Assembly: GCA_903918755.1 (NCBI GenBank)
Contig: CAIXFN010000034.1
Span: 156,618-220,617 of the forward strand
DNA from: an uncultured Pedosphaera sp.
GTDB taxonomy: Bacteria > Verrucomicrobiota > Verrucomicrobiia > Limisphaerales > Pedosphaeraceae
Reading direction: 5' to 3'
Length of the DNA: 64,000 bases
The position numbers were made by a program, and so were the translations under genes. The notes below the pieces were generated by a model. That model did no database searches and was not told the origin of the DNA. It saw nothing but the letters and a program-made list of their open reading frames with translations. How positions within the stretch are numbered: the stretch's first letter is position 1; the number at the start of each line of letters is the position of its first letter. Of the stretch, positions 1 through 64,000 are shown one piece after another.

Positions 1-817
1 GGTGATGCGACATCATCAACTCCGGCATTTGATTCGTCCAACCAAGCACGCGCACCCGATCGGCCAGACCGCGCGTCCGTTCCGTGAGTTTCGTCTTCAG
101 TTCCGCGTCGCGGCCCACGGTCACCGTCAAAACGACGTCGGGGATCTCCAGCAGGTGATCAATGACCTTTCCGCTCTTCTTCTTCCCGGTGTTGATGACA
201 TACAGGATTTTGCGCGGCTGCCCGAACACCGGCGGTTGGAGCGTCTCCATCGGAGCCTGGCCAAACCGATGGCTTACGGGGAAACCCAGCACTTTGATTT
301 GGTCGCCCGGCACCCCCGCCGCCTTGAGCACGTTGGCGGTCGCCTCGTTCGAGACCGAGTAAAAATCACTGGGGGCGCGAAACCAGCTGGAATTTACCGT
401 GATGGAATCCGTGACAATCGTGACAAACGCAAACGGGCGCTCGGCGTGGTCGCGGTAAATCTCCTGAATGATGTGGGCGTAAACCGGGTAGGTGGACACG
501 ACACAATCGGGCTGGGTTTCATGGAGAATGTCGCTCAAAGCATCCTTCAGGCGGGTAAAGCTGGTGAGCCGGTTTTCGATGAAGCTGGAGTTGTCCAGCA
601 GGGAATAAAGCCCCCCCCAGATCCGGGGAACGTACTGCACCATTCCCTGGTAGGCATTTTGAGCAATAGTGTTGATCGACCCGTAACTGCTCTCGAACAG
701 GTCCAGGACCTCCACCTTGACCTCCTCGGAAACCAGTTCGAGCGCCTCCCGCAGGTTTTGCGCGGCGGCATTATGGCCTCCCCCGAAGCCTGCGGTCAGT
801 ATTAGGATTTTTTTCAT
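1..817 (-). CDS. Glycosyltransferase, MGDG-synthase/UgtP-like (GT28 family); N-terminal ~270 aa, C-terminus lies beyond window start
   Basis: Reverse-complement ORF starting at ATG 817..815. It is absent from the supplied track because it has no stop inside the window. Translation: MKKILILTAGFGGGHNAAAQNLREALE...TYPVYAHII...VTIVTDS...KILYVINTGKKKSG...VLGWTNQMPELM. This matches the N-terminal and central blocks of diacylglycerol glucosyltransferase / MGDG synthase proteins. Codons are strongly GC3-biased. The listed + ORF 2..805 is its antisense shadow. Confidence 0.7.
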   Translation of the reverse strand, partial: MKKILILTAGFGGGHNAAAQNLREALELVSEEVKVEVLDLFESSYGSINTIAQNAYQGMVQYVPRIWGGLYSLLDNSSFIENRLTSFTRLKDALSDILHETQPDCVVSTYPVYAHIIQEIYRDHAERPFAFVTIVTDSITVNSSWFRAPSDFYSVSNEATANVLKAAGVPGDQIKVLGFPVSHRFGQAPMETLQPPVFGQPRKILYVINTGKKKSGKVIDHLLEIPDVVLTVTVGRDAELKTKLTERTRGLADRVRVLGWTNQMPELMMSHH

Positions 818-1134
818 TCGCCCTTAAAGTTGCTGTGGATTGTGGACCAACCGCGTTACAGTCCCGTGGCAGTCAGGTTAAAAGTTGTTCACAAGTTATT
901 CACAACGCCTTCACCAACCAAAGCCCCCATTTTCAAGCTTTTTGGTCAACCCGAACCCAATGACCGTCCTGGTGACGGAGGGCACAATCGGGGCCGCCAC
1001 GAAACCCGGGGCCTTTGCCGTAAGCCGCTGACTTGAATAAATTGGTCGTGGTATCGTCAAAAAACGGTTAACTTTACGCTTGCCAACCCGGGGTGACCGG
1101 CGGGAGGATTGGTGGGCAAACCCAGTCCAGTTTT

Positions 1135-2472
1135 ATGCTGACCATCTACGGCCAAAAAGCGCGATTTTGCGATGGCGTATCGCGCCGGAATTTTCTCCGG
1201 ATTGGCGCCTTGGGGCTGGGCGGGCTGGCACTCCCCCATTTGCTCCGGGCCGAAGCGGCTGCGGGTATCCGGCGGTCGCACAAGGCGACCATCATGATCT
1301 TCCTTCCTGGCGGGCCTTCCCATCAGGATATTTTTGATCTGAAAATGGATGCCCCTGCGGAAATCCGGGGCGAATTTAAACCCATCAAGACGAACGTGCC
1401 CGGCATCCAAATCTGCGAGCACCTGCCGCGCCTCGCGGCCATGATGGACAAGCTCGTGCTCATCCGATCAATCGTCGGGGCACGGGACAATCACGACGCT
1501 TTCCAATGCCAGACGGGTCGCCTGAATACGAACCAGCCTCCCGGCGGCTGGCCCTCCCTCGGTTCCGTACTCTCCAAACTAAACGGACCGGTGGATCCCT
1601 CGGTGCCGCCGTTCATCGGCCTGGCTCCCCGCATGGGCCATATGGAATGGGCGGATCCCGGTAAAGCCGGTTTTCTGGGATTGGCCCATGCCCCCTTCAA
1701 ACCGGACGGCGCGGGCAAGGCGGACATGGTTCTGCAAGGCGTTACCCTGGATCGGCTGGCCGATCGCAAGGGATTGCTGGCGGGCTTTGACCAGTTCCGC
1801 CGCGATGTGGACGCGACCGGCTTGATGGGGGGACTGGATGCCTTCAACGCGCAGGCCTTTGGCTTGCTGACTTCCAGCAAGTTGCTGGAGGCGCTGGATT
1901 TGAGCCGGGAGGATCGCCGCGTCGTGGAAATGTACGGTAAAGGCGACCCCAAAAACCGGGATGACGGCGGACCAAAGCTGATGGAACACTTTCTCACTGC
2001 CCGCCGTTTGGTGGAAGCCGGTGCCCGTTGCGTGACCCTGGCCTTCAGTCGATGGGATCATCACGGGGATAATTTTGGCGCGCTCCGGCAGGATCTGCCG
2101 CTCTTGGACCAGGGACTCAGTGCCTTGATCGAGGATTTGCACCAACGCGGGATGGATCAGGATGTCTCGGTCGTGGTGTGGGGCGAATTCGGGCGTTCGC
2201 CGACCATCAATAAAGACGGGGGACGCGATCACTGGCCCCGGGTCTCTTGCGCGGCCTTGGCGGGCGGCGGCATGAAAACCGGGCAGGTGATCGGGGCGAC
2301 GGACCGGCTGGGGGGCGAGGCGGTGGAACGGCCGGTGCAATTCGGGGAAGTATTCGCAACTCTCTATCACAACCTGGGGATTGATGTCACCAAAGCCACC
2401 ATCCCCGACCTTTCCGGCCGGCCCCGCTATCTGGTGGAAGACGGCTGCCTGCCCCTTCCGGAACTTATTTAA
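1135..2472 (+). CDS. DUF1501 domain protein (sulfatase-like, Tat signal [14 protein letters not shown])
   Basis: ORF 1093..2472; likely start is the internal M at 1135 ([21 protein letters not shown]...), chosen by alignment with the downstream paralog. Twin-arginine motif present, with the sulfatase-like fold blocks typical of DUF1501 ([10 protein letters not shown]..., [18 protein letters not shown]). Confidence 0.85.
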
Positions 2473-2475
2473 CCC

Positions 2476-3807
2476 ATGCTGACCATCCATGGCCAACGGC
2501 ACCGGTTTTGCGACGGGGTTTCGCGCCGCAACTTTCTTAAGATCGGGGCGCTGGGCCTCGGTGGATTAACCCTGCCCCAGTTACTCCGCGCGGAAGCGCA
2601 GAGCGGTGTGGGAAAATCGCACAAGGCGATCATCATGATCTACCTGCCCGGCGGTCCGCCGCATCAGGACATGTTTGATCTGAAGATGGATGCGCCCGCG
2701 GAAATTCGCGGGGAATTCCGACCTATTCCGACCAAGGTCCCCGGAATCCAGATTTGTGAGCACCTGCCGCGCCTGGCCGGAATGATGGATAAACTGGTGC
2801 CGATCCGGTCCATTTCCGACGCGGTGGATGATCATTCCGATTTCATGTGCCTGATCGGTCGCTCCAAGCGCAACCAACCGCCCGGGGGCTGGCCCTCGTT
2901 TGGCTCGACGGTTTCCAAGCTCCTTGGGCCGGTGGACCCGGCCGTACCGCCCTTCATCGGGCTGGAACCGCGGATGCAGCATCATGAATATAACGATGCC
3001 ACGCCCGGATTTTTGGGTTTGAGCCACCGCTCCTTCAGCCCGGACGGCAGCGGCAAGGCCGACATGGTCTTGAACGGCGTGAATCTCGACCGACTGGCGG
3101 ATCGCAAAACCCTGCTGGCGGGCTTTGACCAATTCCGCCGGGATGTGGATGCCAGTGGTTTGATGGCCGGGATGGATTCCTTCAACCAGCAAGCCTTTGG
3201 CATGCTCACGTCCAGCAAACTGCTGGAAGCGCTGGACCTGACGAAGGAAGACCGCCGGGTGCGCGAACTTTATGGCAAGGGCGACCCCAAGCCGCATGGC
3301 GACGCGGCGCCCATGATGATGGAACAGTTTCTGACCGCCCGTCGGCTCGTCGAAGCCGGGGCACGGTGTGTGACAGTCGCGTTCGGCTTTTGGGATTATC
3401 ACGGTAACAACCATCAAAATGCCCGGCAGGATTTGCCGCTATTGGATCAGGGAGTGGCGGCACTGGTCACGGACTTGCATGAGCGCGGGCTGGACAAGGA
3501 TGTCTCCGTGGTGGTCTGGGGCGAATTCGGACGCTCACCCACCATCAACAAAGATGCTGGCCGGGATCATTGGCCGCGAGTTTCCTGCGCCCTGCTGGCC
3601 GGCGGTGGAATGCGCACCGGACAGGTGATCGGGGCCACCGACCGGCTCGGTGGGGAACCGGCGGACCGGCCGGTGGCGTTCGGCGAAGTCTTCGCCACCC
3701 TGTATCACAACCTGGGAATTGATGTAAACAAGGCCACCATCAACGACCTCTCCGGGCGGCCGCGCTATCTGGTGGACGGGCATCAACCGATGAAGGAGCT
3801 GATTTGA
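2476..3807 (+). CDS. DUF1501 domain protein, tandem paralog of the upstream gene
   Basis: ORF 2476..3807. N-terminus [30 protein letters not shown] is near-identical to the gene at 1135; roughly 70% identity by eye along the full length. Only 3 nt separate it from the upstream stop. Confidence 0.85.
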   Translation: MLTIHGQRHRFCDGVSRRNFLKIGALGLGGLTLPQLLRAEAQSGVGKSHKAIIMIYLPGGPPHQDMFDLKMDAPAEIRGEFRPIPTKVPGIQICEHLPRLAGMMDKLVPIRSISDAVDDHSDFMCLIGRSKRNQPPGGWPSFGSTVSKLLGPVDPAVPPFIGLEPRMQHHEYNDATPGFLGLSHRSFSPDGSGKADMVLNGVNLDRLADRKTLLAGFDQFRRDVDASGLMAGMDSFNQQAFGMLTSSKLLEALDLTKEDRRVRELYGKGDPKPHGDAAPMMMEQFLTARRLVEAGARCVTVAFGFWDYHGNNHQNARQDLPLLDQGVAALVTDLHERGLDKDVSVVVWGEFGRSPTINKDAGRDHWPRVSCALLAGGGMRTGQVIGATDRLGGEPADRPVAFGEVFATLYHNLGIDVNKATINDLSGRPRYLVDGHQPMKELI

Positions 3808-6308
3808 AAAAGCGCCGGTTTTTACCGCTGGCGGGAGTCTGGGCGGGCCTGTGCCTGGCCGGATCGCTTTTTGCCGCCCCCGTGGAGAAGCCCGCGGAAA
3901 TTACCCGCCTGGAGATTTTTCTCCCCGCCGCGAAAGACGCGGAAACCAACGCCCCATTCCTGCTTCGGGGAGCCGATGCCCGGCAACAATTGCTGGTCAA
4001 CGCAACGTTGGATAACGGCGCGTTGCGCGATTTCAGCCGGGCCGTGACTTACGAAACCACCCCCACCGGTGTGGTGGCAGTCAGCCCCACGGGAAGGGTC
4101 ACGCCCCTGGCGGACGGCACCGCTACCATTACTGCCAAAATCGCGGGCGGGAAATCTGCCGCCCGAACGATCAAGGTCACGGACTTCGACCAGGTAGCCC
4201 CGATCAATTTCCCCAATCAGATTGTTCCCATTTTCACCAAAACAGGTTGCAATGCCGGCGGATGCCATGGGAAGGCCAGCGGGCAAAATGGTTTCAAGCT
4301 GTCGCTGCTGGGCTTTGAACCCGCGGAAGATTATGAGCATCTGACCCGCGAGGCCCGGGGTCGGCGCATTTTTCCGGCCGCGCCAGATCGCAGCCTACTA
4401 TTGCAAAAGGCCACGGCCTTGTTGCCGCACGGGGGTGGCAAGCGCCTCGACGCGGATTCGGATGATTATAAATTATTGATCCGTTGGATCAATCAGGGCA
4501 TGCCATATGGCCAGCCGAATGATCCCACGGTGGCCGGTATTGAAGTTTTTCCCCGGGAGCGCAAGCTGTCGGCCGAAGGCGAACAGCAGATGGTGGTGAT
4601 GGCCCGCTATTCTGATGGGAGCATCGAGGATGTGACGCGGAGCGCCTTGTTCGAACCCAATGACAAGGATCTGGGCCGGACCGATGGTACCGGCCGGCTC
4701 CAGGTCTTCAACCAACCCGGCGATGTCGCGGTAATGATCCGTTACCAATCCAAGGTGGCCGTTTTCCGCGCAACCGTCCCACTGGGCGCACCCGTCACCA
4801 ACCTTCCTCCCGTCCGCAATTTTATCGATGAATTGGTCTTCCAGAAACTCCAGGCCGTGGGCATGCCGCCGTCCGCGCCTTGCGATGACACCACCTTTAT
4901 CCGGCGCAGCACGGTGGACATCGCCGGACGGCTGCCCAGTGCCGACGAAGTCCGGCACTTCCTCGCCGATCCCGCTCCCGCCAAGCGCGATCATTGGATT
5001 GACCAATTGCTCGACAGTCCGGAGTACGCCGATTATTTCGCCAACAAGTGGAGCGCCTTGCTGCGCAACAAGCGGGATGAGGCAACGCATACCCGGGGCA
5101 CTTTCGCGTTCTATGATTGGATCCGCGACAGCCTCCTGGTCAACAAACCCTATGACCAATTCGCGCGGGCGATCATTACGGCCTCGGGTGATTTGACCGA
5201 AAATCCCCCGGTGGCGTGGTACCGGCAGGTGAATAGTCCCAACGCGCAATTGGAGGACACCGCACAATTGTTCCTCGGGCTGCGTCTGCAATGCGCCCAG
5301 TGCCACCATCATCCCTACGAAAAATGGAGCCAGCACGATTACTACAGCCTGGCGGCGTTCTTCTCCCAGGTGGGCCGGAAACCCGGCGGGCAACCGGGCG
5401 AGGAAATCATTTATCCCCGGCGCGGGCTGGCCACCGCGGTCAACAAGAAGACGAAGCAACCCGTTCCCCCCGCCGGGCTGGGCACCACCCCGGCGCGCCT
5501 CACCGCGGACAGCGACCCCCGGGAAGCGCTGGCGGATTGGTTGTCCAGCAAAGACAACCCGTTCTTTGCGAAGGCTCTCGTCAACCGCTATTGGAAACAT
5601 TTTTTTAATCGCGGACTGGTCGATCCCGAGGACGACATGCGGGAAACCAATCCGCCGACCAATCCGGAATTGCTCGCCGCGCTGGCCCAACATTTCCAGG
5701 CGAGCGGTTACGACTTGAAGGGGCTGATCCGCACGATCTGCCAATCCCAGGTTTACCAATTGAGTTCCGTCCCCAACGCATTTAACGCCGTCGATAAACA
5801 ATACTATTCGCGCTATTATCCAAAACGCCTGACGGCCGAGGTGCTGCTGGATGCCGTGGATACCATTACCCAGTCGGGCAGCCGGTTTGAAGGATTGCCC
5901 GCCGGCACGCGCGCGGTGCAATTGCCGGACAACAGTTTCAACACCGCCTCTTATTTCCTGGCCGTCTTTGGCCGCCCCGAAGCGTCAAGTTCCTGTGAAT
6001 GCGAGCGCTCCCAGGATGCCAGCCTGGCCCAGTGCCTCCACCTGCTGAATTCCAAGGAAGTGCAGGATAAACTCGGCGATCCCAAGGGTTGCGCCGCGCG
6101 CCTGGCGGTGGCGCCACCGCCGGAGGACCGGCAAAACCTCACCCGGCTTTACGAGACCGTTTACGCGCGGTCACCTGAGCCCCGCGAGTTGGAGCTGGCC
6201 CTTGGTTACCTGGCGAAGAAGGCCACTACGCCCGCTGCCCGCCTGGCCGCCTACGAAGACATCGTCTGGGCCTTGATCAATACGAAGGAATTCCTCTTCA
6301 ACCACTAG
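3804..6308 (+). CDS. Big_2 + DUF1549 (PSCyt2) + DUF1553 (PSD1) protein
   Basis: TTG start overlaps the upstream TGA (TTGA). Signal peptide, an Ig-like Big_2 block (TATITAKIAGGKSAARTIKVTD), the DUF1549 hallmark TGCNAGGCHGKASGQNGFKLSLLGFEP, and a DUF1553-type C-terminal half (LQCAQCHHHPYEKWSQHDYY...). Confidence 0.85.
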   Translation: MKKRRFLPLAGVWAGLCLAGSLFAAPVEKPAEITRLEIFLPAAKDAETNAPFLLRGADARQQLLVNATLDNGALRDFSRAVTYETTPTGVVAVSPTGRVTPLADGTATITAKIAGGKSAARTIKVTDFDQVAPINFPNQIVPIFTKTGCNAGGCHGKASGQNGFKLSLLGFEPAEDYEHLTREARGRRIFPAAPDRSLLLQKATALLPHGGGKRLDADSDDYKLLIRWINQGMPYGQPNDPTVAGIEVFPRERKLSAEGEQQMVVMARYSDGSIEDVTRSALFEPNDKDLGRTDGTGRLQVFNQPGDVAVMIRYQSKVAVFRATVPLGAPVTNLPPVRNFIDELVFQKLQAVGMPPSAPCDDTTFIRRSTVDIAGRLPSADEVRHFLADPAPAKRDHWIDQLLDSPEYADYFANKWSALLRNKRDEATHTRGTFAFYDWIRDSLLVNKPYDQFARAIITASGDLTENPPVAWYRQVNSPNAQLEDTAQLFLGLRLQCAQCHHHPYEKWSQHDYYSLAAFFSQVGRKPGGQPGEEIIYPRRGLATAVNKKTKQPVPPAGLGTTPARLTADSDPREALADWLSSKDNPFFAKALVNRYWKHFFNRGLVDPEDDMRETNPPTNPELLAALAQHFQASGYDLKGLIRTICQSQVYQLSSVPNAFNAVDKQYYSRYYPKRLTAEVLLDAVDTITQSGSRFEGLPAGTRAVQLPDNSFNTASYFLAVFGRPEASSSCECERSQDASLAQCLHLLNSKEVQDKLGDPKGCAARLAVAPPPEDRQNLTRLYETVYARSPEPRELELALGYLAKKATTPAARLAAYEDIVWALINTKEFLFNH

Positions 6309-6315
6309 TCCACGC

Positions 6316-9084
6316 GTGCGATTGCCAATGGCTGATAATCAGGGTGCGCGCGGAAACCGGGGGCTGGTTTGGGGGATCCAGTTGCTTGCGCTCCTATTCC
6401 TCCCCTGGACGGTGGCGGCCCAATTGCCCACGGCGCGGTTGCTGACGCTCTCGCCGCCGGGGGGAATGATTGGCAGCACAGTTGAGGTTACCGTCGTCGG
6501 GCAGGACTTGAACGCCGCGACCCGGCTGTCGTTTAACACTTCTGCCATTACGTCGGAACTTCGCGCGGGAGATGACCCCAATTCCCCGGACACTCACACG
6601 TTTATTCTTCATGTGGCGACCAATGCCCCACCGGGCATTTATGAAGCGCGCGTAGTGGGCCGTTTCGGCATCTCCAACCCGCGCGCCTTTGTGGTCGGCG
6701 ACCGGCCGGAAGTCCTGGCCCCGGCCACGAACGAAACCCTGGCTTCCGCCGCGCCGCTCGCGACCGGGACAACGGTGGATGGCCATGCCAGCGCGGGGGT
6801 GGCGCAGTATTTCAAAATCGCGGCCCGCGTCCACGAGCGGCTCATCATCACCTGCCAGGCCGGGGAGATTGATTCTCGACTGGTTCCCAACCTGCTGCTT
6901 TATGATGCGAATGGCCGGGAGCTGGAACGGGGCCGACGGAATGGCCTGATTGATTACACGCCCACCACGGATGGCCCGCTGGTGCTAAAGCTATCTGACG
7001 CCAGTTTTCGCGGTGGGGGCGAATTTTTTTACCGCCTCTCCGCGGGCACCGGACCACATCTGCACTTTGCTTACCCGCCGGCCGGAGTGCCTGGCACCCG
7101 GGCAAAATTCACGCTCTACGGTCGCAATCTACCCGGCGGCACCCCTTCTGGAGAAACCGGGATGGATGGCAAACACCTGGACCAACTGGCCGTGGAAATT
7201 GATTTACCGGCGGACGTCCACGCGGAAAGTCCCGGCACGATTGGCGGCTCCGTCGCGGGCGTGGGTCTGCGCGATTTTGCGTATGCGCTATCCTCCCCCC
7301 AGGGAATATCGAATCCCTTGCGGATTAGTTTGGCCAGTGCCCCTCTGATGGCATCGCCCGCAACCAATTCACCCGGCGATCCCGCCCTGCAACTCACCCT
7401 GCCCGGTGAGTGGGCCGGGCGATTTGCCCCGCGCGGTGGCTGGAGTTCCGCGAACTTTACCGCGAAAAAAGGGGACACTTACCGGGTCGAGGTTTACTCC
7501 CACCGTCTCGGCTGGGCCACGGCCCCTTTTGTGGTCATTCAACGCGTTTCCAAAAACGAAAAAGGGGAGGAGCAAATCTCCGAAGTGCAGGAATTGACCG
7601 GAGCGGATACCAATCTCGGCGGGGTGGAATACAAATCCGCTCATCGGGATCCGGCGGGACGCTTCTCCACGCCGGAGGACGGCACCTACCGTGTGCGGAT
7701 CCGCGACCAATTCGCGAATGCGTCGGCCGCAACTCCCCCAGTATTCCGGATCGCTTTACGCCGGGAGAACCCCGATTTCGACCTGCTGGTGGCGGCGCCC
7801 GCTCCGCCGCCCGCCAACAAGGATACCAAGGAAGCCCAGGTATGGACTCCGTTCCTGCGCCGGGGGGAGACTCAACCGCTGAAAGTCACTGCCTTCCGCC
7901 ACGACGATTTCACCGGAGAAATCCAGCTCCGTGTGGAAGGTTTGCCGCGGGGCATCACAGTGGGGCCGGCCCATATTGAAAAAGACAAGAACATCGCCAC
8001 CGTCCTGCTGACCGCCAGCGCCGAAGTCAGTGAATGGGCCGGTCCGATTCAAATTTTGGGGAAAGCGATGATTGCCGGCACCGAGACGACGCGAGTGGCC
8101 CACGCAGCCACCGTGCGCTGGACCGTGCCGGATTACAACACGGAGGCGGTATTCTCCCGCTTGACGGCCGATTTTGCCGTGGCGGCCAGCGGCGTGGAAT
8201 CCGCCCCTTTAAGCATTTCACCCGCCGAGAATAAAATCTGGGAGGTCCCCGCCGGTGGCAAACTCACGATTCCATTGCGGGTGGTGCGCAATGGTGATTT
8301 TGGTGCCACCCTCAAAATGAAAGCCACCGGATTCGCCGGCCTCGACTCACTAAAAGAAATTGAAATCGCCGGGTCAGCCACGAATGCCACTTTCGACCTC
8401 GAACTGGGAGAGCACAAGCTCGACCCCGGTACCTATACCTTTCATCTCACCACGCAAACGACCGGTAAATACCGGCGTCTGGCGGAACTGGCCAAATACG
8501 CGGAAGAACTCGCCCAAACCGCCGAAAAAATGGCGAACGAAGCCAGCCAGGCGGTGAAGACTACGGCCGAAGCGAGTCAGGCGGCGGCGAAAGCAATGTT
8601 TACCGCAGAAACTCAACGCAAAGAGGCGGCGACGGCACTCGCCCAAACTGAACAGGCCGTGAAGGAAGCGGCCGAAATGGTGCGGAAGGCCGAGGAAAAA
8701 CTGGCCGCCGCCACCGCCGCCCAATCCGCTCAAACGGACGCTGCCGATTTGGTTGCAGCAAAAAATGCGGCGATGGCAGCATTGGAAAAAGCCCGGGACC
8801 GAAACCAGTCGGCCCAGGAAGCCCAAGCAACCGCCGCCGCCCGCGCCGCCGAGGCGGGGAAATCGGTCGAGCGGGCTGCGGCAGCCCGGCAATTGGCCAC
8901 CACCGCGGAAACGGAAGCCAAGAGCCGTCTCCCGGCGGCCGAGGCGAAACGCGACGCGGCCAAAAAGCGCTCCCAGGAGGCCGCCAAGACGTCCGAACCC
9001 CGGGATGTCACGATCACTGTCCACTCGGCTCCCATCACGATTCAGGTCACCCCTGCACCCGCCGGGAAACCCGCCGCCAAATGA
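6316..9084 (+). CDS. Secreted hypothetical protein with a C-terminal Ala/Glu/Lys-rich coiled-coil tail of ~230 aa
   Basis: 922-aa ORF. Hydrophobic signal segment LVWGIQLLALLFLPWTVAAQ, a beta-rich N-terminal ~690 aa, then a low-complexity coiled coil (AEKMANEASQAVKTTAEASQAAAKAM...AEAKRDAAKKRSQEAAKT). It sits between two coupled genes in the same operon. Confidence 0.6.
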   Translation: MRLPMADNQGARGNRGLVWGIQLLALLFLPWTVAAQLPTARLLTLSPPGGMIGSTVEVTVVGQDLNAATRLSFNTSAITSELRAGDDPNSPDTHTFILHVATNAPPGIYEARVVGRFGISNPRAFVVGDRPEVLAPATNETLASAAPLATGTTVDGHASAGVAQYFKIAARVHERLIITCQAGEIDSRLVPNLLLYDANGRELERGRRNGLIDYTPTTDGPLVLKLSDASFRGGGEFFYRLSAGTGPHLHFAYPPAGVPGTRAKFTLYGRNLPGGTPSGETGMDGKHLDQLAVEIDLPADVHAESPGTIGGSVAGVGLRDFAYALSSPQGISNPLRISLASAPLMASPATNSPGDPALQLTLPGEWAGRFAPRGGWSSANFTAKKGDTYRVEVYSHRLGWATAPFVVIQRVSKNEKGEEQISEVQELTGADTNLGGVEYKSAHRDPAGRFSTPEDGTYRVRIRDQFANASAATPPVFRIALRRENPDFDLLVAAPAPPPANKDTKEAQVWTPFLRRGETQPLKVTAFRHDDFTGEIQLRVEGLPRGITVGPAHIEKDKNIATVLLTASAEVSEWAGPIQILGKAMIAGTETTRVAHAATVRWTVPDYNTEAVFSRLTADFAVAASGVESAPLSISPAENKIWEVPAGGKLTIPLRVVRNGDFGATLKMKATGFAGLDSLKEIEIAGSATNATFDLELGEHKLDPGTYTFHLTTQTTGKYRRLAELAKYAEELAQTAEKMANEASQAVKTTAEASQAAAKAMFTAETQRKEAATALAQTEQAVKEAAEMVRKAEEKLAAATAAQSAQTDAADLVAAKNAAMAALEKARDRNQSAQEAQATAAARAAEAGKSVERAAAARQLATTAETEAKSRLPAAEAKRDAAKKRSQEAAKTSEPRDVTITVHSAPITIQVTPAPAGKPAAK

Positions 9085-12000
9085 AGTCCCTGTTGTTCAC
9101 CGGCCTGCTCCTGCTCGCGGTAACGTCGCGGGCCGCCGACCCTATCCCGGCGGACCCGCAGCTCAAGCCCCTCGCGATTGGCAAAATTGACCACCCCGCG
9201 CCGGTTGATTTTGAGCGCGAACTCCTGCCCGTCCTCCGCAAGAACTGTCTGGCTTGTCACAACAAAACCACCAGCAAAGCCGGACTGATCCTGGAGACAC
9301 CCCAGGACATCCGGCAGGGCGGTGACTCAGGCAAAGTCATCGTGCCTGGGCGCGCCGGCGACAGTCTTTTGCTGAAAGTGGCGGCGCACCTGGACAAACC
9401 CATCATGCCGCCCCGGAACAACAAGGTCGAAGCGGGTGACCTCTCGTCCGCAGAATTAGCCCTGTTGCAACTCTGGATCGAACAAGGGGCGACCGGGGAA
9501 GTGCGCGGAGTCGGCGAAATCTCCTGGCAACCGCTGCCTCCCGGCTTGCAACCGATCTACTCGGTCGCGCTGAGCCCCGATGGCCAATTCGCCGCGTGCG
9601 GTCGGGCCAACCAGATTTTCATCTATCATTTACCCACCAAGGAATTGGTAACTCGCTTGACCGATCCGCAACTGGTTGCCTCCAGCGGCGCCGGAAGGCC
9701 CGGGGTGGCACATCGCGATTTGGTCAACGCCCTGGCCTTCAGTCCGGACGGCCAATGGCTGGCTTCCGGTGGTTACCGCGAAATCAAACTCTGGCATCGA
9801 CCCCGCGATGCGAAGAAATTCACCCTCCCCCACCCCACCAGTCGCGCGGTCCTGACCGTGGCCACCAGCCCCGATGAACGCTGGGTCGCCACCGGTGATG
9901 ACCAGGGAGTCATCGAACTCTGGAACCTGGCCACCGGCCAATCATTGCACCACCTGGCCGGTCATCAAGGGGCAATGAGCGCGCTCCAATTCTCGCCGGA
10001 CAACTCCCGTCTGGCTTCCGCGGCCGCGGACCATACGATCCGCATTTGGGATTGCGCTACCGGCCGCCAATTGCTCCAGGTGACGACCACGGCGGATATC
10101 AATGCGATTGCCTGGCTGCCGGGCGATGGCCAGTTCCTGTCTGGTGGCACGGATGCCGTAATCCGGCTGTGGTTCGCCGATGTGATCCGTGGCGACCTGC
10201 GTCCCTTGCGGGAATTTCGCGGGCATGAAGGCGCGGTCACCGCTCTGGCAACGTGGCCGGGCGAACCCGCCCAGTTTATTTCCGCCAGCGGGGATGGCAC
10301 GGCGCGTTTTTGGGATCTCAATGAGGGCAAGGTTTTGCGGCAAATCAAGCCCGGCGGCCCTGTGTTGGCGCTGGCCATTCGCCGCGATGGACAAAGGCTG
10401 GCCACCGCCGGGTTGAACCAGCCGGCCAGATTGTGGGATGCCAAAGAGGGCAAGGAAATCGCGACCTTGACGGGCGACTACGATCTGGAAATTGCCATTC
10501 CGGAAGCCGGGCGCACCGCCACCCTGGCCACCAATGAACTGGCCTTTCGCAAAACCGCCTGGCAGACCGCCACCAATGAGCATCACGTCCAACAAACCCG
10601 CCTGGAAAAAGCCACCAAAGCCTTCGCCGATGCGGAAAAGCCTTTTCAGGAAAAGCAGACCAAGGTGACGGAAGCCAGGACCGCCCGCGAGGCTGCCGAA
10701 AAGGCCCTGGCAGAGTTAAAGGATTTGCAACTGGCCACCACCACCTTGGAAGCCGCCGAAAAGGCCGCTAGTGAAGCCCGCGACCAATTGAAGACGGCCC
10801 AGGAAAAATCGCCGTCGGATCCAAAGATAGTTGCCGATTTGACGACGGCCAGTGAGGAAAAAACCAAACTATTGGCCGCCGCCAAAACCACGCGCGACGC
10901 CTTTCCCTCCGCCACGGTGGACAAATTCAAACAGGCCAACGAAAAACTCAACGCCACCACCAAGACCCTGGCGGATGCCGACGCCGAGTTGAAAAAAGCC
11001 GCCCTCCCCCGTTCCGCGGCGGAGACGGAGCAGCAGTTGGCCACCCAGGCGGTGGCGACTTCGGCGGCGGCTGTGACCAACGCGCAAACCCGCATCGAAC
11101 AGGCGGAATTGACCCGGCAAAGCGCCGCAAACGCCTTGGAAGCCGCGCGGCAGGCGGCAGCCGCAGCTTCCCGGAGCATGATTCGGGCGCTGGCCTTTTC
11201 CCGGGATGGCCGCACTTTGCTAACCGCCGGAGATGACGGCGTGCTCCATGCCGCCAGTGCGGACAACGGCAACGCTTGGGAATCCTACCATGGCCACCAG
11301 GGCGCCATCTTTGCCCTGGCCTTCGCCGGCGCCGACCGGTTGGTCTCCGGTTCCGCTGACCGCAGTGCCGTAGTCTGGGACCTGCGGACAACCTGGAATT
11401 TGGAGCAGACTCTGGGCACCAATGGTCCCATCGCCGACCGGGTCAACACGCTACGTTTCAGTGTGGATGGCCGACGGCTGGCCAGCGGCGGCGGCGAGCC
11501 AACCCGCGGCGGGGAAATCGACCTGTGGCAGGTCAGCGACGGTAAATTACTCCAATCATTCAACCGCGTGCATAGCGATGCGGTCTTCAGCCTCGATTTC
11601 TCCCGGGATGGCCACTTTCTGGCTTCCGGGGCCGCGGACCGTCAGATCAAAATCCTCGATCTGGATTCCGGCCAGGTCGTTCGCACCCTCGAAGGCCACC
11701 TCCACCATGTTCTCGGTGTCAGTTGGCGCGCGGATGGCCATGCCCTGGCCAGCGCGGGAGCGGATAACGTCATCAAAATCTGGGACCCCGTGACCGGAGA
11801 GCGGAAAAAGAATATCGAAAGTTTTGGCAAGGAAGTCACCGGCATCAACTACGTCGGGATCACTGATCAGGCCGTCGCCTCCTCCGGGGACCACGGGGTG
11901 GCGTTGTTCAAAGAAAACGGCGACCGGGTTCGGTCCTACAGCGGCGGTACGGACTTCATGAATGCCGTCGCGACGACCGCGGATGGCAAAATCGTGATTG

Positions 12001-12086
12001 CCGCGGGACAGGATGGCGTGCTGCGGGTCTGGAATGGCCTGACCGGTGATGGGATGGCCACATTCGAACCACCCAAGCTCAACTGA
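9081..12086 (+). CDS. PSCyt1 (planctomycete cytochrome c-like, CLACH motif) + WD40 beta-propeller protein with a central coiled coil
   Basis: ATG overlaps the upstream stop (ATGA). N-terminal block ELLPVLRKNCLACHNKTTSKAGL...PIMPPRNN is the PSCyt1 domain. Multiple WD40 units (GYREIKLWH, HTIRIWD, DRQIKILD, DNVIKIWD). A ~220-aa Ala/Glu/Lys coiled-coil insert resembles the tail of the upstream gene. Confidence 0.8.
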   Translation: MKSLLFTGLLLLAVTSRAADPIPADPQLKPLAIGKIDHPAPVDFERELLPVLRKNCLACHNKTTSKAGLILETPQDIRQGGDSGKVIVPGRAGDSLLLKVAAHLDKPIMPPRNNKVEAGDLSSAELALLQLWIEQGATGEVRGVGEISWQPLPPGLQPIYSVALSPDGQFAACGRANQIFIYHLPTKELVTRLTDPQLVASSGAGRPGVAHRDLVNALAFSPDGQWLASGGYREIKLWHRPRDAKKFTLPHPTSRAVLTVATSPDERWVATGDDQGVIELWNLATGQSLHHLAGHQGAMSALQFSPDNSRLASAAADHTIRIWDCATGRQLLQVTTTADINAIAWLPGDGQFLSGGTDAVIRLWFADVIRGDLRPLREFRGHEGAVTALATWPGEPAQFISASGDGTARFWDLNEGKVLRQIKPGGPVLALAIRRDGQRLATAGLNQPARLWDAKEGKEIATLTGDYDLEIAIPEAGRTATLATNELAFRKTAWQTATNEHHVQQTRLEKATKAFADAEKPFQEKQTKVTEARTAREAAEKALAELKDLQLATTTLEAAEKAASEARDQLKTAQEKSPSDPKIVADLTTASEEKTKLLAAAKTTRDAFPSATVDKFKQANEKLNATTKTLADADAELKKAALPRSAAETEQQLATQAVATSAAAVTNAQTRIEQAELTRQSAANALEAARQAAAAASRSMIRALAFSRDGRTLLTAGDDGVLHAASADNGNAWESYHGHQGAIFALAFAGADRLVSGSADRSAVVWDLRTTWNLEQTLGTNGPIADRVNTLRFSVDGRRLASGGGEPTRGGEIDLWQVSDGKLLQSFNRVHSDAVFSLDFSRDGHFLASGAADRQIKILDLDSGQVVRTLEGHLHHVLGVSWRADGHALASAGADNVIKIWDPVTGERKKNIESFGKEVTGINYVGITDQAVASSGDHGVALFKENGDRVRSYSGGTDFMNAVATTADGKIVIAAGQDGVLRVWNGLTGDGMATFEPPKLN

Positions 12087-12152
12087 GGCCGAAAGCCTGA
12101 CCGGAAACCGCGGGGAAGGAGAACCATCGTCCCCCTTACCAGCCGCCCCAGA

Positions 12153-12842
12153 TCAGCGTTCCTCGCTGCCGAGGAACTTGTAAACCAAGGCTCCCAACAC
12201 GGCACCGATGATCGGGGCCACCCAGAACAGCCAGAGTTGGGCAATCGCCCAGTCACCGACAAACAGCGCCACGCCCGTGCTGCGGGCGGGATTCACCGAG
12301 GTATTGGTCACCGGAATGCTGATCAGATGAATCAAGGTCAATCCCAGGCCGATGGCCAGCGGAGCAAAACCGTTTGGCGCGCGCCGGTCGGTGGCACCAA
12401 GGATGATCAGGAGAAACATCATCGTCATCACGACTTCCGTGACAAAGGCGGACTCCAGCGAATAGCCCCCGGGTGAATGCGCCCCGAAGCCGTTGGAGGC
12501 GAATCCCGCGGTGACGGAAAAACCCGGCTTGCCGCTGGCGATGATGTCCAGCACCCCGGCGCCGGCGACCGCACCGAGGACCTGCGCAATAATATACGGA
12601 ACGAGCTGCGCGGCGGGAAAACGGCCACCCACCCATAACCCCACCGAGACGGCGGGATTGAGATGGCAACCCGAAATGTGACCAATGGCAAACGCCATGG
12701 TCAGCACCGTGAGGCCGAAGGCGAATGACACGCCCAGCAAACCAATGCCCACATTCGGAAAGGCCGCAGCCAGCACCGCGCTGCCACAACCGCCGAGCAC
12801 CAGCCAAAATGTTCCGAAGAATTCCGCACCGTATTTTTTCAT
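12153..12842 (-). CDS. aqpZ: Aquaporin Z
   Basis: 229 aa with six-TM MIP-family architecture and both NPA boxes ([10 protein letters not shown] and NTSVNPARS). Near full-length similarity to bacterial AqpZ by recall. Confidence 0.9.
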
Positions 12843-13019
12843 TCTGTTTGCCCTTTCATATTATCCGCCAGAACAATCTGGCGGGCGTCACTGGGGCAAT
12901 GAACGCCCCAGCCACCGAGCCACCGGGTGCTCAATCCCGATCAAAGACGGATCAGGCACACCTTTTGGCGGGGCTGTTTGTATACGGTCAAGCTGCTGCT
13001 GGCAATTCGATTTGCTAAA

Positions 13020-16000
13020 TCACCTTGGGGTCGGATTTTGGGACTTTACCAACTGGGGCGGTAGAGCCGACCAACCGCCACCGAGAGCTTTGATGAGTTG
13101 CACGGTGGCCAGCCGTCGCTGGCCGGATATCCGCGCAGCTTCGCGCTGGGTACCCAGGGCCGCCCGCTCGGCGTCCACAACTTCCAGGTAGCTGGCCGCC
13201 CCGCCATCATAGCGCACCCGCGCCAGCACGGCGCTCCGCCGGGCCGCGGCGAGGGCGCGCGCCACCGCCTCCGCCTGGGCGGAGAGGATGCCCAAGCCAG
13301 TTAGTTCGTCCTGCACCTCCGCGAAGGCTACCAGAACTTGCTGGCGATAGGTGGCGACGGCCTCCTCCCGGGCTGCCCGGGCCCGGGCCACCCCCGCCTT
13401 GTTGCGACCGCCGGCAAACAGGGGCAGCGAGAGGCTGGGCCCCAGCGACCACACCCGGCTGTCCCAGTTGAACAAGGATTCGACATCAGCACTCAGAAAG
13501 CCACCGCTGCCCGTGAGCCGCAGCACGGGAAAATAGGCGGCCTTGGCCACGCCGATCCGCGCGTTGGCGGCCGCGAGTTGCCGCTCGGCGAGGGCAATGT
13601 CCGGCCGGCGTTCCAACAATTCGGCCGGCAGGAAGGCGGGAATGACCGGCGGTTCGTTGGTGTAATGCCCGCCGTCTAGGAAGGAAAAATCCGGCGCGGC
13701 GGCACCGACGAGAACCGCCAACGCGGTCTGCAAAGTGGAGCGGTTCCGGTCGAGCGCCAGCAGATCGGATTCCGCACTCGCGAGTTCGGTGTTGGCGCGA
13801 GCCAGGTCCAATTCCGGCACGCTGCCGGCCTCAAACCGGGTCTGCACCAGATCCCGGGCCTGTCGACGCAGACTGGTCGTTTCCCGGAGAATGCCGCGTT
13901 GGTTGTCGAGACTCCGCAAGGTGAAATAGGTGTGGGCCACCTCGGATTGCAGGCTGAGCCGCACATTGACAAAGTCCGCTTCCCGCGCCTGCGCATCGGC
14001 GCGGGCGCCTTCAAATCCCCGCCGGATGCGCCCCCACAGGTCCACCTCGTAACTCAAATCCAGCGGCACGCTGAGCGTGTTGGCGGTGAGAGCGCCGAAG
14101 GCGGGCTGTTGGTTCGGCGAGTAGCGCTGCCGGATGGCGGACGGCTCAAAACCAAGACTGGGAAAAAACTCGCTCCGCGCCTCGCGCGCCACCGCCCGGG
14201 CCTGGTTCACCCGGGCGAAAGCGGCCTGCAAAGACTGATTATTCGTCGTAGCCATCTCCACCAATCGGGTCAACGCGGGATCCTGGAACAATTCCCACCA
14301 CGGTCCCTTGGCCAGAGCATCAGCGGGCGCGGCGGCTTTCCAAAGTGCATTGGTCGCGTCCTGGAATCGGGCGGGAACGGCGTTGGTAGGCCGGACGTAA
14401 TCCGGTCCCACGGTCAGCACCCCGGCGGTGACGGACGACGGAGACCAGGCCTGGCTCACCACCAGCAAGAACAGGACGGTGGCGGCCGCAGCCGGCATGA
14501 GCGGCTTCGCGGGATGCCCTGGATCGATCGTGATGACCGGATGGCGTTTCCGTGACATGACCAGTTGGTAAAAGACGGGGGTCAGGAAGAGGCCGAAGAA
14601 CGTGACCCCGATCATTCCGGCGAAGACCGCCACCCCCATGGCCTGGCGCATCTCGGCGCCCGCCCCGTGACTGACCACCAACGGAAACACGCCGGCGATA
14701 AAGGCAATACTGGTCATGAGGATCGGGCGCAACCGCAGTCGCGCCGCTTCGATCGCGGCGGCGACGGGGTCCAAACCCTCGTCCTGCTTCACCTTGGCGA
14801 ATTCCACGATCAGAATCGCGTTCTTGGCGGCCAGCCCCATGAGCACGATCAGGCCGATCTGTGTAAACACGTTGTTCTCCCCGCCTTTCAGCATCACTCC
14901 CACCAACGCGCTCAGGAGGGTGAGCGGAATGATCAGGATGATGGCAATCGGCATCCGGAAACTTTCATACTGGGCCGCGAGCACCAGGAAGACGAGCAGC
15001 AGACACAGCGGAAACACATAGATGGCGGTGTTGCCGGCGATGAGTTGCTGATACGTGAGTTCGGTCCACTCGGAGCCCATACCCTTGGGCAGGGTTTCCG
15101 CGGCCAGGCGGGTCATCAATGCCTCGGCCTGGCCGGAACTGAATCCGGGAGCCGGGCTGCCATTGATTTCAGCGCTGAGATAGCCGTTGTAGTGCATGGC
15201 CCGATCCGGACCGTAGGTTTCCTTCACCTGCATTACCGAGCCAAGCGCGACCATCTCGCCCTTTTCCGTCCGCGTCTTGAGCCGGGCGATGTCTTCGGGT
15301 TGCCGGCGGAATTTCTCATCCGCCTGGGCAATGACCTGGTAGGTGCGGCCAAACCGGTTGAAATCATTCACATACAACGACCCGAGATAAACTTGCATCG
15401 TCTCGAACAACGAATTGAGGGGGATCCCCTGGCTGAGCGCCTTGGGCCGGTCCACATCGGCTTCGAGTTGCGGCACGTTTACCTGGTAGCTGGAGAACAA
15501 TCCGGCCAGGCCCGGCGTTTGATTCGCTTTGCCGATCAATTGCCAGGTGGCGTTGTAGAGCGCCTCATAACCCAGATCGGCGCGGTCCTCCACCTGCAAA
15601 CGGAACCCGCCAATCGTGCCCAAACCCTGCACGGGCGGCGGCGGGAAAATGGCGATATAGGCCTCCTTGAGTTGCGCGAATTCCGCATTCAATTGTCCCG
15701 CAATCGCGAAGCCGGAAAGTTCCGGCGATTTGCGATCCTCGAATGGTTTCAAAGTCACGAACACAATGCCTGAGTTCGGGCTCACGGTGAATCCGTTGAT
15801 GCTCAAGCCCGGAAACGCCACCGAGGATTGCACGCCGGGATGTTTCAAGGCGATTTCGGACATCTTCCGGATAACGGCATCCGTGCGGTCGATGGACGCG
15901 GCGTCAGGCAATTGCGCAAAGGCCACCAGGTATTGCTTGTCCTGGGTCGGCACGAAGCCCGTGGGCACATGCTTGAAGCCCCACCCCGTCAGCACCAGCA

Positions 16001-17666
16001 GGCCGAGGTAAACTACCACGGCAATCCCGGTGCGGCGGATGACCGCCTGAACGCCCCGCGCATAGCGCCCGGCCGACCAGGCGAAGAAGCGGTTGAAGGG
16101 TCGGAAAATCCAGCCGAAGGCGGCATCCATGATGCGCGTGAGTCGGTCTTTGGGTTGATTGTGGCCCCGCAGCAGGAGGGCGCTCAACGCAGGCGAGAGG
16201 GTCAGGGAATTGAACGCGCTGATCACGGTGGAAATCGCGATCGTGATGGCGAATTGCTTGTAGAACTGGCCGGTCAACCCGCTGATGAAGGCCGTGGGAA
16301 TGAACACGGCGGCGAGCACCAGCGCGGTGGCGATAATGGGCCCGGTCACCTCGCTCATCGCGCGCCGCGTGGCGTCGAAAGGTGAGAGGCCGTTGGCGAT
16401 ATTGCGCTCCACGTTTTCGACCACCACGATCGCGTCATCCACCACAATGCCGATCGCCAGGACAAGGCCGAACAGGGAGAGCGCATTGATGCCGAAACCC
16501 AGGAAATGCATCAGCGCAAAAGTGCCCACCAGGGAAACGGGCACCGCCGCCAGCGGGATGATGGAAGCGCGCCAGGTTTGCAGGAAGAGGATCACCACGA
16601 TTACCACCAGCACGATCGCTTCCAGGAGGGTGTGCACCACCGCCTCAATCGAATCGCGCACAAAGACGGTCGGATCGTAAACAATGTCATAGCTGAGGCC
16701 GTCCGGAAAGTTGGCGCTCATTTCCTTCATCGCGCGGCGGACGTTGTCGGAGAGCTGGATCGCGTTGCCGCCCGGCAGTTGGAAAATGGGCAGGGCCACC
16801 GCGGTCTGGTTATTCAGCAACGAGCGCAAGGCGTATTCCGCGGCTCCCAGTTCCACCCGGGCCACATCCCGCAGAAAGACCTTTTCGCCCCGCGGGCTGG
16901 TCTTCACGATGATGCGGGAGAACTCCTCCTCGGTAATCATGCGGCCCTTGGCGTTGATCTGGACCTCAAATGCCGCCGGGCTGGACAACGGCTGCTGGCC
17001 GATGGCACCAGCCGCCACCTGAACATTCTGCTGCCGGATGGCGTTGACAATATCACCGGCGGTCAGGCCGCGCGCAGCGGCCTTGCCGGGATCAATCCAC
17101 ACCCGCATCGCGTAGTCCCCCGCTCCGAAGATCTGTACCGTCCCCACCCCAGGCAGACGCGCGAGCACATCCTTGACTTGCAGGGTCGCGTAATTGCGGA
17201 TGTAAACATCGTCATAACGGCCGCCCGGCGAAAATAGATGCACCACCATCGTCAGATCCGCCGAGGCCTTCACTGTGGTGACCCCCAACCGGCGGACTTC
17301 CTCCGGCAATTTGGGCAGGGCCTGGGAAACCCGGTTCTGCACCTGGACCTGGGCCTTGTCAATGTCCGTCCCCAGTTTGAACGTGACGGTCAGCGTCATC
17401 GCGCCATCACTCGTGGCCTGGGAAAACATGTAGAGGGAATTCTCGACACCGTTGATGGCCTGCTCGAGCGGGGACGAGACGGTTTCGGCGATGACCTTGG
17501 GATTGGCCCCGGGGTAGGCGGCGCGGACCACGACCGTGGGCGGGACCACCTCTGGATACTCGCTGATGGGCAGCCGGAACATGCAGATGAGGCCCACGAG
17601 GAAAATGATGGTGGACAACACCCCGGCAAAGATCGGGCGTTTGATGAAAAAAGTGGAAAAGTTCAT
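13020..17666 (-). CDS. RND multidrug efflux permease (AcrB/HAE1-like, ~1050 aa) read continuously in frame into an outer-membrane factor (NodT/TolC/OprM-like, 492 aa)
   Basis: Single 1548-aa ORF. Residues 1 to ~1040 are a classic RND permease (MNFSTFFIKRPIFAGVLSTIIFLVGL...). After a linker (...MSRKRHPVITIDPGHPAKPL) an internal ATG at 14498..14496 begins MPAAAATVLFLLVVSQAWSPSS...GPDYVRP, an OMF with its signal peptide and the conserved GPDY motif. No stop codon separates the two parts in any nearby frame that I could read. Confidence 0.75.
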   Translation of the reverse strand: MNFSTFFIKRPIFAGVLSTIIFLVGLICMFRLPISEYPEVVPPTVVVRAAYPGANPKVIAETVSSPLEQAINGVENSLYMFSQATSDGAMTLTVTFKLGTDIDKAQVQVQNRVSQALPKLPEEVRRLGVTTVKASADLTMVVHLFSPGGRYDDVYIRNYATLQVKDVLARLPGVGTVQIFGAGDYAMRVWIDPGKAAARGLTAGDIVNAIRQQNVQVAAGAIGQQPLSSPAAFEVQINAKGRMITEEEFSRIIVKTSPRGEKVFLRDVARVELGAAEYALRSLLNNQTAVALPIFQLPGGNAIQLSDNVRRAMKEMSANFPDGLSYDIVYDPTVFVRDSIEAVVHTLLEAIVLVVIVVILFLQTWRASIIPLAAVPVSLVGTFALMHFLGFGINALSLFGLVLAIGIVVDDAIVVVENVERNIANGLSPFDATRRAMSEVTGPIIATALVLAAVFIPTAFISGLTGQFYKQFAITIAISTVISAFNSLTLSPALSALLLRGHNQPKDRLTRIMDAAFGWIFRPFNRFFAWSAGRYARGVQAVIRRTGIAVVVYLGLLVLTGWGFKHVPTGFVPTQDKQYLVAFAQLPDAASIDRTDAVIRKMSEIALKHPGVQSSVAFPGLSINGFTVSPNSGIVFVTLKPFEDRKSPELSGFAIAGQLNAEFAQLKEAYIAIFPPPPVQGLGTIGGFRLQVEDRADLGYEALYNATWQLIGKANQTPGLAGLFSSYQVNVPQLEADVDRPKALSQGIPLNSLFETMQVYLGSLYVNDFNRFGRTYQVIAQADEKFRRQPEDIARLKTRTEKGEMVALGSVMQVKETYGPDRAMHYNGYLSAEINGSPAPGFSSGQAEALMTRLAAETLPKGMGSEWTELTYQQLIAGNTAIYVFPLCLLLVFLVLAAQYESFRMPIAIILIIPLTLLSALVGVMLKGGENNVFTQIGLIVLMGLAAKNAILIVEFAKVKQDEGLDPVAAAIEAARLRLRPILMTSIAFIAGVFPLVVSHGAGAEMRQAMGVAVFAGMIGVTFFGLFLTPVFYQLVMSRKRHPVITIDPGHPAKPLMPAAAATVLFLLVVSQAWSPSSVTAGVLTVGPDYVRPTNAVPARFQDATNALWKAAAPADALAKGPWWELFQDPALTRLVEMATTNNQSLQAAFARVNQARAVAREARSEFFPSLGFEPSAIRQRYSPNQQPAFGALTANTLSVPLDLSYEVDLWGRIRRGFEGARADAQAREADFVNVRLSLQSEVAHTYFTLRSLDNQRGILRETTSLRRQARDLVQTRFEAGSVPELDLARANTELASAESDLLALDRNRSTLQTALAVLVGAAAPDFSFLDGGHYTNEPPVIPAFLPAELLERRPDIALAERQLAAANARIGVAKAAYFPVLRLTGSGGFLSADVESLFNWDSRVWSLGPSLSLPLFAGGRNKAGVARARAAREEAVATYRQQVLVAFAEVQDELTGLGILSAQAEAVARALAAARRSAVLARVRYDGGAASYLEVVDAERAALGTQREAARISGQRRLATVQLIKALGGGWSALPPQLVKSQNPTPR

Positions 17667-17704
17667 GGCGGATAAGCCTTTGGATAAACTGCGGGGACGA
17701 GCGC

Positions 17705-18946
17705 TCAGCGCGCGGCGACGTGGGTCCCGGCGGGCGCTGTCGGCGTCTCGGTTTCCGGGGACACCAGGGCGCCCGGGCGGACCCGTTGCAGCCCGTTGAC
17801 TACGATCTTATCGCCGGCTTGCAGTCCGTCGCGGACGATGCGCCGGCCGTCCAGCATCGAGCCGAGTTTCACGGCCCGGTACGCGACCGTATTCGACGCC
17901 GTGAGGGAAAGGACGAACTTCTGGCTTTGGTCGGTGCCAATCGCCCGCTCGTCCACCAGCAGCACCGCGTGCCGTGCACTCACTGGCACGCGCACCCGGG
18001 CGTACAATCCAGGCACCAGTTTCTGATCCTGGTTGTCGAGTTCCGCCCGGAGCAGAATACTCCCCATGGCATTGTTCAGGCGGTTATCAAAGGATTCGAT
18101 AAATCCGGCATGGGGAAACCCGGCCTCGTCCGCCAGGCCAACTTCCACCCCCACCTGCCCCGCCGCGTTGGTGGACTGACCGCCCGCGCGTTTGAGTTCC
18201 TGCAAGCGCAGGAAGGTGGCTTCATCAATATCCGCGTACAAATGGACGGGGTTTTCGGAGACCACGGTGGTCAGCAGCGTCGCCGCGCCATCCACGCCGC
18301 TGACGTTGTTGCCCGCGGTTACGTAGGCGCGACTGACGATGCCATCGATAGGCGAACGGATCTGCGCCCATTCCACATTGAGCCGGGCCGTGGCCACCGC
18401 AGCTTCGGCGATGGAAACCGCGGCCCGCGCCTCGGCTTCCCGACTCCGGCGCTGGTCCGCCTCTTCCCGGGAGATGGCGCTCTTTTCCAGCAACGAGGCG
18501 GCGCGGCGACCTTCCGTGCCCGCCAACTCGAGGCGCAGTTTGGCCTGCTCCAATTCTCCGGTGGCGCGCTGCAAGGCCGCCTCGAACGAGCGGGCGTCGA
18601 TGGTCATCAGCAGGTCACCTTTCTTGACCCGCTGGCCGGAAGCGAATTGGACCGCCGTGATATAGCCCGAAACCCGTGGCCGGATCTCCACGGTTTCCTT
18701 GGGTTCGATGCGCCCGGTGAATTCCTGATATTCCACCAGTTCGCGCTGTTCCACCGGGGCGACCACCACCCCGGGGGCGGCAGGCGGCGGTTGCGGCCCA
18801 GCGGCTTTGGAGGGGTGCTGCACGATGACGGCGGCCACGGCGGCGACAGCCAAAAGGGCGCCGACGGAAAGGATTCGGATGGGGCGGTTCATAAGCGAGG
18901 GGATGAGTTTTGGGCGGTTGGGCAGTTGGCGGAAATGAGGGGGCAT
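17705..18946 (-). CDS. RND efflux periplasmic adaptor (membrane fusion protein, HlyD family)
   Basis: 413 aa with N-terminal TM segment, coiled-coil hairpin and beta-barrel blocks typical of MFPs (RIEPKETVEIRPRVSGYI..., GDLLMTIDARSFEAAL). Lies immediately upstream of the RND gene. Confidence 0.85.
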   Translation of the reverse strand: MPPHFRQLPNRPKLIPSLMNRPIRILSVGALLAVAAVAAVIVQHPSKAAGPQPPPAAPGVVVAPVEQRELVEYQEFTGRIEPKETVEIRPRVSGYITAVQFASGQRVKKGDLLMTIDARSFEAALQRATGELEQAKLRLELAGTEGRRAASLLEKSAISREEADQRRSREAEARAAVSIAEAAVATARLNVEWAQIRSPIDGIVSRAYVTAGNNVSGVDGAATLLTTVVSENPVHLYADIDEATFLRLQELKRAGGQSTNAAGQVGVEVGLADEAGFPHAGFIESFDNRLNNAMGSILLRAELDNQDQKLVPGLYARVRVPVSARHAVLLVDERAIGTDQSQKFVLSLTASNTVAYRAVKLGSMLDGRRIVRDGLQAGDKIVVNGLQRVRPGALVSPETETPTAPAGTHVAAR

Positions 18947-19206
18947 CAGGCGGCGATTTCGAAAGCCGCCGGAGCGGGGGCAAAGCTGGACCGCGCGACG
19001 CGGGCCAGGTGGGAAAACTGCCAGGCCAATTCGGCCGCCAGCACCGGGAGAAGCAACCCGGGATAGGGCGTTTCGGCGGCCAGGCTTTCCGCCTGCTCCA
19101 AGGCGACGGGCAGGACGATCGGATTCAGTTGGGAGTCGGCCCCCAAATTTGCCAAGACAGCGCGGCGGAGTTCGGGGCGGATGGGCAACAATGGCACGGT
19201 GTTCAT
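18946..19206 (-). CDS. Small hypothetical protein (86 aa) between the TetR and MFP genes
   Basis: ORF whose stop overlaps the MFP start. No recognisable domain. Real coding status is uncertain. Confidence 0.3.
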   Translation of the reverse strand: MNTVPLLPIRPELRRAVLANLGADSQLNPIVLPVALEQAESLAAETPYPGLLLPVLAAELAWQFSHLARVARSSFAPAPAAFEIAA

Positions 19207-19282
19207 AGGATTCAGTGTTTCGAGTTCAGTTCAATCTCCAGCCCGGAGTGGACTGGTCGGTTTAGTAATCAGGCAAAAAAAA

Positions 19283-19891
19283 TCAAACTACTGCCGCCTC
19301 ACGAACCCCCAGGATGCATTTTACCCCGGCTTCCAACGCGGCGATGGGCGCGAGACTATTCTGGATCCGGGCTTCCATCATGGCCCCGTGAACATATTGA
19401 ATCACCACTTTGGCGGTGGTGGCCGGGTCCGGGGCATGAATCAGTCCCAAATAATGGGCATCCCGGATCGCCGCCTCGTAGTACTTGAAGTATTCCTGCA
19501 GCGCGTTGTCGATCCAGACCCGGATATGCTCATCCTGGGTCCCCATCTCGCTCCCCAGGCTGCACATGGGACAACCCACCACACAACCTTTTTCTTCCTT
19601 CAGGCGGGCCTGCTCCTCCAGGCCCTCACGGAACAACCGGCTGAGGCGCTCCAGCGGTGGAACCAGGGGCGAAAACATTTCGTTCAGCGCCGACTGCCGG
19701 TTTTTCCACTCCGCCTCCAGAGCCGCGATCGCCAGATCGGACTTGGATTTGAAAAAATGATAGAAACTGCCCTTCACCACGCCCGCCGCCGCACAAAGAT
19801 GATCCACGCTGGTGGCCCCGTAGCTGTTCCTCCAAATGAGGTCCAGAGCGGCCGCGAGCAGCTTCTCTTTGGTGTTCATGACGCGGGACAT
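19283..19891 (-). CDS. TetR/AcrR family transcriptional regulator
   Basis: 202 aa. N-terminal HTH block LLAAALDLIWRNSYGATSVDHLCAAAGVVKGSFYHFFKSKSDL is typical of TetR_N. Sits at the head of the efflux operon. Confidence 0.85.
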   Translation of the reverse strand: MSRVMNTKEKLLAAALDLIWRNSYGATSVDHLCAAAGVVKGSFYHFFKSKSDLAIAALEAEWKNRQSALNEMFSPLVPPLERLSRLFREGLEEQARLKEEKGCVVGCPMCSLGSEMGTQDEHIRVWIDNALQEYFKYYEAAIRDAHYLGLIHAPDPATTAKVVIQYVHGAMMEARIQNSLAPIAALEAGVKCILGVREAAVV

Positions 19892-19961
19892 GTCTTTCTT
19901 TGATCAGTTTGCCGGCACCGATGCAAGGCCATTCGGCGACCGACACTGACACCATCGCACG

Positions 19962-19981
19962 ACTAGACCGGTTAGTCTAGT
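19962..19981. promoter_or_regulatory. Candidate TetR operator (7-bp inverted repeat ACTAGAC-N6-GTCTAGT)
   Basis: Sequence actagaccggttagtctagt lies ~70 bp upstream of the TetR start codon in the promoter region of the efflux operon. Palindromes at this position are typical for TetR autoregulation. Confidence 0.3.
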
Positions 19982-20042
19982 GCTTTTTTAAAAGTTTTTT
20001 GCATTCGCCGACCGTGGTGCTTCTGGCATTCTAAAACCATCC

Positions 20043-20990
20043 ATGAACTGTGCGCTCCATTCATCCCAGATCCGGCAGGGCAGTCGCGGCGAGCGTTGGG
20101 CTCGCCAAATCGGACAGATTACCTTGATTTGTCTGGGTGCGCTCAGCGTCGCTGGTCAACCCGCGCCCAGCTGGCCGCTGCAAATCAAAGTGAATCCCGG
20201 GACTGTCGTGGGACACATCTCCCCCGATTTTCTCGGATTCGGTTATGAAACCTCGGCGGTGGCGCAAACCAATTATTTCAGTGCCACGAACACCACGCTG
20301 ATCCAACTCTACCGAAATCTCGGATCGAACGGTTTGATCCGCATCGGTGGCAACGTCTCCGACCATACCCGGTTTATGCCTGATGGCCAGCCAGCGCCCC
20401 GGACGGAACGGGAGCTCACGGTGATCAACCGGCAAAGTCTGGCCGATCTGGCCGGTTTTGCCCGCGCCACCGGCTGGCGCGTCATGTGGGGCCTCAACCT
20501 GGGCACTGGTTCCCCGGCGGAAGCGGCGGAGGAAGCCGTGGCCGTGGCCGCGGCTCTGGGCGACCGCTTGCAATCGTTCGAAATCGGCAATGAGGTGGAT
20601 CTGCACGGCGGCTACCATGAATAGCTGGCGTTTGCCCGCGCGGGCCATGGCAATTTGCTGCCGGTAGAAATCACCAAGTCCGAAGTCAATGTCACCGCGT
20701 ACGCCACCCGGGAAGGTGATGGTCCCCTCTGGATCACCGTGTTGAACAAAGACCTCAACCGGGAGGCTGAATTGAATATCGAACTGCCAACCGGCTATGG
20801 GACAACAGAAGCCTTTCCCTTGCGAGCGCCCGCGGTGATCAGTAGGGAAGCCCCCGATTTCGCCGGCGGGAAAATTACCAGCGAAGGCCACTGGAATCCC
20901 GGCGAGTCGACCAAGCTCAAGGTCCTGGACGGTGCCGGGCATTGGCAATTGTCCCCTGCCAGCGTGGTGCTGGTGCGTTTGCGCCGCTAA
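20043..20990 (+). pseudogene. Glycoside hydrolase family 79-like remnant (in-frame TAG, catalytic core apparently deleted)
   Basis: ORFs 20043..20624 and 20655..20990 are in the same frame, separated by TAG at 20622. The N-terminal part carries the GH79-type block ending at the acid/base motif EIGNEVD. The sequence after the stop jumps directly to a C-terminal beta-sandwich-like domain. Total length (~315 aa) is well short of the typical 450-500 aa. Confidence 0.45.
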
Positions 20991-21079
20991 ACTGCTACTG
21001 AATTGCGTTACTCGGCAAGCTCTTCCCAAAGGGCAAATTGTCATTCGCGCCCGCGGGTTTTTGGATTAAGCTAGCCGCC

Positions 21080-22903
21080 ATGGCGCGCTATTCACGCAAT
21101 GATCAGGCCGGAGTGGAACTCCCCAAAGCCAAGCTAAACCGGGAATCCCTCGGCCAGGCTTTGGAGTTGTTCAAATATCTGCGACCGTACCGCGCCCGGT
21201 TCGGCGCGGCGCTGCTCGCGCTCATGGCCGGCAGCGTGCTCAGTCTGGCGTTCCCCTACCTGGCCGGAAGGATCATCGACGGCGTGATGCCCACGGCGGG
21301 AGCCGGCAGCGGACATCTCGTGGGAGCGGACCGCACCGCCCTGCTGCTGGTGGGGATTCTCGCCCTGCAGGCGGGATTTTCCTATTTCCAGGCGCTTTCC
21401 CTGGCGACTGCGGGACAACGCTGCCTGGTCGATTTGCGGCGGGACACCTATGCCCGTCTGATTTCCCTCCCGATGTCCTTTTTCGCCCAACGCCGCGTCG
21501 GGGAACTTGCGAGCCGGCTTTCCGCCGACTTGATCCAGATGGAGGACACATTGACGACCATCCTGCCCCAGTTTCTGCGCCAATCCATTTTGCTGATCGG
21601 CGGCATCGGATTGATCGCCGCCACGTCCCTCAAACTGACGGGCGTCATGCTCGCCAGCCTGCCGGTCGTGATCGCCATCGCGGTGGTATTCGGTCGCCGG
21701 ACCCGCAAGATCTGGCGCGAAGCCCAGGACCGGCTGGCCGACACCGCCACCATCGTGGAGGAAACCCTGCAAGGCATCGTGAACGTAAAGGCCTTCGCCA
21801 ATGAGACCTATGAACTCCAACGCTACCACGAGGGGTTGGGCAAATTCCTGACCATCACCCTGCGCGGCGCCCGCCTCCGGGCGGCCTTCGTCTCGTTCAT
21901 CATCTTCGCGCTGTTCGGTTGCATCGTTCTCGTGCTCTGGTCCGGCGCCCACATGCTGGAACGGGGCGAGATCACGATGGGCGGACTCACCCGCTTCGGC
22001 CTCTGCACCACCTTTGTGGCCGGCGCCATGGGCCAGTTCGCGGAACTCTACAGTCAGCTCCAAAAAGCCATCGGGGCCACCCAGCGCGTGCGCGAATTAC
22101 TACGGGAACCGGTTGAAGTCGAAACCCACCTTGGCCCGCCCGCCCCCTCCACCCTGCCCCGCCTCAAAGGCGAAGTGGCCTTTGAAAACGTTTCCTTCAC
22201 CTACCCCTCGCGCACGGGTGTCGAGGTGCTCCATGAGGTAACCCTGGCGGCGGCACCTGGCCAGCGGATCGCGCTGGTCGGTCCCAGTGGCGCTGGCAAA
22301 TCCACCCTCATCTCCCTCCTGCTCCGACTTTACGACCCGACCTCCGGCCGGCTCCTCATCGACGGCCGCGACGCCCGGGATTACCCTCTCACCGAACTAC
22401 GCGGCCAGATGTCGATGGTGCCGCAGGAAGTGCTGCTCTTCGGCGGCAGCATCGCGGAAAACATCGCCTACGGCAAACCCGGGGCCAATCAGGCGGAAAT
22501 AGAACAAGCCGCGCGACAAGCCAACGCCCATGATTTCATCACGAAGTTCCCCGAGGGCTACGCCACGCTGGTGGGCGACCGCGGCATCAAACTCTCCGGT
22601 GGCCAGCGCCAACGCGTTGCCATCGCCCGGGCCATCCTCAAGAACCCCGCCATCCTCATCCTGGACGAGGCCACCAGCGCCCTCGATTCCGAGAGCGAAG
22701 GCCTGATTCAACAAGCCCTGGAAACCTTGATGCGCGGCCGCACCTCCTTCATCATCGCCCACCGCCTCGCCACCGTGCGCCACGTGGACCGCATCATCGT
22801 TATCGCCGACGGCCGCGTCGTCGAATCCGGCACCCACGAAGAGCTTCAGGCACTGGAGGCCGGCGTCTACCGCCGACTGGCTGCCTTGCAATTCCGGGAT
22901 TGA
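21080..22903 (+). CDS. ABC exporter, fused permease + ATPase (MsbA-like)
   Basis: ORF 21038..22903; start probably the M at 21080. Six-TM exporter domain followed by Walker A (GPSGAGKST), signature LSGGQRQRVAIARA and Walker B ILILDEATSALD. Confidence 0.85.
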   Translation: MARYSRNDQAGVELPKAKLNRESLGQALELFKYLRPYRARFGAALLALMAGSVLSLAFPYLAGRIIDGVMPTAGAGSGHLVGADRTALLLVGILALQAGFSYFQALSLATAGQRCLVDLRRDTYARLISLPMSFFAQRRVGELASRLSADLIQMEDTLTTILPQFLRQSILLIGGIGLIAATSLKLTGVMLASLPVVIAIAVVFGRRTRKIWREAQDRLADTATIVEETLQGIVNVKAFANETYELQRYHEGLGKFLTITLRGARLRAAFVSFIIFALFGCIVLVLWSGAHMLERGEITMGGLTRFGLCTTFVAGAMGQFAELYSQLQKAIGATQRVRELLREPVEVETHLGPPAPSTLPRLKGEVAFENVSFTYPSRTGVEVLHEVTLAAAPGQRIALVGPSGAGKSTLISLLLRLYDPTSGRLLIDGRDARDYPLTELRGQMSMVPQEVLLFGGSIAENIAYGKPGANQAEIEQAARQANAHDFITKFPEGYATLVGDRGIKLSGGQRQRVAIARAILKNPAILILDEATSALDSESEGLIQQALETLMRGRTSFIIAHRLATVRHVDRIIVIADGRVVESGTHEELQALEAGVYRRLAALQFRD

Positions 22904-22953
22904 TTTCGGCCCGGTATCGCAACCGTTGGAACGCCCGAACAATTCATTATCTG

Positions 22954-23307
22954 TCAAACGACTATTCGAATTGCGGAGCGGTCCAATTCGACAAGTGAAT
23001 TGCTTTCTAAGGCTTCGATTACCGCCGGAAGGTGCTTCTCAAACAAATCGAGAAAATCGCGTATTCGCATGTTTCCGGTGCGGATTAGGAGCAATTTTGG
23101 GGGGCGCCCAGAAAGCAGGTGCGAATAATAGAAATCAGTGTCTTTGGAAACGAGAACGCGGTGTTGCCGTAGCGCGACCTGAATGAGTTCGCCGTCGGGA
23201 GTGCGGTTTTGATCCGGTAGTTCCAACGTATGGATGGCATCATGCCCTTCCTGACGAAGAAGCCGGCAAAGTGAGGGCGGCAGATGGGCATCCACCAGGA
23301 ATTTCAT
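22954..23307 (-). CDS. DUF5615 (PIN-like) protein, putative toxin of a DUF433/DUF5615 pair
   Basis: 117 aa, MKFLVDAHLPPSLCRLLRQEGHDA..., characteristic of DUF5615. Start overlaps the stop of the DUF433 gene (ATGA). Confidence 0.7.
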   Translation of the reverse strand: MKFLVDAHLPPSLCRLLRQEGHDAIHTLELPDQNRTPDGELIQVALRQHRVLVSKDTDFYYSHLLSGRPPKLLLIRTGNMRIRDFLDLFEKHLPAVIEALESNSLVELDRSAIRIVV

Positions 23308-23537
23308 GCCATTACCAAATGGCGGCTCTTGAGCTTGATCGACTGGGCAGCGAATTCAATGCATGCCAGCAAATCTTCCAGTTCCAAGTCCGGGAACTCA
23401 GCCAGCACCTCTTCAAACCGATTACCGCCCGCCAAGTACTCGAGCAAAGATTCCACTGGATACCGCAATCCGCGGATGACCGGTTTGCCGTGGCAAATCA
23501 GGGGATCAATCGTGATGCGTTCGAGAAGCGTATTCAC
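23304..23537 (-). CDS. DUF433 domain protein, putative antitoxin partner
   Basis: 77 aa, ITIDPLICHGKPVIRGLRYPVESLLEYLAGG..., typical DUF433. Positioned upstream of, and overlapping, the DUF5615 gene. Confidence 0.7.
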   Translation of the reverse strand: MNTLLERITIDPLICHGKPVIRGLRYPVESLLEYLAGGNRFEEVLAEFPDLELEDLLACIEFAAQSIKLKSRHLVMA

Positions 23538-23693
23538 TATTGCATTCTTCCCTTCCTGCTTCCGCCTGTCAAGCTGGGCATCAGCCCTTTGCCAAGGGCT
23601 GTAGGCCCGTCATTCCTCAGCCTGAGGCAAAGCGTCCCCCGCGTCGCCCCAGGAAACATCCGCCCCCATGTCATCCCCAAGCGTTGAAAGTGC

Positions 23694-24368
23694 GAAACTG
23701 GGTTAAGTTTGTATAACCTGGACTCGGGCGGGAAGACAGGGGATGGATTGACCACAGATTACCGGGAGAGCACAGATGGGAACTGCTCCAATGGTGAACG
23801 ACGCTGGGGAGGTGCTGTTCGGAAACAACACGAATCGAAACTGGATTAACTGTCCGGAACCTGGACTGCGCAGAAACACCGGAGATGGATTGGCCGCGCA
23901 CAATGAACGAAAGCGAACCGCCAGAAACAAGATCTGCCCGAGATTTTGGCCGCCAAAATGCGCACAAGCCACAAAAGGGGACCGGAAGGCCGCGCCGCCT
24001 CTCAATTGCAGCAGCCGACGTCCGCCTCCCATCCAGATAATCGTGTTCGTCCTGTCCTACGCTGCATAGCTTCCAGCGACGCACGGGTCCCAAGAACGGC
24101 TACACCGAGACAATTTAGACAGTATTAACAGGATTGAGCAGGATGGCCCCGAACAAAAGCCCGGCGGTTCAGCTGACGTCTGCCTCCCATCCGGCCTGCC
24201 CTGCATAGCCCTTTGGGCGACGCGGGGGTAATCCTGTTCATCCTGTCCTGAAAACGGATATCGGACATTCCGCAAAATCCTGTCTGCGGACGAAACCGGC
24301 AAAATGCAAAGCGTCCGGAACCAACTCGAAACTGGATTAAGTGTCCGGATCCTGGACTCTTCGAACTC
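23694..24368. repeat. Non-coding repeat cluster: three copies of a ~35-bp element (gaaactggRttaaSt...cctggact) plus a duplicated, rearranged ~120-bp segment carrying atcctgt/acaggat motifs
   Basis: Copies of the ~35-bp element begin at about 23694, 23834 and 24329. Segments 24013-24080 and 24176-24250 share gcctcccatcc...ctgcatagc...gcgacgc and aatcctgttcatcctgtcctg / ataatcgtgttcgtcctgtcctac. Inverted partner aacaggattgagcaggatgg is near 24105. Track ORFs here look spurious. Confidence 0.55.
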
Positions 24369-24885
24369 AGACCTTGAGGGCATCCATTCCGGTGACGCTT
24401 GATGAAAAGGGTGAGCAATCAAGATTATCGATAACGGCGCAGGCTCCATAACGGGGTCGGTTTGAAGTAGCGGGCGGGCGGGGGCGGTGGGCCGCGTGCC
24501 GGTTGGGACGGCACGCGGCGATGACCACCGACGGGCAACTGCCCGGGCTCATCCGCCGGGCAAACGCAGACACACTAATATGTCAAAGAGCAGGCCGGGC
24601 GGAACTTTCATTCCGACGGGCCAAAATTCAGGCATTACCGGGTGACGGCTCGCCAGGTGCCGAGCTCGGATCGACTCCCATCCTTTTTTAGCACAGGTTG
24701 GGGCGATTCGAATTCCTACGGGAGGAATTTAGTGGCATTTGGTTGGTAACGGTGCGTTCTGTTTGCCATTACACTGCTTTTGTGTTTGTTTGTATCGAGA
24801 TCATGAGACTGCGGCCAATCAGGCGCTACCGCAAACGCCGACGCGACTTTTGGCCCCGTCGCTGAGCTTGGGTCGTTAGGCGGCT

Positions 24886-25227
24886 ATGGCACACACCGAA
24901 AATCAGACTTGGGTGGTCGAAAGAGGCGGCGAAGTCGTCGAAAAGATGGCGCATGCTGGTGGGGCCAGCTTGAGCGACTGGGAACGCTTGGTTTATTGTC
25001 TCTGGGTCACGGATTATATGCTGCGAAACGCCGGCGACTTTGCGAACGCCGAGGTGATGTATCCTGATTTCCAGACCGATGCCGCGAGACTCGCCAAGAG
25101 TCTGGGTTTAGCGGTGACACACACAACCTTTTCATTGTCACGCCGCAAGCTCCAGCGAGAATATTTCAACCGTTTCGAGGCCATTTGCGACGAGATTAAG
25201 AAAGCAGAGCATGACGTTGACGCCTGA
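24886..25227 (+). CDS. Cassette ORF 1, hypothetical protein (113 aa)
   Basis: ATG 5 nt after the GTTAGGC core. No recognisable domain. Confidence 0.45.
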   Translation: MAHTENQTWVVERGGEVVEKMAHAGGASLSDWERLVYCLWVTDYMLRNAGDFANAEVMYPDFQTDAARLAKSLGLAVTHTTFSLSRRKLQREYFNRFEAICDEIKKAEHDVDA

Positions 25228-25320
25228 CAAGTCGCTGGCGCGAAACGCCATCCGCGCAATCGCCTCCGCTACGCGAGCCGGGCGTGTTTCCGCGTGCCTC
25301 AGCTTGGGGCGTTCGCCGTC
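25228..25320 (+). other. attC-like site candidate (between cassette ORFs 1 and 2)
   Basis: Ends pair as gcgcGAAACgcc ... ggcGTTCgcc. 3' core GTTCGCC lies 20 nt before the ATG. Confidence 0.3.
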
Positions 25321-25336
25321 ATTCAAACCATCAGTT

Positions 25337-25747
25337 ATGATGAAATCGCTTAGTTCTCTTTTGGCAGCAGGGATGTTGCTTTGCAATGTTGTCGCGGCAG
25401 CAGCGTCAGAGTATGCAAAACCATTCCCGATCGTTGGCATTCCAAAAGGCGCATCAGCGGAGCAGCGAGCGAAAGCCGAGAAGTTGGGACGAGAGTTTGG
25501 CATCACCGTCAGCGTGCTCGAAACAAATCCGGTTTGCTGTGTTTGGTTGGAACTGCGGGCCTGGCGGCCGAATCCCGGCACTGACGGTTATGTCATCATC
25601 CATCAGGCTGGCGGAACATTGATCACCGCATCGAGTCAGCAGCAGCTTGATGCAGCGGTGGAGCGGTTCATCAAGAGTTCGCGGTTGCGCGACGGCAAGC
25701 GCGAAGCTCCCCTCGGCTTGATGACAAGTTACGAGGTTATCAAATGA
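25337..25747 (+). CDS. Cassette ORF 2, small secreted hypothetical protein
   Basis: Track ORF 25211..25747. The upstream part overlaps the attC-like spacer, so the start is placed at ATGATG 25337 (MMKSLSSLLAAGMLLCNVVAAAAS = signal peptide). Confidence 0.45.
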   Translation: MMKSLSSLLAAGMLLCNVVAAAASEYAKPFPIVGIPKGASAEQRAKAEKLGREFGITVSVLETNPVCCVWLELRAWRPNPGTDGYVIIHQAGGTLITASSQQQLDAAVERFIKSSRLRDGKREAPLGLMTSYEVIK

Positions 25748-25871
25748 CCATGACCGCCGCCCATGCACTCTACCGAACCCGGTCCTCGCGCTCCGGTTGC
25801 CATCCAGACGTCCCGTCCGTCCTCCGCAGAAGCAGTGCTTCGCAGGCTGGACGGCCCGGGTCGCTAGTCGA
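25748..25871 (+). other. attC-like site candidate (between cassette ORFs 2 and 3)
   Basis: Ends pair as ctaccgaacccgg ... cccgggtcgctag. 3' core-like GCTAGTC abuts the ATG. Confidence 0.3.
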
Positions 25872-26228
25872 ATGAAAGCATTCGCCATTTTCATTTGCCC
25901 ATTTCTGGGTGTGGTCATTTCCGCGGTTGTGACCTTCGGAGCGTGGTATGTTCAGATCGAGCCAAGAGCCTTTCAGTGTTGGGATGGCCCGGCGATAGAT
26001 GCGTATTGGGAACCGATTGAGGTTCACGAAGGAGCCGGAGACAAGATTTCCGCCGAATGGACTTGGGAGGAGATCAAGACCTGGCGAACGATTTATCTTT
26101 TGGCATTCTTTGGCATTTGGGTCGCGAGTTCAGCGGGCATTTACCGACAGATTTCTCGCCAATCACAGCGACCTGACACAGCGCTAGAGCCAACCGGCTC
26201 CGCGCCGGTCAGTTTGACGAAGCCATGA
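25872..26228 (+). CDS. Cassette ORF 3, small membrane protein
   Basis: Start placed at ATG 25872 directly after the core-like motif (MKAFAIFICPFLGVVISAVVTFGAWY...). Two predicted TM segments. Confidence 0.45.
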   Translation: MKAFAIFICPFLGVVISAVVTFGAWYVQIEPRAFQCWDGPAIDAYWEPIEVHEGAGDKISAEWTWEEIKTWRTIYLLAFFGIWVASSAGIYRQISRQSQRPDTALEPTGSAPVSLTKP

Positions 26229-26300
26229 AATGAAATTGACATCATCGCATTTTTGGGTCCCGCTCCATTGCCGCTGGCTTAGCCCTTGGTCGTTAACCCC
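26229..26300 (+). other. attC-like site candidate (between cassette ORFs 3 and 4)
   Basis: 3' end cccttggtcGTTAACCcc is directly followed by the ATG. The 5' arm is less clear. Confidence 0.25.
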
Positions 26301-26696
26301 ATGAGTGCACAGCTTCTAACACAGCGAGCCAACGCCATGATTCCAGGCTACGAAGCCATGTTTGCCCGGCGTGGCGACATCACTCCCACTGACCCGCTCC
26401 AGTTTCACCCTTTTCACCTAGCACGTTATTGGAGTCGGTCGATTGCTTTTTCCCGAAAGTTCTCGCAACCGAAGCGCTGCATTGAGGGCGATTTGGGCAC
26501 ATGCATTCAGGTTGGCTCGGAGTTTGCGCACAAATTAATTGACTCGAATTCTCCGATCTACGCACGATTGCAGGACTATTGGGCGCAGACACAGGCAGTG
26601 CTTCACCGACGCCCGGTCACCATGGCGGCAGTCGAGGCTGCGTCTCAGGCCTTTAATGATTGCGTTGCTGAGTTGAAGTATGATCCTTGGCGCTAA
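26301..26696 (+). CDS. Cassette ORF 4, hypothetical protein
   Basis: ATG 26301 two nt after GTTAACC (the track lists a TTG start at 26286). No recognisable domain. Confidence 0.45.
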   Translation: MSAQLLTQRANAMIPGYEAMFARRGDITPTDPLQFHPFHLARYWSRSIAFSRKFSQPKRCIEGDLGTCIQVGSEFAHKLIDSNSPIYARLQDYWAQTQAVLHRRPVTMAAVEAASQAFNDCVAELKYDPWR

Positions 26697-26784
26697 CCGT
26701 GCGCTGCGGGAAACCCAGCCATCGGGTCGAGGTTGCAATCGAGCGCCCTCGCGGGTCGCGTCGCTGAGCTTGTCTCGTTCGGCC
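26697..26784 (+). other. attC-like site candidate (between cassette ORFs 4 and 5)
   Basis: Begins ccgtgcgctgcggg after the ggcgcTAA stop context and ends gtcgctgagcttgtctcGTTCGGCc. It shares the 14-mer cgtcgctgagcttg with the site upstream of ORF 1. Confidence 0.3.
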
Positions 26785-26797
26785 TACTGCACCCCAC

Positions 26798-27148
26798 TTG
26801 AATAAGAAAATTTCAACTGGCCTTGCGGCACTGATCGTCGGTGGCCTCTTGGTCGCGTTCGGATGTTGGGCTTATTTTGGCGATACGTCGTTGCAACAAG
26901 CGCGGCGCATGGCACTCGCCCGGGAGCACCTGCCCGCGATTGCGAGCGCCATTTCTGCCCATCCAGAGTTTCGCGACGTACAAGTTGGTGTCGGGACGGC
27001 TGCTGGCGGTTGTTTTCTCATCGTCGGGTTGGTCGAAACCGAAAGGAGTCTTGCGGAATTGCAGCGAGTCATTGCCGCCCAGCAGCCGCCCGTCGCAGTA
27101 GTATATCAGCTCAAAGTCTTAGCGCGGTATTCTGATCCTAAACCGTAG
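26798..27148 (+). CDS. Cassette ORF 5, small membrane-anchored hypothetical protein
   Basis: TTG start 14 nt after the GTTCGGC motif. N-terminal TM segment LAALIVGGLLVAFGCWAYF. Confidence 0.4.
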   Translation: MNKKISTGLAALIVGGLLVAFGCWAYFGDTSLQQARRMALAREHLPAIASAISAHPEFRDVQVGVGTAAGGCFLIVGLVETERSLAELQRVIAAQQPPVAVVYQLKVLARYSDPKP

Positions 27149-27613
27149 GCCCATCCACGCGCTCCAGCGCACGCAGCGGGAGTGACAAGGGGGCAGCCCC
27201 GACTATCGGTCAATTGCAACTTCTTACGCAAAATCTTTGTCTTTCCGATGGGCGAGGTCTGCCTGCTCCATGAATACCTCCTCATCGTCTCCCGCGGCAA
27301 TCGCGGCGCGTCCCGCGCCTGCTTCAGCGGCCTTTCTTCGCGACCTTTGCGACCTTCTGTTCGAACTCCCTTGAATTGCGTCCTCCACTCCTTTACCGCA
27401 GGCCATCACCCAAAGGCGGCTCATGAGCTTGAGGGACTTCGTGGCGCATTTCGTTCCCCGAACGGCGATAATACCCAGAGTCCAAAACCAAAAAGGCCGA
27501 TGCCCACCAAAGGCGGATAACAGAACATTTGTTATTTCAGCCGCAAGAGCGCATTTCCGGGGAGGCGCTTTGCCGGTTGTTATTTAGGGACCGGATTTTG
27601 ACGTTTTGACAAA

Positions 27614-29050
27614 TTAGTGATGAGTCAACCGGAAGAACATTTGTTTGCCCGTGATTGCATTGGTCACCGCATGCTGTCCGCTGATAGTGGTCCAGGTAAT
27701 GGGTGGAGCGAGGCTGATAGCGGATTGCAGACTGAAGCCGGAAACACTGGTTGGCCAGCTCACGATGACTTTGGTTCCCATTTGCGCGATTTCGAGCGGC
27801 GGCGGAACCAGCAGGCTGAACACCGTGCCAAAGCCCTCCAGGCCGCCGGCACTGGCGGTCCCATAGAGCACACCGCCGGATTCGATTAACCCGCCGCTGG
27901 GATGCGCCCCGTCGGCATTGGTACCCGCGACATTGTTCGCGGCGGTGAATTGATACAAAACGCTAAAACCGGTACCGTCAAGATTCAGGCGAAACACGGT
28001 GCCATTGCCAAATTGTCCGCCATTCACGGCGGTCCCATAAAGCGCGTTGCCATAAAGCACGAGACCAGACTGCGGATTAGCGCCATCGCGGTTGGTTTGT
28101 AAAACTCCCGCCAGACCGCTGAATTGATGCAGCGGCGCGAAACCCGAACCGTCCGTGTTGATGGCAAAAACCGTGCCGCACGCGTTGCTGCCACCGCTAC
28201 TGGCCGTGCCGTAGAGCGTGTTGCCCACGCGAATCAGCGCGCCCAAGGGATTCGCGCCATCGCTATTGGTGTAGGGATATCCTCCCTGATAACTAAAACT
28301 GTAAAGGTTGGTGAAGCCAACGCCGTTGGTGCTGACTTTAAAGAGAGTGCCCACGGCATTGGCTCCGCCGCTTGCGGTCGAACCGAAAAGCATCCCGCCT
28401 GAAAACAGCAAGGGCGAGGTGGGATTTTGCCCATCACGGAACGTAAAATTGTGCAAGTTGGTGAAACTCCCGCCGTTGGTGTTGAGCGAAAAAATTGTGC
28501 CCCAACCGTTTATGCCACCTCCTTGAGCCAGACCGTATAAGGTATTTCCGTCAAGGACGAAGCCCGCCTCCGGATAAGCGCCCGGTCCGTTGGGGTAGGG
28601 AAAATCTCCGCCCAGGGCGGGAAAACTAAAAAGATTGGTCATACTGGCGCCATTGGTGCCAATCCCAAAGATGGTTCCATAGTTCGAACTGCCGCCGAAA
28701 AGCGCCGGGCCATAAAGCATTTTGCCAGCCAGCGTCAGACCGCCATCCAATTGGCCGCCGTCCGGGCCATTGGTGAAAACGCGCAGGGTCGAGTATCCGG
28801 AACCGTCTGGATTCACTTTAAACACGGAGCCGCTGCCGGTGACATAACCGTTCTCTCCGCCGGTCTTGGTGGTGCCATAGAGCACGCCGCCGGACAGGAC
28901 CAAACTCGCAGCCGGATTGATGCCGTTGGTGTAGGCAAAACCATGCAGGGTGGCAAACTCCACGGTTTGTGCGGACGCTGGCAGGCAGTTCAGCCAGAGG
29001 GCCACCAGGAAGCAACTTATCGGCCGACGAAGGGGTTCTGTTTTCATCAT
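27614..29050 (-). CDS. Gloeo_Verruco repeat protein (secreted)
   Basis: Track ORF 27614..29281; start placed at MMKTEPLRR (29050), which is followed by a signal peptide. About 12 tandem ~28-aa repeats of the form GG/GxLYGTTxxGGxxGxGTVFKL, i.e. the Gloeo_Verruco repeat, plus a C-terminal beta domain. Confidence 0.75.
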   Translation of the reverse strand: MMKTEPLRRPISCFLVALWLNCLPASAQTVEFATLHGFAYTNGINPAASLVLSGGVLYGTTKTGGENGYVTGSGSVFKVNPDGSGYSTLRVFTNGPDGGQLDGGLTLAGKMLYGPALFGGSSNYGTIFGIGTNGASMTNLFSFPALGGDFPYPNGPGAYPEAGFVLDGNTLYGLAQGGGINGWGTIFSLNTNGGSFTNLHNFTFRDGQNPTSPLLFSGGMLFGSTASGGANAVGTLFKVSTNGVGFTNLYSFSYQGGYPYTNSDGANPLGALIRVGNTLYGTASSGGSNACGTVFAINTDGSGFAPLHQFSGLAGVLQTNRDGANPQSGLVLYGNALYGTAVNGGQFGNGTVFRLNLDGTGFSVLYQFTAANNVAGTNADGAHPSGGLIESGGVLYGTASAGGLEGFGTVFSLLVPPPLEIAQMGTKVIVSWPTSVSGFSLQSAISLAPPITWTTISGQHAVTNAITGKQMFFRLTHH

Positions 29051-29378
29051 TATGATGCGGGTATGACCATGGCCCGTTCGGCAAATTGGGACAATACTCC
29101 GTTGGGCGCACCGCGCGGGGGGAAGTCTGCGGTTCACGAGCGAGGCAATGACGATGTTCTGATTCCCTGACCCAAGCCAGTTGCCCGCAGGCCACGACGC
29201 CACCGGCCGATCGCCCGCGGGCCCTGACATTTTATGTCCGGTGGCGGGCTTGCTGGCAGGTCGGCTTACCCACTGTTGCAATCCCTTTCTTTAACAACCC
29301 CTCCCTACACACACTATACCCGACCCGGGCGCAAGTGGAGCGTGATCGTCGAACCCTGGCCAAACAGAGGATGAGAAA

Positions 29379-32300
29379 TCAAGGCCAGAGCACCCGATAG
29401 AAACGCCGCACATTGTTGGTCGCTGCGGGATCGCTGAACTGGTATTGACCGGCCGGGCCTTCGATGGGCGAACCCAGCCCCGACCAATTGCTCAACGGCA
29501 GCAGCAAGTTGGTGGTGGCGAGCACCGTGAAGGGCTGGCCAGCGGTATTGGTGAAGGTGAATTTTAGCGGCCCCTTGTTCATGGTCACATTGATGAGTAG
29601 CGGGGGCGGAATGGCTATGGTGGTGAACGTCAAATCATTGCCAAAGTTTGTGCCGGTACTGTTGGTGGCCAGGCAGCGGAAATGGTAAAGCGTGCCCTGG
29701 CTCAAGGCGGTTAGAAGCGCACTGGCCGGCTGCGGGTTGATTCCGCTGCCCGCGCTGCTGGCACTGGTAGAACCGCCGTAGTTGGTGGTCGTGCCGTATT
29801 CAAACCAGGCTCCGGTGGCCAGGCCGTTGGGACTGACCAAGCCGTGCAGGTTGGCGTTAGTCGTGCCGATGAGGCTGGCCGCGAGCGTGGTCACCGTCGG
29901 AATTCCCACATTGACCAGGATGGTCGTGGCCGCGGTGTTGACTCCGTCGCTGGCATAGATCGTAAAACCGTCCACCCCGCCGTAGCCCGTGGCCGGCTGG
30001 TAGGTAAAACCGGTCGGCGTCACGTTGCCACCAGTGGAAGTCACGCTGCCGCCCGCCACGACTGAACCATGGAGCGGGGCCACCCCGAGTGTCCAGGTCA
30101 GGGTCAGCCCGAGGTTCAGATTTGATACCGCCAGCAGGGAGTTGATCGGCGTGGCGGGCGCGTTAAAGGCGACCGTCAGGCTTTGGTTGCTCGAGTTGGT
30201 AAACGCCAGCCCGGCATTGGTTCCCTTGGTAAAATACAACCCGAATATCGCCGCATTCGCCCCCGCATTCGACACCGTCAGGCTGGTGATCGACCCGGGG
30301 ACGATCACCCGATTGTTCGGCGTGCCCCCGAAGTCGCCCGTATTCACCAGAGCCCCACCTGACACCTGGGCCAGCGTAGCGTCCCCGCAGTTACTCGCCG
30401 TGACCCCGGCCAGATTTGCGCTCGTCAAAGTGTAGGCCGCTCCGTTCCTCGCAAAATGCACCTGGTCCGCCGTGCCGCCCGACCCAAACACCGTGTCCGC
30501 TTCCACGGCCTCCACCGCCGCGCCAAAACTAAACGTGTAGCTCCCCGATCCGCCCGAGAAAAAATACGGTCCGGTGTTGGGCCCGCATGGCTTGAAGATT
30601 GACACCGAGCCGATGCTCGTCACCGTTACCCCCACCCCATTGACCGTCGAACTCCCAGCCGGGTTTACCACCTGAAAATACGTCCCCGGCGTGAGGAACA
30701 GTCCGAAGAGCGCGCCGTTCGCACCCACGTTGGCCACGGTCAGGCTCGTGATCGGCCCCGGGATGATCACCCGGTTATTCGGCGTGCCCGCGTAATCACC
30801 GGTATTCACCAGATCCCCGTTCTGCGCCTGCGCCAGCGTGGCGTCCCCGCAGGTGCTCGCCGTCACTCCGGCGAGATTGGCATCAGTAATCGAATAGGCC
30901 ACGCCGTTCCGTACAAAATGCAACTGCCCCACCGTGCCCGAGGAGGCGAACACCGCATCCACCTCCACCGAACCGACTGGCGCGGAAAAATTGAACGTGA
31001 AGCTGCCCGCTCCTCCGGTGAGATAGTAAGGTGCCGTGCTGGCCCCGCAGGGACTGAAACTCGTCACCCCTCCGCTGCTCGACACGGTCACGCTCAGGCC
31101 ACCCACCACCGCGGTCCCCGCCAGGTGCGTCACCTGCCGGCTCGAGACTGGCGTCGCCGTCGTGAAAGTCAGGCCACTGCCATAGGTGGTTCCCGTACTG
31201 TTGATCGCATACGCGCGCGCATGAATCGTCGTCGCCGATGGCAGGCCCGTGACCGTAGCGCTGAACGGGCCGGTGCCACTGCCGTTCGCCACCTTGTTGT
31301 CCGCCGTCGTCGGATTGATGTTCGTGGACCATACGATGCCGCGCTCCGTCACCGCCACCCCCCCATCGGCGGTCACGCTGCCACCCAGCGTGGCCGCAGT
31401 GACGGCCACGTTAACCGGCGTCGCCGTCGTCACCGCCGGAAATCCCACATTCACCAGAATGGTCGTGGCGGCGGTGTTAACCCCGTCGCTGGCGTAGATC
31501 GTAAACCCGTCCACCCCGCCGTAGCCAGTGGCTGGCTGGTAGGTAAAGCCGGTCGGCGTCACGGTTCCGCCGGTGGCTGTAACCGCACCGCCGGCCACGA
31601 CTGATCCATGGAGCGGAGCCACCCCGAGCGTCCAGGTCAGGGACAGCCCGAGGTTCAGATTTGATACCGCCAGTAGTGCGTTGATCGACGTCGCGGTTGC
31701 GTTCAGGTCGACCGTCAGGCTCTGGTTGCTCGCGTTGGTGAACCCCAGCCCGGCATTGGTTCCCTTGGTAAAATACAACCCGAATAGCGCCGCGTTCACC
31801 CCCACATTTGATAACGTCAGGCTGGTGATCGACCCGGGGACGATCACCCGGTTGTTCGGCGTGCCTGCGTAGTCACCCGTATTCACCAGATCCCCGCCCG
31901 ACACCTGCGCCAGTGTGCCATCCCCGCAAGTGCTCGCCGTCACCCCGGCCAGATTCGCGGTCGCCAAGGCGTAGGCCGCTCCGTTCTTGGCAAAATGCAC
32001 CTGATCCGCCGTGCCGCCCGACCCGAACACCGTGTCCGCTTCCACCGCCTCCACCGCCGCTCCAAAACTAAACGTGTAGCTCCCCGCTCCGCCAGAGAAA
32101 TAATAGGGCCCGATGTTGGGCCCGCACGGCTTGAAACTAGTCACCGCGCCGCTGCTCGTCACCGTTACCCCCACCCCATTGACCGTCGAACTCCCGGCCG
32201 GGTTCACCACCTGGAAATAGGTCTCCGGCGTGAGGAACAGTCCGAAGATCGCCCCGTTCGCCCCTACATTAGCCACAGTCAGACTCGTGATTGGTCCCGG

Positions 32301-33671
32301 GATGATTACCCGGTTGTTCGGCGTGCCCGCGTAGTCACCCGTATTCACCAGATCCCCGTTCTGTGCCTGGGCCAACGTCGCGTCCCCGCACGTGCTCGCC
32401 GTCACCCCGGCCAGATTGGCATCATTAATCGCATAATCCACGCCGTTCCGCACAAAATGCAATTGCCCCGCTGTCCCAGCGGAGGCGAATACCGCATTCA
32501 CCTCCACCGCCCCGACCGGCGCGGAAAAGTTAAACGTGAAACTGGCCGGTCCGCCGGTGAAATAGTACGGTGACGTGCTGGCCCCGCAGGGAATAAAACT
32601 CGTCACGCCCCCGGTGCTCGTCACATTGACACTAATGCCGCCCACCACCGCGGTCCCCGTCAGGTGCGTCACCTGCCGGCTCGAAACCGGCGTCGCCGTC
32701 GTGAAACTGAGGTCGCTGCCATAGCTGGTTCCCGCACTGTTGATGGCATACGCGCGCACATGGATCGTCGTCCCCGCTGCGAGTCCATTGACCACGGCGC
32801 TGAATGCCCCGATGCCACTGCCATTGGCCACTTTGTTGTTCGCCGTCGTCGGATTGGCGCTCGTGGACCACACGATGCCGCGTTCCGCCACCGCCACCCC
32901 GCCATCGGCGGTCACGCTGCCACCCAAGGTGACCGCCGTGGCCGCCACGTTCACCGGCGTCGCCGTCGTCACCGTCGGCAGGGGCGGGGTGAAAGTCAAT
33001 ACGCTCCCATTGGCTGGCAGGCTGACGCCAGTATTAAAGGCGGAGTTGGCGACGTAGGACGCGGCGTTGGTCAGGGTCAGAAAATCTTTTTTGCTGTTGG
33101 CGATGCCAACCACTCCAGCGGGTGATGCGGCGTTCGTGCCGTAAACGAATTGAACGACGTTGGAACCTTCATATAATTTAATCTGCCAATTCATATGATC
33201 GGCAACCTGGTTGAAGACGCTGAAATCGCTCCATTCAATCGTGAACACCCGGCTGCCGACTGCGCCAGTGGTCTGGTAGTAGACACGCGGAGTTCCACCC
33301 CCGCCGGTCCGACCGTCACCGTCCGTCCACATGGGCATCAACCAACCACCGCCCAAGATGTTCGTGGCCGCCACGGTAAAGCTGGCCGTGTTCGTGTTTT
33401 GCAGGGACAAAACCGGGTTCGAGTTGGCCGTGCAGTTCGTGTAATTGGTCCCGCAGAACCCGAAGGTAAAACCAATCGGGATCCCGCCGGTGTGGCCCTC
33501 ATCCGCCAAAACGCCCGTTCCGCTGGCCGCAATGGCGGTGCCCGCGGCCGCAATGGTGGCGAAGGTGCCGGAGGTCCGGGCAAAAGTATAATTGGTCGCT
33601 GCGATCTGGGAAAGTCCTTCCCGGGCCAGCAAAGACAGAATCAGGAAAAGAAGCGGCGTGATTTTAAACAT
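29379..33671 (-). CDS. Giant secreted beta-rich repeat protein (~1430 aa), Thr/Gly/Ser/Asn-rich, adhesin-like
   Basis: Track ORF 29379..33713; start placed at MFKITPLLFLILSLLAREGLSQ (signal peptide) at 33671. Contains a ~510-aa unit duplicated in tandem (TATPVNVAxTAxTLGGSVTADGGVAV...). Confidence 0.7.
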   Translation of the reverse strand: MFKITPLLFLILSLLAREGLSQIAATNYTFARTSGTFATIAAAGTAIAASGTGVLADEGHTGGIPIGFTFGFCGTNYTNCTANSNPVLSLQNTNTASFTVAATNILGGGWLMPMWTDGDGRTGGGGTPRVYYQTTGAVGSRVFTIEWSDFSVFNQVADHMNWQIKLYEGSNVVQFVYGTNAASPAGVVGIANSKKDFLTLTNAASYVANSAFNTGVSLPANGSVLTFTPPLPTVTTATPVNVAATAVTLGGSVTADGGVAVAERGIVWSTSANPTTANNKVANGSGIGAFSAVVNGLAAGTTIHVRAYAINSAGTSYGSDLSFTTATPVSSRQVTHLTGTAVVGGISVNVTSTGGVTSFIPCGASTSPYYFTGGPASFTFNFSAPVGAVEVNAVFASAGTAGQLHFVRNGVDYAINDANLAGVTASTCGDATLAQAQNGDLVNTGDYAGTPNNRVIIPGPITSLTVANVGANGAIFGLFLTPETYFQVVNPAGSSTVNGVGVTVTSSGAVTSFKPCGPNIGPYYFSGGAGSYTFSFGAAVEAVEADTVFGSGGTADQVHFAKNGAAYALATANLAGVTASTCGDGTLAQVSGGDLVNTGDYAGTPNNRVIVPGSITSLTLSNVGVNAALFGLYFTKGTNAGLGFTNASNQSLTVDLNATATSINALLAVSNLNLGLSLTWTLGVAPLHGSVVAGGAVTATGGTVTPTGFTYQPATGYGGVDGFTIYASDGVNTAATTILVNVGFPAVTTATPVNVAVTAATLGGSVTADGGVAVTERGIVWSTNINPTTADNKVANGSGTGPFSATVTGLPSATTIHARAYAINSTGTTYGSGLTFTTATPVSSRQVTHLAGTAVVGGLSVTVSSSGGVTSFSPCGASTAPYYLTGGAGSFTFNFSAPVGSVEVDAVFASSGTVGQLHFVRNGVAYSITDANLAGVTASTCGDATLAQAQNGDLVNTGDYAGTPNNRVIIPGPITSLTVANVGANGALFGLFLTPGTYFQVVNPAGSSTVNGVGVTVTSIGSVSIFKPCGPNTGPYFFSGGSGSYTFSFGAAVEAVEADTVFGSGGTADQVHFARNGAAYTLTSANLAGVTASNCGDATLAQVSGGALVNTGDFGGTPNNRVIVPGSITSLTVSNAGANAAIFGLYFTKGTNAGLAFTNSSNQSLTVAFNAPATPINSLLAVSNLNLGLTLTWTLGVAPLHGSVVAGGSVTSTGGNVTPTGFTYQPATGYGGVDGFTIYASDGVNTAATTILVNVGIPTVTTLAASLIGTTNANLHGLVSPNGLATGAWFEYGTTTNYGGSTSASSAGSGINPQPASALLTALSQGTLYHFRCLATNSTGTNFGNDLTFTTIAIPPPLLINVTMNKGPLKFTFTNTAGQPFTVLATTNLLLPLSNWSGLGSPIEGPAGQYQFSDPAATNNVRRFYRVLWP
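30070..32990. repeat. Intragenic tandem duplication, 2 x ~1.5 kb, near-identical at the nucleotide level
   Basis: Long stretches are shared verbatim between about 30070-31625 and 31626-32990, e.g. gagcgtccaggtcagggNcagcccgaggttcagatttgataccgccag and ccaaaactaaacgtgtagctccccg. Confidence 0.7.
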
Positions 33672-34178
33672 ATTGCCTGACAAAGGACAGCTCCCACACG
33701 GTTTCCGGCTCACGACCAGCGTGAATCTTTTTTTGTGATTCTGTTCCTTTTCCGGCGGTTTGCAAGAACGCTCTACTACGCCTTTGGTGTTACTGGCATT
33801 AGCTTTTTTTGGTGCTTATCAAGCAATGCCCATCCATGCTCTGGCCCGGTCGCCTAGTCGAAATCTGTGCCGGTAATCCAAATAGGGGTCCGAATAGGGG
33901 TCCCGGCTATGCAACACTTTCAAAGTGTTGTTCGACGAAACAGCGCTGCAGCGCCTTTTCCCGCATCCGAATTTCCTCCACAGTTCTGAACGGCTACCAC
34001 GATTCCCTAACCCGACTCGGCACAACGAACATCGCTTTTTTGAGGGCAATTCACGTGACGAAGGCAGGAAGGTGGGCGGATGCCCCGCCGCGTGAACGCG
34101 GAACTCCGAACCTTGATTCGGGCGGGCGGTAGCGTGGGAGGAAGCGACCGTGGGCGGCGGACTGACTGAACGATAATA

Positions 34179-34892
34179 TCAGTATGCCGGCAGCAAGGTC
34201 TCTTTGCGGGGCACGCCGCGACCGCGACCATCCAAAGCCAGCCGCTGCCAAAGCAGGCTGACGGAGTCCGCCAGGGCCAGGACATCACCACGGGCGTCAT
34301 GGCGCCGGTAGTTCGCGGCATTCACCCCCAACCGCTCCATGACCCGATCGAGGCCGTGACCGGTGCCACGCTTCGTCCCAAAAAGGCGTTTGGAAAGGGT
34401 GATGGTGTCGATGGATTCCACGGGCCGCGTCGCCACCGAATGGCGCGCCGCGGTGGCTTCCAGGAATTTGATGTCAAACCGGTGCCCGTTGTGCGCCATC
34501 AGGACCGAGTGCCCCACATACCGGGAAAACTCCCGCAAAACATCGATCGGCCGTGGCGCATTTTGCACATCCTGATCCCGCACCCCGGTGTACTCGCTGA
34601 TGAAGTAGGGAATGGGCCGAACCGGCCGGCAGTAGCTGAAGAACGAATCTCCCGGCACCACCCGGCCATCCTGGAACCGCGCGGCCGCGATCTGGATGAT
34701 CTCGCAGGAATCCGGGTACAGCCCGGTGGTTTCCAGATCATAAATGACAAACGACGCCCCGGCGGGCAGCGGCACCTGCCCCCCGCAATCCGGACACACC
34801 ACCGAGACTTCGGTCGAGTCGTCCGCCACTCGCAACAGGGTGCCGCACTGGCTATTGCCGCAACGAGTAATCATGAATTGCTTTTCGATCAA
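34179..34892 (-). CDS. DnaQ-like 3'-5' exonuclease (DEDDh family) with N-terminal zinc ribbon
   Basis: 237 aa. Zinc ribbon CGNSQC...CPDCGG. Exo I motif VIYDLETTGL, Exo II HNGHRFDIKFL, Exo III HDARGD. Confidence 0.8.
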   Translation of the reverse strand: MIEKQFMITRCGNSQCGTLLRVADDSTEVSVVCPDCGGQVPLPAGASFVIYDLETTGLYPDSCEIIQIAAARFQDGRVVPGDSFFSYCRPVRPIPYFISEYTGVRDQDVQNAPRPIDVLREFSRYVGHSVLMAHNGHRFDIKFLEATAARHSVATRPVESIDTITLSKRLFGTKRGTGHGLDRVMERLGVNAANYRRHDARGDVLALADSVSLLWQRLALDGRGRGVPRKETLLPAY

Positions 34893-34933
34893 GCGAAGGC
34901 GAGCGGGCTTTCATCATCGGGGCGCGTCTGCTA

Positions 34934-35905
34934 TCACGGCCGGGGCTTGTTGCCGGCCGGTTTGGGCTGCGTTTGCGCTTTGGCGGCTTCCCAGCGGGCT
35001 TTCATCGCGGTCGCAATCCGCGCGCGCCCCGCGGCGGTGGCTTTGGCCGGCCCAGGCTTGATCTTGGCCACCTTCTTCGAGGCGGGTTTGCGCTTGGCCC
35101 TGGCCTTCGGGGTGGCCGCGACCTTTCGGGCCACCTTGGGTTTGGCCGCGGTCGCCACTTCCGGCGGCGGCGGCGCCGCGCGGACCGGTGCGGCCATCTC
35201 AATTCCAAAGACATCGGCCATTTCGGCCTCGCTCATGGCCGGCTGGGAATCCCCGGTCTGGCGCACCGCTTCCGATGCGGAGGCACGGCTGATCAGGTCG
35301 GACGCATCCACGCCCCGCAGCAGGAAAAGCAGTTCCGGCTGGGTGTCGAGACGCGCGCCCACTCCGTATAATGCCGCGGCCACATGTTTACAGAGGTCCG
35401 CCCAGTCCGGACAGGAGCATTCCAGATCGATATCTTTTGGCGTGGGGAAAAGTCCCTGCTCCTGGCGGGTGACGACTTGCATCACGCCCGCGGACAACTT
35501 GCCCTGCAACAGTTCGATGAGCGAATCAATTTTCCCGGCGCACTCCGCCTGGATGGCTTGCCAGACCCGGGGCGTCAGCGGCTTGATTTTGACCTCAATT
35601 TTATAGAGCGATGAACCCGCGACCCGGGCGGTCACTTTGCCCGCCGCGATTTGCAGATCCACCACCGAGCCATTACGCACGTAGGTGCGGCCGCGGGGCA
35701 GGCGGTTGGCAAAGTCGCTGTACGCCTCCAGATTGTCACACCACGCCTTGCCCCAAAAAGTGCGGGCAATCTTATTCCCTTCCAAAACCACAGGGGCGGC
35801 CGTCTGGCCTTTTTTCTTCGCCAACTTGGCCGACTCGCGCGCCGCCTTGGCCCGGCGGTCGGCCACCGGGACATACGGTTTCCATTGATGGGAATACCAG
35901 CTCAT
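34934..35905 (-). CDS. SWIM zinc-finger protein (COG4279-like) with a Lys/Ala/Pro-rich histone H1-like C-terminal tail
   Basis: 323 aa. SWIM motif CSCPDWADLCKH. C-terminus KPKVARKVAATPKARAKRKPASKKVAKIKPGPAKATAAGRARIATAMKARWEAAKAQ. Immediately downstream of the SNF2 helicase gene, which is the conserved SNF2-SWIM pairing. Confidence 0.75.
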   Translation of the reverse strand: MSWYSHQWKPYVPVADRRAKAARESAKLAKKKGQTAAPVVLEGNKIARTFWGKAWCDNLEAYSDFANRLPRGRTYVRNGSVVDLQIAAGKVTARVAGSSLYKIEVKIKPLTPRVWQAIQAECAGKIDSLIELLQGKLSAGVMQVVTRQEQGLFPTPKDIDLECSCPDWADLCKHVAAALYGVGARLDTQPELLFLLRGVDASDLISRASASEAVRQTGDSQPAMSEAEMADVFGIEMAAPVRAAPPPPEVATAAKPKVARKVAATPKARAKRKPASKKVAKIKPGPAKATAAGRARIATAMKARWEAAKAQTQPKPAGNKPRP

Positions 35906-35929
35906 ATAAATTCGGGTTCGCGTTTCAGA

Positions 35930-38845
35930 TTAACCGGGCGGGGAATCGTCGGTGGCCGCGTTGATATCGAGCGCCACGAAGCGGAGCAACTCAGAATTAT
36001 TCATTTCCGTCAGCAACCGCTCGCCGCCCTCGCCCAGCACATCTTCCGCCAGCGCGCTTTTGTTGGCAATCACTTCCTGAATCCGCTCTTCCAAAGTGCC
36101 CCGGCAGGTGAACTTGTGCACCATGACATTCCGCTTCTGCCCGATGCGGAAAGCGCGATCGGTCGCCTGATTCTCCACCGCCGGATTCCACCAGCGGTCA
36201 AAGTGAATGACATGCGAGGCCGCCGTCAGGTTGAGTCCGGTCCCTCCCGCTTTCAACGACAACACAAAAAACGGCGGTCCCCCGTCCCGCTGAAAGGCAT
36301 TGACCAATTCCTGGCGCTTGCCCACTGGGGTCCCGCCGTGCAACACCAGCCCCGGCTGCCCAAAGACCTCGACCAGGTGACGGGCCAGTGGTTCGGTCAT
36401 TTCCCGGTATTGGGTGAAGACGAGCAACTTTTCCTGGCGCGCCGCTAACTCTTCGCCGAGTTCCCTCAACCGATTGAATTTACCACTGTCGGCGGGCGCG
36501 TAACCGTCGTCCCCCAGCCATTGCGAAGGGTGGTTGCAAATCTGTTTGAACCGGGTCAGAAACGCCAGAATGATGCCCCGGCGCTGAATCCCTTCAGTCT
36601 CCAACGCGTTCAGTCGCTCGCCCAACTCCAGGACTGCTTGCTGATACAGCCCCGCCTGCCTCCGGGTGAGCGGGCAAAAAGCGGTCACTTCGGTTTTATC
36701 GGGCAGGTCGGTGATGATTCGCTTGTCAGTCTTAAGCCGGCGCAAGATGTACGGCCGCACCAACCGCCGGAGCGGTTGGTAGCGGCTGGCATCCTCCGCC
36801 GGACGGTTTTTCAGAAACACCGCGAATTCCCGGACTCCCCCCAGCAGTCCGGGGCAGAGAAAATCAAACAGCGACCACAAATCCGAAAGCCGGTTCTCGA
36901 TCGGCGTGCCGGTCATGGCGATCCGGTGCCGGGCGCGCAGTTCCCGCACCGCCCGGCTCTGGCGCGCGCCCGGGTTTTTGATCGCCTGCGCTTCATCCAG
37001 GATCACCACATTCCATTCCGTCTCTTTGATCCACGCGAGGCGGATGGCCATGGAATAGCTCGTGATCACAAGGTCGATGCCGCGCAGCGTGGTTGCGGGG
37101 GCGCGGCCGATGGCGGTAAGCGCCGCGGCGGCCGTTTCGGAGGGATGCGCGTAAATGACCGTGAGCGAGGGCGCAAACTTGTGAATTTCCGCTTTCCAGT
37201 TCGCGCTCAACGAGGCGGGCACCACCAGCAAGCAGGGACCCGGCGGCGCCGCCCCCGGCCGGGCTGAACGCTGCCGCTTCAAGACGAGCAGCAGGGACAG
37301 GACCTGGATAGTCTTGCCGAGACCCATGTCATCCGCCAGGCAGGCCCCCAAACCCAGCCGGTTCATAAACCACAGCCAGTGCGCGCCCTCCCGTTGATAC
37401 GGACGCAAGGTTGCCCGCAAATCCGCGCCGGGATCCGATTCGGCGGACACCGCGGGTTGCCGCAGTTCCTCCAGCAGCGCTTGCAGTCCACCGCCCGCCA
37501 CCACCGCCGACCACGCCGCGCGGGTGGTTTCCGCCTCCGGTTCGTCGGCGGGTCGGGCATCAAAACCGGCGAGCAACCGCAAGCCGGCCAGCAAGGGCAC
37601 GCCGCCTGTTCCGGTCTCCGCCTGGACCTTTTTCCAATGGTCCAATACCTCGCGTAGCTTGTCCCGATCCACCTCCACCCATTTGCCTTTCAGCAATACC
37701 AGGCTGCCGGCCGACTGCCACAGTTCCTTCAATTCCGCCGCGGTCAATGGCTCGCCTTCCACGGACATTTGCACGGAAAAATCCAACAGACTGTCCGCCC
37801 CCAGCAGCTTGCCGCGGGCCTCGCCAATGCGGACCGTCACCTGCGGCCGCGGCGGCCGGCCCGCCTTCCACCAGTCCGGAATCCGCACCACCACCCCACT
37901 CTGCTCGAGCACCGGGATGTTTTGCAAAAAGGCAAAGGCCTGCGCCGGCCGCCAGGCTTGCGGATGAAACACCGCGCGCGAATCCAACAATTCCCGCGCC
38001 AAGGGACTTTGCTCCGCCGCCCGCTGGACTGGCGAGAGCAGCGCGGCCAGGGCGCCGCGGTTCTTTGCCCCGGCGTATTCCTCCAGCGCGCGCCCGAGGG
38101 GCGCATGCTGCACCCGCCCCTGCTCCGAAACCCGGTGCGCATAAGTAGCCAGAAACGCAAAGGGGTGATCCGGGTTGCGCTTGTTTTCGGCCAAGTGGAA
38201 AGTAACGCGCCCCACCGCATGCCACACCGCGTTCCGCGCCTTGAGGTAGGCGGACAGTCCTCCCTCCGTCTTCGCAATCCCCGTGCGGACATGTTGGTCC
38301 AATTCGCTCCACAACCGCTCCAGCACCGCAGGGGTGAGATATTCGAGGCCGATCATCGGTGGCGCGGCTTCCACCAGAGCCAGCCATTCGGCCGGAGTGG
38401 GCTGGGGCAAGCCCGGATTAGCCGAATCGGAACCCGCCTCGGGTTGATGGCACAAGGCGGTATAAAATCGGCGCGCCATGCCCCGCCAATAAGCCAAAGT
38501 GGCCGGCAAAGGCTCATGCAGCAGGGCGGACGCCAGCAACTCCATGCCGGCGGCGGCCGAATCGCCGAAAACGTCGGACAAGCGCGCCACCACCGTCGCG
38601 GCCAGCTTCGGTTCCGCTTGTTCGTCGGGCTTGACCAGCAATTGGCCGCTGGGAGTTAACGCCAATGCGAGTGACATCTTGCATCGAAAGATAGTGCAAC
38701 CAGGGTGGTTCGCCGAGGGAAAAGCAAACCGAACCACGCCTGCAACACGCGTGCCGCCAGCGGATGCCCGCTCCATAAGCTGATCCCGATTGAGTCCCCG
38801 GTTTGGCCATTTTGCAACTCGCAAGAGACAAAATTTGGTTAACAA
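35930..38845 (-). CDS. SNF2-family helicase/ATPase with a large N-terminal uncharacterised domain
   Basis: 971 aa. Helicase motifs LRPYQREGAHWL, DDMGLGKTIQ (motif I), DEAQAIKN (motif II) and HELICc block QATDRAFRIGQ. About 450 aa N-terminal extension. Confidence 0.85.
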   Translation of the reverse strand: MLTKFCLLRVAKWPNRGLNRDQLMERASAGGTRVAGVVRFAFPSANHPGCTIFRCKMSLALALTPSGQLLVKPDEQAEPKLAATVVARLSDVFGDSAAAGMELLASALLHEPLPATLAYWRGMARRFYTALCHQPEAGSDSANPGLPQPTPAEWLALVEAAPPMIGLEYLTPAVLERLWSELDQHVRTGIAKTEGGLSAYLKARNAVWHAVGRVTFHLAENKRNPDHPFAFLATYAHRVSEQGRVQHAPLGRALEEYAGAKNRGALAALLSPVQRAAEQSPLARELLDSRAVFHPQAWRPAQAFAFLQNIPVLEQSGVVVRIPDWWKAGRPPRPQVTVRIGEARGKLLGADSLLDFSVQMSVEGEPLTAAELKELWQSAGSLVLLKGKWVEVDRDKLREVLDHWKKVQAETGTGGVPLLAGLRLLAGFDARPADEPEAETTRAAWSAVVAGGGLQALLEELRQPAVSAESDPGADLRATLRPYQREGAHWLWFMNRLGLGACLADDMGLGKTIQVLSLLLVLKRQRSARPGAAPPGPCLLVVPASLSANWKAEIHKFAPSLTVIYAHPSETAAAALTAIGRAPATTLRGIDLVITSYSMAIRLAWIKETEWNVVILDEAQAIKNPGARQSRAVRELRARHRIAMTGTPIENRLSDLWSLFDFLCPGLLGGVREFAVFLKNRPAEDASRYQPLRRLVRPYILRRLKTDKRIITDLPDKTEVTAFCPLTRRQAGLYQQAVLELGERLNALETEGIQRRGIILAFLTRFKQICNHPSQWLGDDGYAPADSGKFNRLRELGEELAARQEKLLVFTQYREMTEPLARHLVEVFGQPGLVLHGGTPVGKRQELVNAFQRDGGPPFFVLSLKAGGTGLNLTAASHVIHFDRWWNPAVENQATDRAFRIGQKRNVMVHKFTCRGTLEERIQEVIANKSALAEDVLGEGGERLLTEMNNSELLRFVALDINAATDDSPPG

Positions 38846-38950
38846 AAGCCAATTCCGGTGAAGTCGAACGCGCGGCGTGCGAGCTACCTTCGTTCCCGAT
38901 TTGACAACGATTACACGCTGAACGAACTGAACGAACTGAACTGATGGGTT

Positions 38951-39121
38951 ATGAATAAATTGTGCCGATTGCTCTTACTGGTGAGTCTAGCCGGGTTTAT
39001 TGTCGGAATGCTGGATATGGGCGGCTCCATTCTCTCAGGCCTCGCCCGGGCGATGGGGGCGATTTTCTTCATCCTATTCTTCATCACCACGATTTTTAAC
39101 GCCGCCGCCGCAGAACATTGA
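38951..39121 (+). CDS. Small hydrophobic protein (56 aa), possible membrane peptide
   Basis: ORF below the track length cutoff: MNKLCRLLLLVSLAGFIVGMLDMGGSILSGLARAMGAIFFILFFITTIFNAAAAEH, with two hydrophobic segments. Coding status uncertain. Confidence 0.3.
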   Translation: MNKLCRLLLLVSLAGFIVGMLDMGGSILSGLARAMGAIFFILFFITTIFNAAAAEH

Positions 39122-39316
39122 ACCGGCCGGCCTCGCCTTGGGCTGACTGAATCGAAATAATTTCGTCCGGCGCGTCTGCCATCGCAGTCTTAAGGGGGCT
39201 TGGATTGTGATGGCGACGCGCAGGGCGGCTGTTTGTTCACTTTCCCGTCCGTGACCGACTGCCCCGGAATGACTCCGGGGCGGTCGTGTTAACCAGCAAC
39301 CCAGCCGCCGGATTTA

Positions 39317-41149
39317 TCAAACCGGCTTGACGCCCGCCGGCTTTTTGACGAGTTGGTCGCGCATCATCAGACCGAGGAGTCCATCCACCATTCCCGTTCC
39401 TCCTCCGGTGCCATTGACGGCAAATTCGGGGATGATGCGGATGTTGCGCTCACCCACAATCTGCATGAGTTGGATGGCGGTGTATCCCTCGGCCCCCACC
39501 GCTTCCACGCCCGCACGATAGGCTTCGGCCCGAGCCTTGCCCGTCGCCCGGATGGCTTCGGCATCCCCGCCCGCCTTCAGCCGGATCGATTCCGCCTCGC
39601 CGGTGGCTTGTTTGATGTGCGCGTCGGCCTGCAGTTCGGCAATGTTCACCCCCTGCTCCGCGCTCACCACCTGCTGCTGAATATCCGCCACCGCGGTTTC
39701 CCGCACCAATTGTTGCCGCTGCTTTTGCGCGGCTTCCTGCACCTCATAGGTTTTGCGTTGCTCCTCGGCGATCTTGCGATCCGTCTGCGTTTCCATCAGC
39801 GAGGCCGGCGGGTTGATATCGCCGATGAGGGTGTCGATAGCCTGCACATCATAGGCCGCCAGGGCCGCCCGAATGTGCTGGGCAGCATCGGTCTGGCGCT
39901 CGCTTCGGGCGCTGAGGAAGTCCAGCACCGTGTGATATTGCGCCGAGTTGCGGAAGTAGTTGCCCACAATCGGCTGCAGGACGTGATCCACCATGTTTTG
40001 CATGGAGCCGACGCGGGAGATGACCTTGGGTGCGTCCAGGGCGCCGACGTGAATGATCTGGGCCACATCGAGATTAAATGCAAAACCATCCCGGGACCGC
40101 ACCGTGATCGAGGAGAGCTTCGCGTCGTAGTTATGCGACTCAGTCCGCGATGCCCAATTGAGCACGATGTTCGTGGTGGGCACGAGCTCGGTCTTCATGA
40201 TCCGCGTGTTGACGGGGTGCTTTCCGGGATACAAGGGAGTGACCCAAACGCCTTTGTGGCCCGGATTCACCAGGTCGCCATGTTTGAATTCGATGCCACT
40301 GACATCCTCATGCGCCTGTCCCACAAAGGAGATGACCACGCCCACGTGGCCAATCGGAATTTGGAGCATGGGCACCGATTCCACCTGCACAAACCAGGGA
40401 TTCAGATTCCAGGTGCCGGACAGCAGGATCTGCTCCTGCAGACCACGCCGACCGCCGCCGGCCAGAAAGGCCTGGGCATCCTGGAAGTTCTGATGATCCG
40501 GAATCAGCGGCCCCGCAATTTCGCCCGGCTCAATGGGCCGGCCATCCAGGGTGGTCACAATGCCGACTTGATCCGATTCCACCCGATGCAGCATTAATTG
40601 CTCGGGTTGCATGCCGTTCTCCAGCGCCTCGGCCGAGGTGATGATTTTGAACAGGGCGGTATTAATCCGGTAGGTGCCCGCGGTCAGGATGCCCAGTTGC
40701 CGGCCTTTTTCCCCGCCGCCGGTGAGGAACTTCCGCGCGTCCTGGAACTTGTCGCAATCGATCACCTGCCCCAGGATCCGCTCGGCGGGAATGGGCGCCC
40801 CATCGGCCGCCACCACCAGGGCGATTTCCCCCTGCGGTACGACCACAGCCGGCACTTTGGTGATCGAATATTGCCAACGCCAATACCGGAAGTGCAGACC
40901 GGGTGCCAGCGTGTCCGCCTGGTAACCCGCCTCGCCCGCCAGGGCGATCAAATGCCCCGGCGGCAAGGAATGGGAAGCAAACCGCTTCACCACAATGCCC
41001 ACCTGTCGCTCCCGAATCAGCACCACTCCCAACAAAAGGGGCCCCGCAAGCACCAGTCCTACCAGCACGGCCACTCCCCCCACCAGAATCAACCCCAGCA
41101 CCTCCGGGGCCACCGCCACGAACGTATTCGACGTAATTGCTGCCATCAT
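39317..41149 (-). CDS. Flotillin-like SPFH/band-7 protein (YqiK/FloT type)
   Basis: 610 aa. N-terminal TM, SPFH domain, then a long Ala/Glu-rich flotillin coiled coil (EAAQKQRQQLVRETAVADIQQQVV...). Confidence 0.85.
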   Translation of the reverse strand: MMAAITSNTFVAVAPEVLGLILVGGVAVLVGLVLAGPLLLGVVLIRERQVGIVVKRFASHSLPPGHLIALAGEAGYQADTLAPGLHFRYWRWQYSITKVPAVVVPQGEIALVVAADGAPIPAERILGQVIDCDKFQDARKFLTGGGEKGRQLGILTAGTYRINTALFKIITSAEALENGMQPEQLMLHRVESDQVGIVTTLDGRPIEPGEIAGPLIPDHQNFQDAQAFLAGGGRRGLQEQILLSGTWNLNPWFVQVESVPMLQIPIGHVGVVISFVGQAHEDVSGIEFKHGDLVNPGHKGVWVTPLYPGKHPVNTRIMKTELVPTTNIVLNWASRTESHNYDAKLSSITVRSRDGFAFNLDVAQIIHVGALDAPKVISRVGSMQNMVDHVLQPIVGNYFRNSAQYHTVLDFLSARSERQTDAAQHIRAALAAYDVQAIDTLIGDINPPASLMETQTDRKIAEEQRKTYEVQEAAQKQRQQLVRETAVADIQQQVVSAEQGVNIAELQADAHIKQATGEAESIRLKAGGDAEAIRATGKARAEAYRAGVEAVGAEGYTAIQLMQIVGERNIRIIPEFAVNGTGGGTGMVDGLLGLMMRDQLVKKPAGVKPV

Positions 41150-42301
41150 ACCGAATCCTCCGCCTGCTCGTTGTTTCGCGCGTCTTTTCTGCCTTGCCGG
41201 TGGCGCTCCGGGAGCGCTGGATCCAAAGTTCCTGAACTGCTGCCAGCGGCCCGGTCACTACCGGACCACCACCGGCGCCGCCGCACGAAGCGACAACGTA
41301 ACTAATTTGCGTTGGGGAGAACTTGGGAGCCGCGACATGCGGCGCCAGAGGATCGCCCTTCCAAATGCCGACGAGGTTAGCTGGCGGGCTCGGTCTTGAA
41401 AGTGACCTCGGTCCCGGTTACCCGTGACCTTGCGCCCCATCCCCGGATTGCTCCGGGGAATTTGGTTCCCCCGCGCCGGATTTCAGGAAGGAAACCCGGC
41501 TTAGGCTGCTTTGACTTCAGACAAATTACCCATCGCATCGCCGGGGGGAAAAGTCAAATGTCCCAGCTTTAAAAAACGCGGATGTCATTGTCCATTAAAC
41601 ACATACATCACATCGGGAGTCCTGAGGCGGGGAGATTGTAATCGCAGTGGCGCCCCGTGCTTCGGGCGGCTGGGGAAGGTTGATGGAGCCTCCTCCCCCC
41701 CGGCCGTCTCCGCGATTCTAAAGTGCGGAAGGGAGAAGAAGTCTGATCGGCAATCGTTGCGAGCCGCGCAAATTCGATGGGCTCAGGAGCCTGAGGCTGG
41801 CTGGTCCGCCGACCAGGCCAATCTCATCCGAGCAAAAAAAACCGGGCCAATAGGTCAGGGGGTGACCGAGAGGCCCGGGGAATGTTCGAATTGGCACAAC
41901 AGTAGGATTACGTAGATATCCGGCGAGGGTCTGTACCGAACCCAAGCCGAAACTTGGTGGACGCTGAAAGAACAATTTTTACTTGCGTCCGAAATTCAAA
42001 CTAACCGCGTAATCTTGCTGTTACTAAACCATGCGCGCTGCCGAAAGTCAACCAGAAATTTGAAGTATTAATTCAATTTCACCGACCGAAAACTTTCATT
42101 AGCCGCGTTAATCAAAGAACTGTTTTTAAGCTACCTTCATTGGATGCCAACGGCAAGTTTTTATTCAAACTTTCGCACCAATTCTGCCGTGGCTTTCCCC
42201 GACCGGGAAGTGCCAGACTCGTGATTCTGTCAAGCGGGGATTGGAGAAATATTTACCCCGGTGGCCAAATAATTCTTTGATGACCCTCCGGCCATTGTTA
42301 G

Positions 42302-42676
<375 letters not shown>

Positions 42677-43251
42677 GCAACGGAAACTTTCTCCGGCGAT
42701 GACGCCCGGGGAATTCCTTTGCCCGGTCCAAATCACGCCCAGAATGGATGAGTTTATTCCCCCCCATGCTCGCGCAAGCGGATTTTGCCGGGGCCAGAAG
42801 GGAAACCAGTCAGGGTAATTTTGGCGCCTGGAACCCCTCCGAAAGCGGTGGGAGAAGTGCATGAAATGCCTGATTTTGTTGCTCGCGTCGCGTTTTGTGA
42901 ATAACTTGCGAACAAGTTTTAATAGGTTGCACTCGCAACCGTCGGGTGGTTGCCCTAAAAAGTATCACCTCAGTGACGTTTCCTGGTTGTGGGACACGCG
43001 TCGCGGGATGCGAAAAGGTGTCACAACCAATTTTTCATTTGTAAGTATTTGCCAATAAAAGGCTTGTATTATGCCGATTCCAGCCGGCGGCTGGCAGCTC
43101 CGGCCCGGAAATTTTTAGTCCGCCGTTGGGAAGATTAATCGGGCGCGCCATGAAACGGGACCTGTGTTACAGGCGGGTGACGCGGTCAAGTGAATAAAAG
43201 ACGAAAAATGGCCGAAAATAGCTTGAAAATGGCGCGACGGGTAAAAAAATC

Positions 43252-44607
43252 ATGAAGGGTCCGGCCGAAAAAATCTGGGAAGCCGCGCAGGTGCAATTAC
43301 GCGGGATGTTGAGCGCCGACACCTTCAATTTGTGGTTCGCTCCGATGCGGGCTTGCGCGTTGGAAAACGACTGCGTGACCATGGAGGTCAGCAACGATTT
43401 TTGCGAAGTCTGGATCAAGGACAATTACCTGAGCCTACTGCAGGAGGTCTTCAGCAAGGCGGCGGGGGCCCCGATTCAGGTGAAATTTGCCATTGCCACC
43501 GGCAGCCCCTCCATGGTCCATCCCGTCGCCGCTCCCGCGGTGGCCGCCCGGGCGGCGGAACCCGCCCCGGAACGCACCGTGGTGGAAATGGGCTTCAATC
43601 CCCACAACACTTTTGATTCGTTCGTGGTCGGCAGCAACAACAACTTCGCCCATGCCGCCGCCCTCGCGGTGGCCCAGGCACCGGGCAAATCGTATAATCC
43701 CCTCTTCCTTTATGGCGGGGTGGGACTCGGCAAAACGCATTTGCTCCACGCGATTGGGCATCACGTGGCGAACGCGCGCAAGGGCGCCCGGGTGTCGTAT
43801 GTCTCCTCCGAAAAATTCACCAACGAATACATCGATGGGATTCAAAACAATCAGCTCGCCAAATTCCGGAAGAAATACCGGCAAAGCGAAGTGCTGCTGA
43901 TTGATGACATTCAGTTTCTGGCGGGCAAGGAACGCATTCAGGAGGAGTTTTTCCATACCTTCAACGCCCTGCACGAGCAGCACCGCCAAATCGTCCTTAC
44001 CTGCGACCGCCCGGTGAGCGAAATCCAGAACCTGGAACACCGCCTGGTGTCACGGTTCGAATGGGGCTTGGTGACGGACCTGCAACCGCCGGACATCGAA
44101 ACCCGGCTGGCCATTTTGCGGAAGAAGGCGATTTCCACCCAGGTGCATTTGCCCGAGGAGATCATCAATTTCCTGGCGACCCGCATTCGCGCCAACATTC
44201 GTCGGCTCGAAGGTGCGCTGAGCCGCGTGGCCATGTATGCCAAGCTCACGCAGCAGAAAATGACCATTGAGGTCGTGGAAAGCTTGCTGCGCGATGTCTT
44301 GCACGAAGAAGGACGGGTTTCGATCAATATCGAACTCATCCAGAAACGGGTGGCGGAAAAATATGACATCCGCCTGGCGGACATGACCAGCAAACGCCGG
44401 CCCGAAAACATTGCCTTTCCCCGCCAGATCGCGATGTTTCTCGCCCGCGAGCTTACCGAGAATTCCCTCAACACCATCGGGGAAGCCTTCGGCGGTCGTG
44501 ATCATGGCACCGTCCTGCACGCCTGCCGGCTGGTCAAGGACCGCATGGAAGTGGATTCCACGGTCCGCCAGACGGTTGAGTACCTGAAAAGGCAGCTGCT
44601 CCGCTAG
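43252..44607 (+). CDS. dnaA: Chromosomal replication initiator protein DnaA
   Basis: 451 aa. N-terminal DnaA_N, AAA+ Walker A GGVGLGKTHLL, sensor motifs, and a C-terminal DNA-binding domain (signature-like region MTSKRRPENIAFPRQIAMFLAREL). Confidence 0.95.
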   Translation: MKGPAEKIWEAAQVQLRGMLSADTFNLWFAPMRACALENDCVTMEVSNDFCEVWIKDNYLSLLQEVFSKAAGAPIQVKFAIATGSPSMVHPVAAPAVAARAAEPAPERTVVEMGFNPHNTFDSFVVGSNNNFAHAAALAVAQAPGKSYNPLFLYGGVGLGKTHLLHAIGHHVANARKGARVSYVSSEKFTNEYIDGIQNNQLAKFRKKYRQSEVLLIDDIQFLAGKERIQEEFFHTFNALHEQHRQIVLTCDRPVSEIQNLEHRLVSRFEWGLVTDLQPPDIETRLAILRKKAISTQVHLPEEIINFLATRIRANIRRLEGALSRVAMYAKLTQQKMTIEVVESLLRDVLHEEGRVSINIELIQKRVAEKYDIRLADMTSKRRPENIAFPRQIAMFLARELTENSLNTIGEAFGGRDHGTVLHACRLVKDRMEVDSTVRQTVEYLKRQLLR

Positions 44608-44642
44608 CCGGGCAGCGACCGCCAACGCCCCGCCCATCCCCC

Positions 44643-45629
44643 ATGTCCGCCGCTCCAGTCATTCAGGTCCAAGGTTTGACGAAGGCATTTCGGACCTACA
44701 AAAAGGAACCGGGTTTTGGCGGTGCGTTGCGGGGGTTGTTCCACCGCCGTTACGAGCAAACCTTGGCGGTCAAGGATGTCAATTTCAACGTGGCCCCCGG
44801 GGAATTGGTCGGCTTTCTGGGGCCCAACGGCGCCGGCAAGACCACCACCCTGAAAATGCTCGCGGGGCTGTTATATCCCACCAGCGGCAGCGCCCGCGTG
44901 CTCGATTTCGTCCCGTGGGAAAGGGCGGATGGTTACCGCCGCCAATTCGCCCTCCTGCTGGGCCAGAAGAACCAGCTTTGGTGGGATCTCCCCGCCCGCG
45001 AATCCCTGGAGCTGAACGCCAAAATCTACGGCATTCCCCGGGCGGCTTTCGAACGCACCGTTACCGAGATGACCGAGTTGCTCGCGGTGAAGGACAAACT
45101 CAACGTCATGGTGCGGGAACTGTCCCTCGGCGAGCGCATGAAGATGGAGTTGATCGCCGCCCTGCTCCACCGGCCGAAAGTGCTCTTCCTGGATGAGCCC
45201 ACCATCGGTCTGGACGTCGTCTCCCAAAAGACCGTGCGGGAGTTTTTGCGCGAATACAACGCGCGGGAAAAAACCACCATCCTGCTCACCAGCCATTACA
45301 TGGCCGATATCCAGGAATTGTGCCGCCGCGTGATCATCATTGACCACGGGACGATCTTTTTTGACGGCCTCCTCAGCGATATCGTGGACCGCTTCGCGGA
45401 TTTCAAGCTCATCACCATCCAGCTCTCCGGTGCGGCGGACCGCCCCGCGGAATCCCTGGCCAAATACGGCGAATTGGTGGAGCAGACCCCGCGCAGCTTG
45501 AAATTCAAAGTCAAACGGGACCGGCAAATCGCGGTGTGCAAGGCTCTGCTGGATGATTTCCCGGTGACGGATATCGACATCGAAGAAGTGCCCATCGAGG
45601 AGGTCATCCGGCAAATTTTTGCCCGGTAG
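44643..45629 (+). CDS. ABC transporter ATP-binding protein (ABC-2 type)
   Basis: 328 aa. Walker A GPNGAGKTTT, signature LSLGERMK, Walker B VLFLDEPTIGLD. Confidence 0.85.
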   Translation: MSAAPVIQVQGLTKAFRTYKKEPGFGGALRGLFHRRYEQTLAVKDVNFNVAPGELVGFLGPNGAGKTTTLKMLAGLLYPTSGSARVLDFVPWERADGYRRQFALLLGQKNQLWWDLPARESLELNAKIYGIPRAAFERTVTEMTELLAVKDKLNVMVRELSLGERMKMELIAALLHRPKVLFLDEPTIGLDVVSQKTVREFLREYNAREKTTILLTSHYMADIQELCRRVIIIDHGTIFFDGLLSDIVDRFADFKLITIQLSGAADRPAESLAKYGELVEQTPRSLKFKVKRDRQIAVCKALLDDFPVTDIDIEEVPIEEVIRQIFAR

Positions 45630-45650
45630 GATTCCCCCCTCAGCTGCCCT

Positions 45651-46730
45651 TCATTTGCCCGGTTCCGGCGTGGCAACACCCACTTTCCCGGGCCCCAGAC
45701 TGCGCAGCGACTCCAGCAGCGTTTGCCCCAACTCCTGGTACTTTTCCTTTTCTACCTCCGTCTCCTCAATATCCGCCAACAGCCGCTTTAACACCGGGAT
45801 TCCTTTGCCCGGGCTCGCGGCGCCCGCGGATGCTTCGGCCCCCGGAAGGTAGGCCCAGGAACGCGCCACCAAATCCACCCAACCCGCACCGCCGCGCTGC
45901 AGCACCAGCAATTGACTGGCCGCCGCCACGCGGATTTCGGGCTGCGGATCATGCAGCGCCGCCAGCAGCAAGGGGGCGCCGGCGCGCACTGCGGCGGCGG
46001 AGGTTGGGCAATTACGCAATTCCTTCGCGATGACCCCCTGGGTTCTCCCAGGCGCCTCGCGCAACCCCACCAGCAGCACCGCCAACAACCCGGGGTCGTC
46101 GCCTCCGATTTTGGCAAGGGCCGATAACTCCAATTGCCACAAGTGGTCCGCCGGGGTGTTGAGACCCGCGGCCACCATCACCACCCCCGCCCGGTTGGTA
46201 ATCACCGAACCCAATCCACCGGCTTTTTCCGATGTGGCGGCGACCACGGGTGTATTGGTGAATAGCCCGGGCCAATCCAAGGGCTGCCCGGCGGGCAAGC
46301 GATGACGCTGCCGGTAGGTTTCCGCGCAAACCGCGATGAGGTCCGGCACGCCGGACCGGGCTTCCGACCCCAGGATGGCCAGCAAGGTCAGGGCATGGTC
46401 CCGGCGGGCGTTGGCCAATTTCGGCAGCGGCAAACGCCAGCGCAGCCAGACCGGAAAATTCCGCCAGTGCTGCCGGTAAGCCTCCGCCGGAACCGAATCC
46501 AGCCGCCGGGCCTCGGCCACCAGGAAGGGGACCGCATTCGAGCCAAAACTCCGGAACGCCTCCACCGCCGGCCCCTGCATCCATTGCGGATCATTGAACC
46601 AATAGGCCATGCCCCGCCCCTGATAGGTCGGCCCCTGATCCATGCCCAGCCAACCCCACACCCCGCCCAGGAGCAAGAGCACGGTCACTCCCGCGCGGAT
46701 GCGCCATCGGATATCTTGCCGGATCGCCAT
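45651..46730 (-). CDS. HEAT/PBS-lyase repeat protein, membrane-anchored; start uncertain
   Basis: Track ORF extends to 46949 but would overlap the divergent gene at 46876. Start placed at MAIRQDIRW (46730), which is followed by a TM segment. HEAT-like repeats present (LHDPQPEIRVAAASQL...). Confidence 0.5.
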   Translation of the reverse strand: MAIRQDIRWRIRAGVTVLLLLGGVWGWLGMDQGPTYQGRGMAYWFNDPQWMQGPAVEAFRSFGSNAVPFLVAEARRLDSVPAEAYRQHWRNFPVWLRWRLPLPKLANARRDHALTLLAILGSEARSGVPDLIAVCAETYRQRHRLPAGQPLDWPGLFTNTPVVAATSEKAGGLGSVITNRAGVVMVAAGLNTPADHLWQLELSALAKIGGDDPGLLAVLLVGLREAPGRTQGVIAKELRNCPTSAAAVRAGAPLLLAALHDPQPEIRVAAASQLLVLQRGGAGWVDLVARSWAYLPGAEASAGAASPGKGIPVLKRLLADIEETEVEKEKYQELGQTLLESLRSLGPGKVGVATPEPGK

Positions 46731-46875
46731 GATCAACTCGTTCAGACCTTCCCTCCGCCCTACCGGACGTTGACAAATCATCACCAGGCCAACTCCCGGC
46801 CCAAACCGGGAACCGCTGAATAATTCGCCATGGTCAAAGGTCGAAGGAGAGGACAATATACGGTAAATTAGAACT

Positions 46876-47313
46876 ATGAAAAATCCATTTCTCGTCGCCT
46901 GTCTGGGGCTCCTGGCAGTCAGCCTGAGCGGTTGCATCGTGGTTGGCATCGGTCACGAAACCGAAAGACCGGAAGCGGCACCGATGCCGGCGACCGCCGA
47001 TTCCGTGGTTATTTCGGAGATCAACACCGCCAGCGGCCTGACCTTCGAAAACAACAAACTGGAGGCGTTGAATGCGATTGCGGGCCGCACTTCGCTCAGC
47101 ACCGCCGCCCAGGTCCACCTCGTCCACAAGGCTTTTTCCCGGCTGGATTTTGAACCCTCCAAGGTCACCCTGCTCCAAACCTTGATCAAAAACCCTGCTC
47201 TTTCCAACACCACCAAACAGGCCATTCTAAACAGTCTGAGCAAGTTTTCCTTTGAAAACAACAAGACCACCATCCTGGCCGCCCTCAACCAACGGGGTGA
47301 GTTGAAGGACTAA
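46876..47313 (+). CDS. Lipoprotein with three internal ~30-aa repeats
   Basis: Lipobox LSGC. Repeats LTFENNKLEALNAIAGR / LDFEPSKVTLLQTLIKN / FSFENNKTTILAALNQRG. Confidence 0.6.
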   Translation: MKNPFLVACLGLLAVSLSGCIVVGIGHETERPEAAPMPATADSVVISEINTASGLTFENNKLEALNAIAGRTSLSTAAQVHLVHKAFSRLDFEPSKVTLLQTLIKNPALSNTTKQAILNSLSKFSFENNKTTILAALNQRGELKD

Positions 47314-47437
47314 TCGGATTATCCGCCGCGCCCGTCGTTTTTTCCCGGTGCCCTGACGCTTGACGCGCCGGGGCGCCGGGAATAGTTTTTCCGGACGCAG
47401 CCAGAAAAGCTGATCCTGAACAACAGACGCCCGAATC

Positions 47438-47860
47438 ATGAAAACCTGCTTGCCCTGCATTTGGTTGTGGTTGACCCTGCTCGCCTTGTCCGGTTGCTCC
47501 CGCACCGAGTTTCAGACCAACAACCCACCTCCCTCCGCCACTGCCGATGCCGTCACGCTGGCGGAAATCGACGCCGCGGCGGGACTAACCATGGACAACA
47601 ACCGGCTGGATTCCCTCAAAGCCATCGCCGCCCGGGCCACCCTCACGCCATCCGCCCAGGTGCATTTGGTGAACCGAGCTTTCCATTCCCTGACCTTTGA
47701 AAATTTCAAACTCGACCTCCTGACCGTCCTGATCAAAAACCCGGCTTTTTCCAATGCGGGTAAACAGGCCGTCCTGAACGACCTGGGTCAATTAACTTTC
47801 GAAAACAGCAAAACCGCCATCCTTGCCCAACTTAACGCCCGCGGCGATTTGAAGGATTAA
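47438..47860 (+). CDS. Lipoprotein, tandem paralog of the upstream gene
   Basis: Lipobox LSGC. Same tripartite repeat architecture (LTMDNNRLDSLKAIAAR / LTFENFKLDLLTVLIKN / LTFENSKTAILAQLNARG). Roughly 55% identical to its neighbour by eye. Confidence 0.6.
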   Translation: MKTCLPCIWLWLTLLALSGCSRTEFQTNNPPPSATADAVTLAEIDAAAGLTMDNNRLDSLKAIAARATLTPSAQVHLVNRAFHSLTFENFKLDLLTVLIKNPAFSNAGKQAVLNDLGQLTFENSKTAILAQLNARGDLKD

Positions 47861-47911
47861 GGGCGCTGGCGAGGCCGCCAATTCCCCCGCCCCGCTGCAA
47901 AACGGCCCCTC

Positions 47912-49315
47912 CTACGCCAGAATTTCCCTGATCACGTGCCCATGCACGTCGGTCAATCGCCGATCGATGCCGCCGTGGCGAAACGCGAGCTTTTGGTGAT
48001 CGATGCCCAGCAAATGCAGGATGGTGGCGTGAAAATCATAGGTGCTCGTGGCCCCGGTGGCGGCCTTCCAGGACCATTCGTCGCTTTCGCCATGGGCCAC
48101 GCCGGGTTTGACCCCGGCGCCAGCAAACCAGGAAACAAAGGTGCCGCCGTTGTGGTCCCGGCCGGTCCCGCCCTGGCTGAACGGCATCCGGCCAAACTCG
48201 GTGGTCCAGATCAGTAACGTGTCATCCAGCAGGCCGCGCGCCTTCAGGTCGGCGAGCAGGGCCGCGGCGGGTTGATCCATGCGCCGGGCCATTACGGTCA
48301 CTTCCTTGGGGATATCGGTGTGGTTGTCCCAATTGTTCGAACCGCCCCCGTGACCGCTCCACACCTGCACGAAGCGCACGCCCCGCTCCACCATTCGCCG
48401 CGCCAGCAGACAGCGCTTGCCGAAATCCGCGGTCTCGGTCTCCTCCAGCCCGTACAATTTCCGTGTCGCCTCCGTTTCGCCGGTCACGTCCAGCAACTCC
48501 GGCGCAGCCAATTGCAAGCGCGCGGCCAACTCGTAGCTCTCGATTCGCGCGGTCAACCTGGAATCCTCCGGTCGTTCAGCGGCATGCGCCCGGTTCATTT
48601 CGCGGAGCAACGCCAGGCCCTCCGTCCGGCTCGCCGGTGTGATCCGCGCGACCTCGCCGGGCGGCGCCAGGTGGGTTATCGGCTGCGGGGCCGTGGCATG
48701 GATGACGGTGCCCTGATGGTTGGCGGGCAGGAATCCCGCGGTGAAGGCACTCCGGCCATTGTAAGGCAGGCCCCGGGCATCGGGGAGAACGACGAACGCC
48801 GGCACATTGTCCGCAATGCTGCCCAGCGCATACGATACCCAGGCGCCCGCGCACGGAAAGCCCGGGAGCAGAAAACCGCTTGTTTGTAAATACGAGGCGG
48901 GACCGTGCACGTTGGACACGGACTGCATGGCCATGAGAAAAGCCAGGTCGTCCACGTGCCGCGCCAGGTGCGGGAGCGCGCTGCTCACCCACCGGCCGGA
49001 CTGTCCGTGCTGCGCCCAAGTAAACGGGCTCTTCATCAGGGCGCCGGGCACACTGATGCTGGCCTCCACCCGCTGGCCGCCGCCCGGATCAAACATTTGA
49101 CCGTGCCGCGCGATAAGTTGCGGTTTGTAATCAAACAAATCGCACTGGCTCGCGCCCCCGTTCATGAAGAGTTGGATGACGCGCTTCGCCTTGGGCGCAA
49201 AGGGCGGCGGATTCGCGCCCCGGCTTTCCCGGGCCATGAGCGAGGTCAGCGCCACCCCGCTCAGGCCGGTCGCCAGCCGGCCGAGGAAATCACGACGATT
49301 GGTCAACGGATGCAT
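47912..49315 (-). CDS. DUF1501 domain protein (third copy in the window)
   Basis: Track ORF runs to 49621; start placed at MHPLTNRRDFLGRLATG (49315), a Tat motif. Sulfatase-like blocks present (TTEFGRMPFSQGGTGRDHN). Confidence 0.85.
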   Translation of the reverse strand: MHPLTNRRDFLGRLATGLSGVALTSLMARESRGANPPPFAPKAKRVIQLFMNGGASQCDLFDYKPQLIARHGQMFDPGGGQRVEASISVPGALMKSPFTWAQHGQSGRWVSSALPHLARHVDDLAFLMAMQSVSNVHGPASYLQTSGFLLPGFPCAGAWVSYALGSIADNVPAFVVLPDARGLPYNGRSAFTAGFLPANHQGTVIHATAPQPITHLAPPGEVARITPASRTEGLALLREMNRAHAAERPEDSRLTARIESYELAARLQLAAPELLDVTGETEATRKLYGLEETETADFGKRCLLARRMVERGVRFVQVWSGHGGGSNNWDNHTDIPKEVTVMARRMDQPAAALLADLKARGLLDDTLLIWTTEFGRMPFSQGGTGRDHNGGTFVSWFAGAGVKPGVAHGESDEWSWKAATGATSTYDFHATILHLLGIDHQKLAFRHGGIDRRLTDVHGHVIREILA

Positions 49316-49323
49316 GGTTCGGT

Positions 49324-52074
49324 TCAATCCAGGTAGAGGAACTCGTTGATGTTCAAGAGCAGTTGGCAAGCATTCGCCAGGCCGTGGCGCCCCACATAGC
49401 CCGCGAGGTTCTGGCGCTCCACTGCGCTGGCCGGACGCAGCAGGATGAGGCGGCACGCGGCGTCCACTTGCGCCTCGGGAGCGTCCCCCGCCGACGCCTG
49501 CAATCGGGCGGCGATCTGTTCGGATTGGCGGATGAGGAACCGGTCGTTGAGCATGGCGAACGCCTGCACCGCGGTGGTCGAGACGCTGCGCACCGGGGTC
49601 ACCGCCCCGCCGTCGGGGCAATCCAGCGCATCCATCAACGGGTCCGGCACCGTACGGAACAGGAACCGGTAGATGGCGCGCCGCCGACCGGCGGGAGCGT
49701 CCGGATCAAAATGCTCATAGTCCAGAAAAGCCGGATTGCCGCCCGAGTTGAATGTGGCGTCGCCGTGTTCGATGAACTGCACCGCGGGCGGCCCGCCCAT
49801 GGTGAGATCCAGCCGTCCGCTCAGCGCCAGAACGGTGTCGCGCACTTCCTCCCCCGTCAGGCGGGGACGGTTCTGCCGCCACAGCCATCGGTTATCTGGA
49901 TCGGCTGCCTCCCCTTGCGCGGCCAGCGTGGTTTGCTTCCAGGTGGCGCTCGTGACGATGAGTTGATCCAACGCTTTCAGCGAGCCATGGGCTTCATCCC
50001 GGAACCAGACCGCCAACCAGTCCAACAATTCCGGGTGACTCGGCGTTCCGCCCATTTTGCCGAAATCATTGGGCGTATCGCAGAGCCCGCGCCCGAAGTG
50101 CCAGGCCCAGACGCGGTTTACAATGCTGCGCCAGGTGAGCACATTGCGGTCATCCGTCAACCAGCGGGCCAGCGCCGCCCGGCGCGCGCCTTCATCGCGG
50201 GCCTCCGTCAAATCCAATTCCCGGGCCATACCCGGAACGCAACTCAGCGCACCCGGCCCCACCAACTCGCCCGGCTTGCCTAGTTCTCCCCGGGCCAGCA
50301 AATGAATCGGTCGCGGTTCGGGTGCCGGCGTGAAATTATCGCCATCGGGCGGGAAATCCCGCGTCACGGCGTAAACCATTTGCGGGGCGGGCAACGCGGC
50401 GAGCAACCGCTGGTTTTCCTCGCGCAATACCGCCAAAGCCAGTTCCTCGCGCTGTGCCGGGGTGCGCTGGCTTGCTGGCAACCGCAAGATCGTCGCCAGC
50501 GCCACCGGCACCGGTTTGATCACATTCGCGGTCGCCGCGGCACCACTGACGGAAAGGCGGAACCGCCCGATTCCATGCCCCCGGGCGCCGGCCTGATTCT
50601 CCAACAGGAAGGTCAAGGTGGCTCCGGCGGGATAAGCCACCGGATCCTTCACCTCGAACACCACCTCGTGCGGCTCACCATAGCGGGGATGCACGCCCCA
50701 ATGGGTCTCGGGATTACCATCAATGGCTTGCGCGGCGGAGATGGCGGGACCTTCGTCGTAATCCGCCGTGGCCCGGGCAAAGAGCACTGGGCTTGCGCCT
50801 TCGCTGGTGGCATTGGTCGCGGCGAAGGCGCGAAATTCGTTCAGATGGAAATTGCCGTTATCCCATCGGCCGGGTCCCTTTTGCGGCAACCGGTCATCCG
50901 GCAATACCTCCAACCGCACCGCCGCCAGCCGGCCCGCCGGGGCGTGACCGGTGACCACGTAAGTATCGCGATCCGGCCGCGTGCCACTGGCCAGCCAGGA
51001 GCCATCCGGTTGCCGGGTCAGGGTGGCGCCGCCGGTCGAAACGACGCTCCCGACTTCCAGAGGTGTCCAGGCCCCTTCCCGTTTTGCCCAATCCTGTTCC
51101 CAAGCCGCCACTTTTGCGACGACACTCGACGTCGCCAGCCGGGCCGCCAGCGCCGCGTCCGGGTTTTTCAACCATCGCTGTTCCGCCAGCAGCCCCTGCC
51201 GGATGCGGTGCGTCGCGGGGTCGGCATCATACGGTCGATCCGTCCGATCCACACCGGCGAACACGGCTTGCAACGAATAATACTCCCGCTGGCTGATGGG
51301 ATCGAATTTGTGATTGTGGCAGCGGGCGCAGTGGATCGTCAGGCTTTGGAAGGTGCCCACCGCCGCGCTGACCATGTTGTCGCGGTCCAGGTTTTGCGCT
51401 ATCCGATGGTCCACCGTGTCCGCCCGCACCGTCACCATCAGTGTGTGGTCCCAAGGGCCGGCGGCCAGGAAACCCAGCGCCACCGTTGCCTGCGGATCCT
51501 CTGGAAACAGCACATCCCCGGCGAGTTGCTCTTGCACGAATTGCCGGTAAGGCTTGTCCTCGTTGAACGCCCGAATCACATAGTCCCGGTACGGCCAGGC
51601 GTGCGGCCGGGCAAAGTCGTGATCATTCCCGTGAGTGTCCGCGTAATTCGCCACATCCAGCCAATGCCGCGCGAGATGCTCACCTCTCCGCGGTGAAGCC
51701 AGCAGCCGGGCAGCCAGCTTCTCGTAGGCCGCCGGATCCGGGTCTGCCACAAATGCCGCCAATTCCTCTGGCGTGGGGGGCAATCCGGTGAGGTCATAAC
51801 TCAACCGGCGGTACAGGGTCCGGCGATCCGCCATCGGCGATGCGACCATCCCCTGCTCCTTGAGTTTTGCGGCAATGAACGCGTCCAACGGATTGGCGAC
51901 TGCGGCGGGCACGGCGGGTCTGGCCAGCGGGGTCAGAGACCAATGGAGTTTTGCCCCCGCCTGGACACCCTCATCACCGGCGTAAACCAAGGGCGCAGCC
52001 AGGCCAGCGGCGGCCGCCAGGCCCAGGAGCAGCGTCAGGATTTGCGCCCGTTTCACAAACTGCACCTTAATCAT
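49324..52074 (-). CDS. DUF1549 (PSCyt2) + DUF1553 (PSD1) protein
   Basis: Track ORF runs to 52332; start placed at MIKVQFVKRAQILTLLLGLAAAAGLAAPLVYA (52074), a signal peptide, which also removes overlap with the upstream gene. Motif IHCARCHNHKFDPISQREYY. Stop is 8 nt before the DUF1501 start. Confidence 0.85.
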   Translation of the reverse strand: MIKVQFVKRAQILTLLLGLAAAAGLAAPLVYAGDEGVQAGAKLHWSLTPLARPAVPAAVANPLDAFIAAKLKEQGMVASPMADRRTLYRRLSYDLTGLPPTPEELAAFVADPDPAAYEKLAARLLASPRRGEHLARHWLDVANYADTHGNDHDFARPHAWPYRDYVIRAFNEDKPYRQFVQEQLAGDVLFPEDPQATVALGFLAAGPWDHTLMVTVRADTVDHRIAQNLDRDNMVSAAVGTFQSLTIHCARCHNHKFDPISQREYYSLQAVFAGVDRTDRPYDADPATHRIRQGLLAEQRWLKNPDAALAARLATSSVVAKVAAWEQDWAKREGAWTPLEVGSVVSTGGATLTRQPDGSWLASGTRPDRDTYVVTGHAPAGRLAAVRLEVLPDDRLPQKGPGRWDNGNFHLNEFRAFAATNATSEGASPVLFARATADYDEGPAISAAQAIDGNPETHWGVHPRYGEPHEVVFEVKDPVAYPAGATLTFLLENQAGARGHGIGRFRLSVSGAAATANVIKPVPVALATILRLPASQRTPAQREELALAVLREENQRLLAALPAPQMVYAVTRDFPPDGDNFTPAPEPRPIHLLARGELGKPGELVGPGALSCVPGMARELDLTEARDEGARRAALARWLTDDRNVLTWRSIVNRVWAWHFGRGLCDTPNDFGKMGGTPSHPELLDWLAVWFRDEAHGSLKALDQLIVTSATWKQTTLAAQGEAADPDNRWLWRQNRPRLTGEEVRDTVLALSGRLDLTMGGPPAVQFIEHGDATFNSGGNPAFLDYEHFDPDAPAGRRRAIYRFLFRTVPDPLMDALDCPDGGAVTPVRSVSTTAVQAFAMLNDRFLIRQSEQIAARLQASAGDAPEAQVDAACRLILLRPASAVERQNLAGYVGRHGLANACQLLLNINEFLYLD

Positions 52075-52192
52075 TACCGACCGCGGGGGCAACCGCGATC
52101 CGCTGCTCCACCGGCCGAGGCCGCCAAAAATAAAAGCCCCGCCGGAGACTCCGGCGAGGCGCTGAATCGACTCCTCGCAGACATCCGCAAGT

Positions 52193-53323
52193 TTACCGGC
52201 GTTCCCGCCCACCTCCGCGGCGCTCCATTTCCACATGGCCACGGATGCGTTCATCGCGAAAGATCGGCACTTCGACCCGCACCTCCCGGTGGGTGAAACC
52301 GCCCACCCGTTCCCGGCCCAGTCCTTCGACAAAAAAGCGGCCGTGTTCGTAGCGGTATCCGTTGGAAATCACGCTATGCCGGAATACGAAATCCACGCGC
52401 TCGCGGGGCAGGAGATGGGCGTGCAGATTGCGTTCCCAGAAGTGATCGTAGCCCACAAAGCAGAACGCGTCCCAACCCAGCCCGAAATCGACATCCAGCG
52501 CCAGCCGCCCGCCGAATTCCAGTCCCACTCCGGCGCGGAAAACGGCCGTGGGCGGCAGCGGTGCCCAACCCAGATAACCCTCGGAATGCCGCCAGGTCAC
52601 CCATGCGGGCGCCCAATCGTAGCCCGGCACCCACACCCAGCCGGAACCGCCCCGGTGCCAGCGACCATAGTGAAACGCGATCTCGCCCCAGGGATAATCG
52701 GACTGCCAGCACCAACCCGCATCCGTGTAGGTCCAATGCCCCTGATCGAGATACGGACGCCAATACGCATCGACGCCCGCCGGCGCCGGCCGCCAGACCC
52801 AACCATAAGTCGGATCCTGGAACCACAAGCCATACGGCGCCAATTGTTCCCGGAAATACTCAAACCCAACGGGGCTGGTCGCACCCGGACCCGGAATTGT
52901 TGGCGCGGCCGGTGCCAGCGGGGCCGGGGGGATGGTCGACACCGGCCCGGAAGGCGGCGCAACCGGCGTGGGTGTTACGATCGGCGGCGGCGTGCTGGGA
53001 ACCGGAACCGGTCTCACCTCCGGCGCGGGACTGGTGTTCATCAAGGCGCGGAGAACATTTTGCGACACTCCCTGGCTGCTCAGATAGATGATCTGATCCG
53101 CCGTCAGGCTGTAGGTGGCGCCGGCGGTCTTGATCTGGGTCAGAATGATGTCTTCCGTGATCCCCGCCCGCGCCAGTTTTACCACATCCTGCACCCCCGG
53201 CGGCAAATCAATCGGGGCATTTTGGGCCTGGCAAAGTTGGCCACTCCCGAACAGCCCGAGGCTGGCGCAGGCCAACCCCAAGGCGAGATGGAATTTCAGC
53301 TGTTGTAAAATGTTCCGTTTCAT
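52193..53323 (-). CDS. Secreted hypothetical protein with a Pro-rich linker and Trp/Gly/Tyr-rich C-terminal domain
   Basis: 376 aa. Signal peptide HLALGLACASLGLFGSGQLCQAQ. Pro/Thr/Val linker. Repeated W-containing blocks (GWVWRP, GWVWVPGYDWAPAWV). Confidence 0.6.
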   Translation of the reverse strand: MKRNILQQLKFHLALGLACASLGLFGSGQLCQAQNAPIDLPPGVQDVVKLARAGITEDIILTQIKTAGATYSLTADQIIYLSSQGVSQNVLRALMNTSPAPEVRPVPVPSTPPPIVTPTPVAPPSGPVSTIPPAPLAPAAPTIPGPGATSPVGFEYFREQLAPYGLWFQDPTYGWVWRPAPAGVDAYWRPYLDQGHWTYTDAGWCWQSDYPWGEIAFHYGRWHRGGSGWVWVPGYDWAPAWVTWRHSEGYLGWAPLPPTAVFRAGVGLEFGGRLALDVDFGLGWDAFCFVGYDHFWERNLHAHLLPRERVDFVFRHSVISNGYRYEHGRFFVEGLGRERVGGFTHREVRVEVPIFRDERIRGHVEMERRGGGRERR

Positions 53324-53413
53324 AAATTCGACTTTCTCTTACTGCGTTCTGCCACCTATACGGCGCCCGATCGCGAATCTTGCTCAATTGGACGGGAATC
53401 CGTCACCGGCACT

Positions 53414-55777
53414 TCAATTCGCCGACTTGCCGCCCCCACCCCCGGGTCCGACGGGTGGCCGCCCGGCGATGGTGCTGACCTGGCCGCTCGCACTCACCTT
53501 GCGAACCACCTGGTTGCCATTGTCGGCGATATACAGATTGCCCTGTCCATCCAACGCAAGTCCTTGCGGTTGATTGAATTGCGCGGTCGCCGCCGGGCCA
53601 TCGGCCCACCCCGCCACCCCGGTGTTTCCCGCCACCGTCGTAACCTCTCCCGCCGGCGTGATCTTGCGAATGGTTTGGTTCCGGGTATCAGACACGAAAA
53701 GGTTCCCGGATTCATCCACGGTGATTCCCCCCGGGTGGTTGAATCGCGCCGCCGCCCCTTTGCCGTCCCCATTGCCGGCTTCAATATCCCCGGCCAAAGT
53801 CGTCACCACTCCGAACGCGGAGATCTTCCGGATCAGATTATTAAAAGTATCTGCCACATAAACATTGCCGGCGGAATCGACCGTCAACCACTTTTCTTTA
53901 TCGCTAAAGCGCGCCTCCGTCCCATTGCCATCCAGTTTCCCGGCACAATTGGTTGATCCGGCCAGTGTGGTGACCAGTCCGCTCCGGGAGACTTTGCGAA
54001 TGGCATAACGGTCGGCGACATAAATGTTTCCGGCGCCATCCACCGCCAGGCCCGAGGGCAGGCTGAAGCGAGCGTTGACACCGGCTCCATCATCCCCCCC
54101 GGGATAGCCGTCCATTCCGGCCAGGTTGGTCACCACGCCAGTGGTGGAGACTTTGCGGATGTTGAATGGTTCCGCGATATAAATCATTCCGGAACGATCC
54201 ACGGCGGTCCCGCGGGGAATGGCCAGCCGGGCGCTGCCCCCGATCCCATTCGTGGTGCCCCGCCAACCGGCATTTCCCGCCAGGACCAACGTCGTCCCCG
54301 CCGGCGTGATCATGGTCAGGGTGCCCTGATCCTTGTCCGTGACATAAACGTTGCCGAAACGATCCGCCGCCACGCCCCAGGGCGATTGAAACGTAAAGTT
54401 GGTCCGCAACACCACGGAACTGCTCAGCGGCAGGGGGCCAATCAAGGGAGTCGGCGGTGCCTGCGTGGCGACGTTGGGGGGCGGCTCCGTCACCGGATTC
54501 GTGGCGACTGCGGACACCGCCGGCCCAACCACCGGGACCCGATTGGTCAGGCTCGGGGCCGGATTCGTGGCCAGCACCGGGGGACGGGAATTTGTTCCCC
54601 CCGCCACCGCCACCGAAGTTCCGGAGTTGGAAATGGCCGACGCCAGGTTGGCGGGTGGCGCTGGACTTCCCGGGTGCGGCGAATGCTTGGGCCAAAACAG
54701 GGTGGCGATCAGCGCGCCGACCGCGAGAATTCCAAAACCCCAAAGCAGAATGGGAATCCGGCGCATCCAGAGCAACTTTTCCCGCACATTCCGCCCCAAA
54801 CCGTGTGGCCCCACCGGGTCCCGCCCCTCGCCAATCCGCTGCAAATCTGCCGCCACATCCGCCATATCGGCGTAGCGCTCGCGCAACTGCCGGCCCATCG
54901 CACCCTCCACCAACATCACCAACCGGGGGTCGGCGGCCGGATTCAAGTCCGTGATGGGACGCGGCGGCCCGGCAACAATCTGCTCCCGAATTTCCTTGGT
55001 GGTCCGGCCCTGGTACGGAGCTTCGCCCGTCAACATTTCGTAAACCAGCGCGCCAAACGCGTAGATGTCGCACCGGGTATCCTCCGCATTGCCGGCCGCC
55101 ACCCCCGGTGACATGTAGGGCGCGGTCCCCTCGCATTGCGATCCGTCCACCTCCAGGATGGAATCGTTAAACATGCTCCGGGCCAGGCCGAAATCAGCCA
55201 GGCAAACCTTGCCTTCCGCCCCGCAGAGCACATTGGCCGGTTTGAGATCGCGATGAATGATCCCGCGCCGGTGGGCGAACTGCAGTCCCGCGCAAACCTG
55301 GCTGGCGATTTCCCGGACCTGGTCCGCCGCCAGCGGTTTCCCCGGCACGATCCGGCGCGCCAGGCTGCCCGCCGCAAAATAGGGCATCACAAAATACGGG
55401 GCCGCCTCACGATCCGACACCTCCCGCACCGGCACGATGTTGGGGTGTTGCAGTTTCTGCAAATGACCCGCTTCCCGCACAAAGCGCCGCGCCACCTGCT
55501 GGTCCGCCGCCAGTTCCGGTCGGACCATTTTGACAGCCACCTCCGTGCCCGTCGCCGTTTCCCGGGCGAGCAACACCACTCCCATTCCCCCGCCCCCCAA
55601 TACCCGCAGGATCTCGAAACGATCCAGCGACGCCAGCAGCCCCGGACGGTTTGGCGGGGAAAGCAACCCGTGCCCGACCAGTTCGGCAATCGGCCCACTG
55701 AAGGCGGAAACCGGGGGCAGAAAACCGCCGGGCAAGCCCGGTGTCGGCGGCTGCGGATCCGGGGGTAATGCGCTCAC
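53414..55777 (-). CDS. Ser/Thr protein kinase with TM segment and C-terminal NHL-repeat beta-propeller
   Basis: Kinase subdomains GGGGMGVVLLA, VAVK, HRDLKPANVL, DFG present. Start placed at GTG 55777, overlapping the upstream TGA (GTGA). NHL-type repeats (GNVYVADTFNNLIRKI, GNLYIADNGNQVVRKV). Confidence 0.85.
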   Translation of the reverse strand: MSALPPDPQPPTPGLPGGFLPPVSAFSGPIAELVGHGLLSPPNRPGLLASLDRFEILRVLGGGGMGVVLLARETATGTEVAVKMVRPELAADQQVARRFVREAGHLQKLQHPNIVPVREVSDREAAPYFVMPYFAAGSLARRIVPGKPLAADQVREIASQVCAGLQFAHRRGIIHRDLKPANVLCGAEGKVCLADFGLARSMFNDSILEVDGSQCEGTAPYMSPGVAAGNAEDTRCDIYAFGALVYEMLTGEAPYQGRTTKEIREQIVAGPPRPITDLNPAADPRLVMLVEGAMGRQLRERYADMADVAADLQRIGEGRDPVGPHGLGRNVREKLLWMRRIPILLWGFGILAVGALIATLFWPKHSPHPGSPAPPANLASAISNSGTSVAVAGGTNSRPPVLATNPAPSLTNRVPVVGPAVSAVATNPVTEPPPNVATQAPPTPLIGPLPLSSSVVLRTNFTFQSPWGVAADRFGNVYVTDKDQGTLTMITPAGTTLVLAGNAGWRGTTNGIGGSARLAIPRGTAVDRSGMIYIAEPFNIRKVSTTGVVTNLAGMDGYPGGDDGAGVNARFSLPSGLAVDGAGNIYVADRYAIRKVSRSGLVTTLAGSTNCAGKLDGNGTEARFSDKEKWLTVDSAGNVYVADTFNNLIRKISAFGVVTTLAGDIEAGNGDGKGAAARFNHPGGITVDESGNLFVSDTRNQTIRKITPAGEVTTVAGNTGVAGWADGPAATAQFNQPQGLALDGQGNLYIADNGNQVVRKVSASGQVSTIAGRPPVGPGGGGGKSAN

Positions 55778-56316
55778 CTGGCACCCTCCTTGATCGCCAC
55801 GGGTGGCAATTTGGCCAGCGCCTGCCCCAGTAACTCCCGAGTGTCCGCATCCACCCAGGTTTGGTCCCACACCCAGCTCAGTCCCCGGCGCAAATCCGCG
55901 TCGCTCAATTGCGAAATCCGCTGATCCAGACGCACCAGCGCCGTGGCGATGCCCACGTAATACAGGGCGGCGGCAATCTCCGGGGGCAGGCAGCTCTCGG
56001 GGTGATCCAGATTCAACTTGGCAAAATCCTTGGTCAGTTGTAGCAATTCCAGCGGCGGCGCGGGGTGATGAAACAATTCCGCAAAACTTTTCAGCACCAA
56101 GCCCTGCGCCTCGCTCAATGACTTCAACCGCAGGGCCGTCGCCGGATCAAACCCGCCCAGATCCACGATCACGGGGGCGGCCATTTGATGCCGGAAAATG
56201 GCGCCCAGTTCATCCGTTCGCCACAACCGGCCATGCTCCGCCCGCTCGGCCAGCAGCGCCGCCAGGTGCTGCGGCCGGCTTTTGAAAACCGATCCGGCGG
56301 AATCAAATTTGGGCAT
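55774..56316 (-). CDS. Hypothetical protein (180 aa) between the sigma and kinase genes
   Basis: ORF with stop overlapping the kinase GTG start. No recognisable domain. Could be an anti-sigma or adaptor component. Confidence 0.5.
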   Translation of the reverse strand: MPKFDSAGSVFKSRPQHLAALLAERAEHGRLWRTDELGAIFRHQMAAPVIVDLGGFDPATALRLKSLSEAQGLVLKSFAELFHHPAPPLELLQLTKDFAKLNLDHPESCLPPEIAAALYYVGIATALVRLDQRISQLSDADLRRGLSWVWDQTWVDADTRELLGQALAKLPPVAIKEGAR

Positions 56317-56386
56317 AGCGTTGCAACTGTCTCACACTCAATACGGTCGGCGATCGGCCATCTTGCACAAAATCTCCCGCCCCGGT

Positions 56387-57211
56387 TCAACCCCGGCGGG
56401 CCAACCGGTCCAGAAATGTTTCCAAGGCCGCAATCTCCGCCTGGGTGGCCGTGTCCTGGCCGGCATATTCCTTGATCACCCTGTTCAAATGCGCCTTGAA
56501 AATGCGTTTGCCACTCAGCAGCAGATTCGAGGCATCCGTGGGCGACCGCAATTCAAACCGCGCAATCAATTCATCATAAGGCACTTGGGGAGCGTCGTTC
56601 AACATCGGTTCCAACAACCGGACCCGGAACATTTCCCAAATATAACTCCGGCGGGGTTGCTCCGCCGCCGGATCACGGCAATCCACCTCCATCCGCGACA
56701 ACGTCTCCGCCAGCACCGTGCGGGCCCAGGTCAGGTCAAATTCTTCCGCCGGCGCCACAGGCTCCGGCAATTCCTCCGTCAATCCGTCCAACGACACCGG
56801 CGCATGCTTCACCTCGGCCCGACTCAACCGATCCAGGACAAAATTCCGGAGACTGGTTTTGAGAAAGTTTCGAAACTGCCCCCGGTCCCTGTCCGCCTGC
56901 TGCAACCACCCCGCCTTCAGGATTTTGTCCTCCGCAAACTCCTGCAGTAACGTTTCCGCCTGCTCCTGCAGTCCGGGGAAGGTGGCCACCAGAAAAATCC
57001 GCAACGGCCCCCAATACCGCCGGATCAACCGATCCAACCGCGCCTCATCCGGCTCGGCGGTGGGCGTCAGTTCCGCCCAGTCGGTCCGGGGAAAGATCGA
57101 AGTTTTGACGGTTTCGTTGGACACAGTGGATGAGGTGGCAGGGACCAGCCGAGCGGCCCCGCTTAGGTGTAAGCCAAAGGGCAGCGGCGGATGAATTCCG
57201 CCTGCGCACAC
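56387..57211 (-). CDS. ECF-type RNA polymerase sigma factor (extended, kinase-associated type)
   Basis: 274 aa. Region-2-like block LIRRYWGPLRIFLVATFPGLQEQAETLLQEFAEDKIL and C-terminal region-4-like HTH (YDELIARFELRSPTDASNLLLSGKRIFKAHL). Genomic association with a Ser/Thr kinase as in PVC bacteria. Start codon uncertain. Confidence 0.55.
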   Translation of the reverse strand: MCAGGIHPPLPFGLHLSGAARLVPATSSTVSNETVKTSIFPRTDWAELTPTAEPDEARLDRLIRRYWGPLRIFLVATFPGLQEQAETLLQEFAEDKILKAGWLQQADRDRGQFRNFLKTSLRNFVLDRLSRAEVKHAPVSLDGLTEELPEPVAPAEEFDLTWARTVLAETLSRMEVDCRDPAAEQPRRSYIWEMFRVRLLEPMLNDAPQVPYDELIARFELRSPTDASNLLLSGKRIFKAHLNRVIKEYAGQDTATQAEIAALETFLDRLARRG

Positions 57212-57296
57212 CCGCGTCGTTTACCGTTCCATATCATCGCGCAAGATGGATTCGACCCGCCCTCCGGTCAAGCAGATCATTGGGCACCAGGCGCCC

Positions 57297-57552
57297 CGCT
57301 CGCCGCGCTCGGAAGGGCCCGACCGTGCTGAAGCGTTTTCCATCATGTAAAATCCTGTAAATCCTGTCTAAATCTCCGCGCCCGAAAAATAGCGGCCCCG
57401 TTAAAGCTGGGAGTGACAGGATGGACAGGATTATCCGGATCAGCTCGCCGCGCTCGCAAGGGCCCGACCGTGCTGAAGCGTTTTCCATCATGTAAAATCC
57501 TGTAAAATCCTGTCTAAATCTTCGGCCCGAAAAATAGCGGCCCGGTTGAAAC
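57297..57552. repeat. 2 x ~108-bp direct repeat (97% identical) in a divergent promoter region; each unit carries atcctgtaaa(a)tcctgtc, with an inverted gacaggatggacaggat between the units
   Basis: Units 57297-57404 and 57444-57552: gctcgccgcgctcgSaagggcccgaccgtgctgaagcgttttccatcatgtaaaatcctgtaaa(a)tcctgtctaaatctYcgScccgaaaaatagcggcccSgtt. Each contains GGAAGG/GCAAGG-N16-GCGTT, loosely ECF-promoter-like. Confidence 0.65.
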
Positions 57553-57555
57553 AGG

Positions 57556-58530
57556 ATGGGATTGGCAGTAACCTTTGGTTCGCACCCATATCCGATGCAA
57601 CGCCGATCACCTTCACCTGCCTGGTTCCTGTTCTGGTTCGCACCCCTTACGGCGGAGTATGTGAGCGGCTCCGCGCCCTACCTGAACCCCTTCATCTGGC
57701 TGGCGAACTTGCTCCTCTATGGCCCGGGCGTGCTCCTGATCCGCGAACTGCGGGTGCGCTGGGGCAAAGGCTGGCTGGCCGTGTTCATCCTTGCAGTGGC
57801 CTACATGATTGCTGAGGAAGGCCTGCTGTTGAACACCCTGTTCGATCCCACAAAAAACACCTCGGGCCGTCTGCTCGGCGTCAATTGGGTGTGGACGACC
57901 GGCATGCTCGTGGTCCACACACTCGTCAGTCTCCTGGCCCCCCTCCTGATCGCCGAAGCCCGGTTTCCGGAGCGGGCGGCGGAGCCCTGGCTCAGCCGGA
58001 AGGCTTTCTACCAACTGCTCGTCTTGTTCATCGTGAATGTTTTGGGACTCGGCCGGCTCCTGGCCCCGCATGACCGTCCCGGAATTGCCGGCTTTTGCTG
58101 GCAGTTGGTCATCATCGGCGGCTGCCTTTGGCTGGCCAAAAATAGTCCCGGCCCCGAGTGGGAATCGCGCCTAGCTACGGCGGCGGTCCGCTCCGCCCGC
58201 TGGTGGTTCTTTACCTCACTGGCCGGCATGTTTACCACCATGGTGGCGGAGTTTGTCTTCCCTGCCCTCCCGCTCCCCGGGGTCATCAAAGTGGCCCTCA
58301 TGCTGACTGCTTTCCTGACCTACCTGGCATGGTTCCGCCGAGAGGGCGCGTTGGCCCCCGCGCAAAAACCAATCCTCCGCTTCGCCGCGGGCTGCGGGAT
58401 CGTGAGCTTCTGGATCCTGCTTTCTCCGCTCATGTCTCTGGCCAAGGGAAATCCGGGACCGGTTCTTTTTGGTGCGGGCACCGCCCTATTTCTGTGGCGG
58501 GAACACCGGCGACGTCTGGCGGCTGATTGA
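57556..58530 (+). CDS. Polytopic membrane protein, hypothetical
   Basis: 324 aa with roughly 8 predicted TM segments. Alternative start at M 57595. No known domain recognised. Confidence 0.55.
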   Translation: MGLAVTFGSHPYPMQRRSPSPAWFLFWFAPLTAEYVSGSAPYLNPFIWLANLLLYGPGVLLIRELRVRWGKGWLAVFILAVAYMIAEEGLLLNTLFDPTKNTSGRLLGVNWVWTTGMLVVHTLVSLLAPLLIAEARFPERAAEPWLSRKAFYQLLVLFIVNVLGLGRLLAPHDRPGIAGFCWQLVIIGGCLWLAKNSPGPEWESRLATAAVRSARWWFFTSLAGMFTTMVAEFVFPALPLPGVIKVALMLTAFLTYLAWFRREGALAPAQKPILRFAAGCGIVSFWILLSPLMSLAKGNPGPVLFGAGTALFLWREHRRRLAAD

Positions 58531-58721
58531 CGACGCCGCCACGGCAACACGCGCCTCGGGCATAACGAAGGCTTTCCAGCCATTTCCTTCCCCTTCGCGT
58601 TTACCAGACAATCTCCTCCCTGCGCCGGGCACCTCGAGCGGGAGCGGGACGCCAACCACTCGAACATAACCATTGCCAGAAGCCGGGCCGGGGCATATAC
58701 CGGACCAAGCATGAGGAATCT

Positions 58722-60080
58722 ATGACCCCGGATTTGAACCTGATCAAGACCATCGTCGTGGTGATGATGGAAAACCGCTCCTTCGATCATCTGGGCGGCT
58801 ACCTAAGCTTGCCGCCTTTCAATTGGCCGAATGTCGATGGAATTCAAACCGACCCGGCCTGGATTGAAAAAGCGTCCAGTTTATACAACGGGTCCAAGTT
58901 TGCCCCCTACCTGCTCAATGATCCCTACGACTTGATCCAGGCGGATCCACCTCATGAACGCGATCCCATCGAGGTTCAGATGGGGACACCGACGGACGGC
59001 ATCTTTCCCATGGATGGATTTGTCACCAATTACGCCACCGCCAAAGGAGTTGGCCCGGTGAATCCGGGCGATGGCATTCCGGTCATGGGCTATTTCGGCG
59101 CCGAACAGGCACCCATCAGTGATTTCTTTGCCCAAAATTTTGCGGTCTGCGATCACTGGTTTTCCTCGCTTCCCGCGGGCACCCAGCCCAATCGCTTGAT
59201 GGCCATGAGCGGCTATTCCCGGATCGATGTGAACCGCACGATTCTTCCTGACCAGCACCTCGTTTACGATTGGCTGACGGAAAACAAAATTCGCTGGCGG
59301 GTTTACCACGAAGACATGCCCTTCTTCGTCATGATGCCCCGGTGGATCCCGGACATCCTTTCCGAAAATCACTTCCGGCCACTGGCGCAACTATTTGATG
59401 ATGTGCAGGGCAATCCCAATACCTTCCCCCAGGTCATCTTCATTGAACCCACGTACACCGACGCTCCTCACCTCGGTTTGAGCACAGACGACCATGCGCC
59501 ATCCGCGGTCAAAGGCGGGCAGGAATTTCTGCTGGAAGTGTATCGCGCGATGAGCCTGGTGCCGGATATTTGGAAAAGCTCCGTCATGATCGTGACCTAC
59601 GACGAACATGGTGGGTTCTTCGATCACGTCTCGCCCAACCCAATTCCCACGGCCCCTCCCCCGGATGCGCTTTACCCGAAGGGATTCGATACGCTGGGAG
59701 TCCGGGTGCCGGGTTTTGTGGTTTCACCTTTGGTCAAACCCAAGACCGTCTTCAATGGCGTGCTCGACCATACGTCAGTTTTGAAGTTCATCGCCCAGAA
59801 ATTCGGAGGCGGAAAGCCGTATTCCGAAGTCGTGGACCAACGTCCGGTGGGCAGTGTGCTGGACGTCCTCAACCTCGCCACCCCCAGGCCGCAGATTCCG
59901 ATCGTGCCGCCGCTCGTCAGCTATCTGGCCAAGGACCCATCCAGTGCCGGGTACCTGCCGGGAAGCCCTTCACCTTCCGTCATTGGTGACGGATTCAAGC
60001 AGTCGTTGGATACCATCCGGACGCATCCCGCCAATACCGGCGGCAAGTTTACTGACCTATTGACCTCGTTCCCGCCGTAA
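58722..60080 (+). CDS. Phosphoesterase family protein (phospholipase C / AcpA acid-phosphatase-like)
   Basis: 452 aa. N-terminal hallmark IVVVMMENRSFDHLGGYL and later blocks (TYDEHGGFFDHV) typical of the PLC/phosphoesterase family. Confidence 0.8.
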   Translation: MTPDLNLIKTIVVVMMENRSFDHLGGYLSLPPFNWPNVDGIQTDPAWIEKASSLYNGSKFAPYLLNDPYDLIQADPPHERDPIEVQMGTPTDGIFPMDGFVTNYATAKGVGPVNPGDGIPVMGYFGAEQAPISDFFAQNFAVCDHWFSSLPAGTQPNRLMAMSGYSRIDVNRTILPDQHLVYDWLTENKIRWRVYHEDMPFFVMMPRWIPDILSENHFRPLAQLFDDVQGNPNTFPQVIFIEPTYTDAPHLGLSTDDHAPSAVKGGQEFLLEVYRAMSLVPDIWKSSVMIVTYDEHGGFFDHVSPNPIPTAPPPDALYPKGFDTLGVRVPGFVVSPLVKPKTVFNGVLDHTSVLKFIAQKFGGGKPYSEVVDQRPVGSVLDVLNLATPRPQIPIVPPLVSYLAKDPSSAGYLPGSPSPSVIGDGFKQSLDTIRTHPANTGGKFTDLLTSFPP

Positions 60081-60109
60081 GCACCTCGGATCGCCATTCT
60101 CTCCCGTCC

Positions 60110-60601
60110 ATGAAAATCAAATTCGCACCCGCATTTTTGTTCGTCGTCTTGGCTTGTGTCCTGGCCGGTTGTGGCTTTTTTGTTCCCTCAAAGCATGACC
60201 CTGCCCAATACGGCCCCGCCCAGGCCGCCGCGGAGGGCGGCGATCTGGTAACTTTAAAGCAATTGGTGAAAGCCGATCCCAGCCTCATTCACACCAATGA
60301 ATGGGGCAGCCTCACGCTGCTGCATCTCGCCGTGCTGCACAACCAAACTTCCACCGTCGACTATTTGGTGACCCAGGGTTCGGACATCAAGGCAAAGACT
60401 GACAAGGGTATCACCCCCATCCATGAAGCCGCCCAGAATGGCAACCAAGACATCATGGAGATTCTGCTGGCCCACGGCGCGGACATCAACGCCCTGGATG
60501 ATCAAAAGCAGACCCCTCTGGACCGGGCGCTGTGGAGCCATGCGGAAGTGGCGGATTTCATCAAACAAAAGGGCGGTCACGCGGGCAATGGCGGCCAGTA
60601 G
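60110..60601 (+). CDS. Ankyrin-repeat lipoprotein
   Basis: Lipobox LAGC. Three ankyrin repeats (TLLHLAVLHNQTSTVDYLVTQGSDIKAKTDKGITPIHEAAQNGNQDIMEILLAHGADINALDDQKQTPL). Confidence 0.75.
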   Translation: MKIKFAPAFLFVVLACVLAGCGFFVPSKHDPAQYGPAQAAAEGGDLVTLKQLVKADPSLIHTNEWGSLTLLHLAVLHNQTSTVDYLVTQGSDIKAKTDKGITPIHEAAQNGNQDIMEILLAHGADINALDDQKQTPLDRALWSHAEVADFIKQKGGHAGNGGQ

Positions 60602-60622
60602 TACTAGGAGGTAGATCGTTGC

Positions 60623-60964
60623 ATGACGAAGTCACAGATCAAAGGCACCACCCCATTGGTGCTCCAATTGCCCGCTCATTCCCTCAAAGATTATGACGCA
60701 CTGATTGAGTTGGAGAACCAGATCATTGAAGTATTGGGCAATGTCGGTGAGGTGGACGGACACGACATGGGTGCCGGCGAAATAAACATTTTCGTCCGCA
60801 CTGACCAGCCCGTGGTGGCATTTGAGACAATAAAATGCTCCCTCGGAACGCAGGATTTCCTGCCAGACATCAAGGCCGCATGCCGGGATGTCGGCGGGGA
60901 ACATTACACGGTGATACATCCACCCGGACTCGATCACTTTGCGATCGCGTATGGCGGACAATGA
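60623..60964 (+). CDS. Hypothetical protein (113 aa)
   Basis: ORF 20 nt after the ankyrin gene with reasonable codon bias. No recognisable domain. Confidence 0.45.
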   Translation: MTKSQIKGTTPLVLQLPAHSLKDYDALIELENQIIEVLGNVGEVDGHDMGAGEINIFVRTDQPVVAFETIKCSLGTQDFLPDIKAACRDVGGEHYTVIHPPGLDHFAIAYGGQ

Positions 60965-61351
60965 GTCACCAACGGACCGAAACGGTCATGAATCTCAACA
61001 CGCCTCTACAGCCCTTTGGGCTGTTCCGATCCGGATTCCGCGCGGTCCCGCCGGCGTCGGGCTTTTTCCTGTGCGCGCCAAAGGTGCGCGATTCTTCCGT
61101 GTCCGCCATAGCCTTTTCGGCACCGGCGGACCTGTCCGCAATGGCCTATCCAGCGGCGAAGACGGACCTGTCCGGCGTAGCTCTGAGCGAAGACGGAAGC
61201 CCAACCTATCCAGCCTGGGTTTCCTCGCATTTTCATTCCAGCGCCCTGAAGCAGGCGCGACACTGCTTCCCCCACTCATTTCACCCCCGCTTTGGCCGCG
61301 GTCGCCGGGTGGATGGCTTTCAGAACCTTGGTCGCCAATTCGCCCCCCCCC

Positions 61352-61813
61352 TCATCTGAGTTCCTTGATCCCTCCGCCGGGATCCGATTGACCGACCACC
61401 GATGCGTACCGCCCATCCGCTTCGCGATGGAGGAAAAGCATAAACGTCCGCTGGCGAAGAGTCGTTCGCTCCACCGGGTCAAAGGAGACCAACATAGGAC
61501 CGTTGGGCACGATCACCCCATCGGTGCTGGTGCGATAATGGTGAAAGGTGAATTCCTTCAGCGCCGGGTCGCCCTTGAGGACGGCGGCAACCGCAAACCG
61601 GGTTTCCACGCCGATCACGGGTTGGCCCACGAAGTCCGGGTGGTTGATGTGTTCGGCGGTGTCGTTGGTGGCAACGGGGCTGGCCAGGACCACCAAGTCC
61701 GACTTCTCCACCAACTCCTGGTACGTCCAGATGCGCACCACCCGGGCGGAAACGATGCCCGCGAACCCCAGCAGAAAAATGGTCGTCAGAGCCAGTCGGA
61801 AGATGAGTTTCAT
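61352..61813 (-). CDS. Secreted hypothetical protein (153 aa)
   Basis: Signal peptide MKLIFRLALTTIFLLGFAGIVSA. No recognisable domain. Confidence 0.5.
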   Translation of the reverse strand: MKLIFRLALTTIFLLGFAGIVSARVVRIWTYQELVEKSDLVVLASPVATNDTAEHINHPDFVGQPVIGVETRFAVAAVLKGDPALKEFTFHHYRTSTDGVIVPNGPMLVSFDPVERTTLRQRTFMLFLHREADGRYASVVGQSDPGGGIKELR

Positions 61814-61970
61814 ATTGTTGATTGGATGGAAGCTGTGGCGAAATGCTCCCGCAAAAAATAACTTGAGTGCGGATTCAATTGTCCATCGCTCGTCCGTCCT
61901 GTAAACTTTATATAAGGAAATCGCACAATGTCACCTTCATTACACCCGTTCTGTTGACTACCAAACGAAA

Positions 61971-62681
61971 TTGCATAATCTATTTGCGTTGTCGCACGTT
62001 TTTATGGATCTCGCTTCGCTCAAAAGAATGTTTGGAGAGGAATATCCCGCTGCGGCCGTGCAAGAGGGCATCCGAATGGTGCTGACAAAGCAAACACGTT
62101 TTACCCGGGATTACCGAGTACCAGAGGCGGAAATCAAGAATGCGAACTGCAGTGATTACATGATTTCGCGATTCATGGACGGCTCCGCGTCAATGACGGC
62201 GGAACAACTACGACTTGAATGGCCCAACTGGGAAGGGTGGGAGCAGTTGGATTTTTGTCAATCATCATGCTGGCTGCATAAACAGGCTGATTTCCCGGAT
62301 ATGCTTCGCTTTGTGATGCGGCACGGAAGTCCAAACACGTGGTCGGCGGTTGCTAATTCGATGGCGGCATATCTGCCGGCGGAAGAAGTGTTTGGCTTCT
62401 TGGTGGACGCGCTGGGTGCAACCCAAATTGGATGGGGCTCAAACATCATTCAAGCTATCGCCACAACCAAACACCCCGATGCACAGGTAATCTTGCGCAA
62501 ACACCTTGAAGCAATTTGGCAGCGCCCAGACCTGGGGCGCGAGCAGGCTGGTTTCAATGAGATTGCCCGGGAGGCGAAAACTTGCATCGATAATCTCGTC
62601 GCCCTCGGCGCTCCCCCTGCGGAATTTGCGGACAAAGCTTTCGCACTGTCGAAATACAACTCGCAGTTTCTGGTTTCCTGA
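61971..62681 (+). CDS. Hypothetical protein in a low-GC segment
   Basis: 236-aa ORF in a region of clearly lower GC than its surroundings. No recognisable domain. Start may be the downstream M at 62004. Confidence 0.45.
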   Translation: MHNLFALSHVFMDLASLKRMFGEEYPAAAVQEGIRMVLTKQTRFTRDYRVPEAEIKNANCSDYMISRFMDGSASMTAEQLRLEWPNWEGWEQLDFCQSSCWLHKQADFPDMLRFVMRHGSPNTWSAVANSMAAYLPAEEVFGFLVDALGATQIGWGSNIIQAIATTKHPDAQVILRKHLEAIWQRPDLGREQAGFNEIAREAKTCIDNLVALGAPPAEFADKAFALSKYNSQFLVS

Positions 62682-63146
62682 CGCGCTTCAGGCAGAGATT
62701 TCTTGAATCCTTCAAAGTGCCGCACATTTCTCGAAAAGTGAATCACACCGCGACGTAAAACGGCCAACGTGAGAATCCCGCCACCTGCCTAACCTGAGGC
62801 ACCGCCGCGCTACAACCAACCGACACCGGACAGATAAAGCGGGAAAAGACCAAAAGAATCGCGCACCAGCGCTGCGAAAAATTGCCCAGAAAGACGACCG
62901 GACACAAGATGACCAAGGCGAGCATGGGATCCAGCAGCACGATATAACTCCAGCTCAATCCATTATTATTATGAATTGAATCCTGAAAATCCCGCTCCCC
63001 CTTGGCCGCCTTCCCCCCTTCGTTACCTTTGCTACCTTCTGTAAAATGTCCCTTCAGGGTGTCGCCCGCCGTATCCCCCCGAAAATTGCCCCTAAATTCC
63101 TACCATAGGAATACGTTTTCTGAATTCCCATGCTATACCCGGAAGC

Positions 63147-64000
63147 ATGGACGTCAAACGTCGCGGCAAAATCGCCCGGTTGCCCCAGCGCATCCGCCAT
63201 GAACTGAGCATCCGTCTCGACGACGGCGACCCCTGCGCGGAAATCCTCGCCTGGCTCAACCCACTTCCCGAAGTCCGATCCGTCCTCGCCGAATACTTCG
63301 CCGGCGAACCCGTCACCGCCAAGAATCTCTCCCAATGGCAAAAAGGCGGCCACCAGGACTGGTTGCAATGGCAGGACGAACTCGCCGCCGCCGACCGTCT
63401 CCGCGACACCACCGCCGAACTGCGCGACCGCACCCCCGGCGCCCAAATCCTCGAAAACCTCGCCGCCTGGCTCACTGTCCAACTCACCGGGATCCTCGCT
63501 CAATCCGCGCCGGACGATCCTGCCGAGGAATTTGCGCTCCTCAACGCCGCGACTCAGGCCCTCTCCCAACTCCAGCAAGGCGACGCCACCCGCGACCGCC
63601 TCGTCCGCCAGCGTGCCGAGTTCGAGAAGACTCTCCCCGCCGACCTGGAGGAACAATTCCTCCAATACGCCGGCCGCCCGGAAATCAAAGAGCAATTCTG
63701 CGGCCCGCCCCTCACCGACGAAGAGCGCGACTACCATTTCCACGCCGCCCTCTGGACCGATTACGTTTACGAACGGGATATCGACAAAATGGTCCACGTC
63801 AGCCAGGCCAGCGAGCTGATTCGCCGCGAATACGCCGCCTACCACGACCTCCCGTGGGACGGCGAACCCGCCCCCGAACTCACCGAGGCCGATTACCGGA
63901 GAATCTTCGGCCTCTCCCCCGACGAACCCTTCCCCACCGAAGAAAACACCGCCTGTGAGACGCCCCCAACTCCGCCCGCATCTCCACCGCCTCCAACCAC
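63147..64000 (+). CDS. Hypothetical protein, N-terminal 284 aa (continues beyond window end)
   Basis: Open frame from ATG 63147 to the window edge. Absent from the track because it has no stop. Strongly GC3-biased codons (gcc/ctc/gac), balanced composition (MDVKRRGKIARLPQRIRHELSIRLDDGDPCAEILAWLNPLPEV...), ending in a Pro/Thr-rich stretch. The listed minus ORF 63054..63845 is its antisense shadow. Confidence 0.5.
   Translation, partial: MDVKRRGKIARLPQRIRHELSIRLDDGDPCAEILAWLNPLPEVRSVLAEYFAGEPVTAKNLSQWQKGGHQDWLQWQDELAAADRLRDTTAELRDRTPGAQILENLAAWLTVQLTGILAQSAPDDPAEEFALLNAATQALSQLQQGDATRDRLVRQRAEFEKTLPADLEEQFLQYAGRPEIKEQFCGPPLTDEERDYHFHAALWTDYVYERDIDKMVHVSQASELIRREYAAYHDLPWDGEPAPELTEADYRRIFGLSPDEPFPTEENTACETPPTPPASPPPPT

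Follow-up and report, generated by a model that had tools for sequence, protein, structure and literature searches.

The window, as we call the whole 64,000-nt stretch of DNA analysed here, comes from a Verrucomicrobiota-type bacterium and contains, on its minus strand, an efflux gene cluster in which the pump and the outer-membrane channel share one reading frame:

19283..19891, minus strand: TetR-family regulator that opens the cluster (Pfam TetR_N and TetR_C_13)
17705..18946, minus strand: periplasmic adaptor (MFP), MexE/OqxA-like, 413 aa (NCBIfam and Pfam)
13020..17666, minus strand: RND::OMF precursor, a single ORF of 1548 aa and 167 kDa with an ATG start and its stop codon at 13020-13022 (ORF list, translation, Pfam and NCBIfam)

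The MFP gene lies on the same strand as the RND::OMF ORF and ends 38 nt upstream of it, and its product matched RND-peri-MexE at 351.7 bits and TIGR01730 at 253.6 bits against a cutoff of 94.9 (NCBIfam), with HlyD_D23, Biotin_lipoyl_2 and HlyD_3 as Pfam domains. One public gene call starts the MFP at Met19, giving a protein of 395 aa. The locus thus has the adjacent MFP gene of a tripartite RND efflux operon, but not the separate pump and outer-membrane factor (OMF) polypeptides. No separate OMF gene was present among the ORFs scanned in the window, and none was called at the loci of P0002 and of P0162 from Kiritimatiellota, where the TetR-MFP-RND::OMF order was also seen. The order regulator-MFP-RND-OMF is shared with the MexEF-OprN, OqxAB and AdeFGH systems, which also supply the best relatives of the parts, namely OqxB and AdeG for the RND, MexE and OqxA for the MFP, and OprN, OprM and OprJ for the OMF model. 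Unlike in those systems, pump and channel lie in one ORF, and the OMF has neither its own start nor a lipobox; moreover, the regulator of Pseudomonas aeruginosa mexEF-oprN is the LysR-type MexT, whereas that of the window is TetR-type.

In the fused ORF, a MexF/OqxB-type RND permease present in full length (aa 1-1036) is followed by an entire OMF of the NodT/OprN type, with the following parts from N- to C-terminus:

14559..17666, minus strand: RND permease moiety, aa 1-1036, MexF/OqxB/AdeG group (full-profile matches; TM12 ends ...TPVFYQLV)
14499..14558, minus strand: linker, aa 1037-1056 (MSRKRHPVITIDPGHPAKPL), basic (SRKRH), predicted cytoplasmic, n-region (sequence and homologues)
14457..14498, minus strand: hydrophobic core (h-region, putative TM13), aa 1057-1070, MPAAAATVLFLLVV, starting with the Met at ATG 14498 (hydropathy and AlphaFold)
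14424..14456, minus strand: c-region, aa 1071-1081, SQAWSPSSVTA, with a candidate signal peptidase I (SPase I) site, VTA↓G, that separates A1081 from G1082 at nt 14424/14423 (homology)
13023..14423, minus strand: predicted mature OMF, aa 1082-1548, 467 aa, 50.4 kDa, starting GVLTVGPDYVRP (TIGR01845, AlphaFold and Foldseek)

The translation reads ...MSRKRHPVITIDPGHPAKPL-MPAAAATVLFLLVVSQAWS...GPDYVRP, with the internal Met at aa 1057, and each of the details described in an earlier note on this DNA (the 1548-aa ORF, the linker, the internal Met and GPDYVRP) was present in it.

The RND moiety matched RND_permease_1 (NF000282, NCBIfam) at 1443.7 bits against a cutoff of 1250, over aa 4-1037 and profile positions 1-1028 of 1029, as well as TIGR00915 at 1150.1 bits (cutoff 940.35) and Pfam ACR_tran at 1179 bits over aa 3-1036. 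Its proton-relay motifs VVDDAIV (408-414), AAKNAIL (946-952) and RLRLRPIL (976-983) are intact and, by motif, we take them to be the TM4, TM10 and TM11 equivalents of AcrB D407/D408, K940 and R971. The closest solved relatives in the PDB were AdeG (8yr0) and OqxB-type chains; among the best 60 of 98 PDB matches, the longest being 1069 aa, none carried both domains in one chain. Rather than ending shortly after TM12, the window chain continues for 512 residues; in unfused relatives the chain ends 25-60 aa past TM12. The OMF moiety matched TIGR01845 (outer_NodT, NCBIfam) over aa 1086-1531 and profile positions 12-460 of 460, at 394.8 bits against a cutoff of 210.05, and Pfam OEP in two stretches. 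Its AlphaFold model consisted of beta strands and long helical hairpins, and Foldseek placed it closest to OprN, OprM, TOprJ1, SilC and CusC (E ~1e-19 to 1e-17); the fold matches also included 4y1k, 'palmitoylated OprM'. Given the nearly full-length profiles, the proton-relay motifs and the predicted OMF fold, both moieties look functional; the pump looks like an ordinary MexEF-OprN-type system with unchanged RND transport chemistry, and the transport mechanism of the mature parts is presumably identical to that of MexEF-OprN, OqxAB and AdeFGH.

A lost stop or frameshift that is unreal or non-functional, whether as an assembly or sequencing artefact or as a pseudogene, is one conceivable account of such an ORF, and in the close relatives L004 (60% identity), L083 and L087 a stop codon and a change of frame do occur at the joint. 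However, the identical 1548-aa protein occurred on at least five contigs from at least two ENA assemblies, and the best 120 database matches all contained both domains in one chain of 1527-1610 aa, one of them a 99% near-duplicate and the others diverged to 68-81% identity, a fused share that is overstated by gathering the matches by likeness to a fused query. When loci were sampled without this bias, by their RND C-terminus alone, 16 of 80 proved to be fused. Further fused families were found in Planctomycetota, Kiritimatiellota, Acidobacteriota (including Bryobacter aggregatus) and Muribaculaceae, the Kiritimatiellota fusion lying on a single-contig 4.43-Mb genome (CP120722) and another fusion on a 6.06-Mb contig, likewise a single-contig genome. 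Within the window, both profiles were matched end to end with catalytic motifs intact, and the coding GC3 signature ran unbroken across the joint, where codon-position GC (0.63/0.55/0.84) was like that of the rest of the ORF. The independent assemblies, the fused homologues, the CP120722 genome and Bryobacter aggregatus refute an assembly artefact, and we regard artefact or pseudogene as vanishingly improbable. The fusion is genuine and evolutionarily maintained, far beyond chance. Of the explanations offered in the earlier note, a sequencing or assembly error is thereby discarded and a genuine fusion, shared by over 120 diverged homologues and recurring in other phyla, is borne out. The starting point of that note, namely that pump and OMF never share a polypeptide, proved wrong at the level of the databases.

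The earlier note had also proposed looking for a stop codon in orthologues as a sign of misassembly. Such a stop, followed by a separate OMF gene, was found in the unfused relatives L004, L083 (with an ATGA overlap), L087, L117, L121 and L142, but the genes in question are authentically split and do not indicate misassembly here; the DNA-level comparison used loci more distant than P0002. In evolution, the fusion probably arose when the stop codon was lost. In a rough RND tree, built by quick neighbour-joining without support values, fused and split forms were interleaved, and the two forms therefore appear functionally interchangeable. A single ancient fusion is unlikely, as the window lineage, the lipobox-bearing Planctomycetota-like lineage and the main Verrucomicrobia lineage branched separately and fusions from other phyla were 31-46% identical to the window protein.

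The separate OMFs of the split relatives also indicate what the joint may be. Their genes start MKHTR.., MKKRGFFEAK.. and MNSKRFKR.., and the N-terminal signal peptide of their products ends in a matching A-x-A↓G-LLTVGPDY, which shows that the internal joint of the fused protein is homologous to the N-terminal signal peptides of its split relatives. More broadly, the separate NodT-type OMFs of Verrucomicrobia (Akkermansia, Brevifollis, Prosthecobacter, L004, L083, L117, L121 and L142) belong to the OMF family of the window, are encoded directly downstream of an RND gene, and share with the window a predicted mature N-terminus ..A-x-A↓G/Q-x-GP[DN]Y behind an SPase-I-type signal peptide without Cys; unlike the window, they have their own Met, a K/R n-region and a stop codon after the RND, usually with a frame change. 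The window protein contains no Cys between TM12 and GPDY, confirming the earlier observation that its OMF segment lacks the lipobox Cys. Judging from the separate OMFs of Akkermansia, Brevifollis and Prosthecobacter, which are likewise predicted to be SPase-I-type and without Cys, this absence is a Verrucomicrobia trait.

The joint itself displayed the n-h-c order expected of a retained signal peptide, with SRKRH, MPAAAATVLFLLVV and SQAWSPSSVTA↓G, a small-x-small motif and no Pro at +1. AcrB-type pumps have 12 TM helices and a cytoplasmic C-terminus, and the linker is therefore predicted to be cytoplasmic; AlphaFold gave it a pLDDT below 50, indicating disorder, and the homologous segment had a median net charge of +4 across 121 sequences. 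In each of the 121 homologues, the best 15-residue stretch averaged between 1.65 and 2.74 on the Kyte-Doolittle scale, and in the window protein a helix was predicted at model residues 105-119, that is, aa 1060-1074. Although the linker ranged from 42 to 63 aa, the 121 sequences kept one pattern, a basic start, a hydrophobic core of 14-15 residues and S/P helix breakers, then [AVST]-x-A↓G-x-L-T-[VI]-G-P-D-Y. At the candidate site, position -3 was A, V, S, T or L in 118 of the 121 homologues, -1 was Ala in 111 and +1 was Gly in 108. The joint of the window protein is atypical for the family in that it lacks the LMKLGxKK and LGSAG motifs and has a second candidate cut, SQA↓W after A1073, as well as the in-frame ATG at the start of the h-region.

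Taking these observations together, we propose, with a probability of roughly 0.7, that cleavage of the 167-kDa precursor at A1081↓G1082, a site assigned solely by homology and the -3/-1 rule, yields a 50-kDa channel and a 117-kDa pump that carries a 13th helix. The RND moiety would insert into the inner membrane with 12 TM helices and a cytoplasmic C-terminus. The basic linker, the 14-residue hydrophobic core and the A-x-A c-region would represent the former OMF signal peptide, now internal, which would form a 13th membrane-spanning helix in N-in/C-out orientation and lead the OMF moiety through to the periplasm, where signal peptidase I would cut after VTA. The freed, non-lipidated 50-kDa OMF would trimerise and insert into the outer membrane, the linker and TM13 would stay attached to the C-terminus of the 117-kDa pump, and mature pump, OMF and MFP would assemble as an ordinary tripartite MexEF-OprN-like pump. 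We infer the cleavage itself, the enzyme and the fate of TM13, as well as any advantage, which may lie in 1:1 stoichiometry, co-translational OMF delivery or tighter genetic linkage. The earlier note had called a true fusion mechanistically odd; the fusion is real, but the oddness disappears if the joint is taken for a cleavable signal peptide lying inside the chain. In the window protein, the predicted cut lies four residues (G-V-L-T) before GPDY; a cut OMF would be expected to yield the semi-tryptic N-terminal peptide GVLTVGPDYVRPTNAVPAR, and the uncut protein the junction-spanning peptide ...SSVTAGVLTVGPDYVRP.

The protein might instead remain uncut, with the hydrophobic segment as a permanent 13th TM anchor and the OMF working while covalently tied to the pump. 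The sequence contains no proof of cleavage, and the h-region is predicted to be helical. However, 15 residues separate the hydrophobic core from GPDY in the window protein, and across the family the tether from the membrane segment to GPDY was 0-16 residues, mostly 9-12. In OprM-type OMFs the N-terminus lies at the outer membrane, and in the AcrAB-TolC and MexAB-OprM structures pump and channel span far more than such a tether, so that an uncut chain could not bridge the periplasm. A permanent anchor would also leave the conserved A-x-A or lipobox Cys unexplained, and close relatives interchange split and fused forms, all of which makes an uncut fusion very unlikely.

The precursor might also be processed in a way other than by SPase I at VTA↓G, either at SQA↓W, through some different protease of the periplasm or membrane, or within the linker on its cytoplasmic side. 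SQA provides a second small-x-small motif right behind the h-region of the window protein, and the Pro/Ala-rich linker is predicted to be disordered and hence protease-accessible. Yet the family and its unfused relatives conserve A-x-A↓G four residues before GPDY rather than the SQA position, and it is at the A-x-A↓G position that the lipobox lineages have their Cys, which leads us to consider such processing improbable.

We also considered that the OMF is made mainly from the internal ATG at 14498 (Met1057), the read-through fusion being a tolerated by-product. This in-frame ATG stands exactly where the hydrophobic segment begins, and the window lineage, apart from the main fused clade in the RND tree, may be a younger fusion. 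Neither ATG 14498 nor any operon gene was preceded by a recognisable Shine-Dalgarno sequence, not even RND, MFP, aqpZ and tetR, whose starts are beyond dispute, so the lack of one at 14498 does not count against a start. By contrast, Met1057 was confined to the window protein and the 99% near-duplicate and was missing from the 81% identical relative P0002; elsewhere in the family a Met occurred only at scattered positions, in 28 other sequences. An OMF starting at Met1057 would lack the K/R n-region present in every separate OMF gene of the relatives, and two starts would leave unexplained why over 120 diverged sequences, whose linkers measure 42-63 aa, have kept the frame open. A promoter and terminator scan of 12000-20200 returned no more sites than shuffled sequence and none near the joint, which argues weakly in the same direction. 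This internal start, another of the explanations in the earlier note, we therefore hold to be unlikely as the main source of the OMF; some internal initiation may occur in the window organism itself.

Other fused lineages carry a lipobox at the joint. An internal h-region followed by a lipobox was found in P0018, P0110, L039 and L002/L082/L084, in 13 of the 15 more distant fusions, and in all 30 fused proteins checked from the Bryobacteraceae set and the other lipobox-type families. The motif reads L-x-[GAS]-C, then xxGPxY, with the Cys at the position equivalent to the A-x-A↓G site. The lipobox-type fusions (Bryobacteraceae, Kiritimatiellota B12222, Planctomycetota MAGs and Muribaculaceae) resemble the window protein in having an RND, a short basic linker, a hydrophobic core, a cleavage motif and a GPxY OMF, as well as a TetR-MFP-fusion operon where checked; they differ in their identity of 31-46%, their shorter linkers and the lipobox, which would imply Lgt/Lsp and a lipidated OMF. 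Given such low identity to the window protein, they probably arose by independent fusion events. We know of no role for a lipobox Cys except in Lgt/Lsp processing, and its presence at fused joints therefore points to processing, in which Lgt and Lsp would release a lipoprotein OMF. We accordingly think it fairly probable that the RND::OMF fusion is a recurrent tripartite-pump design with internal cleavage by SPase I in the Verrucomicrobia lineage of the window and by Lgt/Lsp in Acidobacteriota, Kiritimatiellota, Planctomycetota and Bacteroidota. We are aware of no natural case of Lgt/Lsp acting on an internal lipobox, so the lipobox fusions, if processed as proposed, would be the first natural example known to us of mid-polypeptide lipoprotein maturation, and it is in these lineages that the ability of Lgt and Lsp to work on internal sites can be tested directly.

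The proposed processing is reminiscent of the cytochrome b-c1 precursor FbcH of Bradyrhizobium japonicum, whose cleavage at an internal signal peptide was reportedly demonstrated experimentally by Thony-Meyer, James and Hennecke (PNAS, 1991). In FbcH, as in our model, the retained signal peptide of a periplasm-facing partner links that partner to a polytopic inner-membrane protein whose C-terminus is cytoplasmic, and a signal peptidase cut turns one gene into two subunits of one complex. Both FbcH products stay in the inner membrane, whereas the OMF of the window must reach the outer membrane, and cleavage is experimental in FbcH but predicted for the window protein. Flavivirus-type viral polyproteins follow a similar logic, in that alternating segments spanning the membrane serve as internal signal sequences at which host signal peptidase separates mature proteins, but they do so in the eukaryotic ER, with many products and no evolutionary relationship to the window protein.

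If the model holds, one translation product would be bound for two membranes, extending the 'one gene, two proteins' principle of FbcH to the outer membrane, and the pump would keep a 13th helix from a spent signal peptide. The toggling between fused and split forms among close relatives provides a natural experiment on what is gained by fusion (stoichiometry, co-translational targeting or linkage), and a naturally 1:1 co-expressed pump-channel pair could aid structural and reconstitution work. We could find no description of a natural RND-OMF fusion in the full-text literature searched, which included few subscription papers, in a tripartite-pump review or in Saier-lab surveys, only engineered fusions; the fusion thus occurs in several phyla but is apparently undescribed. 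In NCBI, the fused proteins are named just 'RND transporter permease subunit', which renders their OMF invisible in gene inventories, so that OMF counts of Verrucomicrobiota, Acidobacteriota and others are underestimated.

The frame in which the earlier note read an RND inner-membrane efflux permease continuing into an outer-membrane factor (OMF) was recovered as one ORF with an ATG start, and every string quoted from it was present in the translation. The RND moiety matched the entire NCBIfam profile RND_permease_1 (aa 4-1037, 1443.7 bits, cutoff 1250) and the OMF moiety matched TIGR01845 outer_NodT (aa 1086-1531, profile 12-460 of 460, 394.8 bits, cutoff 210), in agreement with Pfam, which places ACR_tran at 3-1036 and OEP in two stretches. 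Two complete proteins share one frame; the fused ORF and the genes around it are:

13020..17666, minus strand, fused RND-OMF ORF, 1548 aa in the ORF listing
17705-18946, minus strand, MexE/OqxA-like periplasmic adaptor (MFP), upstream of the fused ORF
19283-19891, minus strand, TetR regulator, upstream in the efflux cluster
12153-12842, minus strand, aquaporin Z (NF003838, 411 bits), downstream of the fused ORF at a distance of 177 nt

The pump moiety retains intact proton-relay motifs, and an AlphaFold model of aa 956-1548 adopted a normal OMF protomer, with OprN, OprM, TOprJ1, SilC and CusC as the best Foldseek matches. Functionally the system is of the MexEF-OprN/OqxAB tripartite type and its pump chemistry is ordinary. 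No chain containing both RND and OMF domains was found among the best 60 of 98 PDB matches. Aquaporin Z is kept at this place on contigs carrying the identical fusion; it probably does not belong to the efflux unit, as it is missing from the locus of P0002, a fused relative 81% identical to the window protein. The tetR and MFP genes flank an 86-aa ORF without Pfam matches (18946-19206, minus strand), whose stop overlaps the MFP ATG (TGATG); this ORF is annotated as a gene in both contigs that carry the identical fusion and is missing from the P0002 locus. In one public annotation the MFP begins 18 codons further on and is 395 aa long.

That the single frame is an artefact of a lost stop codon or sequencing error, as raised in the earlier note, is contradicted by the identical 1548-aa sequence on at least 5 contigs from at least 2 ENA assemblies, with neighbours alike. 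It is also contradicted by the 120 best matches obtained when 5.8 billion protein clusters were searched, which were all 1527-1610 aa long and all carried PF00873 and PF02321. These comprised one 99% near-duplicate and others 68-81% identical to the window protein, with Verrucomicrobiales, Verrucomicrobia and Pedosphaera MAGs as named sources. Codon-position GC at the junction (0.63/0.55/0.84) equals that of the remainder of the ORF, which, with the recurrence across contigs and the intact proton-relay motifs, makes an assembly artefact or pseudogene scarcely credible. Reproduced across assemblies and conserved in 120 homologues, the RND-OMF fusion is real and conserved, its genuineness being close to certain.

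We examined the joint, measured from TPVFY at the end of TM12, the last RND helix, to GPDY, in an alignment of the window protein and the 120 homologues. The joint spans 42-63 residues, beginning with basic residues (median net charge +4) and continuing through a Pro/Ala-rich stretch, disordered in the AlphaFold model, into a hydrophobic 15-mer (Kyte-Doolittle mean 1.65-2.74), then S/P helix breakers, and finally [AVST]-x-A/G-x-L-T-[VI]-G-P-D-Y, the slash before G in this and the sequences below (before W in SQA/W) marking the predicted cut. Counted back from GPDY, position −1 is Ala in 111/121 sequences, −3 is A/V/S/T/L in 118/121 and +1 is Gly in 108/121. Signal-peptidase-I substrates have an n-h-c layout and follow the −3/−1 rule, and by its sequence the joint matches such a substrate in both respects. 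The chain of RND pumps ends in the cytoplasm after TM12, as established for AcrB, so an N-in/C-out hydrophobic segment fits the need to carry the OMF across the inner membrane. In the window protein the joint reads SRKRH ... MPAAAATVLFLLVV - SQAWSPSSVTA/GVLTVGPDY, placing the predicted cut, by homology, between A1081 and G1082 (nt 14424/14423). A different cleavage site or a different enzyme is unlikely, SQA/W after A1073 being a second candidate.

A separate OMF start at the internal ATG 14498 (Met1057), also put forward in the earlier note, was not supported. Among the 121 aligned sequences Met1057 is confined to the window protein and its 99% near-duplicate, P0002 having ...PPAAPVGIVHLLL... 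and the remaining family ...LGSAGAAAG... at this position, with Met in 28 other joints at scattered positions. An OMF initiated there would also lack a charged n-region. On this evidence internal initiation is improbable. The lack of a Shine-Dalgarno sequence ahead of 14498 carries no weight either way, since every gene of the operon lacks one.

The stop codon that the earlier note envisaged in orthologues is absent from the 120 best matches, all of which are fused, but is present in some close relatives, where an adjoining separate OMF gene follows the RND gene. These relatives came from GTDB genomes and metagenome contigs selected on the RND C-terminus alone, and their counts are lower bounds. 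Each of their separate OMFs begins at a Met of its own, carries a K/R n-region and has a signal peptide with the same end site:

L083 (ATGA overlap), separate OMF start, MKHTRITSLLASGLALMTGQLTA/GLLTVGPDY
L142, separate OMF start, MNSKRFKRLAVGFLSLVIACGSASA/GLLTVGPDY
L117, separate OMF start, MFKKQ...SARA/GLFSVGPDY
L004 (60% identical), separate OMF start, MKKRGFFEAK...TAAG SPKVGPDY

Fused genes accounted for 16/80 loci listed in the metagenome sample, which is unbiased for fusion, and outnumber split forms in the Verrucomicrobia clade. Split forms were nested among fused ones in a quick neighbour-joining tree (rough, without support values), so that fused and split genes seem to be interchangeable routes to the same mature proteins. 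At one further locus (L141, WNFR01153908.1, ~nt 1291-1800), the OMF that follows the RND stop is interrupted and runs over two frames, perhaps through decay of a split gene or through misassembly. The lipobox Cys, reported in the earlier note as missing from the OMF segment, is indeed absent, but this is a habit of the phylum rather than a peculiarity of the fusion, since signal peptides without Cys, with A-x-A-Q at their end ahead of GP[DN]Y, also occur in the separate OMFs of Akkermansia, Brevifollis and Prosthecobacter.

Lipobox-type fusions occur in other phyla. Searching 1.84 billion representatives exhaustively by HMMER, with the segment aa 850-1548 as query, retrieved at least 10 more full-length fusions (1372-1541 aa, 31-46% identical) and several fragments; 13/15 fusions found contain an internal hydrophobic segment, a canonical lipobox and then GPxY (LLTGC before AAGPNY, LSGC before MMGPNY, LGGC before MSVGPDY). 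By the names in the records they belong to Bryobacteraceae/Acidobacteriota, Muribaculaceae and Kiritimatiellota bacterium B12222, whose 4.43-Mb single-contig genome (CP120722) carries a TetR-MFP-fusion operon; a Planctomycetota MAG fusion (L002) has LLAGC. Seeding a database search with the Acidobacteria protein brought up an entire family of fusions, 45-80% identical, including Bryobacter aggregatus and a 6.06-Mb contig, and the h-region, lipobox Cys and GPxY were kept in 30/30 fused proteins checked, drawn from this Bryobacteraceae family and other lipobox-type families. Lipoboxes also occur in a few members of the window protein's own family (P0018, VVSGC; P0110, VAAGC before AVGPDY; L039, STGC). 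To our knowledge, a lipobox Cys has meaning only where Lgt and Lsp act, and its strict retention inside fusions is the strongest comparative argument for processing at the internal signal peptide.

The N-terminus of OprM-type channels, acylated on its Cys, lies at the outer membrane, and pump and channel together span the entire periplasm; 4y1k, 'palmitoylated OprM', is among the Foldseek matches of the OMF model. In the window protein GPDY lies 4 residues from the predicted cut and 15 from the hydrophobic core, the latter distance being mostly 9-12 residues in the family. With so short a tether and an OMF N-terminus at the outer membrane, cleavage would be needed: by this geometry an uncut RND-OMF chain cannot reach across the periplasm, making a functional uncut fusion very unlikely. 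We infer, with a probability of roughly 70%, that signal peptidase I cuts the precursor at VTA/G, which would yield a pump of 116.9 kDa, extended by the linker and a 13th helix, together with a non-lipidated OMF of 50.4 kDa, both joining the MFP in an ordinary MexEF-OprN-like pump. Speculatively, fusion might fix a 1:1 stoichiometry of the two trimers, deliver the OMF co-translationally via a translocon already engaged by the pump, or link pump and OMF unbreakably.

In biogenesis, the cytochrome b-c1 precursor FbcH of Bradyrhizobium japonicum offers the closest precedent known to us, reportedly described by Thony-Meyer et al. in 1991 as cut at the internal cytochrome c1 signal peptide; for the window fusion cleavage is predicted. 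We found no description of natural RND-OMF fusions in the literature searched, including a major tripartite-pump review. For a single gene to supply both the inner-membrane pump and the outer-membrane channel by way of an internal signal peptide is unusual and apparently undescribed. Databases already contain hundreds of fused sequences, for which JGI automatic names join both family names and the NCBI name is only 'RND permease subunit'.

Elsewhere in the window, a 922-aa ORF without Pfam matches (6316-9084, plus strand) shares 4 nt with the start of the gene for a 1001-aa protein (9081-12086, plus strand) that has many WD40/beta-propeller matches and to which the public gene call adds PSCyt1. 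Both genes converge on the efflux operon and are kept beside it on other contigs with the identical fusion. The PVC-typical pairing of DUF1501 with PSCyt2/PSD1 (DUF1549/DUF1553) is present twice, at 1093-6308 (plus strand, with two tandem DUF1501 genes) and 47912-52332 (minus strand). It favours a Planctomycetota-Verrucomicrobiota origin of the window, and the best homologues of the fusion combined with these neighbours point to a Verrucomicrobiota-like source. Beyond an ABC transporter gene (21038-22903), a DUF433 (77 aa) and PIN-domain (117 aa) pair at ~22954-23537 (minus strand, converted from public gene calls) looks like a toxin-antitoxin module. A full-length DnaA (DnaA_N, Bac_DnaA, Bac_DnaA_C) is encoded at 43252-44607 (plus strand), and the origin of chromosome replication may be close by. 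An ORF of 1444 aa (29379-33713, minus strand), second in length among those of the window, had no Pfam match at E ≤ 1e-5, and a Ser/Thr protein kinase of 818 aa, joined to NHL/beta-propeller repeats, is encoded at 53414-55870 (minus strand).

Follow-up and report, generated by a model that had tools for sequence, protein, structure and literature searches.

Probable relic of an integron cassette array, lacking its integrase, in a Limisphaerales genome

Introduction

Are five small, co-oriented ORFs in the genome of an uncultured Verrucomicrobium the remains of an integron cassette array, and could their cassettes still be moved? The ORFs lie in a 64-kb stretch of DNA (the window, meaning the whole stretch analyzed) from a soil or freshwater Verrucomicrobium of the order Limisphaerales. 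A sequence-only reading had proposed a CALIN, the term for clustered attC sites that have no integron-integrase with them (Cury et al. 2016, IntegronFinder, PMC4889954), with core sites of a non-canonical type, and had considered integrons poorly described in PVC bacteria. The last point does not hold: reports of integrons in Verrucomicrobia already exist (Cury et al. 2016, PMC4889954), and NCBI annotates their integrases.

Layout of the locus

The ORFs, 113 to 136 amino acids (aa) long and about one per cassette, all lie on the + strand between 24886 and 27148, an observation confirmed from the ORF list and the sequence. A shared element does stand 5' of each, as had been described: the ORFs start 2 to 19 nt past the R' box of the preceding site, with no promoter-like excess seen. 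Their reported lack of recognizable domains agrees with searches of Pfam, NCBIfam, and PADLOC, which returned no family match for any of the five (for c5, none meaningful). The features are as follows.

22954-23537, − strand: DUF433/DUF5615 toxin-antitoxin-like pair (Pfam E = 4e-23 for DUF433, 3e-25 for DUF5615)
24813-24881, + strand: attC0, 69 nt, complete but short, 93-nt class, central deletion of ~24 nt
24886-25227, + strand: c1, 113 aa, conserved helical protein, function unknown
25222-25317, + strand: attC1, 96 nt, related to the 99-nt class
25337-25747, + strand: c2, 136 aa, signal-peptide-like N terminus
25762-25869, + strand: attC2, badly degraded, 93-nt class (alignment to contig L096)
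25872-26228, + strand: c3, 118 aa, two hydrophobic segments
26171-26298, + strand: attC3, 128 nt, ~127-nt class
26301-26696, + strand: c4, 131 aa, rare family
26690-26783, + strand: attC4, 94 nt, 93-nt class
26798-27148, + strand: c5, 116 aa, TTG start, N-terminal hydrophobic segment
27149-27172, + strand: attC5 remnant, 5' arm only, read from sequence; right end of the array

The array extends from 24813 (attC0 start) to ~27172 (attC5 end); it had been placed correctly before, with limits (24822-27150) that are corrected here. The DUF433/DUF5615 pair seen earlier at the left is indeed present, 1.3 kb left of the first attC and on the strand opposite to the array. None of our three covariance models (below) found a match near the pair, and it has no flanking attC; it is a neighbor of the array and at most a possible member. 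A DUF433 homolog is present as a cassette in contig L111. GC content is lower in the array than in its flanks (0.54-0.58 versus 0.60-0.66), as had been noted, but the low-GC zone runs from ~22750 to 29250 and thus reaches far past the array on both sides.

An abundant attC family outside the window

A homolog of c1 led to soil contig L089, which carries canonical (textbook) attC sites, and a scan with the 5' arm of these sites found at least 120 metagenome contigs carrying arrays of the same family; most of the related arrays lie on short contigs. The family consensus, GCCTAAC...GGCTGAGC...GTTAGGC, folds as a textbook attC, with one extrahelical base and an unpaired spacer besides the R and L boxes, and its inner stem shows GC-to-CG covariation. 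Sites fall into length classes of 93, 99, 108, and ~127 nt. Contig L106 encodes a full IntI with the IntI-specific insertion, and partial IntI copies occur in L099, L116, L162, L165, and L182; the nearest named relatives of the L106-type IntI are annotated by NCBI as "integron integrase" in Ca. Udaeobacter and Chthoniobacterales.

We built covariance models solely from metagenomic attC sites in such arrays, some of them beside true IntI genes, and used no window sequence: R1 represents the 99-nt class, R2 the 93-nt class, and R3 the ~127-nt class. Across 400 kb of such contigs, R1 detects 340 sites (up to ~20 in one 9-kb contig), and the outside sites score 40-118 bits with it. The opposite polarity of the window sites, with the ORFs antisense, was rejected, the orientation being fixed by the metagenome family.

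Covariance-model matches in the window

The best matches of these models in the 64 kb are the five spacers attC0 to attC4, consecutive and all on the + strand. Four match over their full length: attC3 (55.4 bits with R3, E = 4.5e-13), attC4 (49.3 bits with R2, E = 1.6e-10), attC0 (30.6 bits with R2, E = 1.4e-5; 20.3 bits with R1), and attC1 (24.3 bits with R1, E = 1.2e-3; 18.5 bits with R3, E = 0.007). The match of attC2 is partial (17.1 bits with R2, E = 0.05, model positions 20-73 only). In a control of 1.22 Mb from related genomes, the best scores were 19.6 bits (R2) and 27.8 bits (R3); attC3, attC4, and attC0 exceed anything found there, while attC1 and attC2 are each marginally significant when taken singly. 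Formal CALIN status is based on family-specific models rather than on IntegronFinder's generic attC model. R1 alone scored the window weakly (12-24 bits), and scores rose once the 93-nt and ~127-nt classes were modeled separately. An Rfam scan at gathering and E-value thresholds returned no attC match, merely unrelated weak ones. The motif GAGCTTGGGTCGTTMGGC, allowing up to 3 mismatches, occurs four times in the 64 kb versus 0.13 expected, and three of these occurrences are at array core boxes on the + strand.

The complete R''-spacer-L''...L'-spacer-R' architecture is seen in attC3 and attC4, and most of it in attC0 and attC1; R' keeps its GTT in four of the five sites. In attC0, R' is GTTAGGC (24875-24881) and R'' has degenerated to GGCCAAT. 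Its 3' arm is the sole half-site significant alone (nhmmer E = 3.9e-5), and 59 of 93 positions match the L116:7351 site; attC0 marks where a preceding cassette, now unrecognizable, had its 3' end. Cassette 1 extends from 24876 to 25311. The R' of attC1 is GTTCGCC (25311-25317); this site is 75% identical to one in L195, and its R'' (GCCTGAC) holds the c1 stop codon. In attC2, the inner stem and loop are recognizable and R' is GCTAGTC (25863-25869), but mutations have altered the R''/L'' arm (GCCGCCCATGCACTCTAC), 37 nt have been inserted, and the L' box is apparently deleted. The last 58 nt of c3 overlap attC3, which has the boxes R'' CCTGAC, L'' GCTAGAGCC, L' GGCTTAGC, and R' GTTAACC (26292-26298) and is 73% identical to a site in L123. 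The boxes of attC4 are R'' CGCTAAC (with the c4 stop codon inside), L'' GCTGCGGGA, L' CGCTGAGC, and R' GTTCGGC (26777-26783); it is 83% identical to L096:4932. Of attC5 there is a 5' arm (GCCCATCCACGCGCTCCAGCGCAC) that shares 19 of 24 positions with the class consensus GCCTAACCATGCGCTGCAGCGAAC, and no recognizable 3' arm; the R2 match at 27149-27253 (8.8 bits) is not significant. The window sites are diverged copies of the canonical, abundant GCCTAAC...GTTAGGC family and not the non-canonical type that had been supposed.

Loss of the attC hairpin

Integron integrases recognize the folded attC hairpin, with its paired R and L boxes and its extrahelical bases, and cassettes are inserted when the folded bottom strand of attC is recombined at the core-site G↓TT. 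No such hairpin, with paired boxes and extrahelical bases on the bottom strand, was found in the window sites. Bottom-strand DNA folds of the five gave z values of 0.06, 0.64, −3.0, −1.3, and 0.44, of which −3.0 comes from an unrelated internal hairpin and the other four are near zero; three real sites gave −3.4 to −4.3. At minimum energy, none of the 5 window sites closes the R box, versus 251 of 277 (91%) real sites, so the expectation that each spacer would fold as an attC failed. Minimum-energy folding is an imperfect proxy, since integrases tolerate imperfect sites and the hairpin is transient on single strands; 26 of the 277 real sites also leave the R box open. Arm-to-arm pairs number 14, 12, 0, 0, and 5 in the window sites, compared to a median of 24 in real sites. 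The inverted repeats quoted in the sequence-only reading do exist, but they correspond to the attC inner stem and not to the R''/R' boxes. Of the 23 pairs modeled for attC4, 5 are mismatched and 2 are G-T by hand count on the R2 alignment; attC3 retains an L box that is compensated and has a single bulged base.

Absence of an integrase

A profile of 80 IntI proteins, run on all six translated frames of the 64 kb, found no integrase or integrase fragment (best E = 1.9), which bears out the earlier remark that no tyrosine recombinase is in view, and tblastn with the L106 IntI found nothing in the window. No intI pseudogene was seen anywhere in the window, including the 1.27 kb upstream of attC0, and nothing in the IntI-linked contigs matches that 1.27 kb. 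A complete integron, with intI, attI, and Pc adjoining the array, is thus not seen within the 64 kb, and we class the array as a CALIN because of this absence.

Cassette recurrence and close relatives

We found 143 homologs of c1, at 60-94% identity. Those in L089, L211, and L212 lie within attC arrays or integron remnants; in L089 and L212 they sit between other attC sites, and in L211 intI pseudogene fragments adjoin the c1 cassette. The window resembles L211 (87.5% across the part that matches) only at 24875-25234; the DNA upstream is unrelated, and the similarity begins exactly at G↓TTAGGC, the crossover point; such a boundary, together with recurrence in other contexts, is demonstrated for c1 alone. 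The c1 structure is predicted with confidence (AF2 pLDDT 92), and its model has no match in the PDB (best E = 0.88). The c4 family is small, with 26 representative clusters among 1.84 billion proteins, and its nearest homolog (46% identity) lies between grx and panC, outside any array; homologs of c1 as well as c4 also occur in ordinary non-integron contexts.

The ~95% identical relative L210 has the same attC0-c1-attC1-c2 layout over the part covered, with 98% aa identity in c2. Together, attC0 and attC1 differ from L210 at 1 position in 165 nt, versus 53 of 568 columns (50 substitutions and 3 gap columns) in the noncoding DNA just upstream. This low divergence could mean that the sites are still under selection, but it could equally mark a recombination boundary, given that c2 is also 99% identical.

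Alternative explanations

Could the array still be active, with at least attC3 and attC4 open to excision or shuffling by an IntI encoded elsewhere in the genome or on an incoming mobile element? The retained GTT and the compensated L box of attC3 point that way, as does the near-identity of attC0 and attC1 to L210, and about half of CALINs lie in IntI-encoding replicons (Cury et al. 2016, PMC4889954). We nevertheless consider it unlikely, given that the end-to-end hairpin is absent from all five sites, that attC4 is mispaired as counted above, that attC2 lacks its L' box and attC5 its 3' arm, that there is no IntI within 64 kb, and that the layout is unchanged in L210. It is equally doubtful, in our judgment, that a Verrucomicrobial-type integrase elsewhere in this genome still mobilizes the cassettes bounded by attC3 and attC4. 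If the array were active, the shared attC classes would represent an active cassette pool between Chthoniobacterales/Udaeobacter and Limisphaerales, in soil and freshwater; such an inter-order pool is little described, though the attC family is extremely abundant in metagenomes.

An operon of small genes unrelated to integrons, its spacers sharing a regulatory element, a terminator, or a REP-like repeat, would agree with spacers that fold no better than shuffled sequence and with the ordinary chromosomal settings of some c1 and c4 homologs. It is nearly refuted by attC3 and attC4, which over their full length are homologous (E of 1e-10 to 1e-13) to the attC sites found in IntI-linked arrays, and by the break in L211 homology at G↓TTAGGC. 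Moreover, terminator-like sites number 4 versus 4.8 expected, with none at the right position in a spacer, no promoter-like excess is seen, and at 80 loci around orthologs of the neighboring ABC transporter neither the genes flanking it here nor the motif is shared. Even harder to credit is an assembly or binning artifact in which soil integron reads were misjoined to a Limisphaerales contig. The short contigs that carry most related arrays might invite that suspicion, but the locus is found with the same flanks (ABC transporter, toxin-antitoxin pair, and large repeat proteins) on no fewer than 12 contigs, drawn from several samples and one of them 186 kb long, and the window is matched at 100% identity by L001 and L002, which come from other projects. 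An exact-protein look-up of c1 returned only contigs of the same strain. The window sites, too, are diverged from the soil-family copies rather than identical to them.

Discussion

We conclude that the locus is probably a relic CALIN, the remnant of an integron cassette array without its integrase. The CALIN assignment made from sequence is upheld by models built outside the window, which match the spacers on the right strand, and by the G↓TT boundary and recurrence of c1; the array is best read as a relic because its sites no longer form the attC hairpin. In an ancestor or donor, a Verrucomicrobial-type integron integrase would have inserted promoterless circular cassettes, each consisting of one ORF and one attC, and successive insertions would have produced attC0-c1-attC1-c2-attC2-c3-attC3-c4-attC4-c5-attC5. 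The array would then have been severed from, or deprived of, its integrase. With no selection for recombination, substitutions and indels may have accumulated in the attC sites, among them the central deletion in attC0, the insertion and L' loss in attC2, and the truncation of attC5. The cassettes would therefore be chromosomal genes that are now essentially fixed. Some probably remain useful, c1 and c4 belonging to conserved families, and others may be decaying.

The locus resembles known CALINs in carrying two or more same-strand attC sites, found by covariance model and separated by less than 4 kb, with no intI nearby; in its approximately five cassettes, the average CALIN size; in cassettes of unknown function, none for resistance; and in lacking an adjoining intI pseudogene, as do 95% of CALINs (PMC4889954). 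It differs in that its sites were found with family-specific rather than generic models, and in that hairpin complementarity is lost and two sites are truncated or rearranged, which describes a decayed array and not a plainly mobilizable one. The sedentary chromosomal integrons of soil Verrucomicrobiota, represented by L096, L106, L116, L132, and L164, share with it the attC family, the mixing of 93-, 99-, and ~127-nt classes in one array, small ORFs without domains, stop codons within R'', and the c1 family as a cassette. Their hairpins are near perfect (40-118 bits with R1, z of about −4), and some adjoin intI, whereas the window array belongs to another order, Limisphaerales, and has no integrase, and its sites score 17-55 bits with their best model and do not fold. 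As for class 1 integrons, the core GTTAGGC fits the GTTRRRY core of attI1/attC with its crossover at G↓TT, but the window has no attI, Pc promoter, intI, or resistance cassettes. The L211 junction, GTCTAATACAAAGTTAGGC, resembles what we take to be the attI1 simple site, CCTAAAACAAAGTTAGGC.

The locus is thus an ordinary CALIN, of a known class; it represents no new system and leaves the understanding of integron mechanism unaltered. It is a clean example of cassette-array decay, in which the hairpin has been lost but attC homology still registers, at E of 1e-10 to 1e-13, and structure-aware and sequence-based detectors can therefore disagree on relics. It also draws attention to c1, a helical protein of unknown function that is widespread, is folded with confidence, and travels as a cassette. 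Finally, it ties a Limisphaerales genome to a very abundant soil attC family with Ca. Udaeobacter/Chthoniobacterales-like integrases, which suggests cassette flow between Verrucomicrobial orders.

Layout of the array and its ORFs

Five small ORFs (c1 to c5), together with the recombination sites that bound them (attC0 to attC5, left to right), span 24813 to about 27172 on the + strand, to the right of a DUF433/DUF5615 toxin-antitoxin-like (TA) pair.

The TA pair and the cassette ORFs
22954-23537, - strand, DUF433/DUF5615 pair
24886-25227, + strand, c1
25337-25747, + strand, c2
25872-26228, + strand, c3
26301-26696, + strand, c4
26798-27148, + strand, c5

As the sequence-only reading had described, the ORFs between 24886 and 27148 share a strand and each follows, at 2 to 19 nt, an element ending in GTTAGGC, GTTCGCC, GCTAGTC, GTTAACC, or GTTCGGC; the TA pair that it placed at the left edge was likewise recovered. 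The 18-mer GAGCTTGGGTCGTTMGGC, allowing ≤3 mismatches, matches four times in the 64 kb (0.13 expected), three of the four at cassette core positions on the + strand. The lower GC content that had been claimed is real (0.54 to 0.58 at the array; flanks, 0.60 to 0.66), but it extends past the array. With these points, the original observation proved correct.

None of the five ORFs matched Pfam, NCBIfam, or PADLOC. In c1 and c4 the stop codon falls inside the R'' box of the following attC, and c3 overlaps attC3 by 58 nt. The predicted structure of c1 is all-helical and confident (pLDDT 92), with no significant match in the PDB; c4 belongs to a rare family (26 representative clusters). By inspection, the c2 N terminus is signal-peptide-like, and those of c3 and c5 contain hydrophobic segments.

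An integrase-linked attC family from soil

We found 143 c1 homologs at 60 to 94% identity, one of which, on soil contig L089, lies in a series of small ORFs that share a strand and have textbook attC sites between them (GCCTAAC-AAATC-GCTGCAGCC...GGCTGAGC-TCTGAWC-GTTAGGC). A metagenome scan with the attC 5' arm CCTAACAAATCGCNGCAGCC collected the family: at least 120 contigs carry this arm, many with 2 to 8 copies 350 to 550 nt apart, and the sites form four classes by length (99, 108, 93, and about 127 nt). The consensus fold of the 99-nt class (42 sites) shows every attC feature: the R box is paired and the central spacer unpaired, the L box has one extrahelical base, and the inner stem shows GC<->CG compensatory changes. 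The L box covaries between classes (GCTGCAGCC/GGCTGAGC, GCTGGAGCC/GGCTCAGC, GCTGCAGGC/GCCTGAGC, and GCTGCAGCG/CGCTGAGC). On one contig (L106), such sites adjoin a full integron integrase that has both catalytic boxes as well as the insertion specific to IntI, and five further contigs carry partial IntI copies. The closest homologs of the L106 integrase are annotated "integron integrase," the named ones being from Ca. Udaeobacter sp. (81%) and Chthoniobacterales (79%). Given the attC-type fold and the adjacency and annotation of IntI, the family is therefore genuine and integrase linked; its integrases and sites are most likely of Verrucomicrobial origin.

This soil family (contigs L089-L209, e.g., L096, L116, L132, and L164) is very abundant; single arrays mix the 93-, 99-, 108-, and ~127-nt classes, and as many as about 20 sites occur within 9 kb. 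A central segment, ...TTTTGAC..CATGAAATTTGA..ATCATCATT..., is conserved in the ~127-nt class. One attC-bearing metagenome contig encodes a DUF433 homolog 42% identical to that of the window (L111, 1176-1352), so cassettes can carry antitoxins of this family.

Covariance models of the family match the spacers

Covariance models of the 99-nt (R1), 93-nt (R2), and ~127-nt (R3) classes, built without any window sequence, were searched against both strands of the whole 64 kb with filters off.

Best model matches in the window
24813-24881, + strand, attC0: R2 30.6 bits, E=1.4e-5
25222-25317, + strand, attC1: R1 24.3 bits, E=1.2e-3; R3 18.5 bits
25774-25863, + strand, attC2: R2 17.1 bits, E=0.05, model positions 20-73 only
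26171-26298, + strand, attC3: R3 55.4 bits, E=4.5e-13, full length
26690-26783, + strand, attC4: R2 49.3 bits, E=1.6e-10, full length

All five matches lie on the + strand, precisely in the spacers; elsewhere in the window, on either strand, none of the three models gave a match at E<0.09. The spacers read as attC-like are thus the window's best matches to the family models, attC3 and attC4 strongly and attC2 weakly. In 1.22 Mb of related Verrucomicrobial DNA, used as a control, the best scores were 19.6 bits (R2) and 27.8 bits (R3). The R3 control maximum (27.8-27.9 bits) is itself a lone attC-like relic, 4 kb downstream of the ABC transporter ortholog in another Verrucomicrobial MAG (L026, 8239-8337); its L box (GCCGGAGCC/GGCTCAGC) is intact and its R box destroyed.

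Identity to the nearest metagenome site is 83% for attC4, 75% for attC1, 73% for attC3, 66% for attC2, and 63% for attC0. The cores had been called noncanonical; the family core is in fact the canonical GTTAGGC, and the GTTAACC and GTTCGGC variants also occur in real arrays. Right after the c5 stop codon, GCCCATCCACGCGCTCCAGCGCAC agrees, as read from the sequence, with the 5' arm of the 93-nt class at 19 of 24 positions; no 3' arm follows, and the models give no significant score at this point. We take it as a truncated attC5 that marks the right end of the array.

The attC sites are eroded

It is in the state of its attC sites that the window differs from a working array. With R1, scores are 40 to 118 bits for real sites and ≤24 bits for those of the window. 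Folded as single-stranded DNA, three real sites formed an end-to-end hairpin (z-scores of -3.4 to -4.3). The hairpin arms proposed from the sequence did not hold up in this respect: none of the five window sites forms an end-to-end hairpin (z-scores: attC0, 0.06; attC1, 0.64; attC2, -3.0; attC3, -1.3; attC4, 0.44), the value for attC2 being due to an unrelated internal hairpin. The R box is closed in the minimum-energy fold of 251 of 277 distinct real sites versus 0 of 5 window sites, and arm-to-arm pairs number 14, 12, 0, 0, and 5 in the latter, against a real-site median of 24 (n = 277). Counted by hand on the model alignment, 16 of the 23 pairs of attC4 are still Watson-Crick, two are G-T, and five are mismatched. 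About 24 central nt are gone from attC0, whose R'' box has AAT instead of AAC; attC2 carries a 37-nt insertion and seems to have lost its L' box by deletion between two GGGTCG repeats.

c1 in other arrays

The c1 gene of another contig, L211, is 87% identical to that of the window. Similarity is confined to 24875-25234 and begins at GTTAGGC, 5 nt ahead of the start codon; upstream of it the two are unrelated (GCTGAGCTTGGGTC in the window, GTCTAATACAAA in L211). Frameshifted fragments of an intI C terminus lie just upstream in L211 on the opposite strand (tblastn; profile E=1.3e-7), and in L212 and L089 c1 homologs sit between other attC-type sites. Such different attC contexts, with a boundary at GTTAGGC, show that c1 is a cassette placed in several different arrays, its junction lying at the crossover point known for integrons. 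Neither the c1 nor the c4 family is confined to integrons: further c1 homologs and the closest relative of c4 occupy ordinary chromosomal contexts.

L211 (1-1641) is an integron remnant: the intI fragments (about 614-845, minus strand) are followed by GTCTAATACAAA, GTTAGGC, and the c1 homolog, in a junction that we presume to resemble an attI simple site. A CbrC-like ORF begins just 24 nt past the c1 stop codon, with no attC between.

The locus in related genomes

The neighboring ABC transporter is 83 to 84% identical to proteins of Limisphaerales/Pedosphaera-like MAGs (Verrucomicrobiota). None of 80 related loci at that distance has the transporter's flanking genes, the cassette ORFs, or the motif; a conserved syntenic operon, the alternative raised with the original observation, is therefore not seen at that evolutionary distance. 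A ~95% identical relative (L210) has the same attC0-c1-attC1-c2 layout. Between the two, attC0 and attC1 differ at 1 of 165 nt, c2 at 3 of 355 nt, c1 at 13 of 342 nt (5 synonymous and 7 nonsynonymous codons), and upstream noncoding DNA at 53 of 568 columns, a pattern that could reflect selection on the attC sites or a recombination boundary.

Surroundings of the array

From the TA pair to attC0 (23538-24812) runs a stretch of 1.27 kb, 90.7% identical in L210, with no convincing ORF and no match in the attC arrays. It has repeats of its own: one unit of 33 nt recurs at 23692, 23835, and 24326 (two copies with ≤3 mismatches, against none expected), and another of 23 nt occurs at 24012 and 24170. 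A weak match to the Acido-Lenti-1 RNA motif (23595-23627, - strand; E=0.006; 26.1 bits, short of the gathering score of 37) lies a little upstream of where DUF433 starts, with a sigma-70-like predicted promoter match on the same strand (23572-23544).

A 40-nt direct repeat flanks the array (23305-23344 and 27399-27438; 33/40 identical, E=1.3e-5), one copy across the DUF433/DUF5615 gene junction and the other in noncoding DNA past c5. The repeat may be what is left of a second TA module; at the protein level, no similarity was found. Directly to the right of the array are two large, repeat-rich predicted secreted proteins of 555 aa (27614-29281, - strand; no Pfam match) and 1444 aa (29379-33713, - strand). 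Farther along, 41351-41517 (- strand) is a predicted full-length c-di-AMP riboswitch (ydaO/yuaA leader, RF00379; 63.3 bits versus a gathering score of 38).

Missing integrase and history of the array

No integrase had been visible in the sequence-only reading, and none was found when all six translated frames of the 64 kb were searched with a profile built from 80 IntI sequences (best E, 1.9) or by tblastn; the stretch from the TA pair to attC0 has no notable ORF and no match in IntI-linked contigs. We are highly confident that this is an integron-derived cassette array without an integrase. An origin other than an integron is very improbable, as is misassembly, against which stands the recovery of the locus with identical flank layout on at least 12 contigs from several samples.

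The main rival is that the array can still be mobilized in trans, which we consider unlikely. That it is no longer recombinogenic is probable, and this is the softer part of the joint reading of an integron-derived, integrase-less, and no longer recombinogenic array, which for that reason we hold with good rather than high confidence. Most likely, IntI-mediated insertions built the array, in this lineage or in a donor; it would then have been cut off from its integrase, or the integrase lost, with the attC sites eroding ever since and c1 to c5 now presumably acting as fixed chromosomal genes.

With its sites detected by family-specific models R1 to R3, the array is a CALIN (cluster of attC sites lacking integron-integrase) as Cury et al. 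2016 (PMC4889954) define the term. Such clusters form a common class with a set definition, and reports of integrons extend to Verrucomicrobia (PMC4889954, section "Integrons in bacterial genomes"); integron integrases of Ca. Udaeobacter and Chthoniobacterales are already annotated at NCBI. The array adds to this already known class of integrase-less cassette arrays.
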